From Stegostoma tigrinum (taxonomy: Eukaryota), in contig NC_081391.1 of NCBI RefSeq assembly GCF_030684315.1, positions 20,420,629 through 20,484,628 of the forward strand: DNA of 64,000 nucleotides. The letters are read 5' to 3'. This document shows, piece after piece, positions 1-64,000 of the stretch. Both the position numbers and the translations under genes were made by a program. The notes below the pieces were generated by a model. That model was not told the origin of the DNA, did not search any database, and saw only the letters and a program-made list of their open reading frames with translations. Each line of letters begins with the position of its first letter. The first letter of the stretch is position 1.

Positions 1-756
1 AGGGTTTACTTTGCAAGAAGCCTGTGCATTTTGATCAGCCTGTATCTTTGACTCTGCACCTGCTCAAGTGCATGGGCTGAAATGTTTTTGTTGGCTTTTT
101 GTAATCCAGTGGAGCTTGTGGAATGATCAGAAACAATTGATTGAGATGAGCACTCCTTTGTATGACATGTACTTGACTTAAATTCATGGTTTTAGGACAC
201 CTGCTGGGTTTTTAACCAAGGTTTCCATCCACATGGATAGGGTGGTGTTTAGGAATTTAATTGAATTCTAAAATGCTCAAATAGCAAAGGAATTTGACCC
301 TTCATTGGACTGTAGTGCCTAGTGATATTTCACTATCATCCTGGTGGTCTTCAATGATTGACCATTGGAAACATCCAGGCTGGAGTCACTTAGGGGAATG
401 CAACATGCTGTGTGGCATTTCCTTATTGGCACCTGCGACTGACTAGGAAGTAGAATAGTCTAGTAACTCTCTCTGACACCAGCAATTCCCCATCTGGATG
501 GGGAAGCGACTGACTTCAAACGCTACATCAGGCACTTAAGCTCCCAGCACGAACATCACATGTGCCTTTTGCACTTTGATTCTGAATGTTTCTTATGTTA
601 AGATGTGGCAGGTTATGCCCCTCTCAGCCACCGTCAACATTTGAATAGAACAATCTGCAACACCTCGATCAGGCCTTTGTAGCCTCAAAAGGCACTGCCT
701 TCAGTTCTAGTACAAAAGCCCATAGCAGCTTCTGACGAACTAAACCCTTCTTCCAG

Positions 757-1155
757 AATCCAGAGCAGGATGAGTGGGGCAATGCAGAGAGCTCTGCAGA
801 TGGAGAAGGATGTGAGCCAGAGTCTGCTGGATCTGCACAAACTCGACTCTGGCCACACGGACCCTCATGTGAGTACTTCACTTTTTTGTCTGAAGGTGAT
901 AAGGCATTGGTTCTTCAGGTTAAATGTACCTATTCACCTAGCACTGAGCATTTGAAGTACAAAGCTGCTTTCTGCTCAGTGAGCTACTCGTTGCTTTGCT
1001 TTCTCCAGCTGTGTGACTTCCTGGAGAGGCACTACCTGGATGAGCAAGTGAAGATGATCAAGAAGCTGGGAGATCACATCACCAACCTGAAGAGACTGGG
1101 AGCCCCTGCCAATGGCATGGGAGAGTACCTGTTTGACAGGCTCTCACTCAGCTGA
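757..1155 (+). pseudogene. Ferritin copy 1, exons 3-4 only (5' part outside the window), frameshifted
   Basis: Exon 3 at 757-868 is 112 nt versus 126 in paralogs, a 14-nt deletion between two GGCAATG repeats. Exon 4 at 1009-1155 reads [52 protein letters not shown] intron; AATAAA at 1212-1217. Confidence 0.85.
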
Positions 1156-2404
1156 ATGGGATTTCACAATCACTTGGTCCTTGCATTCTCTTTTGCTTGT
1201 ACTGAATATGAAATAAAAATCATTGAACCAAAGCTGTCTAGCTTTCTGTAATTCTTCAGCCTAAAGCCTATCCAATATCTTCCTAAGATTGTTTTGTCCA
1301 TTCCCAACAACTTGGATGTGGTTTGCTGACCTTGGACCAGCTGGATAATGTCAACAGGGATGAGTGTCCGAAGATACTTGGATTCAGTGAGTGGACAAGC
1401 ATTTAGCTATGTATGGGGCAATTGCCCCCTTTTTGCAGCAGTGCAAGCAACAAAGTGCAGTCTCACCAAAATAGTGAGACTGCAGACCCTGTTGGAGCAG
1501 TACTGATAAATATGGACCTCAACTCTCAAAGCCAGAGGTCAATAGCACTTACGGTGTCTATTTACTTTTTGAGGAAAGCTTGACTCATCCCTCTGTTCAG
1601 AGGCTTCAAGTGAGTCTTTCCACACTTGAAGCATGTATTTAGGCTTTTTTCCTCAGCAAGTGACTTCCCTTACACTACATCTTGCAGGAAGCAAGTCTTT
1701 TTTTATTTGAAAGGCAAAGACCACTTATATCACTCACTTGTGCCTTAATTTAAAAAGATAACAGCTTCTACTCTGCAAGTCTGTTGTTAGAAGGTCAGAG
1801 GGTGGGGGTTTTTTCAACTACTGGTTAAATCTGGAGCTAGTAGGAAAGGGGAGAGATGTCCTGGTTTGTCTCAAGGTCTGTCCTTGCTCCAGTGGTAGTT
1901 AATTCATTCACTTTGGTTATCGCCACTTTTCCATGTTTCCTGATGAGGTGAGCCAGTACATCCTGATGCCAGCGCAACAGAATTGTCATACTGTAGAAGA
2001 TGGCCAATCAGACTGTCTTATTTGCACAAAGTCTCTCAGCACTTACCCTTTCTGTGAATATTCTACCTTTCCCAATAAACTGGCAAGTTGTTCCTGTTTA
2101 ATTGCCCAGTGCCTCTTGAACACTGCCAATAAACCTCCCTCTGCCACACCGAAACCAGATGGCACTAATAAAGCAAATAGACAATATTGACCAGCAGAAT
2201 TTAATCTGAGGAAGAGTACTTCAGACCAAGACACAGAAAGCAGTGTGTTCTGAAATAATGGAGAGCAAGGAGCTAAATAGGCGCAGAGTGTGTTTGGGGA
2301 TCTGCATGCAGAAATTTTTAATCTCTTGTAGAGAGGAAGGGAGATGCAATTAAAATGCTAATTGCATTTTAATGTTCATTGCAAGGCTGTGGAGCTGGAA
2401 TATA

Positions 2405-2696
2405 AATCATTGGATCCCTACAGTGTGGAACTAGGCCATTCAGCCCATACTGATCCTCTGAAGAGCATTGCACCCAGGCTAACCCCACATTTCCCCATGG
2501 CTAACCTGCTTGCTAAAGGCAACATAGCACGGCCCGTCCACCTTATGTGCACATCTTTAGACTGTGGGAAGAACCCGGAGCTCCCAGAGCGGACCCACAC
2601 AGCCCCAGGGAGAATGCACAAACGGCCACTCGAAGATGGGATTGAACCCAGGTCTGCGGCGCTCCGGGGCAGTAGTACAAATCACCGAGCCACCAG
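2405..2696 (-). mobile_element. tRNA-derived V-SINE (HE1-like)
   Basis: The minus strand begins TGGTGGCTCGGTG (A-box-like) and has GGGTTCAATCCC (B box), followed by a V-domain-like core and a CR1-type tail (GGGCTGAATGGCC). Boundaries approximate. Confidence 0.7.
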
Positions 2697-3614
2697 AAAG
2701 GTTGTGCTACTCTGGTGGAAAGTGTAGGGTGAACCCCACCTGGAGAACAGTATTCAGTTCTGATATATCGGCCTTGGAGCAAGTGTTTTTGAAATGATTT
2801 CAGGGAGGAGAATGTCACTGGCAAGACCAAGCCCTGTTGCTCCTCTCTCACTGCCCTTGAATCAAAAGGTTTCTGACCATCTCAGAGGCAAGTTAGGAGT
2901 CAGTGATATTGCTGTGGGTCTGTAGTCATATACAGGCCGTGGAGTCCATTTCCTTCCCTGAAAGATATCAGTGAACCAGATTGATTTCCAAGGCAATCAA
3001 TGATAGTTTTCTTCAGTTCATTCATGGGACGAGGGCATTGCTGACTAAGGTCAGCACTTATTGCCCTCGTGGTGTTAATCCGAGCCTCTCTGTGACTAGC
3101 TCAGCAACAACACCATCGTCGCGCTACAGTGCGCATTCACCAGAACGATCCCAGGACTAACAGGCTTAAATTGTGAGGACAATTTGCAAAGAGTGTACTT
3201 GCATTCACTTGGGTAATGAAGATTTAGGGCTGACTACAATTGGAGTTTGGAAAATAACAATCGGGTTTGAGGAGCCAGAGGGAGAGAAATTATTTTAGCG
3301 TGACCAAGAAGTACAATGCCATCATTATGCTGTGGCCATCTAGGGCAGGTGCCAGGAATCATTTCCTCAGGAAAAGGATTCAGAACTCTGCAATCTTTTT
3401 CCCAGAAATATTGGGAACAAATAAACTGCTCAGATGTGAGACTGTTGGATGTTTGTTCGTTCATGGTGTGACAGGAACACAGGACCAATGTAGGAAGAGC
3501 GTAAGGAAGCAACAGACCAGGCTTGATACAATTAGGTGGCAGGACAGGGCAGAACATCCACCTCCTGTTCATCAGCGACAATCACTGAATGTTCCAAATA
3601 TGCCTCAGTTCCAA

Positions 3615-3833
3615 AGCTCTGATTGGCTCTGGGGATCTCATTCCACCCCATGCCCTTCATTGGCTCCTGCATTCATGGAGATGCCTGATTGGCTATCAGT
3701 GATTGTCAATCATCATTGGTGATGTCATTCCCTGGTTGAGTGCAGGATGTTCCAGGAGGTTAAATCCAAGAGCTTGTGGCTGAGAGGCTTAGTTCTGGAG
3801 TTGCCCAGGTGAAAGTGAGCAGGAATAGTGACA
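3615..3833 (+). promoter_or_regulatory. Ferritin copy 2 proximal promoter/5'UTR
   Basis: Several inverted CCAAT boxes (ATTGG). ATTGG 3688-3692 + 10 nt + TTGTCAATCA 3703-3712. CRE-like TGATGTCA at about 3720. The TATA position reads GGTTAAAT (3758-3765) instead of GTATAAAT. Confidence 0.6.
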
Positions 3834-6819
3834 ATGGCCTCCCAAGTGTGTCAGAACTACCACAAGGACTGTGAGGATGCTGTTAACAAGCAGATCAACC
3901 TGGAGCTCTATTCCTCCTATGTTTACCTCTCCATGGTGAGCCTAGTAATTTTGAAGGTCAATTCTTTTTATCTTGCTTCTCATTCCACTCTGCCCCACTG
4001 AGGTTGTCTGGGGTGGGCAATATGTCAGTCATGTTGATGCCCCATGTGTTTCAGTTAATGTGTTAAAACAATATCTTAAGTCAACAAATTAGCTTTGGAA
4101 TGTTTGGAATTTTTCTATCAAACTCATCCACTTGCGTGATTAAGGATTCTTGGTTGCCTTGTTAACTGATTTGCTTTATATTCTGTAACTTTGTTTTATT
4201 CTGAAGTGGTTTATGTTGGAACTAAATCCAAGATTCCTTACATTTTCCTGTGGATGACTTTCATAATGCATAAACCTGAACAAACTTCCTTAGAATTGAT
4301 TTAAAGATAATTGGGTGACTCATTTGTGAAACCAACTGAGCCCTTTTCTACCTGTATCTAAATGAGCATATTCCTGTTGTGTTGGCCTTCATGCTAGGTT
4401 GGTCCATGATAGTCAGATAATGGAAACTGTAGATGCTGGAGAATTGAAGATAATGAAGTGTGAAGCTAGATGAACACAGCAGGCCAAGCAGCATCTCAGG
4501 TGCACCACAGCTGACATCTTGGGCCAACACCCCCTGATGAAAGGTCTAGGCCTGAAACATCAGCTTTTGTGCTCCTGAGATGCTGTGTGGCTTGCTGTGT
4601 TCATCCAGCTTTGCACTTCATCATCCATGATGGTGCTTAGATTATTGCTTATGTTACTGTATTGAAGTCAAGGGATTTTTGTCACCACTGACTTTAGGTG
4701 ACCAAGGGCTTTTGGTGACAGGGTCTCTGACATCACTTGGGTTGAGGATAAAATTCAGGTTTCTAGCGTTGGGGTTGTGTCCCTTCTCATGAGATCTGGG
4801 AAGTAATGGCTACTGAGGTGTTTAGTGCAAGTTGCAACATTAGCTCCTATGTTAATTCCCTCCCTTCTGAGGGGTTGTGCCTCCTTTCCCCTACACTCAA
4901 ATGGCAGTCACAGTTGGAGAAGACAATGCAGGATCCAAATCCAAGCTTCTCACCAAAGGTCATCAAAAACATGACCTTGACCTTCATAAATTATGATCTC
5001 TAGTTCTGAACTCTACTGCCTCAACCTGTTCTTCCCTTGTCTAGGCCATTTGTACACAACCTTATTGAAGCTGAAAATAAGCCATACAGGCTCTGTGGCA
5101 CTTCTCAATGCATGAGATTTGGAGCTTGCCTGATTCTGTTGTCTTCTCTTCTCCCCACAGTTCTCTTACTTTGACCGGGATGACGTTTCCCTGCATCACT
5201 TTGCTGAGTTCTTCAAGGAGCAGTCACATGAGGAACGGGAACACGCTGAGAAACTGATGGCATTCCAGAATAAACGTGGAGGCCAAGTCCTCCTGCAGAA
5301 CATAAAGGTTGGTGAAGCCTCCTACATTACAGCTACCTGAACTAGACATAGATTTGATGCTTGAATTCAGCTGGTGTAATGCTATATGGTGCACTAGTTC
5401 CTAGTTGCAGTCTCATCTCATTATATTGCACTTCATTATTCACATGGGTGAAGCATCTCCTTTTTCGCTTCCCTCCAGAAGCCAGAGCAGGATGAGTGGG
5501 GCAATGGTCTGGAGGCAATGCAGAGAGCTCTGCAGATGGAGAAGGATGTGAACCAGAGTCTGCTGGATCTGCACAAACTCGCCTCTGGCCACACGGACCC
5601 TCATGTGAGTTCTTTATTCCTGTTTCACCCAAGTGATGGAAGTTTTGTTAAAATGACTGAGTGTACTTCTATCTCCCCTACGTGGCTGTTCAGCCTTTAC
5701 ATTAATATCTTTTACCTGAGAACGCTGCTTCACAAACCCTTCACTTTAAGTAGGCCACTCAGCCCATCAAGTTTCTTTAGCCATTCTGATCATGGTTGAT
5801 CTGAATCCTCCTCATTCAAGGGGATAAGGCTGGAAAGTGAAGGATTTCTGAATTTAACTGTCTCAGCCTTTATGCTTGAATTACCTGACCCCCAACAACC
5901 CTCTGCAGCCAAGAATTCCATGGGTTCCCTCGAGCCTTCAGCTCTCACTCCGTGGAATCCTCTCTTTTAGAGAGGTCTCCTTTCCATTCTGTGCTGAGTG
6001 CAGGCTTCACTGTTTCCCTTAAAACAAACCATCTGTCCCCAGGGTCACATGACAGCTAAGTTGCCATCCTGAATGTTCCCCTTATCTGGACGGCGGCTAA
6101 ATGATAGATGACGGTCTTCTCTTCCATGTCCTACCCTAACACTATGGGGTCTCATCTTGTCTGAGTGTACAGTCTCTCCAGACATTGGACCCTGTGTTTA
6201 AGTGAGTTTCCTTGATGACAAGGAAAAATCCAGCTTGCTGAACTGTGAAGGGAATGTTTGCTTTGCTTTTAGCTTGGTTTTTTATGCTGATCCTGAACAA
6301 AAACAATTGGGAGCCCCATATGTAGAGATGTTCAGATAGAAATGGAGAATGTGTGCTCCTCCTGCATTTTTGAAAATCACTGGGAGTGGGGCTGTGGCTT
6401 TAGGACATGAAAGAAAAATTGGCTTCAATCAATTCTTCCTCACCCCCACCCGCTCCCTAAGAGCAAGTGCTTATTCCATGGATCTGAAGCTTAATTTGTG
6501 CAATTTAAAAATAGTGACTTGTCACACAGTAAATTTCACTTCTCCTCAGCTAGAAGTGTTTGCATCATGACTTGCCTGAATCAATTGGAGGTGTTGGGGG
6601 AGGGGAAGGCACTTAAAATTCCAATTGTCAGTTCCCCTCCACACTAACCAGCTCTGCACCTGACTGTTCCAGCTGTGTGACTTCGTGGAGAGGCACTACT
6701 TGGATGAGCAAGTGAAGATGATCAAGAAGCTGGGAGATCACATCACCAACCTGAAGAGACTGGGAGCCCCTGACAATGGCATGGGAGAGTACCTGTTTGA
6801 CAGGCTCACACTCAGCTGA
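3834..6819 (+). CDS. fth1: Ferritin heavy/middle-subunit-like, copy 2 (intact, 173 aa)
   Basis: Exons 3834-3935, 5161-5307, 5479-5604, 6673-6819; all GT-AG, phase 0. [66 protein letters not shown].../...[10 protein letters not shown]. Ferroxidase ligands equivalent to human H E27, Y34, E61, E62, H65, E107, Q141 are present. The symbol is family-level, not an orthology call. Confidence 0.93.
4414..4623. mobile_element. Fold-back pair of Penelope-like element 3' termini in intron 1 of copy 2
   Basis: Two inverted copies of the PLE terminal sequence. Central CTGATGA-AAGGTCTAGGCCT-GAAACATC at 4534-4561. Flanking direct repeat TCCATGATAGT (4403-4413) / TCCATGATGGT (4624-4634). Confidence 0.8.
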
Positions 6820-7899
6820 ATGGGGTTATAGAGGAAATTTGTCCATTCGTGACCTAATTTTGATGACCGCTTTGCCTTTTACTGTCTGCCATTCTAAATG
6901 GAAATACAAGTATTTGTGGAACTGGATTTTGGATCTTTGTTTTTTAAACAACCTAAATTACCAACAGCTAACCAGGAAACTTGATGGAAAAAATCCACAA
7001 TAGAAATTTCACACACTTCAATATCTTCCTCCCAAGCTAGCATAAATTTTATGCACATACAGAACATAGACTTTTTCATGGCAAATTTGTAAATGAGGTG
7101 TTTCCCCTTTCCTTTTCAGTGTTACATTAGCCTTCCAGGTGTGTACCACTTCGTGACATGGCTTTCTTCTCTGGATGACATTAGACACTAGGTGCTTCCT
7201 CTGCCCTTCTTCCAACAGCAGCAAGGGTCAAGTGAACTCTTTCTAAGTTTGCAGACTGCAAAGGCTGCCCCCATCTGCAGCTTGTGGATTTGTTTTGTTT
7301 CTTTTGGGGACTGAGGTTTAGCAGATGAATGATTTAAAGGAAGCAGAGTTGGATTCCAAGCATTTTTTGTCTTCCTTCTTTCTTTGTCAACAACTGCCCC
7401 CTCTTTTCCCCCTGATTTCTCACTACTTCTTAACTCCTCCTACCCTTCCATGCCTCCCAATAGCTTTATATACACAGCAGCTGATCATTGTTTGGGTCAC
7501 TTCTTCCCCTCTTGTTTGTCTGAAGTGAGGCTCTCAGCGGAACAGGGTACAGAAATTGCTGTGGAGGAGAGGTCCTATTTGCGAACTCTTTCAGCTCCAA
7601 CATTGTTAAGCTCTCGATGAATAGAAGCCAAGCAACATAGACAGCATGTATTTGGAAATGGCCATTTAGGGGACTTGGGTTGGGAGTGGATCTTTTAAAT
7701 CTGCTTAAGAAATAGTTTTGAAATTTAGAAATTAGTAGGTGCAATAAATTATGAACACGGAGAAGAGGCTACAACTTCTAGATGCATTGTCCTTTTGCAT
7801 CAGCTTTCATTCCATTTCCAAATGGGATAAGTGAAGGAGTAGACACCTGGCATTTCCATGAGTGATGCGGGGGAGTGGAGGACAGGAAGTAATGGAGAT

Positions 7900-8546
7900 G
7901 AGTAGAAAATTGCATAATAGATGGATGAATGTGATACTTCTGGGACATCCATGCCAGATCTCCTCAAAAGGAAAATCACTTTATTATCCAGCACGAGTAT
8001 TTGAAAGAGTTAGGCGAGAGGCCTGTTGTTTGTTTGTGTGGTGTACATGGGCTTCCTAAAGATATGTAATGCAGTGCCACACCATAGATTTTGTGACCAA
8101 TGTTAAAGCCCCTGTAATGAATGGCAGCGCAGTGACAGGGATATGGAGTTGGCTGCATTACTGGAAACACAAGTGATGGCTAATGGATGGTCTTTAGACG
8201 AGGGGGATGGTTTGTGGAGGAGATCCACAGGTTGTCGGGAGGGGGATGGGGACCTGCCAGGCTTTTTCAAAAGTAAATGAATGACTAAGACCTTGGTATA
8301 AAGGACACAATTTCAGAATTTGTACATGATAAGAAACTTAGTGTGAGGATCATGGTGTAGAACCTCAAATGGTCACAGACATTTGGTGGAATTGGCAAGC
8401 AAGTGGCAGATGAAGTTCAAAGCAGGAAAAAGTGGTGGGAAAGGCATGTAGAGACAATACAAAATAAAAGGTGCATTTCTAAAGAGGTTGCAGGAGTGAG
8501 TGAACTGCATGGTGTAATGGCATTACATCATTGAAAGTGGAAGGAC
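7900..8546 (+). mobile_element. Degenerate CR1-type LINE RT remnant (continues after the PLE at about 9860-10470)
   Basis: CR1-like decayed sequence; the second part ends in a CR1-type 3' tail (GATGGGCCGAATGG, about 10440). Homologs at 26340-26948/28286-28890 and inverted at 53575-54600 and 62600-62960. Confidence 0.6.
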
Positions 8547-9858
8547 CATCTCCAACACATCCCTCACCTTCCGGAAGCTTCTGTCTCCATCGCAGGCAAC
8601 TGCCGACAAACCGAGGTGGATTCGAAATTGACAGACTCCCACAGCTACCAGGAATACGCCTCCTACAACCCACCTTCCTGCAAAAACTCCATCCCCTATT
8701 CCCAATTCCTTTTGCCTCTTCCCCCATCTGCTCCAAGGAGAGGCATTCCACTCCTGCACGTCCAACATGTCCTCGTTCTTCCAGGACTGCCACTTCCCTC
8801 TTGCAGTGGGTGAGATGTCCTCAATCGTGTTTCCCGCAACTCATCCCTGACACACCACCCTCGTAATAAGTTCCCCAAGAGGATCCCCCCTAGTCCTCAC
8901 ATACCACCCTTCTAACCTCGGGATATAACGCATCGTACTCTGACACTTCCACCATCTACAATCCATCTCCACCATCGAAGACATTTTTCTATCCCCACCA
9001 TTGTCTGCTTTCGGACAGACCATTCTCTCTGCGACGCCCTTGTCCGCTCCACACTCCCGTCCAACCCCACCACACCCAGCACTTTCTGCTACAACCACAG
9101 GAAGTGCTACACCTGCCCCCACACCACCTCCCTCACCCCCATCCCAGGCCCCAAGATGACTTTCCATATCAAGCAGATGTTCACCTGCACGTCCGCCAAT
9201 GTGGTATACTGCATCTGCCGTACACGGCGTGGCTTCCTCTACATTGGGGAAACTCAGCGGAGGCTTGGGGTCCGCTTTGCAGAACACCTATGCTCAGTTT
9301 GCGGTAAACAACTGCACCTCCCAGTCGTGAACGATTTCAACTCCCCCTCCACTTCCTGAGACAACATGTCCATCATGGGCTTCCTGCAGTGCCATAACGA
9401 TGCCACCCGTAGGTTGCAGGAACAGCAACTCGTATTCCGCTTGGGAACTCTGCAGCCCAATGGTATCAATGTGGATTTCACCAGCTTCAAAATCTCCCCT
9501 CCTCCCACTGCATCCCAAAACCAGCCCAGCTCGTCCCAGCCTCCATAACCTGTTCTTCCTCTCACCTAGCCCCTCCTCCTACCTCAAGCCTCACCTGGCC
9601 CCTTTGACCTGTCCATCCTCCCCGGACTGACCTATCCCCTCCCTACCTCCTCACCCATACTCTCCTCTCCACCTACCTTCTCCTCTATCCATCTTCGATC
9701 CGCCTACCCTTCTCTCCCTATTTATTTCAGAATCCTCTCCCCATCCCCCTTTTCTGATGAAGGGTCTAGGCCCAAATGCTGCATGACCTGCTGTGTTCAT
9801 CCAGCTCTACACTTTGTTATCTCAGATTCTCCAGCACCTGCAGTTCCCATTATCTCTG
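8547..9858 (+). mobile_element. 5'-truncated Penelope-like element (RT C-terminus + GIY-YIG + 3' terminus)
   Basis: NVVYCICRTRRGFLYIGETQRRLG (GIY-YIG) in ORF 9156-9359; matches the 3' part of the element at 31698-35259. Flanked by AGGAC at 8542-8546 and 9859-9863. Confidence 0.9.
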
Positions 9859-11353
9859 AGGACTGTTTAAGAGAATCGTTTACAAAGCTCGCAGTGCCCT
9901 GAGCTTTATTAGTAGGGGCAAGTGTACAAGAGCAAGGTGATTATGCTGAACCTGCTTAAGTTTGACCCCAACAGGAATACTGTGTCTCATTCTGCACATC
10001 ACACTGAAGGAAAGAGTGTAGGTATAGGAGAGAGTGCAGAAGAGGCTTACTGGAATGGCAACAGGAATGAGGAATTTCAGGTGTGAGGATATATTGGAGA
10101 AGCTGGGACTTTTCTCTCTGGAAAGCAAACGGCTCAAATTCGGATCCAGAAAGAACAAACAGGGGCACGATGTTCCCATTTGTTAAAGGGTCAGGTGCAA
10201 GAAGGCACAGGTTTAAAATTGGCAAAAGAAGCTGAAGTGATCTGCGAAAATAAAAACCTTGCAACACAGCGAGTGGATAGGGTGTGAAATGTATAGTCCG
10301 AGAGTGTGTTGGAGGCAGGTTCAATTCACGCATTCAAAAGGGAATAGGACTGATATCTGAAAGGGAATAACATGGAGATTACAGGGACAGTGCAGGAGAA
10401 TGGCAAGAGGTGAAACGCTCAGCGAGTTGGTGGTGGATACGATGGGCCGAATGGTCACCATCAGCACCGTAATAACCGTGTGGCAGTGGGCAGATATGAA
10501 AGCCGAATTAAAAAGGCCAGAACGTGCTCACTTTCCCCCAAGCCGGCTGGACAACAAAACAGCATGGGTTGTAATACAACAGCATAGACGTGGCATCAGA
10601 GCACATTTGGAGCGCTGTGCTGAGCTCTGACAGGGTTATTTGAGGGACCTTAGCACAGATTCACCAGCATTTTCTCAGCCCCAAGCTGGTTACGTTATGA
10701 ATACAGTTTACATCAACTAGCCTTGTCCTTGCAAGAGTGTGGAAGACTCGAGAACGAATATTATCCAGGTACTTTGGATTATTAATGGATCTAATCGTGC
10801 CGTTAGACAATGTACTGTTTCCTGTGGCGAAGTAATCCTGGAAAAGGGGGAATAATCTTCAGATCAAAGCTATGGTAATCAGTGATGATGCTTAATCTCA
10901 AACATTACAGTATCACTCCCAAAATTCTGCAAGTCAATTGGACATTTCAAAACTGATTTGTTGAGCTGTGCTAGTTTGCAATATGATGCGATGCAGAACC
11001 CAGGCAAAGGTATTAAATGAAGACTCAGACTTGCACTGATCCAGTTGAATTAGGGGACAGGTTTGAGAGGCTAAGTGCTCTCGTTATCACAGAATAATAA
11101 TCTCAGCCTGACTGTTGCCCAAATCTCTGATTGACTCTGGGTCTCAGCACATTGCCCCACTCTCCTTCTCCACTGTTCATTGGTGACTGGGTTCTTACAG
11201 ATTCCTGATTGGCTGTCAGAGATTGTCAATCATTGTTAGTGATGTCATTCCCTGGTTGGTGCAGGATGTTCTCTGGAGTTTCAATACAAGAGCTTGTGGG
11301 AGGGAGACTCAGTTCTAGAGTTGTCCAAGTGATTGTGAGCAGGAATAGTGAGG

Positions 11354-13127
11354 ATGGCCTCCCAGGTGTATCAGAGCTACCACAAGGACTGTGAGGGTGT
11401 TGTTCACAAGCAGATCAATCTGGTGCTTTCTTTTTCCTATGTTTATCTCTCCATGGTGATTGTGGTGTTCTCTGGATTTATTTCAGATTTAAAGCTGTGG
11501 TCTCCTTGTATTGTGGGTGTAGGATCTCTCTACATCATTCAATTCATGTTAGAATCTTCTGTGGCCTTCCCCTGACCTTGAGAAGTGAATAATCTTTCAA
11601 TGGTTTGATCTTGGTGTATGACCTGAGAAGTCTGTTTGTTTTTCTTTTGTTCAATGTAACTGGATTTATTCTTTTGAATAGTTAGAGTAAGTCAATCTGC
11701 CCAGAGACCTGATCTCTTACTTCTAGAACATATGTGACCCTAGACCTCCAATCCCAGAGGGGGGAACACTCTCAATCTCTGGGTCTATTTGCTGTCAATA
11801 CGCTACTAGTAAGCTTTGTAAGTTCACTTCAGAGTGGGGAACGCTGTTCTGTGTTGGAAGGTTTCTTCACTGAAGCTGAGCCATTTTCACTTAACCATAT
11901 GGACTTTCAGAATGATGAGGTGTCATTTAATGCTTAATATTTGGAGTCAAGTATGAAATATTCATGCCCCCCCCCAACTTGTAGGAAGATGCTTGTTTCC
12001 CTTCCTTCCTGCTTTACAAGGAAAGAACCTCCACATATTCTGGTGTTGTTTTTGTTGTGATTGACAAGGGAGGCTTTCCCTTCCAGAACCTGCAGGCCTG
12101 ACTGAAGAAGCATTTCAGGTAGAGAAGGATCTTTAACAACAAACCCCAATGGGTTTCCCTGTTGACAATCCTTTCACTTTTACTGGGATGATGTTGCCCT
12201 GTGTCACTTTGCTGAGTTCTCATGGGACTACTCCTTGAAGGAATGGGAACATGTTGAGAAACTGATGGCATTCCAGAATGAATGTGGGTGTTGGGTCCTC
12301 CTGTAGGACATGAAGGTTGGGTTTAATGGAATGTGATCTTGTCCTGATGAAGACTTCTTCAAGCCTAGAGTATTATTTCAATTTAATGCTTTGGATACAA
12401 TCTCTTAGCTGTTGTACACTCTCTTAATGGGATGGAGGTCTTGTTGCTTTTTTCACTGGTTTCTTGCATTTTAAGTGATGTGTCTTGTCTCTTACCATCC
12501 ACCCCGACGCTGCCGCTTCAGAAGCCTGACCATGGCAATGGTCTGGAGGCAATGCAGGGAGCTCTGCAGATGGAGAACGATGTGAACCGGAGTCTGCTGG
12601 ATCTGCACAAACTCTCCTCTGATCACACAGACCCTCATGTGAGTTCCTCACTTTCTCTCTCCAAGAAGCTTCCTTGCCTTTCACTGCTAAATTCAGCAAG
12701 TAGGGCTGATGGCCTTTAGAGCAACAAACTACCAGGATGATTTTCAAATTACAGGAAAGATGAATGTTTCCAACCTGAAAGTGATCTGTTTGTCTACTCC
12801 TGGGGGGAGGGGGAATACAATTGTCTCATAACTGCCTCCTGCAGACTGTTAAATCTACAACAGTCCAAACTCATCACCAGAGTGCCCCTTTCCCTCAACA
12901 TGGCGGTGATTTGTTAAATCTGAATGGAGGGTCACTCCCAAATGTCTTCAATGGACTCCACTAACTTGTCTTGTCTTCCAGCTGTGTGACTTCCTGGAGA
13001 CGCACTACTTGGATGAACAAATGAAATGATCAAAAAGTTGGGAGATCACATCACCAACCTGAAGAGACTGGGAGCCCCTCAGAAGGGCAAAGGAGAGTAT
13101 CTGTTTGACAGGCTCAGCCTGAGCTGA
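11354..13127 (+). pseudogene. Ferritin pseudogene, copy 3
   Basis: Exons 11354-11455 (E27-equivalent changed to V), 12169-12315 (acceptor AG to AA, 22-nt inversion 12219-12240, TAG 12304-12306), 12522-12638 (9-nt deletion), 12982-13127 (1-nt deletion). TATA mutated to GTTTCAAT. Confidence 0.93.
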
Positions 13128-14229
13128 ATGGGGATTCAACAACTCCATCTGTTGCACACTGGTGTTCTAGTGCAAGTGCAGAGTGCACAAAAAAGTCAAT
13201 GAAAACATTTCCCATGTATCTGACTACACTTATTTGGCTGTTCATTATCTGATTATTAAATCCGTAAGGCTTTTTGCTCTCTGCATTGAATCAATGCGTG
13301 CCCTGGCAATTTTTGTTCAGTTTCTGAATCCAGAGCCAGGAGAATTTTTGAAGTGAGTAATTGTTGCGGAAATCACAACTGTTAAGCTTTTGGCTTGTTC
13401 GCAATGCTCACTATCTGTCTTGTCCTCACTGTGACAATTCTGTCAGAGCAGTCTCTCGTGAATAGCTTGACCAAAACTGCTCCACTCTGTCTAACTGTTA
13501 GCCATTTAACTGGTGCCCTGTCCCGAGCAATGCTCCAACTTTACTAAAAGCTGGGTTCAAACAAAATAGAAATTGCTGGGGTTGGGGAGTGGTGGGATAG
13601 GTACCGGTGAAACTCTGGATGTGTGTTGATTAAACCAGTTAATGGTTGAGCCTGGTGACTCCACAACTGAAATCTGTCCCCAGGTGCTGCCAGGCCTCAG
13701 TTTTGCCACTAATCTTCTGTTAACTTTACTGGTAGAATCTAAGCATTAAAAATATTCCTTTATTAATGAGACTGTAACAGCAATAGCATCTGGCATGCAG
13801 GTTGCTTTTCTTCCATGCTTCTTTGAGCAAGCAATACACCCCTGTTATAGTTTCCCAAGCTAAGGAATTGGATTTTCCAAGAAGACTCTACTGTAGGAGA
13901 CTGTGTGAGGAATCTGCTGTCTCCTGTAACAGTGTCTCCTATCCTCAATGCCCACCTTGTAGCGTGTGGGACAAACGTGGCATAGTTTGTGTTCTTGCTC
14001 CAGCAATCAACTGCTGAGGACAGCTGGTGCAATTAAAGCTACATTTGCAGAGAAGGGGATCCAGGAGCCTCTGGTTCACCTTCTTAATCTGCAGAGTTCC
14101 CTTCACTGCCTCAAGGCTTCAGTCGGGGGTGGGTCAGATTAGCAGAGACACTTCACTCCATTTGCAGAAAGGCCAACTCTCAGCAGTTCTAAACTTTTCT
14201 AACCCTTTCAGGGAAGGAAAGCAGTTGGC

Positions 14230-15075
14230 CGACAGCTGACTCACCACCCACACAGCAATGCAGCTGGCTATTTACTGTCAATCTATGAGTAAGGAAGAGG
14301 TACGGGATAGTGCCAGTGTAGCAGCAGAAGAGGGACTGTTCCACATATCAGACAGAAGCAGGCATAGCCCCTCTTACTATGGACACCCCAGTACCTCTAC
14401 GCTTGTATCCCTGCCACTCCCTCATCCACTCTGTACTCCCCATTAACCCCAGCCCGGTTCCCTACAACTGCAGGAACAGCTACACCATTCCCTGACCCCC
14501 TCGCCCCACCACCACATCCACCCCGTGTCTCCATTCAAAATAAAAACAAAAAAACCTTTGGCATCAGACACAGATCACCTGCACATGTTTCAAGTTCGTC
14601 TATTGTATCGGCTGCACCCAATGTAGCCACCATGAGGGAGACAGTTTCTCTAGAGCATCTGCGCTCAATGAGCAACAAACAACAACACTTTCCAATCACA
14701 ATGTTTTAACTTCCCCACCACCCCCAGTGACCTGTCCATCTTGGGTATCCTCCAGTATCACACCAATGTCATCGTCAAACTGGAGAAGTAGCACCTCATT
14801 CTGCCTTGGGAGCTTACAGCCCAAGGCACTAAATGTGAACCTTATTAACTTCAAAGTGTCCTCATCCCATGACCAATCCCCACCTCCTTGACCTGTTCAT
14901 CTTCTCTCCCACCTCACTAACCACTCACTACCTGCACTCACCCATCACCATCCCACCTACCTTCCCCAGTCCTGCTTCCCCCTCCCCATTTCTGAATGGT
15001 CTCAACCCGAAACATCAGCTTTTCTGCTCCTCTGATGCTGCCTGGGCTGCTGTGTTCCACCGGCTCCACACTTTG
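14230..15075 (+). mobile_element. Old degenerate Penelope-like fragment
   Basis: Residual similarity to the GIY-YIG region and the 3' terminus (CCCGAAACATCAGC...GATGCTGCCTGG). Duplicated at about 36250-37150 and partly at 42670-43140. Confidence 0.65.
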
Positions 15076-15290
15076 TTGCCTCTACCAGCACCCTTTGTCT
15101 TCCACCTTCGAGCCATTTCTGTATCCAAATGGATAATTCTCCCTGGATTCCATGTGATCTCACTTTGCTAAACAGCTTACTATGAGGAACATTGTCAAAC
15201 GCTTCATTGCAGTCCATGTAGATCACTCCCACCACTCTGCCCTCATCATTGCTCTTCATCACTTCTTCAAAATACGCAATGAAGCTCATG
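15076..15290 (-). mobile_element. CR1 LINE RT fragment
   Basis: ORF 15002-15289 reads ...VVGVIYMDCNEAFDNVPHSKLFSKVRSHGIQGELSIWIQKWLEGGRQRV, matching the CR1 RT motif YxDFxKAFDxVPH. Duplicate at about 37155-37366. Confidence 0.8.
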
Positions 15291-16252
15291 AGGCAAAACT
15301 CAATCTACAGTCATACCATCTGAATCCTGGAATCCTGTCCGAAATGGCATTATGGATCTCCCTGCTCCAAATGAACAACAGCAATTCAAGAAGACAATAA
15401 TAATTAGGGAAGTGCAATAAATGCTGGGCCAGCCAACAACACCTTCATCCCATGAGGTAATAAAAGAAAAAGCAAGATGTGATTACTTTCCCCAAGGACA
15501 GAAACTGGGGCCTTAACTTTTCCTTGGATTATAAATGCTACAGATGAAGAAATGGACAGCCACTATTCAAATATTTGCTGATGGCATTACAGCAAGTGGC
15601 ACTTTATCATGACAGTAGAATGTTTCAAACTACAATGGAGTGGGGAAGACTGGCTGATACAGTTCAATAAGGGGAAGTGTGAAGTTATCCACACCTGACC
15701 AAGAAAGATGAGTCAGAGTATTTTAGAAATGGGGACATCTTCTGCTGGGTTGTCAAAACTAATGATCAAAATGAAATTGAGACAAGTGGACAGAAATGTA
15801 TTAAAACAAGTGAAGAGATACAAAAACACTGAACAAAGAAATTAATTCAATGTCAGTCCTGATCTCAAAGGGATTTGAACACCTCTGGGTAGAGGTTATT
15901 TATGAAATTGTCAAGTTCTGGTTCAACCATCCCTGGAGATCTCATTTTCGGCAGGTTGGGCCTGAAGATGGTGCAGCAGAGAATTTCCAGAATCAACTCA
16001 GAGATAAAGAGCTGGTTAAATGATGATGGCAGCTTGCCCGAGTCCCTCAATATGGAAGGTTAAGAGATGGCGGTAATTGAAAGTTTTAAGACCATTAATG
16101 AACTTGACAGGGTAGATTGAGAGGAATTATTTCTTCTCAATGGGCCATCTAGGACTGAGCGTATGGAATGGAAATAGAATCTTCAAATTAGTGCTAAACT
16201 GTCCAGGATGATGTCAGAAACAGCCTCTTCACAGAAGGGATAGTGGATAGTG

Positions 16253-16278
16253 GACACACACACACACACACACACACA
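16253..16278. repeat. (CA)n microsatellite
   Basis: Direct reading; interrupted paralog at about 38331-38356. Confidence 0.9.
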
Positions 16279-17339
16279 CGTGGGGTGTCAGTTGAAGACT
16301 TCAAAATTAGGATCATTTGGTTTTTAGTCGGGTAAGATTTGATGTTGGCAATCTCTTTCTAATTTCAACACAAAAAAATGCAAGAAATGCATTTTGGTAG
16401 AAGAGACACGGAGACATGAAGAGATAATACAGGTTCAATGGAACAACGTCAAGGTGAGTACAGGAGCAGAGAGCCCTCAGGATTTAAAACTACAATTCCC
16501 TGAAGGTGGCCAGGCAAGATGAAACAGTCATGAAGAAGGCTTATAGGAACCTTGTGTTTTTAAGGAGAGCCCAAGAGTATAAAAGCAAAGAAGTAACGCT
16601 ACACCACTACACACCATTGGTCAGACCGCATTAGAGTATTGTGTTCAATTCTGGGCACTGTTTGTAAGGGAGGGCATTAAAGCCCTGGACACTGTGCAAA
16701 GGAGATTTGCTGGAATGATACCAGGAAAGATTTTAAAAAATTAGCCTTATCTCCTTGGAGCAGAGAAAATTAAAAGATGACCTGATTGAAATGTTCAAAA
16801 TTATGAACCATTTTGATACAGCCCTTCCAGCCTGCTCTGACAGTCCATATGATGAGTAACCCCTTAACTCAGTAGCATCTTCACACTCTCTCTCCATATC
16901 CTTTGATCCCCATAGCCCTATCAGCTACATCTAACTCGTCAAAACCTTCAGTCTTTTGGCCTCAACTGTTTCCTGTCCCAAACAATACAACAGACTCCCC
17001 ACTGTCTGGCTGAAGACATTTCTCCTCATCTCAATCCCAAACAGACTACTCTATATCCTTAGACAGTGACCCTTGGTTCTGGGCGCATTGGTCATCAGAA
17101 ACATCTTTTCTGTCTTTGTCCTGTTTGTTTCTGTTACAAATTTCTAGGAACTACCACCAATCTCCGACCTTTCTCTCCAATATCCCAGCAGAAACTGATT
17201 CTCCTTCATTGAGCACCTCTTGCAGTTGGTCACAACAAGCTTAGTTTAAAAAGAAAAGCTTTCCAAATCCAAATCTAGTTTTTTGTTCAAACTAACCATG
17301 ACCCGATAGAGAGTTCCGGCAGATTGGAGATTCTAAATG

Positions 17340-17621
17340 ACCGACTGCTGATCCAATCACAGAATAACCATCCAGACTTGACAACAATCTGCACCTCTGA
17401 TCAGCTCTGCCTCATACACTCACACCCTCTCTCTAATTGGTGGGAAGGCAGAGGTGGGGCTAAATTCATGGGAGATTCCTTATCGGCTTTCAGGGATTGT
17501 CAGTCATCATTGGTGATCCCTCGTTGAACATAGGATGTCCCAGGAGTATAAATACTAGTGCTTATAGCACAAAGACTTAGTATGAGACTTATCTCGGTGA
17601 TAGTGAGCAGGAATAGTGAAG
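17340..17621 (+). promoter_or_regulatory. Ferritin copy 4 promoter/5'UTR
   Basis: TATAAAT at 17547-17553, 75 nt before the ATG; TTGTCAGTCA decamer and ATTGG upstream. The distal part is homologous to the copy 8 promoter. Confidence 0.7.
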
Positions 17622-19769
<2,148 letters not shown>

Positions 19770-20940
19770 GTGGCAGTTTGGAATTGCTTCACTATTGTAC
19801 ATGAAAGCAGAATTATTTGTATCGGTTTCTCTATTGCTGCATGTGGAAATAAAATATTCACTCAACTAGGTTTTCCTGTGTAACTAATTCCTAGACTGAC
19901 CATCAAACATTTACCTCCCTTCGTTCAGTGCTACATTTTTATTCCCCCCCATGATGTGGCTACAGTGAAGTACAAGGCAGGGGTCTGAATGTAGGCCATC
20001 AGCTTCCTTGACTCCTGTCTGCCATTTAATACAATCCTGCAGGTCTTCCTTCCACACCACTGGTGCATCTGCCTTTTTCTCAGCTCCTGCAAACCTGACT
20101 GCACATCTGTCTCTTCCTTTAATTGGTTCAGCTTTCTTTTCATTCAGGGGCCACTGCATTCCAGCCTAACGAATGCCGGTGCATGACCCTGTGCGGGAGG
20201 TTAAACCTCTCCTCTGCCATAAACTGGCTCGGGTATCCCTTAACTTGAGCCACAAGGCTCTAACTGGCCAATCTGCTTGCATATCTTGCTTAACAATGGG
20301 AGTTAAGATCATCCTTCTGAAACTTTGGCGAGTAAGAGTTGAAATGAGGGAGATGAAAGAGTGTTTTTTTTTTCTGAAAAAAACCCTGCTTACTCTGAGG
20401 AGAGTTTAGATTACGTTACTCTCAGGGGGGCAGTGCACAATACTCTTGCCGCTCTATCAGCCTCCACACTCTTATCCTTTAGTAATAAAAGCAAAGGGAA
20501 ATGCTTAATATCTCAATCGGAGCTTTGATCAATTCATGCCTGAAGGAAGCCAGGTTTCTCTTGTATTGGAGCACTTTGACGTTTTATTTCACCCCATTTA
20601 GAATACAAGCTGCTTCCTTTTACTGGCCTAACTCCATGTCCTCACTCTATCGGTCAAGGACATGAGTCGAAAGGGTGGGCTTTTTATGACAACAGCTTTG
20701 TGGTCTTTGTTAGACTAGTTCCAAAGTAGCTGAAATGAATGCCAAGTTGCAGTATAATTCATAGCTGACTTTCTGCATTAACCATTTAATGATAATGTCA
20801 TTAGCTTGTGACCACAGTCTTTGTTCGGATCTGTGGGGCATTTCCAAGCGTTGCAAGTGGAACTGAAGAATTGTGGATGTTGACAACCTGGAGACAAAAC
20901 AGATTTATGGGAGAAACTCAGCTAGTCCGCTAGCATCCAT

Positions 20941-20961
20941 AGAGAGAGAGAGAGAGAGAGA
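20941..20961. repeat. (AG)n microsatellite
   Basis: Direct reading. Confidence 0.85.
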
Positions 20962-21439
20962 CACCGAGTAAGCATTTCAAGTACAGTGACGCTTCAGAAC
21001 ACAGTTGAATGTTTCCTCTGCTCTTGATCCCCATCTGTCTCTGTCAGCTGCAATGTTAAGTAGTGACAGATCAGGAAGGGCCTTGTGACCGCATTCAGGG
21101 TCTGGGACAAATCTGCTTCAGGCTCACTCTGCAAGGGCGTGGGGGACAGCGTGTAATTCAGGTGTTTATAAATAAGATTGGCAGCAACCCTCCAGGATTG
21201 CCAAAAGTTCTAATCATTTCGCAGACATTAACTGTGAAACATCTTTGACCAGGGCGACATCTGATTCCTTGCTGCTGGCAACTTTACTCATCAAGCCCTA
21301 AGCTTCATTAATCTCCAGTCAATGCAGAAATGCATGTGTTACTTAGTCAAAATACTTATCACCCCAAACAGCAAACTGATACACACTGACTGTGGACTCT
21401 CCGAAACAGGTCGGTATCTGACTGTCGATCGGCAATTTG

Positions 21440-21700
21440 TGTGTAACCTGGTGTCAAGGATGGGCTATTACATTTCTTCACCAAGACAGTGGGAGAGCCT
21501 GTGGAATCTGCAACCACAGTACACAGTTGAGACCAAAGCATTGATTTCAAAGAGTTGGATCTAGTGCTTGGGGCTAAAGGGATCGAACGATATGGAGGGA
21601 AAGCAGGAACACACTGTTGGGTTTGCTGGGATCAGCCATGATCGTATAGAATGGTGGAGCAGGCTCAAACGGCTGAATGGCCTCCGCCTGCTCTTGTGTT
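21440..21700 (+). mobile_element. CR1-type 3' end fragment
   Basis: GGGATCAGCCATGATCGTATAGAATGGTGGAGCAGGCTCAAACGGCTGAATGGCCT tail, similar to 46490-46765. Confidence 0.6.
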
Positions 21701-22576
21701 CTAGGTTTCAAAGTTTCTGTCTCTTCCCCACAGGGTCCTCTGACGTCCATATATTTCCATGTGACATTGACAGAAGAATAAAGATCTATATCACGCTACC
21801 TGATTGCTGTTAGTCGGCACGATAATACCAAAAACAGGCAGAATATTATCAACAACACCAATAAAATAACTGGACAAGACTAGGTGACAGTTCAATGTGA
21901 GGAAAAGCAAACTTTGCACCAAGATAAATGAGAGTTTTTTCAATGCAACAGAGCTAGAAACTGAAGAAAAGCACAGAGTTAGGAAACCATGTGTAGAAAT
22001 GACATAAAAACTCACAGCCTGCAGCAAAATTGAACTGAAAAGGCACACAGCAGTTTAGTCATTATCTCGACGGAGGGAGAGGACTAGAATGTACAGGCTA
22101 TGTCAATATTATATGCAGTACAGAATATACTATATGTGGAGTATATTACTCTGATTTTGGCCCTGGAGTGAGTTTTGTTTCAGTCATTTCATAGAATATG
22201 GCTGTTGCTGATGATGCCAACCACTGATATCCATTCGTAATTGCTGTTAGGCCGAGTGGCCTGACCCCATTCCAGAAGCAAGATAAAAGTCAACACATTG
22301 CTCTTGGTCCCCAGTCACCTTCAGGCTTCCTTCAGCTCCTGGGGCCAATCACAGATTTGCTGCCATTTCAAAACTGTGATTGGCTCTGAGTATCTCACTC
22401 CACCCCATTCCCCTCATTGGTGCCTGGATGCATGCCAATTCCTCATTGGCTGTCATCATTGGTGGTGTCATTCCCTGGTTGATTGCAGGATGACCCAGGA
22501 GTATAAAGAAAAGAGTTCATAGGAAAGGAGCTCAGTTCTGGAGGTGTTGAGGTGATAGTGAGCAGGAGTAGTGAAG

Positions 22577-24812
22577 ATGGCTTCCCAAGTGTGTCAGAAC
22601 TATCACAAGGACTGTGAGGATGCTGTTAACAAACAGATCAACCTGGAGCTCTATTCCTCTTATGTTTACCTCTCCATGGTGAGGCTTGATTGTCTCATTT
22701 TCCAATGAAGACAATGCATTTAATGTAATTCTGATAATACCTGGAAATTCTCTTGTTTAATAAGCAGAGTGTTGAAATGTAAATTACTCCTTCTGTGAGT
22801 GTGGTTCTCTTTGGCTGGGTATCATACTCATTAGAATCTATGTAATGTCGATTATAGGTCACTTGTCCAAATGAGTCCATCTGACGAGCATCCCACCTAC
22901 CCTACCCCTGTGACCCTGCACTTCCCATGGCTAACCCACCTAACCTGGCCCCTATGGGCAATTTAGCATAGCTGGTCAACATCATCTGCCCATATATGGG
23001 CAGTGAAAGGAAACCCACATCTTTGGAGAGAATGTGTGAACTTCACATGCACAGTTTTAATCAGACCCTGGTCCCTGGCACTGTGTGGCAGTAGTGCTAA
23101 CTGCTGAGCCTTACTGCACAATTGGTTAGCATCCTCCTCTGTCTTTTATGTTCTGAAGTGTATGGTGTCAGGAAAAGTCTAATGTTCATGTCCATGTTTA
23201 ATACTGGATGTTTCCATGAAGCAATTACAGTATTAGATTATATTTTAGTCTCTAATTATTGGGTTCCTTTTGGGGGAGGAGCTAGTGTTGCTGACTTGAG
23301 TAGGGTGGTGGGGGAAGGAGGAGAGGAATGTTTGTCTGGAGATGATGTGTAACATCAATGCTGTGATCAATTGTCACCTGTTTATTTTTTAAGTGACTTG
23401 TGATACAGTCAGTTGTTAAATAGCTTACTATTTTACTCTTTTAGCTGGTGATGAAATTTTAGTCTTGCCTTCTGTTCCCTTCTGCTTACAGTTCTCTTAC
23501 TTTGACCGGGATGATGTTGCCCTGCGTCACTTTGCTGAGTTCTTCAAGGAGCAGTCCCATGAGGAACGGGAACATGCTGAGAAACTGATGGCATTCCAGA
23601 ATAAACGTGGTGGCTGTGTTCTCCTGCAGGACATCAAGGTTGGGGTCTATCTCATAATAAATGCAAATTGTATAGTTTCCTGCTTGTACAATGGCCTTGC
23701 TGTTCTAGACTCCCCTCAACTTATTGTGTTCAGATCAGTGAAGTGACTTGATAGAAAGTCTCTGCTTGATGTGAGTTGGTTTTGCTAATTCTCTGCTTTT
23801 CTGAAAGATCAACAAATCAGAATGAAAGGGTTTTAGCACTGAACTTGCCCAATTGACAGTTTAGACTGATACATTGCTGTTGACTAGCCTGAATACAGGT
23901 AATTTTATCCCACTGTTTCAGTCAGTTTTTGTCCTAATCTGTCTGCAGTTCCTAATGATGGATCAAATGTCTGATAATGGTCTCCATGATCTTCTGCGAA
24001 TTGTGAATTATTTCTAATCCTTAGTTTGGATTTGGCACGGATTACCATATGTCTTCATTTTCTTGCCTTCGTATGAGTCTTGGACCTTCTCACATCACTA
24101 ATGACTGTCTTCTCCCTCCAGAAGCCAGAGCAGGATGAGTGGGGCAATGGTCTGGAGGCAATGCAGAGAGCTCTGCAGATGGAGAAGGATGTGAACCAGA
24201 GTCTGCTGGATCTGCACAAACTGGCCTCTGGCAACACTGACCCTCATGTGAGTTCCTGATGGGATGAATGTCTCAAGGAAGCTCAAGGTGACATGGGAAT
24301 CTGCTATTCCTGTTGTACAAGCATAGGCTTGCTATTGTCCCAGTGTTTGAGACCAGTAGCCATCCTGAACATAGATGTCAGTCACTGATATGTGCTTAGC
24401 TGACTTGGTGAGAGGCGTAAGTGTTTAGAACTTTCACCCAATTCAGTGAAATGGCAGTTTGACCCCTGTGGGTAAACTTAGGTTTCTGTCAGCATTTCTG
24501 CATTTGCAAAGTTGCAAATAAAGCTATTTCAGTGTGTTCATTGTTTCTGGAGAGCAAGCTGCTGTCAAATACCAGCACTTGTACACACTTATATCACTGC
24601 AAAAGTGCAATGGTGTGATTGTTGATGTGTCTGCTCTAACATTACATTCTGGCTCCTTGTTCCAGCTGTGTGACTTCCTGGAGAGGCACTACTTGGATGA
24701 GCAAGTGAAGATGATCAAGAAGCTGGGAGATCACATCACCAACCTGAAGAGACTGGGAGCTCCTGACAATGACATGGGAGAGTACCTGTTTGACAGGCTC
24801 TCACTGAGCTGA
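22577..24812 (+). CDS. fth1: Ferritin heavy/middle-subunit-like, copy 5 (intact, 173 aa)
   Basis: Exons 22577-22678, 23492-23638, 24122-24247, 24666-24812; GT-AG; TATAAA at 22502, 75 nt upstream. Family-level symbol. Confidence 0.93.
22880..23112 (-). mobile_element. Degenerate V-SINE (HE1-like) in intron 1 of copy 5
   Basis: Similar to 2405-2696 (CCCATGGCTAACC, GGAGAATGTGTGAACT, GGCAGTAGTGCTAACTGCTGAGCC). Confidence 0.6.
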
Positions 24813-25588
24813 GTGGGGTTATAGAAGAAATTGGTCCATTTGTGACTTAATTCTGATGCCCACTTTGCCTTTTTCTGTCTGCCATTCCAAATGGAAATAC
24901 AAGTCTTTGTGGAACTGGATTTTGGATCTTTGTTTTTTAAACGACCTAAATTACCAACAGCTAACCAGGAAACTTGACTGAAAAAATCCACAATAGTCAT
25001 GTCACTCACTTCTATATCTTCCTCCAAAGGTAGCATAAATTGTATGCACATATGGAACATACACTTTTTATGGCAAATTTGTAAATGAGGCGTTTCCCCT
25101 TTCCTTTTTAGTGTTACATTAGCCTTCCAGGTGTGTACCGCTCAGTGACATGACTTTATTCTCTGGACGACATTAGACACTAGGTGCTTCCTCTGCCCTT
25201 CTTCCAACAGCAGCAAGGGTCAAGCGAACTCTCTCGAAGTTTGCCGACTGCAAAGGTTCCCCACCACCACCACCCCCCAACCCCCATCTGCAGCTTGTGG
25301 ATTTGTTTTGTTTCTTTCGGGGACTGAGGTTTAGCAGATGAATGATGTAAAGGAAGCAGAGTTGGATTCGAAGCGTTTTTTGTATTCCTTCTTTCTTCTT
25401 CAACACCACCACCCCCCACCATTTCCACCTGATTTCTCATTACTTCTTACTTCCTCCTACCCTTCCATCCCTCCCAATAGCTTTATATGCACAGCAGCCA
25501 ATCATTGTTTGAGTCATTTCTTTTCGTCTTGTTTGTCTGAAGTGAAGCTCTCAGCAGGGGAACAGGGTACAGATAATGCTGAGGAGGA

Positions 25589-26040
25589 GTGGATGCTTTG
25601 GAGAGGGTTCAGAGGAGGTTTACCAGGATGCTGCCTGGACTGGAGGGCTTATTTTAAGAAGAGAGGTTGACTGAGCTCGGACTTTTTTCATTGGAGAAAA
25701 GGAGGAGGAGAGGGGACCAAAGTGAGGTATACAAGATAGTGAGAGGCACAGATAGAGTTGATAGCCAGAGACTATTCCCCAGGGCAGAAATGGCTAACAC
25801 GAGGGGTCATAGTTTTAAGCTGGTTGGAGGAAAGTATAGAGGAGATGTCAGAGGCGGGTTCTTTACACAGTTGTGAGAGCATGGAATGCGTTGCCAGCAG
25901 CAGTTGTGGAAGCAAGGTCACTGGGGACATTTAAGAGACCGCTGGACATGCATATGGTCACAGAAATTTGAGGGGACATACATGAGGATCAATGGCCGGC
26001 ACAACATCGTGGGCTGAAGGGCCTGTACTGTTCTCACGTT
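25589..26040 (+). mobile_element. Young 5'-truncated CR1 LINE 3' fragment
   Basis: ORF 25667-25876 (ELGLFSLEKRRRRGD...LFPRAEMANTRGHSFKL) is a typical CR1 ORF2 C-terminus; tail GGGCTGAAGGGCCTGTACTGTTCT. Absent from unit A at about 7570. Confidence 0.85.
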
Positions 26041-26948
26041 CTCCCCAGCAACACATACAGCATGTATGTGGAAATGGCAGGTTAGGGGACTTGGGTGGGG
26101 AGTGGATCTTTTAAATTTGTGTGAGGAAATTGTTTTGAAATTGGAAATTAGTAGGTGCAATAAATTATGAACACTGAGAAGAGGCAACAACTTCTGGATG
26201 CATTGTCCTTTTGCATCAGCTTTTCATTCAGTTTCCAAATGGGATAAGTGATGGAGTAGATGCCTGTCATTTCCATGAGTGATGTCGGGGAGTGGAAGAC
26301 AGGAAGTAATGGAGATGAGTAGAAAATTGCATAATAGTTACATGGATGAATATGAATCTGTTTTGAGATCCATGCCAGATCTCCTCAAAAGGAAAATCAC
26401 TTTCAACTATCTAGCACAAGTATTTTGACGAGTTAGGCAAGAAGGCTGTTGTTCGTGTGGTCTACGTGGGCTTCCTAAAGACATGTAATGCAGTGCTACA
26501 CGCTAGATTTGTGAACAATGTTCAAGCCCCTGTACTGAATGGCAGCGCAGTGACAGGGATATGGAGTTGGCTGTGTTACTGGAAACATAAGTGATACTAA
26601 TGGATGCTCTTTGGACGAGGGGGATGGTTTGTAGTGGAGTTCCACGGGTTATGGGGAGGAGCCAGGCTTTACAAAAGTCAAGTAATGACTTATATCCTGG
26701 TATAAAGGATGCAATTTCAGAGTTTGTACGTGATAAGAAACTTAGAGTGAGGACCATGGTGTAGAACCTCAAAAGGGCACAGATATTGGTGGAATCGGCA
26801 AGCAAGTGGCAGATGAAGTTCAAAACAGTAAAAATGGTGGGAAAAGCATGTAGAGACAATACAAAATAAAAGGTGCATTTCTAAAGAGGGTACAGGAGTG
26901 AGTGAACTGCATGGTGTATTTGCATTCCACCATTGAAGGTGGAAGGAC

Positions 26949-28285
26949 CATCTCCAACACATCCCTCACCTTCCTGGACCTTTCTGTCTCCATCGCAGGC
27001 AACTACCTACAGACCGATGTCCATTTCGAGCCCACCGACTCCCACAGCTACCTGTAATACGCCTCCTCCAACCCACCTTCCTGCAAATACTCCATCCCCT
27101 ATTCCCAATTCCTTTGCCTCTGCTCCAAGGAGAGGCATTCCACTCCTGCACATCCCAGATGTCCTCGTTCTTACAGGACCGCCACTTCCCCCTTGCAGTG
27201 GGCGAGAATGTCCTCAATCGTGTCTCCCGCATTTCCCACAACTCATCCCTCACACACTACCCTCGCAATAACTTCCCCAAGAGGATCCCCCTAGTCCTCA
27301 CATACCACCCCACTAACCTCTGGATATAATGCATCGTCCTCCGACACTTCTGCCATCTACAATCTAACTCCACCACCAAAGACATTTTTCTATCCCCACC
27401 ATTGTCTGCTTTCGGAAAGACCATTCTCTCCACGACGTCCTTGTCCGCTCCACACTCCAGTCCAAACCCACCACACCCAGCACTTTCTGCTACAACCGCA
27501 GGAAGTGCTACACCTGCCCCCACACCTCTTCCCTCACCCCCATCCCAGGCCCCAAGATGACTTTCCACATCAAACAGATGTTCACTTGCACATCTGCCAA
27601 TGTGGTATACTGCATCTGCTGTACATGGCATGGCTTCCTCTACATTGGGGAAACACAGCGGAGGCTTGGGGACCGCTTTGCAGAACACCTACGCTCAGTT
27701 TGCAGTAAACAACTGCACCTCCCAGGCGCGCACCATTTCAACTCCCCCTCCCGTTCCTGAGACAACATGTCCATCCTGGTCCTCCTGCAGTGCCATAATG
27801 ATGCCACCCGTAGGTTGCAGGAACAGCAACTCATATTCCGCTTGGGAACTCTGCAGCCCATAGGTATCATTGTGGCTTTCGCCAGCTTCAAAATCTCCCT
27901 TCCTCCCACTGCGTCCCAAAACCAGCCCAGCTCGTCCCAGCCTCCTTAACCTGTTCTTCCTCTCAGCTAGCACCTCCATTTCCTACCTACTAACCTCACC
28001 CGGCCCCTTTGACCTGTCCATCCTCCCCGGACTGACCTATCCCCTCCCTACCTCCCCACCCATACTTTCCTCTCCACCTACCTTCTCCTCTATCCATCTT
28101 CGGTCCGCCTACCCCTCTCCCTATTTATTTCAGAATTCTCTCCCCATCCCCCTTTGCTGATGAAGGGTCTCGGCCCAAAACGTCAGCTTTTGTGCTCCTA
28201 AGATGCTGCTTGACCTGCTGTGTTCATCCAGCTCCACACTTTGCTATCTTGGATTCTCCAGCATCTGCAGTTCCCATTATCTCTG
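26949..28285 (+). mobile_element. 5'-truncated Penelope-like element (duplicate of 8547-9858)
   Basis: Same breakpoints; AGGAC at 26944-26948 and 28286-28290; GIY-YIG ORF 27557-27760. Confidence 0.9.
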
Positions 28286-29780
28286 AGGACTGTTCAAGAG
28301 AATGGTTCATAAAGCTCGCAGTGCCCTGAGCTTTATTAGTAGGGGCAAGTGTACAAGAGCAAGGTGATTATGCTGAACCTGCTTAAGTTTGACCCCAACA
28401 GGAATACTGTGTCTCATTCTGCACATCACACTGAAGGAAAGAGTGTAGGTATAGGAGAGAGTGCAGAAGAGGCTTACTGGAATGGCAACAGGAATGAGGA
28501 ATTTCAGGTGTGAGGATATATTGGAGAAGCTGGGACTTTTCTCTCTGGAAAGCAAACGGCTCAAATACGGATCCAGAAAGAACAAACAGGGGCACGATGT
28601 TCCCATTTGTGAAAGGGTCAGGTGCAAGAAGGCACAGGTTTAAAATTGGCAAAAGAAGCTGAAGTGATCTGCGAAAATAAAAACCTTCCAACACAGCGAG
28701 TGGATAGGGTGTGAAATGTATAGTCCGAGAGTGTGTTGGAGGCAGGTTCAATTCACGCATTCAAAAGGGAATAGGACTGATATCTGAAAGGGAATAACAT
28801 GGAGATTACAGGGACAGTGCAGGAGAATGGCAAGAGGTGAAACGCTCAGCGAGTTGGTGGTGGATACGATGGGCCGAATGGTCACCATCAGCACCGTAAT
28901 AACCGTGTGGCAGTGGGCAGATATGAAAGCCGAATTAAAAAGGCCAGAACGTGCTCAGTTTCCCCCCAAGCCGGCTGGGCAACAAAACAGCATGTGTTGT
29001 AATACAACAGCATAGAAGTGGCATCAGAGCACATTTGGAGCGCTGTGCTGAGCTCTGACAGGGTTATTTGAGGGACCTTAGCACAGATTCACCAGCATTT
29101 TCTCAGCCCCAAGCTGGTTACGTTATGAATACAGTTTACATCAACTAGCCTTGTCCTTGCAAAGTGTGGAAGACTCAAGAACGAATATTATCCAGGTACT
29201 TTGGATTATTAATGGATCTAATCGTGCCGTTAGACAATGTACTGTTTCCTGTGGCGAAGTAATCCTGGAAAAGGGGGAATAATCTTCAGATCAAAGCTAT
29301 GGTAATCAGTGATGATGCTTAATCTCAAACATTACAGTATCACTCCCAAAATTCTGCAAGCCCCTTGGACATTTCAAAACTGATTTGTTGAGCTGTGTTA
29401 GTTCACAATATGATGTGATGCAGAACCCAGGCAAAGGTATTAAATGAAGACTCAGACTCGCACCGATCCAGTTGAATTAGGGGACAGGTTTGAGAGGCTA
29501 AGTGCTCTCGTTATCACAGAATAATAATCTCAACCTGACTGTTACCCAAATCTCTGATTGACTCTGGGTCTCAGCACATTGCCCCACTCTCCTTCTCCTC
29601 TGTTCATTGGTGACTGGGTTCTTGCAGATTCCTGATTGGCTGTCAGAGATTGTCAATCATTGTTAGTGATGTCATTCCCTGGTTGGTGCAGGATGTTCTC
29701 TGGAGTATAAATACAAGAGCTTGTGGGAGGGAGACTCAGTTCTAGAGTTGGCCAAGTGATTGTGAGCAGGAACAGTGAGG

Positions 29781-31571
29781 ATGGCCTCCCAGGTGCATCA
29801 GAGCTACCACAAGGACTGTGAGGGTGTTGTTAACAAGCAGATCAACCTGGTGCTTTCTTTTTCCTATGTTTATCTCTCCATGGTGATTGTGATGTTCTCT
29901 GGATTTATTTCAGATTTAAAGCTGTGGTCTCCTTGTATTGTGGGTGTAGGATCTCTCTACATCATTCAATTCATGTTAGAATCTTCTGTGGCCTTCCCCT
30001 GATCTTGAGAAGTGAATAATCTTTCAATGGTTTGATCTTAATGTATGACCTGAGAAGTCTGTTTGTTTTTCTTTTTGTTCAATGTAATTGGATTTATTCT
30101 ATTGAATAGTTAGAGTAAGTCAATCTGCCCAGAGACCTGATCTCTTACTTCTAGAACATATGTGACCCTAGACCTCCAATCCCAGAGGGAGGAACACTCT
30201 CAATCTCTGGGTCTATTTGCTGTCAATACTTTACTAGTAAGCTTTGTAAGTTCACTTCAGAGTGGGGAACGCTGTTCTGTGTTGGAAGGTTTCCTCACTG
30301 AAGCTGAGCCATTTTCACTTAACCATATGGACTTTCAGAATGATGAGGTTTCATTTAATGCTTAATATTTGGAGTCAAGTATGAAATATTCATGCCCCCC
30401 CCCCCCCCCCCCCCCCCAACTTGTAGGAAGATGCTTGTTTCCCTTCCCTCCTGCTTTACAAGGAAAGAACCTCCACATATTCTGGTGTTGTTTTTGTTGT
30501 GATTTACAAGGGAGGCTTTCCTTTCCAGAACCTGCAGGCCTGACTGAAGAAGCATTTCAAGTAGAGAAGGATCTTTAACAGCAAACCCCAATGGGTTTCC
30601 CTGTTTACAATCCTTTCACTTTTACTGGGATGATGTTGCCCTGTGTCACTTTGCTGAGTTCTCATGGGACTACTCCTTGAAGGAATGGGAACATGTTGAG
30701 AAACTGATGGCATTCCAGAATGAATGTGGGTGCTGGGTCCTCCTGTAGGACATCAAGGTTGGGTTTAATGGAATGGGATCTCTTCCTCATGAAGACTTCT
30801 TTAAGCCTAGAATATTATTTCATTTTAATGCTTTGGATATAATCTCTCGGCTGTTGTACACTCTCTTAATGGGATGGAGGTCTTGTTGCTTTTTTCACTG
30901 GTTTCTTGCTTTTTAAGTGATGTCTTGTCTCTTACCATCCACCCCGATGCTGCCGCTTCAGAAGCCTGACCATGGCAATGGTCTGGAGGCAATGCAGGGA
31001 GCTCTGCAGATGGAGAAGGATGTGAACCAGAGTCTGCTGGATCTGCACAAACTCTCCTCTGGCCACACAGACCCTCATGTGAGTTCCTCCCTTTCTCTCC
31101 AAGAAGCTGCCTGGCCTTTCACTGCTAAATTCAGCAAGTAGGGCTGGTGGCCTTTCGAGCAACAAACTACCAGGATGACTTTCAAATTACAGGAAAGATG
31201 AATGTTTCCAACCTGAAAGTGATCTGTTTGTCTACTCCTGGGGGGAGGGGGAATACAATTGTCTCATAACTGCCTCCTGCAGACTGTTAAATCTACAACA
31301 GTCCAAATGAATCACCAGAGTGCCCCTCTCCCTCAACATGGCGGTGATTTGTTAAATCTGAATTGAGGGTCACTTCCAAATGTCTTCAATGGACTCCACT
31401 AACTTGTCTTGTCTTGTCTGCCAGCTGTGTGACTTCCTGGAGACGCACTACTTGGATGAGCAAGTGAAGATGATCAAAAAGCTGGGAGATCACATCACCA
31501 ACCTGAAGAGACTGGGAGCCCCTCAGAAGGGCAAAGGAGAGTATCTGTTTGACAGGTTCAGCCTGAGCTGA
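29781..31571 (+). pseudogene. Ferritin pseudogene, copy 6
   Basis: Exons 29781-29882, 30611-30757 (acceptor lost, inversion 30661-30682, TAG 30746-30748), 30962-31078 (9-nt deletion), 31425-31571 (open). TATA intact at 29706. Confidence 0.93.
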
Positions 31572-31697
31572 ATGAGGATTCAACAACTCCATTTGTTGTA
31601 CACTGGTGTTCTCGTGAAACTGCAGAGTGCACAAAAAGTGAATGAAAACATTGCTCATGTATCTGACTACTTTGAGTAACTGCTTCATTTATTTGGC

Positions 31698-34600
31698 TAC
31701 CTCAGGGAATCTCTCTCCAATTGCAACTCTCTTGTAATCTCTTCGGCCTTGAAACTGCTCGACCATGTCCTGAAGCAAACCAGGTACCACAGCCACATCA
31801 CCTTCCTCAGCACCTGCCTACGGAACCAGATCATCCCCAAGGGACTACAGTCCACATTTCAGCCTTCCCAATTTGGCCCCAACCGTGACTACCTCTACAC
31901 CCAGAACATTCAGACCCTTCAGCAGCGTTTCTCCCTGCAAGTCCTGAAACAGACACTCGCAGCCATGCGCCGGCACCTCCACACACTGCAATCCAGCCTG
32001 CCCCAGCTCAGAGCCTCCCTCTCCCAGACCTGCAAAGGACCCCTGCTATTTTTTATCCTCCGCAGGATCCACAGACTGAACACCCAGTTCCACCCAGCTT
32101 TACTGGACACCAAAAATCGTAAGTACATCAAACTCACTGGCCCCTGCCACCCACAAGAGGATTCCTGCGCCTCCCAAATCCCGAGTCTGTCCCTGCCCCT
32201 TCCCCACCATGCACCCGCCGCCATTGACCATGAGGACACGGCCGCAGACCCCACCGATGACGTCACATCCGCCTCCGCCAGCCACACCACTTCCGGGACC
32301 ACTGCTGCAGTCACCCTCACCGCAGCCGCTGCTGCCGCCCACCCCGACACTCCCACGGCCGACGCCGACGGAACCCTGCCCACGGCTGACGCCGACGGAA
32401 CCCCACCCACGGCCGACGCCCTCATCGCTCCGCCCACAACCTCCACAGCCAGCAACCTCAGAGAAGACGGCCACACTGAACCCTGCTGCATCTTCACCAT
32501 CCCCCCAGACCTCCCACTGACGGAGGATGAACGGTCAGTCCTTAGTAAGGGGCTCACCTTTGTCCCCCTACAACCGCACATCAACGAATACCAGTCACGG
32601 TTGGACATAGAACAGTTTTTCCACCGCCTTCGCCTCCACGCCTACCTCTTCAACCGGGAGCCTAACCCTCCCTCCACTGACCCCTTCACCCGCTTCCAAC
32701 ACAAGTCCTCCTCCTGGACACCACCCCCAGGCCTCCTACCCTCCCTCGACCTCTTCATCTCCAACTGCCGTCGAGACATTAACCGCCTCAACCTCTCCAC
32801 CCCTCTCACCCACTCCAACCTCTCCCCCGCAGAACGGGCAGCCCTCCGCTCCCTCCGGTCCAACCCCAACCTCACCATCAAACCCGCAGACAAGGGTGGC
32901 GCAGTGGTAGTATGGCGCACTGACCTCTACATCGCTGAGGCCAGACGCCAACTCTCCGACACCACCTCCTACCGCCCCCTCGATCATGACCCCACACCCG
33001 AGGACTAAACCATCATCTCCAACACCATTCATGACCTCATCACCTCAGGGGACCTCCCACCCACAGCCTCCAACCTCATTGTTCCCCAACCCCGCACGGC
33101 CCGTTTCTATCTCCTTCCCAAAATTCACAAACCTGCCTGCCCTGGTCGACCAATCGTCTCCGCCTGCTCCTGCCCCACCGAACTCATCTCCACCTATCTG
33201 GACTCCATCTTCTCCACTTTGGTCCAGGAACTCCCTACCTACGTCTGTGACACCACTCACGCCCTCCACCTCCTCCAGGACTTCCAATTCCCTGGCCCCC
33301 AACACCTCATCTTCACCATGGACGTCCAGTCCCTATACACCTGCATTCCGCATGCAGATGGCCTCAAGGCCCTCCGCTTCTTCCTGTCCCGCTGGCCCGA
33401 CCAGTCCCCCTCCACCGACACCCTTATCCGCCTAGCCGAACACGTCCTCACCCTCAACAACTTCTCTTTTGACTCCTCCCACTTCCTACAGACGAAGGGG
33501 GTGGCCATGGGCACCCGCATGGGCCCCAACTATGCCTGACTCTTTGTAGGTTACGTGGAACAGTCCCTCTTCCGCACCTACACAGGCCCCAAACCCCACG
33601 TCTTCCTCCGGTACATTGATGACTGTATCGGCACCGCCTCTTGCTCCCCAGAGGAGCTCTAACAGTTCATCCACTTCACCAATACCTTCCACCCCAACCT
33701 TCAGTTCACCTGGGCCATCTCCAGCACATCCCTCACCTTCCTGGACCTCAGTCTCCATCTCAGGCAACCAGCTTGTAACTGATGTCCATTTCAAGCCCAC
33801 TGACTCCCACAGCTACCTAGAATACACCTCCTCCCACCCACCCTCCTATAAAAATTCCATCCCCTATTCCCAAATCCTCCGCCTCCGCCGCATCTGCTCC
33901 CACGATAAGACGTTCCACTCCTGCACATCCCAGATGTCCAAGTTCTTCCAGGACCGCAACATTCCCCCCCACAGTGATCGAGAACACCCTCGACCGCGTC
34001 TCCCGTATTTCCCACAACATGTCACTCACACCCCGCCCCCGCCACAACCGCCCAAAGAGGATCCCCCTCGTTCTCACACACCACCCCACCAACCTCTGGA
34101 TACAACGCATCATCTTCCGACACTTCCGCCATCTACAATCCGACCCCACCACCCAAGACATTTTTCCATCCCCTCCCCTGTCTGCTTTCCGGAGAGACCA
34201 CTCTCTCCGTGACTCCCTTGTTCGCTCCACACTGCCCTCCAACCCCACCACACCCGGCACCTTCCCCTGCAACCGCAGGAAATGCTACACTTGCCCCCAC
34301 ACCTCCTCCCTCACCCCCATCCCAGGCCCCAAGATGACATTCCACATTAAGCAGAGGTTCACCTGAACATCTGGCAATGTGGTATACTGCATCCACTGTA
34401 CCCAGTGTGGCTCCCTCTACATTGGGGAAACCAAGCGGAGGCTTGGGGACCGCTTTGCAGAACACCTCCGCTCAGTTCGCAACAAACTACTGCACCTCCC
34501 AGTTGCAAACCATTTCCACTCCCCATCCCATTCTTTAGATGACATGTCCATCATGGGCCTCCTGCAGTGCCACAATGATGCCACCCGAAGGTTGCAGGAA

Positions 34601-35259
34601 CAGCAACTCATATTCCGCCTGGGAACCCTGCAGCCTAATGGTATCAATGTGGAATTCACCAGTTTCAAAATCTCCCCTTCCCCAACTGCATCCCTAAACC
34701 AGCCCAGTTCATCCCCTCCCCCCACTGCACCACACAACCAGCCCAGCTCTTCCCCTCCACCCACTGCATCCCAAAACCAGTCCAACCTGTCTCTGCCTCC
34801 CTAACCTGTTCTTCCCCTCTCCCACCCCCCCCTTCCCCTCTCCCACCCCCCCCTTCCCCTCTCCCACCCCCCCCTTCCCCTCTCCCACCCCCCCCTTCCC
34901 CTCTCCCACCCCCCCCTTCCCCTCTCCCACCCCCCCCCTTCCCCGCCCCTCTCCCCAAGCCGCAGCCCCATCTACCTACTAACTTCATCCCACCTCCTTG
35001 ACCTGTCCGTCTTCCCTGGACTGACCTATCCCCTCCCTACCTATACTCTCTCCACCCATCTTCTTTTCTCTCCATCTTCGGTCCACCTCCCCCTCTCTCC
35101 CTATTTATTCCAGAACCCTCACCCGATCCCCTTCTCTGAAGGGTCAAGGCCCGAAACGTCAGCTTTTGTGCTCCTGAGATGCTGCTTGGCTTGCTGTATT
35201 CATCCAGCCTCACATTTTGTTGTCTTGGATTCTCCAGCATCTGCAGTTCCCATTAGCTC
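31698..35259 (+). mobile_element. Near full-length Penelope-like retroelement (RT + Cys linker + GIY-YIG; Neptune-type architecture), disabled
   Basis: Long ORF from 31749 with LSKGLTFVP and IKPADKGGAVVVW; RT motifs TMDVQSLYT, GVAMGTRMGPNYA and YIDD (33612-33623); PCNRRKCYTC linker; VVYCIHCTQCGSLYIGET. Stops at 33006, 33537 and 34364 plus frameshifts. TSD TCATTTATTTGGC at 31685-31697 and 35260-35272. Confidence 0.95.
34811..34945. repeat. 21-bp C-rich minisatellite (CTTCCCCTCTCCCACCCCCCC, about 6 units) in the PLE 3' region
   Basis: Direct reading; preceded by a roughly 35-bp triplication at about 34675-34790. Confidence 0.9.
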
Positions 35260-38200
35260 TCATTTATTTGGCAGTTTATTATCTGATTGTTAAATCCCTT
35301 CGGCTTTTTGCTCTCTGCATTGAATCCATGCGTGCCCTGGCAATTTTTGTTCAGTTTCTGAATCCAGAGTCAGAACAATTTTTGAAATTGTTGCAGAAAT
35401 CACAACTGTTAAGCTCTTGGCTTGTAGGCAATGCTTACTATCTGTCTTGTCCTCACTGTGACAATTCTGAAAGAGTAGCCTCCAGTGAATACCTTCACCA
35501 AAATTGCTCCACTCTGTCTAACCGTTAGCCACTTAACTGGTGCCCTGTCCCTAGCAATGCTCCAACTTTCCGAAAAGCTGGGTTCAAACAAAATAGAAAT
35601 TGCTGGGGTTTGGGGGGCAGGTGCAGGTGGAAATTGGGATGTGTGTTGATGAAATCAGTTAATGGTTGAGTCTGGTGACTCCACAACTGAAGTCTGTCTC
35701 CAGGTGCTGTCAGGCCTCAGTTTTGCCAATAATCTTCTGTTAACTTTACTGGTAGAATCTAAGCATTAAAAATATTCCTTTATTAATAAGACTGTAACAG
35801 CAATAGCATCTGGCATGCAGGTTGCTTTTCTTCCATGCTTCTTTGAGCAAGCAATACACCACTGTTCTAGTTTCAAAAGCTAAGGAATTGGATTTTCTAA
35901 CAAGTTGTGACTGTAGGAGACTGTGTGAGGAATTTGCGCTCTGCTGTAACAGTGTCTCCTATCCTCAATGCCCACCTTGTCGCGTGTGGGACAAACGTGG
36001 CATAGTTCGTGTTCTTGCTCCAGCAATCAACTGCTGAAGACAGCTGGTGCAATTAAAGCTACATTTGCAGAGAAGGGGATCCGGGAGACTCTGGTTCACC
36101 TTCTTTTATCTGCAGAGTTCCCTTCATTGCCTCTAGGCTTCGGTTGGGAGGGGGGTCAGAGTAGAAGAGACACTTCACTCAATTTGCAGAAAGACCAACT
36201 TACAGCAGTCCTACATTTTTCTAACCCTTTCAGGGAAGGAAAGCAGTTGGCCGACAGCTGACTCACCACCCACACAGCAATGCAGCTGGCCATTTACTGT
36301 CAATCTTTGAGTAAGGAAGAGGTCGGGGATAGTGCCAGTGTAGCAGCAGAAGAGGGACTCTTCCACATATCCGACAGAAGCAGGCATAGCCCCTCTTACT
36401 ATGGACACCCCAGTACCTCTATTCTGGTATCCCTTCCACTCTCTCATCCACTCTACTCCCCATTAACCCCAGCCCTGTTCCCTGCAACTGCAGGAACAGC
36501 TGCACCATTCCCTGACCCCCATCGCCCCACCACCACATCCACCCTGTGTCTCCATTCAAAACATAAACAAACAAACCTTCGGCATCAGACACAGATCACC
36601 TGCACCTGTTTCAAGTTGGTCTATTGTATCGGCTGCACCCAATGTAGCCACCATGAGGGAGACAGTTTTTCTAGAGCATCTGCGCTCAATGAGCAACAAA
36701 CAACAACATTTTCAAATCGCAAAACGTCTTAACTTCTTCCCCCACGCTTCCCCCCTCCCCGCCGCCCCGATGACCTGTCCATCTTGGGTATCCTCCATTA
36801 TCACACCAATATCATTCGCAAACTGGAGGAGTAGCACCTCATTCTGCCTTGGGAGCTTACAGCCCAAGACACTAAATGTGAACCTTATTAACTTCAAAGT
36901 CTCCTCATCCCATAACCAATCCCCACCTCCTTGACCTGTTCATGTTCAGCTTCTCCCCCACCTCACTGACCACTCCCTACCTGCACTCACCCATCACCAT
37001 CCCACCTACCTTTCCCCAGTCCCACCCCTCCTCCTTATTTCTGAGCTTCCCCTTCCCCCTCCCAGTTTCTGAAGGGTCTCAGCCCGAAACATCAGCTTTC
37101 CTGCTCCTCTGATGCTGCCTGGGCTGCTGTGTTCCTCCGGCTCCGCACTTTGTTGCCTCTACCAGCACCCTTTGCCTTCCACCTTCGAGCCATTTCTGTA
37201 TCCAAATGGATAATTCTCCCTGGATTCCATGTGATCTCACTTTGCTAAACAGCTTACTATGAGCAACATTGTCAAACGCTTCATTGCAGTCCATGTAGAT
37301 CACTCCCACCACTCTGCCCTCATCATTGCTCTTCATCACTTCTTCAAAATACTCAATGAAGCTCATGAGGCAAAACTCAATCTACAGTCATACCATCTGA
37401 ATCCTGGAATTCTGTCCAAAATGGCATTATGGATCTCCCTGCACCAAATGGACAACAGCAATTCAAGAAGACAATAATAATTAGGGAAGTGCAATAAATG
37501 CTGGGCCAGCCAACAAAACCTTCATCCCATGAGGTAGAAAAGAAAAAGTAAGATGTGATTACTTTCCCCAAGGAGAGAAACTGGGGCCTTAACTTTTCCT
37601 TGGATTATAAATGTTACACATGAAGAAATAGACAGCCACAATTCAAATATTTGCTGATGGCATTACATCATGTGGCACTTTATCATGACAGTAGAATGTT
37701 TCAAACTTCCATGGAGTGGGGAAGACTGGCTGATACAGTTCAATAAGGGGAAGTGTGAAGTTATCCACTTCTGACCAAGAAAGGTGAGTCAGAGTGTTTT
37801 AGAAATGGGGACATCTTCTGCTGGTTTATCAAAACTAATGATCAAAATGAAACTGAGACAAGTGGACAGAAATGTATTGAAACTAGTGACGAGATATAAA
37901 AACACTGAACAAAGAAATTAATTCAATGTCAGTCCTGATCTCAAAGGGGTTTGAACACCTCTGGGTGGAGGTTTCTTTATGAAATTGTCAAGTTCTGGTT
38001 CAACCATCTCTGGAGATCTCATCTTCGGCAGGTTGGGCCTGAAGATGGTGCAGCCGATAATTTCCAGAATCAACTCAGAGATAAAGAGCTGGTTAAATGA
38101 TGATGGCAGCTTGCCCGAGTCCCTCAGTATGGAAGGTAAAGAGATGGCGGTAATTGAAAGTTTTAAGACCATTAATGGATTTGACAGGGTAGATTATGAG

Positions 38201-39344
38201 GAATTGTTTCATCTCAATGGGTCATCTAGGACGTAGGGTCTGGAATGGAAATAGAATCTTCAAATTAGTGCTAAACTGTCCAGGATAATGTCAGAAACAG
38301 CTTCTTCACAGAAGGGATAGTGGATAGTGGACACACGCGCGCACACACACACACACGTGGGGTGTCAGTTGAAGACTTCAAAATTAGGATCATTTGATTT
38401 TTATTGGGTAAGATTTGATGTTGGCAATCACTTTCTAATTTCAACACAAAAAAATGCAAGAAATGCATTTTGGTCGAAGAAACATGGAGACATGAAGAGA
38501 TAATACAGGTTCAATGGAACAACGTCAAGGTGAGTACAGGAGCAGGGAGCCCTCAGGATTTAAAACTACAATTCCCTGAAGGTGGCCAGGCAAGATGAAA
38601 CAGTCATGAAGAATGCTTATAGGAACCTTGTGTTTTTAAGGAGAGCCCAAGAGTATAAAAGCAAAGAAGTAATGCTACACCACTACACACCATTGGTCAG
38701 ACCGCATTAGAGTATTGTGTTCAATTCTGGGCACTGTTTGTAAGGGAGGGCATTAAAGCCCTGGACACAGTGCAAAGGAGATTTGCTGGAATGATACCAG
38801 GAAAGATTTTAAAAATTGGCCTTATCTCCTTGGAGCAGAGAAGATTAAAAGATGACCTGATTGAAATGTTCAAAATTCTGAACCATTTTGATACAGCCTT
38901 TCCAGCCTGCTCTGGCATCCCACATGATCATGGGTAATCCCTTAACTCAGTACCATCTTCACACTCTCTCTCCATACCCTTTGATCCCCATAGCCCTATC
39001 AGCTACATCTAACTCTTCAAAACCTTCAGTCTTTTGACCTCAACTGTTTCCTGTCCCAGACAATACAACAGACTCCCCACTGTCTGGCTGAAGACATTTC
39101 TCCTCATCTCAATCCCAAACAGACTACTCTATATCCTTAGACAGTGACCCTTGGTTCTGGGCGCATTGGTCATCAGAAACATCCTTCCTGTCTTTGTCCT
39201 GTTTGTTTCTGTTACAAATTTCTAGGAACTACCACCAATCTCCGACCTTTCTCTCCAATATCCCAGCAGAAACTGATTCTCCTTCATTGAGCACCTCCTG
39301 CAGTTGATCACAACAAGCTTAGTTTAAAAAGAAAGGCTTTAGTC

Positions 39345-42300
39345 GTCAGTGATGATGCTTAATCTCAAACATTACATTATCACTTCCAACATTCTGCAAG
39401 TCAATTGGACATTTCAAAACTGATTTGTTGAGCTGTGTTAGTTCGCAATATGATGTGATGTGGAACCCAGGCAAAGATATTAAAAGAAGAGAGAGACTTT
39501 CACTGATCCAGTTGAATGGGGGAACAGACTTGAGAGGCTAAGTGCTCTCATTATCACAGAATAATAATCTCAACCTGACTGTTGCCCAAATCTCTGATTG
39601 ACTCTGGGTCTCAGCACATTGCCCCACACCCCCTCTCCTTGTTCATTGGTGCCTGGGTTCTTGCAGATTCCTGATTGACAATCTCTGACAACCAATCATT
39701 GTTAGTGATGACATTTCCTGGTTGGGTGAAGGATGTTTTCCAGGAGTATAAATACAAGAGCTTGTGGTAGGGAGACTTAGTTCTAGAGTTGTTCAAGTGA
39801 TTGTGAGCAGCAATAGTGAAGATGCCCTCCCAAGTGTGGCAGAACCATCACAAGGCCTGTGAGGATGTTGTTAACAAGCAGATCACCCTGGTGCTTTCTT
39901 TCTCCCATGTTTACCTCTCCATGGTGACAGTGGTGTTCTCTGGATTTATTTCAGATTTCAAGCTGTGGCCTCAATGTATTGTGGGTGCAGGATCTCTCTG
40001 CATCATTCAATTCATATTTTAGAATCTTCTGTGGCCTTTCCCTGACCTTGACAAGTTAATAATCTTTTAATGGTTTGATCTTGATGTATGAACTGGGAAT
40101 TCTGTGCGTGTTTTTCTGTACAATGTAATTAGATTTATTCTATTGAATAGTGTTAATCAGTCTAGAGATATTATGTCTGACCTCTAGAGCGTATGTGACC
40201 CTGGACCTCCATCCCAGAGGGAGGAACACTATCACAATCCTGAGTTCTATTTGCTGTCAATACTTCACTAATAAACTCTGCAAGTTCACTCCAGAGCTGA
40301 GAATCCTGTTCTGTGTTGGAAGGTTTCCTTGCTGAAGCTGAGCCATTTTCCCTACCCATATGGCCTTGTGGAATGATGAGGTTTTATTTTAATGTGTAAT
40401 ATTTGGTGTCAAGTATGAAATATTCATGACCCAACTTGTAGGAAGATGATCCTTTCCCTTCCCTCCTGCTTCACAAGGCATGAAACTCAACCTCAACATA
40501 TTCTGGTGTGGTTTTTGTTGTGATTTACAAGGGAGGCTTTCCCTTCCAGAACCTGCAGGCCTGACTGAAGAAGCATTTCAAGTAGAGAAGGATCTTTAAC
40601 AACAAACCCCAATGGATTTCCCTGTTTACAATCCTTTCACTTTTGACTGGGAAGATGTTGCCCTGTGTCACTTTGAGTTCTCATGTCACTGTTCTTTGAA
40701 GGAATGGGAACAGCTAAGAAACTGACGGCATTCCGGAAAGTGGGTGCATGCTCCTCTTGTAGGACATCAAGATTGGGTTTAATGAAATGGCATTTTGACC
40801 TGAAGAAGACTTTTTTAAGCCCTGAATATTATAGCATTTTAATGCTTTGGATATAATCTCTTAGCAGTTGTGCTATCTCCTCATGAGATGGAGGTCTCGT
40901 TGCTTTTTTTCACTGGTTTCTTGCACTTTAAGTGATGTGTCTCGTCTCTTGCCATCCACTCCCACGCTGCCGTTTCAGAAGCCTGACCATGGCAACGGTC
41001 TGGAGGCAATGCAGGGAGCTCAGCAGATGGAGAAGGATGTGAACCAGAGTGTGCTGGATCTGCACAATCTCTCCTCTGACCACACAGACCCTCATGTGAG
41101 TTCCTCACTTTCTCTCCAAGAAGCTTCCTGGCCTTTCACTGCTAAATTCAGCAAGTAGGGCTGATGGCCTTGAGAGCAACAAACTACCAGGATGATTTTC
41201 AAATTACAGGAAAGATGAATGTTTCCAACCTGAAAGTGATCTGTTTGTGTACTCTTGGGGGGGGAAGGGGGAATACAATTGTCTCATAACTGCCTCCTGC
41301 AGACTGTTAAATCTACAACAGTCTAAATGAATCACCAGAGTGCCCCTCTCCTTCAACATGGCGGTGATTTGTTAAATCTGAATTGAGGGTTACTTCCAAA
41401 TGTCTTCAATGGACTCAACTAACTTGTTTTGTCTTCCAGCTGTGAATTCCTGGAGAGGCACTACTTGGATGAGCAAGTGAAGATGATCAAGAAGCTGGGG
41501 GATGACATCACCAACCTGAAGAGACTGGGAGCCCCTCAGAAGGGCAAAGGAGAGTATCTGTTTGACAGGCTCAGCCTGAGCTTGAATGGGGATTCAACAA
41601 CTCCATTTGTTGTACACTGGTGTTCTAGTGAATGACTTTTTTTTGCGCACTCTGCACAAAATGAAAACATTGCCCACGTATCTGACTACACTTAGTTGTC
41701 TGTTTATTAAATCCCTGAGGCTTTTTGCTCTCTGCATTGAATCAATGCTTGCCGTGGCAATTTTTGTTCAGTTTCTGAATCCAGAGTCATAAGAATATTT
41801 TAAATGAGTAATTGTTGTGGAAATCAAACTGTTAAGCTTTTGGCTTTTAAGCAGTGCTCATGGTGACAGTTCTGTATGAGCAGGCCTCAGTCAATAGCTT
41901 CGCCAAAATTGCTCCATTCTAACTGTTAGCCACTTAACTGGTGCCCTGTCCCTAGCAATGCTCCAACTTTCCTAAAAGCTGGGATCAAACACAATACAAA
42001 CGTCTAGAGTCAGGGGGGCAGGTGGCACTCTGCATGTGTTGATACACCAGTTAAATGTTTGAGTCTGGTGACTCCTCAACTGAAGTCTATCCACAGGTGC
42101 TGCCGGACCTCACTTTTGCTGGTAACTTTCACTTAACTTGATGAGCAGAATTCAAGCATTAAAAAAATACTTTGTTCGTAGAAAAGGAACAACAATGGCA
42201 ACTGGCATGTGCATTGCATTTTTTTGGGCGTGTTTCTTTGAAGAAGTAACACACCACTGTTCTGGTTTCCCAAGCTAAGGAACTGGATTTTCTTACAAGT

Positions 42301-43140
42301 CTCCACTGTAAGAGACTGAGTGAGGAATCTGCTCTCTCCTGTAACAGTGTCTCCTATCCTCAATGCCCACCTTGTAGGAACAAATCTGGCATAGTTCCTG
42401 TTCTTGCTCCAGCAATCAACTGCTGTGGACAGCGGGTGCAATTAAAGCTACATTTGCAGACAACAGGATCCAGTAGACTCTGGTTCACCTTCTTCCCTCT
42501 CTCTCTCTGCAGAGTTCCCTTCTTTTCTATCTGCAGCATTCCCTGCATTGCGTCCAGGCTTCTGGCAGCGGGGTTGCAGAAGAGAGAAGAGACACTTCAC
42601 TTAATTTGCTGAAAGGACTGCTGAGAGTTGGCTTACATTTTTCTAACCCTTTCAGGGAAGGAAAGCAGTTGGCCGACAGCTGACTCACCACCCACACAGC
42701 AATGCAGCTGGCTATTTACTGTCAATCTTTGAGTAAGGAAGAGGTACGGTATAGTGCCAGTGTAGCAGCAGAAGAGGGACTTTTCCACATATCAGACAGA
42801 AGCAGGCATAGCCCCTCTTACTGTGGACACCCCAGTACCTCTATGCTTGTATCCCTGCCACTCCCTCATCCACTCTGTACTCCCCATTAACCCCAGCCCT
42901 GTTCCCTGCAACTGTAGGAACAGCTACACCTAACCACCACCCACCCATGTCTCCATTCAAAACAAACAAACCTTCAACATCAGACGGCGATAACCTGTAC
43001 ATGTTCCAAGTCGGTCTATTGTATCAGCTGCACACAATGTGGCCTCTGCTACATGAGGGAGACAGTTTTTCAAGAGCATCTGTGCTCAAAGCGCAACAAA
43101 AAAAAAACCAAGGTTTTCCAATTAGAAAATGTTTTAACTG
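39345..43140 (+). repeat. Partial third duplication unit C (homologous to about 10878-14710)
   Basis: Begins abruptly at TCAGTGATGATGCTTAATCTCAAAC; contains pseudogene 7 and the same downstream flank. Confidence 0.85.
39822..41585 (+). pseudogene. Ferritin pseudogene, copy 7
   Basis: Exons 39822-39923, about 40632-40771 (acceptor and donor lost, inversion 40680-40701, indels, TAG), 40979-41095 (9-nt deletion), 41440-41585 (2-nt deletion giving an immediate TGA). Confidence 0.93.
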
Positions 43141-43493
43141 CCCCCACCACCACCCCCATACAGGTCCTGAAAAATTGTTTGTCAGTACAACACTGTTTAC
43201 TAGCCAGAAAAACTGAACACTTGTGGGATTTCCACTAAATCGATTGCCTCCTGAATTCCTACAGACGCAAGAGGAGCAAACTACTGGGGCAGGCATTGAA
43301 TTAAAGGTTAATCAGAAGTAACAGAAAAGGATTTAATGATCAGGTGTCAAACAGCAATACCAAGAGCCAGAAGCAGCTGTGAAATTATGCAAAGTACTCA
43401 GTTCCATGGTGAACACTATTTTAATTTGCTCAGAGCACAACCAAGTTACTAGCATTATGTCACCATGTACAACATACACATTATTGACCCCAT

Positions 43494-45921
<2,428 letters not shown>

Positions 45922-46200
45922 CTTCACTATTCCTGCTCACAAGCACCAAGAAAACTCTAGAACTAAGTCTCTCTCTCCCACAGGCTCTTGTATTTATAGT
46001 CCTGGGACCATCCTGCAGTCACACAGAGAGAGGCAGAACTGATGATGACTGACAGTTGCTGCTGGCCAATCAGGAACCACCCCTGCATACAGGCACCAAT
46101 GAGAGAGAGGGGGAGGGTGTGTTAAGCAGAGCTGATCAGAGGTGGAGATGAGAGCCAGGTCTGGATGGTTATTCTGTGATTGGAACAGCAGGAGGCCATT
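45922..46200 (-). promoter_or_regulatory. Ferritin copy 8 promoter/5'UTR
   Basis: TATAAATA (complement of 45991-45998); TGACTGACAG 46046-46055 + 10 nt + CCAAT 46066-46070; second CCAAT at about 46096. Confidence 0.7.
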
Positions 46201-46489
46201 CGGCATCTCAAACCTTCTGCACCACTCAATCAGGTCGTGTGTTATTTGGTTCTTTTCTGAAAGAAGTAAATATGGTTTGAGAAAAGATTGCTCGTTTTGT
46301 TTTTAAATTATGGTGGTTGTGATCAACTGCACAAGGGACTCATTGAGGAAGGGGAGTGTCAGTTTCTCAGCCTGTTGTGCTGGGATTTGGGAAAGAAAGG
46401 TGGGAAATTGGCTCGGGGTCATCAAAAATTGTCACAGTGTCAGCTGTGGAAAAGACAGGACGGATGTTCCTGATGATGGAAAAGTTCAG

Positions 46490-46765
46490 GACCAGGGGTC
46501 GCAGCCTAAGGACACATTTAGGACTGAGATGAGGAGAAATCTCTTCACCGAGAGAGTGGGTGTCCTGTGGAATTCTCTGCCACAGAAAACATTTGAGGCC
46601 AAAACTTTGAATGTTTTCCAGGAGCAGTTGGGTGTAGCTTTGAGGGCTGAAGGGATCAAAGAGTATGGAGAGAGAGTGGGAAGATGGGACTGAGTTAGGG
46701 GATCAGCCACAATCATATGGAATGGCAGAGCAGGCTGGAGAGGGCGGAATGGCCTACTCCAACAA
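46490..46765 (+). mobile_element. CR1 LINE 3' fragment
   Basis: FRTEMRRNLFTERVGVLWNSLPQ (ORF 46310-46693) and the tail GGCGGAATGGCCTACTCC. Confidence 0.8.
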
Positions 46766-47434
46766 TTTTTTTTCTGTGATTCTACATTTGTACAACCAGT
46801 GCAGCCAGGGTATTGTGATGCAGGGGTAATGTCCGTAGCAGTGGACCAGGAAGCCTTGGTCCAAGTCCATACCAGATCCAGAGATTTTGTAACATCTCTA
46901 CAGGCAGATTTAGAAAACAACCAGAACAGGTGCAGGCACAAAGGATCGAATGGCCTCCTGCTGTGCCACAACAATTCTCCGATTCTGTGATGGGTTAGTA
47001 CCTGAGCAGCATCTCCCTGCCTCCAGCTCCTGCCTGTGGATTGTCACCTCGCAGTGATGGAGAGCCTCGAGTGTTCTGTTGGTTCTGAGAGTGGTACCTG
47101 AAGAGGATTTCACCTCCTGGCAGGGCCAACCAGGACGGTACGGTCAAGGGGAGGGTCCTGGTAAAGTGCAATGCAAAACAAGTCCCCACCGGCCATCCAG
47201 GTGGAAGATAGGCGAGTGCTATCGTTGGCTGTGACGGTGGGTGAAGGCCAGCAGTGGGGGAGATCCCCAGTCAACATTTCTTTGCCACTGGTACTGGGTC
47301 TACCTTGTGTAAAGGACGATGTCTCTGCTGATGTGTAACAGCTTTCCCACATTACAGGTGCCCACTGAGAGGAGTGCAAAACCCCTCCCCAAACTCTCAG
47401 AATTTCCTGGGTGGATAGATTTTTAATGCTGGGA

Positions 47435-48260
47435 TGCCATTCGGCCCATCGTGTCTGTATTAATTTCTGAACGAGCTACCAACCTAGTCCCACTCTCCTG
47501 CCCGATGTCTGTAGCCCTCTAAGTTCATCACTTACAAGTATATATCCAACTTTTTCCTTTGAAATTAGCCATGGAATCCACCTCCATCACTCTCCCAGGC
47601 AGCACCTTCCAAGTCCGAACAAGTTTGAGTAAAGGTGAGTCTCCGCATCTCACTCTGATCTCCCCTACTGGCAAATTGTGGCCCCTCATCACTGATATGT
47701 TAACTGCTTAAATCAGAATATCCTCCTTTCCTCTGACAAAATGTTTCATAATTTTGGTCTCTTCAATCAGGAGATCTCTTAATCATCTCTACTGCAAGGA
47801 GAACAATCCCAATTTCTTTAATCTTTCTGTGTATCTAAAATTCCTCATTCCTGTTATCATTCTCATGAATTGCCTTTGAACTCTGTCCTCAGCTTTAATG
47901 TCTTTCCCTCAATAATGTGCCCAGAATGGAACACAATACTGCGAATGTGGTCTAACCAATGATTTGTGGTGGTAGACACAGGCACGATTGTGTCTTTTCA
48001 GATGTATCTGGACAGGTACATGGATGGACAGGGAGCAAAGGGATACAGACCCTTAGAAAATAGATGCCAGGTTTTAGACAGAGGATCTCAATCGGTGCAG
48101 GCTTGGAGGGCCGAGGGGCCTGTTCCTGTGCTGTAATTTTCTTTGTTCTTCTTTATAGAGGTGTAGCCTCAATTCCTTACTTTTATACTCTGTGCCTCTG
48201 TTCGAAAAGGCAACTTTCCGATAAGCCACCTTCATAGCAGCTTCACCTGGCCTGACCACT
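47435..48260 (-). mobile_element. Degenerate CR1 remnant, with a nested CR1-type 3' piece at about 47975-48150
   Basis: Minus-strand CR1-like 3' region beginning GCCATTCGGCCCATC on +. Boundaries approximate. Confidence 0.5.
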
Positions 48261-50273
48261 TTCAGATAAGCGCATGCTTAAAACCCAAAAGTCCCTCTGC
48301 TCCTGTACTCCTCCCAGATTTGTAACATCAAATCTGTTTTGTCTTTATGTTTCTTTTCCAAAAATGCATTGTAACCATTCAGAAGAAACAGTTCCTCTCT
48401 CTCCCTACCCTGTCAAAATCCATGAATCCTCAAAATTTCAATTACAGCCATCCCTTATCCTTCTACACAGGGAGACTTAGACAAACTGTTGTCAATTAAC
48501 CTGCTCTGTCCAGGTGCATTCCAGAAATTCTGTGCATAGCCATCTTTGGTTCCAATCTGCAAGAACTGAACACACCAGCTGGGAAATTGCCAATCTCTGG
48601 TTCAAAAACAACCTCCGTCCAGAGGTATTTGAACCCCTTGGAGATCAGGTCTAACATCAGATTAGATAATGTGCTGACTTGCTTTTGCCCATTTGGTGTA
48701 GACAGATCCACAATGTTCCTAGTGAGGGAATTCCTATCCACCAACACTGGAAGAATGTGGTTATGTTTCCAACTCAGGATGGCAAGTAGCTTGGTCTAGA
48801 ACTTACAGGGCGGGGGTGGTGTTCCCATGTATCTTCTGCCCTTGTCATATAGGGAAGGAGTTGGGGTTTTGGGAGGTGTTGACTAAGGAGCTTTGTAAAT
48901 TTCTACAGCATTTGTTAGTCGATATTTATTGCATTCCCAGCATGTCAGTGGTGGAAGGAGCAAATGTTTGTGGATATTGTACCCAACAATCAGCTGGAGC
49001 CTGTCAAGATTCTTGAGAACTACTCATTATCCTGATTTTGTCTGGCATCTTCCTCCTGTCCATGTGTGGATAAGGTCATTATTTCTATTCCCCTACCAAT
49101 CCCTATTGAGGAAACCAATGCTGGGAGCATCTGTCTTCAAACTAAAGCCAAACATGTCTGTTCACCAAACAGAAACAAGGCAATTCTGCTTGAAGTTCAC
49201 ACTGCACAATTGGAAATGCCCCTTCTGGCAAGGTGATTAATAAAACAAGTTCCTACTACCATATGACTCAGAACACCTGGTTTAACTGGGATGATACTCA
49301 ACACTCCAGTATTCCATTTGTACTCCTCCCTTGATATGGAGAGGTTTTACTTGGGAAGTGTGTCATTCACATATCTGTACCACAGATTTCATTTCATTCA
49401 ATTTCAGCTAAAGGTTGTAAGTGCAGGTTTCAGAAGCGGTAGGGCAGCCTGAGTTGAGTTATTTTTTGCCCTGTTAGAAACAGGTCAAAATTAGTCTCAC
49501 CCACCTCAAGCAAGAAAGTTTGCTGCTAGAGAAACAATTCCTTACTTGGGCAACAACTATATAACCATCAAGTATTGCTTATCCAGAAGTAGTCATATAG
49601 CATCTTGCAGGTATGATAATAACCTTCATATTCCTGTAGGGACAGTTTTAACTGATCTACTGGAGACAGTAGAAGTTAACCATGAACTAGAAATCCAGGA
49701 CAAGCAGCATCTGTGGAGATAAAAGCTCATTTCAGCTCCAGAGACCATTCAGAATGGATTGCCAAGTGCTACCAGACCTGTTGGGCTTCTCCCAGGAATT
49801 TGTTTCTCTTTTTCCAGCATCCATAGTTCCTTTGAATCCTTGAAGAGGAAAACATTAGTAGGGACAGTGCACCAGTTAGATGATTGACATTTAGACAGTG
49901 GACTGTTCTATTTGTGTACTAGAGGCTGTTCCTAATCATTGCATTCAGCACAAGGCTGAATGCCATCAACTGCATGATTATTGCTTCCAAGTCAAAATGC
50001 TGAAGCAGTTGTGGAAATTCCACAAGAATTACTTGAAAAATCCCTATGGACAGTGGATTCCAAAAATCAGCAAGTCACATGGGCAGTTCTTGCCTCAAGA
50101 TACAGGCTGAAAGCTTAAGAACCAAGTAGAATAAAGTGTTATACAGCGAGAACATGCAAGAGATATGAAATTACACAAAGTATTCACCATGGAACTGAAT
50201 ACAAGTTTAATTCTGTTCAGAGAACAACTTAAGCCATTCACTAGAATGATGTCACCACAAAGTTTGGCCCCTC

Positions 50274-52672
50274 TCAGCTGAGGGTGAGCCTGTCAAACAG
50301 GTACTCTCCCGTGCCATTGTCAGGGGCTCCCAGTCTCTTCAGGTTGGTGATGTGATCTCCCAGCTTCTTGATCATCCTCACTTGCTCATCCAAGTAGTGC
50401 CTCTCCAGGAAGTCACACAGCTGGAGAAAGCAAAGTCAAAATTAGTCTACCAGATCAAAATGCCATTTCAAAAAGTGATCCTTCGTTTCAGATGTCACTA
50501 GAGGGAGAAGTACCCAGGTGATGCAGTTAGTTTTAGTGACTGCATGAGGTTGTTGAGAGAGATCTTATTTCTGTTAGTGTGCAGAGAAAGATCATTTGCT
50601 TCCAAGGTTTTGAAATAAATTTATCCTTCCTGCAATTCTTGGTAATGTATTGCTGTAAAAGAGGGGTGTCTGCCTTGCTTTCAAACTAGCAAGAAAACTT
50701 CTGAAGAGCTTAGAAACTCACATGAGGGTCCATGTGGCCAGAGGCGAGTTTGTGCAGATCCAGCAGACTCTGGTTCACATCCTTCTCCATCTGCAGAGCT
50801 CTCTGCATTGCCTCCAGACCATTGCCCCACTCATCCTGCTCTGGCTTCTGGAGGACAGGGAGGATAGAGGCAGACACTTAAGTCAGTTTATCCATTAAAA
50901 AAGTGAATTCATGTGGCATATAATGTTAGCAGACCAAAAGAATTAATTGCTTCAAATCCATATCTAGCACTATTACTGCGAGTCTTGCAAGACAGACACT
51001 AAGCCCCAACCTTGATGTCCTGCAGGAGGACCTGGCCTCCACGTTTATTCTGGAATGCCATCAGTTTGTCAGCATGTTCCTGCTCCTCACGGGACTGCTC
51101 CTTGAAGAATTCAGCACAGTGATGCAGGGCAACATCAACCCGGTCAAAGAAAGAGAACTGTGGGAGACAGAAAACATCACCATTGCTGCTGACAAGTCTC
51201 TTATCTAGTTGAAGGAGAAGTGCCACCCTTTTAACTCATGGCAAAAGCCTCAGAGTCATTGCAGCACACAGCCTATGCTGGCTAAATCCACCAGCCCCCC
51301 GCCCCTCACCAAAACCAAACTACTCCTACTTCACAGTTTGGCCCTATGTCCTTCTAAGCTTTCTATTCATTTGCTTGTTCAAATGCCTTCAAGATGTTTA
51401 GCTGTACTTTGATCTGTTGCTTCCTTTGGCAGCTCAGTCCCATACAAACCTCCCTCAAAAGAAGGAGTGGTCCCTCAGGCCCCTTATACATCTTTACCCT
51501 GACGTTAATCATATGGGCCCCTAGTTTTGAACTCACTTGGGCCATTCACCCTGTCCATGCCACCTATGATGTTACAAACTTCTACAAGTTCACCCCCACA
51601 ATCTCCAGTGAAGGTCACAGCCCATCCTTGATTGCAAACCCTCCAGTCCTGGCAACATCCTGACCCTTGTCCAAAGGAGTCATTCCTATAATTGTGCAAC
51701 TGTAACTGGACACAATACTCCAGAAGGAGCTTCCTGTACAAGTTCAGTATGTCATCCCCAACTACTTTAGTCAAGGTCAAGCAATAAGGTTAGCAGGCTA
51801 AGCAACTGCATAGCCAGAGAGTAACAATTGCCAGTGTTAGAGTCCAAGATAACAGTGGTGCTGGAGGAACAGAGGCCAGGCAGCAGGAGAGCAGGAAAAC
51901 TGACAAGTCATGTCAAAACACCTCATCAGAAAAGCATGCCCCCAAATCTCATGTCATTTACCTTCAAGCAAGTCTACCATTCCAAGCCTATAGGTTAAAG
52001 TTCCCCCTTGGGAACTTGGAGTGAAACAAAGTGATTGTCTCCTTACAAGAGAGTTCAATAACATTTTTAAATTTTTGGTGTTAAAGAGAAACATCTCATT
52101 GGCCATTACCCATATGACAAAAGATTTAACTTCAGCAAAGACACTTTCCAACAGAAGGCAACTCCCAGCACTGAATTCAGTTTGGGACAAGTAAATTAGT
52201 ACAGACTTTGCAGCCATTCAGGCTCAGGGTAGCAGACATACTCCTAGCTCTGGGAGACAACAGCCCAGTTGTGCCTCACAAGCTGTCAGGGTAGGTCAGT
52301 ATCTCACCAGGTTGAGAAAGATTGTCGTCTATTCAAGGCAGTGAATCCTAATACATTAAGGAGGCAAGTAACTTTTAGACCACACATCAACAAAGCATTG
52401 AGAATTTGAGGGATCAAACTGTCCAAGAAAGTATTCACTGCTCCAAGTAAGGGAGGGGGCTACACCAGAACATTACACATGAGTCAAACAAGGCTAAGAA
52501 ATCATACCCCCTCAATACAACATGATTGCAGCTTTAAATCTGAAATAAACCCAGAGAACACTAGGCTCACCATGGAGAGGTAAACATAGGAGGAATAGAG
52601 CTCCAGGTTGATCTGCTTGTTAACAGCATCCTCACAGTCCTTGTGGTAGTTCTGAGACACTTGGGAGGCCAT
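50274..52672 (-). CDS. fth1: Ferritin heavy/middle-subunit-like, copy 9 (intact ORF)
   Basis: Exons 52672-52571 (a second in-frame ATG starts at 52675), 51157-51011 ([32 protein letters not shown]...), 50847-50722, 50420-50274; TATAAAT at 52747-52741. Family-level symbol. Confidence 0.9.
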
Positions 52673-53890
52673 CATCAATATTGCTGCTCACTATCACCTA
52701 GACAACTCTAAAACTAAGCTACACTATGACAAACTCTTGTATTTATATTCCTGGGACATCCCATTCTCAGCCAGCGATGACATCACTAACAATGATTGAC
52801 AATCTCTGGCAGCAAATCAGGAATCTCCAAGAGCCCAGGCACCAATCAGCAAAGGAGAGGGGGTGTGGTGCAATGTGCTGAGACCCAGAGTCAACCAGAG
52901 ATTTGGGCAACAGTCAGGTTCAGATTATTATTCTGTGATAATGAGACCATTCAGCCTCTCAAGCCTGTTCCCCCATTCAACTATATCAGTGCGAGTCTGT
53001 GTCTTCATTTAATATCTTTGCCTGGGTTCCACATCACATCATATTCTGAACTAACACAGCTCAACAAATCAGTTTTGAAATGTCCAATTGACTTGCAGAA
53101 TGTTGGGAGTGATAATATAATGTTTGAGAAAAAAAAGCATCATCAGTGATTACCATAGCTTTGATGTGGAGATTATTCCCCCTTTTCCAGGATTACTTCG
53201 CCACAGGAAACAGTACATTGTCTAACGGCACGATTAGATCCATTAATAATCCAAAGTACCTGGATAATATTCGTTCTTGAGTCTTCCACACTCTTGCAAG
53301 GACAAGGCTAGTTGATGTAAACTGTATTCATAACGTAACCAGCTTGGGGCTGAGAAAATGCTGGTGAATCTGTGCTAAGGTCCCTCAAATAACCCTGTCA
53401 GAGCTCAGCACAGCGCTCCAAATGTGCTCTGATGCCACGTCTATGCTGTTGTATTACAACCCATGCTGTTTTGTTGCCCAGCCGGCTTGGGGGGAAACTG
53501 AGCACGTTCTGGCCTTTTTAATTCGGCTTTCATATCTGCCCACTGCCACACGGTTATTACGGTGCTGATGGTGACCATTCAGCCCATCGTATCCACCACC
53601 AACTCGCTGAGCGTTTCACCTCTTGCCATTCTCCTGCACTGTCCCTGTAATCTCCATGTTATTCCCTTTCAGATATCAGTCCTATTCCCTTTTGAATGCG
53701 TGAATTGAACCTGCCTCCAACACACTCTCGGACTATACATTTCACACCCTATCCACTCGCTGTGTTGGAAGGTTTTTATTTTCGCAGATCACTTCAGCTT
53801 CTTTTGCCAATTTTAAACCTGTGCCTTCTTGCACCTGACCCTTTCACAAATGGGAACATCGTGCCCCTGTTTGTTCTGTCTGGATCCCTC
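52500..53890 (-). repeat. Inverted duplicate of the upstream/promoter block of copies 3 and 6
   Basis: Reverse complement of about 10135-11510 and 28565-29940. ORF 53696(+) has the same N-terminal peptide as 28760(-). Confidence 0.9.
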
Positions 53891-55669
53891 ATGAAATTGA
53901 GTCGTTTGTTCTCCAGACAGAATAATCGCAGTTTCTCCAGTCTATCCTCACACCTGAAATTCGGTGTTCATGGCACTATGTGTTTTATTAACACCTCTCT
54001 TAATCAGTCCTTCCACCTTCAATGACTGAATGCAAATGCACCATCCAAGATCACTCACACCTGCACCCTCTTTAGGGTTGCACCTTTTATGTTACATTGT
54101 CTCTTTATCTTGTTCCCACATTTTTTCTGCATTGAACTTCATCTGTCACTTGCGTGCCGATTCCACCAACTTGCCTATGTCCTTTTGAAGTTCTGCACCA
54201 TGGTCCTCACACTAAGTTTCTTATCATGTACAAATTTTGAAATTGCGTCCTTTACTCCAAGGTCTAAGTCATTAGATTTCTTTAGAAAAAGCATGGCTCC
54301 CACCCTGGAACCTGTGGAACAAACTACAAACCATCCCCACGGTCCAAAGAACATCCATTAGCCATGAACTTTTATTTTGAGTCACTTGGGCAAGTCCAAT
54401 TCCACATCAGCTTTAACATTGTGGAAAAGCCTGTCGTGTGGCACTGCATCAAATGTTTTTTGTAATTCCACATAGACCACACTAACAGCAACCCTCTTGG
54501 TTACCTTATCACAAAAACTCCTGGGAGTTAGGTAAATGTGATTTTTCTTTTTGGGATCCATGCCTGATCTCCTCAAATGATTTACATTTTTCCGTGTGAC
54601 TGTTATGCGATTTTCTACTCCCATCTACAGTACTTACGATCACCCACCCCACAGCAGATTCACAAAAGTGGATTGGACTGTACTCTTTCACTTATTCCGT
54701 TTAGAAACTGAATGGAAAGCTGATGCTGCGGGACTCTGCACCCAGAAGTTGTAGCCTGTTCTGAGTTCACAACTTATTGCCCCCTTTCTCGTCAAAAGCT
54801 GAACCTTTTCCCCTCAAGCAGATTTAAAAGCTTTTCTCCTCCCCCCATTATCTGGAAAACTTGTAAATATTACTGAAATTGGGTTTCTAATTGAGTAAAC
54901 TCAACGCTCCACTCTCAGAGCTTCGCAACATTGGAAATGAACAAGTTTGTAAATTGGACCTCTCCTCCTGAGTATAACCCATTCCACATTCCCCTGCTGC
55001 GGCTCCCTGCTGGGAGCATTGTTTCAAAAATAAAGGAAATTGGAAAAAGCGCCCTGCACAGGACAAGCTGGCCTATGAATCAACAAAGTTTGGACGAAGG
55101 CGAGCAGGAAGGAAGTAGAACACGAGGGCAAAATGCCTTGCCCCCAACTCCACTTCCTTTGTGGTTCTCACGTTAAGTCTTACTCCCAGGAAATCTGCAA
55201 ACTGCAAATAGAACCTTGTTTTCTTCTCTTCTGAAAGTTTCATCTGGAACCCAGACCTTATATCCTGATGTCTAAGAAATGCTTTCAGTGCTATTTGACA
55301 CATAGTGCACCTAGAAAGTGTACAGGTGGATGAATGGGGATCTAAGTGATTGATGGCTTGTAATTGTTAAATAAAAACCAAGAGCACCCTTCAGCTGTGT
55401 TGGAAGGACGACACGAAAGGACAAAAAGGAAGGGTAGTGTCGAAAGTCTTCTGGAGAAAAAAGGTGATAACATGCTACAGATTAAATGGTGCACAGCTAC
55501 AGGATTGATGTCACACTAGGTTTTTTATGAAAACAGTGAATGCTTCACAGAGAATCCCTTTGGAGGAAAATTAATTCAAAATTTCATGAAGCATTGAAAT
55601 ATTATATACATATAGAAACAATAATAACTATTGTGGGCAGATATTGAAGTGAATAGAATTTATACTGTA

Positions 55670-55784
55670 TCAGAGACAATAGGAACTACAGATGCTGGAG
55701 AATCCAGGATAACAAGGTGTGAAGCTGGATGAACACAGCAGGCCAAGCAGCATCTTAGGAGCAAGAAAGCTGACATTTCGGGCC
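55670..55784 (-). mobile_element. Solo PLE 3' terminal fragment
   Basis: Reverse complement of the PLE terminus (GGCCCGAAATGTCAGC...TTCTCCAGCATCTGTAGTTCC). Confidence 0.75.
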
Positions 55785-55985
55785 TATATTGAAGTCTATA
55801 CTGTATATATTTTCCAGTTAGGTTTGTGGTTATCCAATAGTCAGATCAGATAGGTAATCATACAGAGAGATATGAAAGCCAGTTCCACAAATATTTTACT
55901 TCTAGGCAGAATGAGAGATTGGATAAGTCACAAAGTTCACCAGAACGAGGTCTGTGTATTGGAACAGTTTGTTCTAAAATTCTCA

Positions 55986-58833
<2,848 letters not shown>

Positions 58834-59807
58834 CTTCACTATTCCTGCTCACTATCACCTGGACAAGTCTTCAACTGAGCCTCACCAGCACAAGCTTGTA
58901 TTTATATTCCTGGGAACATCCTGCACCAAGTCAGGGAGGAGGCATCACCAATGATTGACAATGCCAGCTAACCAATCAAATCATCCGTGCACCAATGATC
59001 TTAGAAAAAGGAATTTGGTCGGGGCAATGACAGAACAAGATGTTTGGAGGAAATTCATTCTAATGAGGTCCCTGCGTCAGATTCATACAGCTTGTGCAAA
59101 TCCCTAAATTGCCATTGTTTGAGTAGATAAGAATGGCCTTTTTCTTTATGTTACAGCTTGAAGTTTGCCCAGGACAATATCTGGTTTCGAAAAGGTTTCA
59201 GTCCTGAAACAAATGATTGTGCTCCTGAGGAGCATTTTTTGCCATAGGCACAGCAGACAGGGTGATGGATGTTCATATCAGGACCTACTGTTCGTGTGAC
59301 ACGCCAAAGCAGGCAGGAGACAGATGCCACCAATAGACACAGTCAATCCACACAAACAGAACTGGTAACTGGGGAGTGATACTTGTTTTGGTGAAACAAA
59401 AGTGATTTAAAGATGCAACGAACATCCAGCGGTCACACTGCTTTGTCCAAACTGAGGTATCATGGTTACTCAAGGGCCACCCCATTGGTCATCAGAGAGA
59501 CCAAGACAGCAGCTAATAGGCAAGGCAGCTAAACTGTGTGCAAGTATTTCAAAAGGGAAAAATGGATCACCTTGCCACAACTATTCACCATGTTAAATGT
59601 TACTTGTCATTGTCTACTTAACCCACTTGATAGTGGAGATTTTGTGCAAACTCAGAAAAACACAATGTAGCTTTGTATAGTTTATTGCCAGTTGGTACAT
59701 TTCACAATAGAGATCACATCTTATCTATTTTTAGAAGCAGAAAACTCAGCTTGTCTAGATATCTCCCATTTATACAAAAAAAACCCCAGAAGTTTGCTCC
59801 CTGCAGT

Positions 59808-61732
<1,925 letters not shown>

Positions 61733-61993
61733 CTTCACTATTCCTGCTCACTACCACCTGGGCAATTGTAGAACTAAAGCTCTGCCCCAAGTTCTTGTAT
61801 TTATACTCCTGGGACATTGCACATGCCGACAGGGATGACATCACGAATGATGATTGACAATTCCGGACAGCCAGTCAGGAATCTCCAAGAATCCAGCCAC
61901 CAACAAACAAGGTAAAGGGGACTGTTGGGGAAAAGTGCTGAAAGACAGAGCCAATCAGAGATTTGGAATACGGACAGTTACAGATCATTATTC

Positions 61994-62590
61994 TGTGATA
62001 AGGGGTCAAGTGGTGAGCAGTCAATGAGAGGATAACGAACTTGTGAGGCCTTGTAATTTTTTTTTAAAGTTGGAACAATAGAAGCAACCTGGATGGGTGT
62101 GGCCAGATCTCACAGATTGGGAATTCCAGTCTTGCCGAGTTTTTAGATTCAGCTTGAAGCAGTTGCTGTTGGAGTCTCAACAGGATTGAAGGCTGCAGTT
62201 AATGGCTCCTGGCTTCTACATTCACTGAGCTATCACATCATGGTTTATGTCTCTCTGCTGCTGCTGAATTGTATGTGAGACAATCTATCTCTGTCTTTGC
62301 CTTTTTCGCTGGCTGTGTTTACGGGTTGTTAATATATTGGAACAATTAATTAGAAGTAGTCACTGTATCTATTGTTCTGTTGAAATTTTGCAATAGGGTT
62401 AAGCTGTTCTAATTTACTTTGTTATATTTTAGCTATAGTGTTTGAATAAATTCTGATTTGCTTACTGTTGAGCAGTCTGACTAATGAAGTTGCATCTCGA
62501 ACACAGCACTTTAACATTTGCCTTTATAATAAGAAAAGAGCTAGGTTCGAGGCTACTTTAAAATAATTTGAGGGGGTCTGGTCTATAACA
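61994..62590 (+). mobile_element. Possible solo LTR-like insertion upstream of copy 11
   Basis: About 600 bp with no counterpart in paralogous upstream regions; begins TGTGAT, ends ATAACA, internal AATAAA at about 62445. No TSD found. Confidence 0.35.
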
Positions 62591-64000
62591 CTAAGTCATG
62601 AATTCACTTTTTAAAAAAACGTGGCTCCCAACACTGGAACCTGTGGAACTCCACTACAAACCTCCCCCCATTCCCAAGAACATCCATTAGCCGTTTCCTT
62701 CTGTTTCCAGTCACTCAGCCAACCCCATATCTATGTCACGCTCGTGCCTTTTATTGCAGGAGCTTTAACATTGTTCATAAGTTTGTTGCGGCTTTGCATC
62801 AAATGCCTTTTGATTGTCCACGTAGGCCACACTGACAGCAATCCTCTTGCTTACATCTTCAAAAAAAAACTCCTGCCGGTCAGTTAAATGTGATTTTCCT
62901 GTAGGAGATACATGCCGAATCTCCTCAAATGATCTGCATTTGCCCGTGTGACCATGAGGCAATTTTCAGCTGCTATCTCCGGTACTTACTGTCACACACC
63001 GCACAGTATCATTGACAGAAGTGGGTAAGACTCTACTCTTTTATCTATTCATTTAGAAACCAAATGAAAGCCTGATGCTGCTGGACAGCGTGACTAGACT
63101 TTGTAGCTGAATCTCAGAGTTCATAATTATTGCCCCTATTAATTCTCAAATTCAAAACTATTTCTCAAACAGATTTAAAAGATTTCCCCCAGGTCAACCT
63201 GGATTGCCATTTCCAAGTAAAACCTGTATATGTTGCTGATGTTGGCTTTGTTCAAATAGAAGCCAACATTCCGCTCTCAGAGCTTCACAACTTTGGAGCG
63301 GAATGAGTTTGTAACTAAGACCTCTCCTCCTGAGCATAATCTATTCCACATTCCCATTCCATGGTTCCCTGCTAAGAACTCTGTTTTAAAGTATTTAAGA
63401 AAGTGACCTGCAGATGAAAACAGATGAAAAAGCTGCTATGAATCAAGGTGGAGGGTGATGGGTGATAGGTGATAGGGAGGAAGGATGCGGAATGTCGAAT
63501 GAGAGGAAAATGCTTTGAACCCAACTCCACTTTGCTATTCACGCAGCAAGTCTTACTGCTGAGAAATTCAAAAAAAAACTGCAGCCAGGGCCTAGTTTGC
63601 CTTTCTGCAAATTGAGTCCGGAAGGGGTCTCAGCCTCTCAGCGTGATGCCCTAATGATTGTTAGTTGAGCCTTTTTGGTGTTATTTGATATGTTCTCATG
63701 GTGCCCTGGGTGGTATAGGAGTGGATGGATGATGAACAACAATTGATAGCATGCAATTGTCAATCCAAAACAAGCGCACTCTTTAGCAAGAAGGACAAGA
63801 CAGGCAATAGAAAAAAGGGAAGCGGGGTAGTGTCTAAATTCTTCTGGAGAAGAAAGTGGATAACATGTCATGGAGTAAGTGGCACACAACCAGAGAACTG
63901 ATGGAATACTAGCTTGTGTTTTTTTTTTAACAAAAAAAAAAGCAGGGGGTCGGTGTTCAATTCCTGCCTGTTTTGATAATAAAATGTGAGGCTGGATGAA

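Follow-up and report, generated by a model that had tools for sequence, protein, structure and literature searches.

A tandem ferritin gene array without a recognisable iron-responsive element in Stegostoma tigrinum, with a candidate role in ovarian iron storage

The window analysed here is a 64-kb stretch of Stegostoma tigrinum DNA, across which 11 ferritin gene copies were located with the exons of copy 4 as probes. Seven copies lie on the + strand and four on the - strand, with a tail-to-tail meeting point near 42 kb, and exon 1 is visible in 10 of the 11. Intact open reading frames are found in six copies (2, 4, 5, 8, 9 and 10), encoding proteins of 173 aa with a mutual identity of 87-95%; the other five (1, 3, 6, 7 and 11) are broken by stops, frameshifts or lost splice sites. 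The copies are arranged as follows:

757..1155, + strand: copy 1, of which exons 3-4 only lie inside the stretch; broken, exon 3 with a 14-nt deletion
3759..6819, + strand: copy 2, open reading frame intact, TATA box degenerate, ATG at 3834
11279..13127, + strand: copy 3, broken (exon 2 stop, acceptor lost, exon 4 frameshift), ATG at 11354
17622..19769, + strand: copy 4, intact, 173 aa; exons 17622-17723, 18616-18762, 19249-19374 and 19623-19769
19848..19853, + strand: polyadenylation signal AATAAA of copy 4
22502..24812, + strand: copy 5, intact, ATG at 22577
29706..31571, + strand: copy 6, broken (exon 2 stop, acceptor lost), ATG at 29781
39747..41584, + strand: copy 7, broken (exon 2 frameshifts), ATG at 39822
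43494..45998, - strand: copy 8, intact, ATG at 45921
50274..52747, - strand: copy 9, intact, ATG at 52672
55986..58906, - strand: copy 10, intact and the most diverged copy, ATG at 58833
59817..61805, - strand: copy 11, broken (two exon 2 stops, first donor altered), ATG at 61732

Exon 2 of copy 4 matches the Pfam Ferritin family (PF00210), and exon 4 of the array is 100% identical to database proteins of Stegostoma tigrinum. Among the matches listed, which are cluster representatives only, there was no full-length protein identical to any array copy. Sharks and rays are the source of almost all of the best 120 of 159 database matches. NCBI names of the 'oocyte isoform-like' kind on the matches reflect similarity and were not counted as evidence of expression. 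Copies 2, 5 and 10 have no canonical poly(A) hexamer within 400 nt.

Of the 15 pairs of intact copies, 14 have dN/dS values of 0.15-0.76 and the remaining pair 1.17, the two highest values (0.76 and 1.17) belonging to pairs with copy 10. The intact copies have a synonymous divergence of only 0.055-0.15, and their introns sit at near-random identity (introns and farther flanks 53-58%, versus 52% for random pairs). This disparity would reflect either homogenisation limited to exons and promoters or strong constraint on silent sites. Three segmental duplications are visible, pairing 7628-13227 with 26044-31670 (93%), 13206-17262 with 35244-39340 (93%) and 10866-14726 with 39333-43158 (84%); they multiplied an already broken copy, and lesions are common to copies 3, 6 and 7. 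The interval 31965-34715 is a GC-rich, frameshifted repeat element with long open reading frames, related pieces of which lie at 8543-9537 and 26945-27938. Its sequence motifs recall a Penelope-type retroelement, and it matched no Pfam family at E<=0.001.

The promoters of the array are compact and well preserved. The earlier note had placed a TATA box 73-77 nt before the ATG in six copies (17547, 22502, 45998, 52747, 58906 and 61805), and all six positions proved exact; that in copy 11 is genuine too, and the gene behind it is one of the broken copies. Two further TATAAA boxes at -75 (29706 and 39747) bring the motif to 8 of 10 copies at -73 to -77, with a degenerate box at this position in copies 2 and 3, and TATAAA occurs 34 times over both strands of the 64 kb. 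In all 10 copies the A of an initiator-type motif (YYAGTW) falls at -43, 30-34 nt 3' of the TATA position; the motif's background chance is about 0.01 per 5-nt window, and the copies are not independent. A TATA-to-initiator spacing of 30-34 nt is that of a standard TATA-initiator promoter. The short leader proposed earlier, of about 45 nt, is thus upheld in kind, with the initiator position predicting 43 nt instead. In copy 4, which lies directly downstream of the sequence displayed above, the elements are:

17362..17546, + strand: proximal promoter with inverted CCAAT boxes and TGACA/TGTCA words
17547..17552, + strand: TATA box (-75)
17577..17582, + strand: initiator-type motif, predicted start A at 17579 (-43)
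17579..17621, + strand: predicted 43-nt 5'UTR, without an iron-responsive element and without a conserved fold

Over -260..-76 of the 10 copies, inverted CCAAT boxes (ATTGG) number 22 versus 2.3 expected and TGACA/TGTCA words 22 versus 5.5 expected, the copies being related and the counts therefore not independent. The latter word is a candidate TALE-type half-site. E-boxes are depleted in the same interval (2 versus 12.6 expected), and words for ARE, MRE and HRE show no enrichment there. Control by stress elements of these three types or by Figla-type E-boxes was accordingly dropped as a candidate, none of these words being enriched; an oocyte-type E-box or CPE pattern was looked for in the array copies and none was found. 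The promoters are CpG-poor and of TATA type (CpG observed/expected 0-0.27). Mean identity among the intact copies is 80% in the leader and 71% in the -160..-76 block.

The leader itself has no conserved fold (consensus energy -0.54 kcal/mol, no compensatory pairs). Nor is there an acceptor-like AG in the last 110 nt before the ATG: the best score is 2.8, versus 7.8-18.5 for the 18 real acceptors of the array, which also trained the scoring matrix. A hidden upstream exon was considered on account of an acceptor-like AG at -25 in some copies and rejected; the site scores <=0.6, and two of the intact copies (4 and 8) lack it. An out-of-frame ATG at -40 (17582-17584), 3 nt past the predicted start, is peculiar to copy 4 and probably goes unused, being so near the cap.

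Textbooks describe vertebrate cytosolic ferritin as controlled through a 5' iron-responsive element (IRE). The earlier note had found none in the ten copies with a visible 5' end, and this observation held in both Rfam and SIREs-style scans. At gathering score, Rfam gave 0 matches over the 64-kb stretch in a search run without a positive control; at E<=10, no IRE family was among the 7 matches over the stretch, nor among the 6 over 16600-17730. The SIREs-style scan, with rules taken from the available text of PMC2896125 (the loop definition is also given in that of 10.1101/524991), recovered 200 of 200 planted hairpins. It found 0 canonical IREs in -1500..+102 of 10/10 copies and 0 within 400 nt past the stop of 11/11, the two sides on which an element had been suggested to be sought. 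Over the whole stretch it gave two matches versus 1.3 expected from shuffles, both antisense, intronic and downstream of all copies on their own strand, so that no sense-strand canonical IRE lies upstream of any copy within the 64 kb. A C8-bulge hairpin with any hexaloop is absent from -75..+35; G8 matches with any hexaloop number four in this interval, unconserved and in three copies. The hallmark of an IRE-regulated ferritin (C8 bulge, 5-bp upper stem, CAGWGH loop) is therefore missing from the array; it is the sequence of the leader that excludes an IRE, which a length of 43 nt could accommodate.

Ferritin messages of sponge, oyster and frog, as well as those of FTH1 and FTL, carry IREs according to the available texts (PMC8395497; PMC2896125; PMC13026281), and since they do, the absence in the array is most simply explained as a loss. 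Judged from sequence, this absence is real, old and common to relatives in other sharks and a ray, and with high probability the array ferritins are independent of IRP.

The evidence from relatives came in part from predicted proteins that read in frame through the leader, for which 10 N-terminal extensions were back-translated and compared with the upstream DNA of the stretch. Two of the 10 match, both from the array clade (basking shark P0071, z 6.2; sawfish P0073, z 5.0), with scores reached by 0 of 100 shuffles each; the reading frame of the basking shark protein runs across the TATA box, 23 codons 5' of the ATG. The extension of sawshark P0069, also of the array clade, does not match the stretch's leader (z 1.4), and the seven extensions from other ferritin groups do not match its upstream DNA. 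An IRE core could be encoded by 0 of 3 array-clade extensions versus 9 of 12 extended FTH1-type proteins, whose peptides recur, in a permissive test that 0-12 of 20 shuffles also pass. All listed proteins of fth1a and of the single-copy gene lack an N-terminal extension.

Further evidence is provided by TR59554 from spiny dogfish liver, a spliced and polyadenylated array-family member represented by two isoforms in the available part of the published assembly (PMC5568229, S3 File). These isoforms were assembled de novo, and chimeras are possible in a multi-copy family. Compared by eye, the 114 nt of TR59554 that precede the ATG run collinear with the array promoter and leader and contain a degenerate TATA box at -77 and an initiator-type A at -45; no CAGWG loop and no extra exon were seen in them. 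Transcripts starting further upstream, or using an additional exon that carries an IRE, had been named earlier as grounds for abandoning the idea of IRE loss. The 5' end of TR59554 does lie further upstream, 37 nt before its degenerate TATA position and 69 nt before the predicted start, and this added sequence has neither IRE nor extra exon. TR59554 shows directly, at the transcript level, that an IRE-less message exists and that the family is expressed outside the ovary. By eye, only about 4 mismatches to copy 2 were counted over the 102 bases of dogfish exon 1. No other ferritins were among the matches listed for the S3 File of dogfish liver over its first 4.0 MB.

The position of the array within the ferritins was studied in a careful tree of 40 named proteins drawn from a 97-row quick tree, with the same groups in both; trees and counts exclude records without a source name and three with labels unlike a fish or natural gene. 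The array copies form one clade with sharks of several orders and a sawfish (support 96/98). The FTH1 clade (97/97), which includes skate fth1a, chimaera H and a teleost fth1b, excludes the array, and a grouping of the array with chondrichthyan FTH1 was rejected (AU p=0.029). The array clade also lies outside the bony-vertebrate M-type group (84/86), the tree giving it no resolved sister group, and apart from three other elasmobranch groups, namely one with K62, one single-copy group of 176 aa and one with a basic N-terminal extension.

All seven of the residues E27, Y34, E61, E62, H65, E107 and Q141 (human H mature numbering), which we take to be the ferroxidase centre, are present in 6/6 intact copies. 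The cavity acid E57 is kept in the intact copies and E64 in 5/6 of them, and the best PDB matches (query P0023) are middle-subunit ferritins. Positions 19 and 23 (Met numbering) distinguish the clade from FTH1: position 23 is K in 6/6 array copies and 20/21 other clade members versus R in 19/19 FTH1, and position 19 is D in 5/6 array copies and 19/21 other clade members versus A in 18/19 FTH1. In human FTH1, A19, N22 and R23 lie at the NCOA4 cleft, and the NCOA4-binding mutants in the available text of that study are A19Y and R23A/I/L, with A19D and R23K not among them (PMC11076521). The cleft changes are accordingly a lead only, because R to K is conservative and neither change is represented among those mutants.

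The earlier note had presented the array as a candidate undescribed system, a description that does not stand for the array as such, because the shark expansion has been published by others (10.1101/2024.09.09.611499; PMC13214024) and ferritins without an IRE are known from elsewhere. In the Greenland shark, ferritin copies have been reported under the names FTL (155) and FTH1 (179), in clusters syntenic with the white shark, and a single sentence of the preprint describes expression of the largest cluster as ovary-specific (Sahm et al., 10.1101/2024.09.09.611499); the word 'iron' is absent from its main text in the version available. Yang et al. (2026, PMC13214024) reported 59 'FTH1b' copies in the Greenland shark and more copies in sharks generally, described transcription of some copies in fin and blood, and proposed a link to ferroptosis; 'IRE' and 'iron-responsive' have 0 occurrences in the main text available, and an earlier preprint of theirs leaves ferritin unmentioned. 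The array has the same tandem multi-copy four-exon organisation as these clusters common to sharks. The Greenland shark clusters likely belong to the array clade and are very probably the same loci, and the 'FTH1b' label looks misleading, because the array falls outside the FTH1 clade that holds teleost fth1b. No published account of IRE loss in shark ferritins was found in a search whose coverage mostly excludes subscription journals, and this loss is apparently unpublished.

Several known ferritins resemble the array in part. The amphibian and fish M-type subunits ('middle' or 'higher') have the same short N-terminus, ferroxidase residues, E57 and E64 (the last in 5/6 array copies), but occupy a separate branch of the tree, and bullfrog ferritin has an IRE (PMC13026281, available text) where the array has none. 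Mammalian FTMT is, like the array, a vertebrate, ferroxidase-active ferritin without an IRE, and is reported not to be IRP-regulated (PMC7760355; PMC13010531), as would be predicted for the array. However, FTMT is single, intronless and TATA-less and has a transit peptide, whereas the array is multi-copy and TATA-driven, with three introns and no presequence. FTHL17 and mouse Fthl17 are germline-associated paralogues, with six genes reported in mouse (PMC7760355), but FTHL17 carries E62K and has no ferroxidase activity, whereas E62 is kept in 6/6 intact array copies. Snail yolk ferritin is described as an IRE-less reproductive iron store (PMC10799875), a role that the array may share by analogy; it is secreted, with a signal peptide and a 42-aa insertion, array proteins have neither, and the two are of independent origin. 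IRE-less ferritins have also been noted in schistosomes (by a title cited in PMC1488847) and among atypical invertebrate ferritins (PMC8395497), in the available texts.

The IRE-less ferritin is thus known as a kind, but not in a cytosolic, intron-bearing, amplified vertebrate form. The known vertebrate exception to IRE control is a mitochondrial retrogene; a catalytically intact, intron-bearing and amplified IRE-less cytosolic family would be a second route, by dosage and transcription, for vertebrate iron storage. If such a cluster is expressed in the ovary, as reported, the published shark expansion is better read as provisioning of eggs than as flexible control of iron in the soma.

The reading favoured here, which we hold with moderate confidence, is that of an elasmobranch IRE-less array whose output is set by transcription and copy number and whose main role is ovarian iron stocking. 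The array would be part of a tandem, elasmobranch-wide family of cytosolic, ferroxidase-competent subunits that lost the 5' IRE before the shark-ray split, with a compact CCAAT-TATA-initiator promoter for every copy and a leader that is short and unstructured. Because IRP1/2 presumably find no site in this leader, output would be the product of transcription and copy number. Most likely, its purpose is to supply the ovary with ferritin cages in bulk and in a stage-driven way, so that iron can be stored and kept harmless for very large yolky eggs. An ovarian IRE would defeat this purpose: free iron would fall as each cage formed, and translation of the message would thereby be switched off. Everyday iron-responsive storage would presumably fall to fth1a and to a single-copy gene that lies on the same chromosome as the array, with low somatic transcription of the array alongside ovarian use, and turnover may be slow through poor NCOA4 binding.

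Support for this ovarian model comes from the conservation of promoter and leader while introns sit at random identity, and snail yolk ferritin provides a functional precedent (PMC10799875, available text). The oocyte role suggested in the earlier note is supported as regards the ovary by the report on the Greenland shark cluster (10.1101/2024.09.09.611499, available text), and the liver origin of the dogfish cDNA speaks against it. Also counting against the model are copies transcribed in Greenland shark fin and blood (PMC13214024, available text), the 5/11 broken copies, the absence of an oocyte-type E-box or CPE pattern, and the presence of lymphomyeloid epigonal tissue in ovary samples from sharks (PMC5568229, available part). 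A stronger version, considered possible but doubtful, is a maternal iron-stockpile ferritin uncoupled from both controls, having no IRE and a remodelled NCOA4 cleft (A19D, R23K). If this were true, the cages would resist ferritinophagy and tens to >100 copies would load giant eggs, forming a cytosolic vertebrate counterpart of invertebrate yolk ferritin; the 'ferroptosis and longevity' signal of the Greenland shark would then be largely a reproductive trait.

The alternative that survives best, though we regard it as unlikely, is a constitutive buffer against oxidants or ferroptosis throughout the body, without an IRE, which follows the interpretation given for the Greenland shark expansion. 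The intact ferroxidase centre would suit such a buffer, as would transcripts in dogfish liver and in Greenland shark fin and blood (PMC13214024, available text), but the largest Greenland shark cluster is reported as ovary-specific (10.1101/2024.09.09.611499, available text), the expansion is found in short-lived sharks also, and the promoters are of the CpG-poor TATA type without enrichment of ARE, MRE or HRE words. Less probable still is immune iron withholding by leukocytes of the epigonal organ around the ovary, where IRE loss would permit ferritin at low iron during infection. Epigonal tissue within ovary samples (PMC5568229, available part) and blood expression in the Greenland shark (PMC13214024, available text) are consistent with it; however, array proteins have no signal peptide, no immune-type evidence was found, and ovary specificity would be expected to extend to testis-associated epigonal tissue.

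Returning to the ovarian model, its remaining competitors are a neutral history and a concealed form of IRP control. It is improbable to a high degree that the array is a largely neutral birth-and-death assembly of barely used duplicates, with the IRE lost by truncation: broken copies (5/11), recent segmental duplications and dN/dS values up to 0.76 and 1.17 in copy 10 pairs are what such a history would leave, but promoter and leader are kept across sharks and a ray, the family is found in every elasmobranch order among the matches listed, and the catalytic residues are invariant. Persistence of IRP control through a non-canonical leader element or an IRE on a distant upstream exon has the slimmest chance, for despite the 80% conservation of the leader, at least one real transcript starting upstream of the TATA position, and a superset scan that covered the 16 SELEX loop variants over -75..+35 only, there is no any-loop C8 hairpin in the leader and no upstream sense-strand canonical IRE within the stretch, the leader lacks a conserved fold and an acceptor, and the dogfish cDNA is collinear with genomic upstream sequence.

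Other ferritin groups were noted in the same comparisons. One elasmobranch group (100/100) contains one ferritin per species (P0123, P0127, P0128, P0130-P0136, P0138, P0143 and P0144), and several members are on the same contigs as array members. Its conserved N-terminal extension of 26-62 aa is Arg/Leu/Gly-rich with almost no acidic residues (4-10 R+K and 0-1 D+E in 12/12 counted); by composition it looks like a mitochondrial presequence, which would make this a shark and ray mitochondrial ferritin independent of mammalian FTMT. A second multi-copy family has K62 and no ferroxidase centre (P0088, P0094, P0095, P0099, P0104, P0121 and P0122); it lies beside tetrapod L chains in the tree, its proteins are encoded on a Stegostoma contig of 26.87 Mb, and it may co-assemble with array ferritins. 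Among the matches listed, turtles have several 176-aa 'heavy chain A-like' ferritins per species (P0102, P0109, P0146, P0170, P0174, P0188, P0190 and others), which suggests a parallel expansion of the M-type locus.
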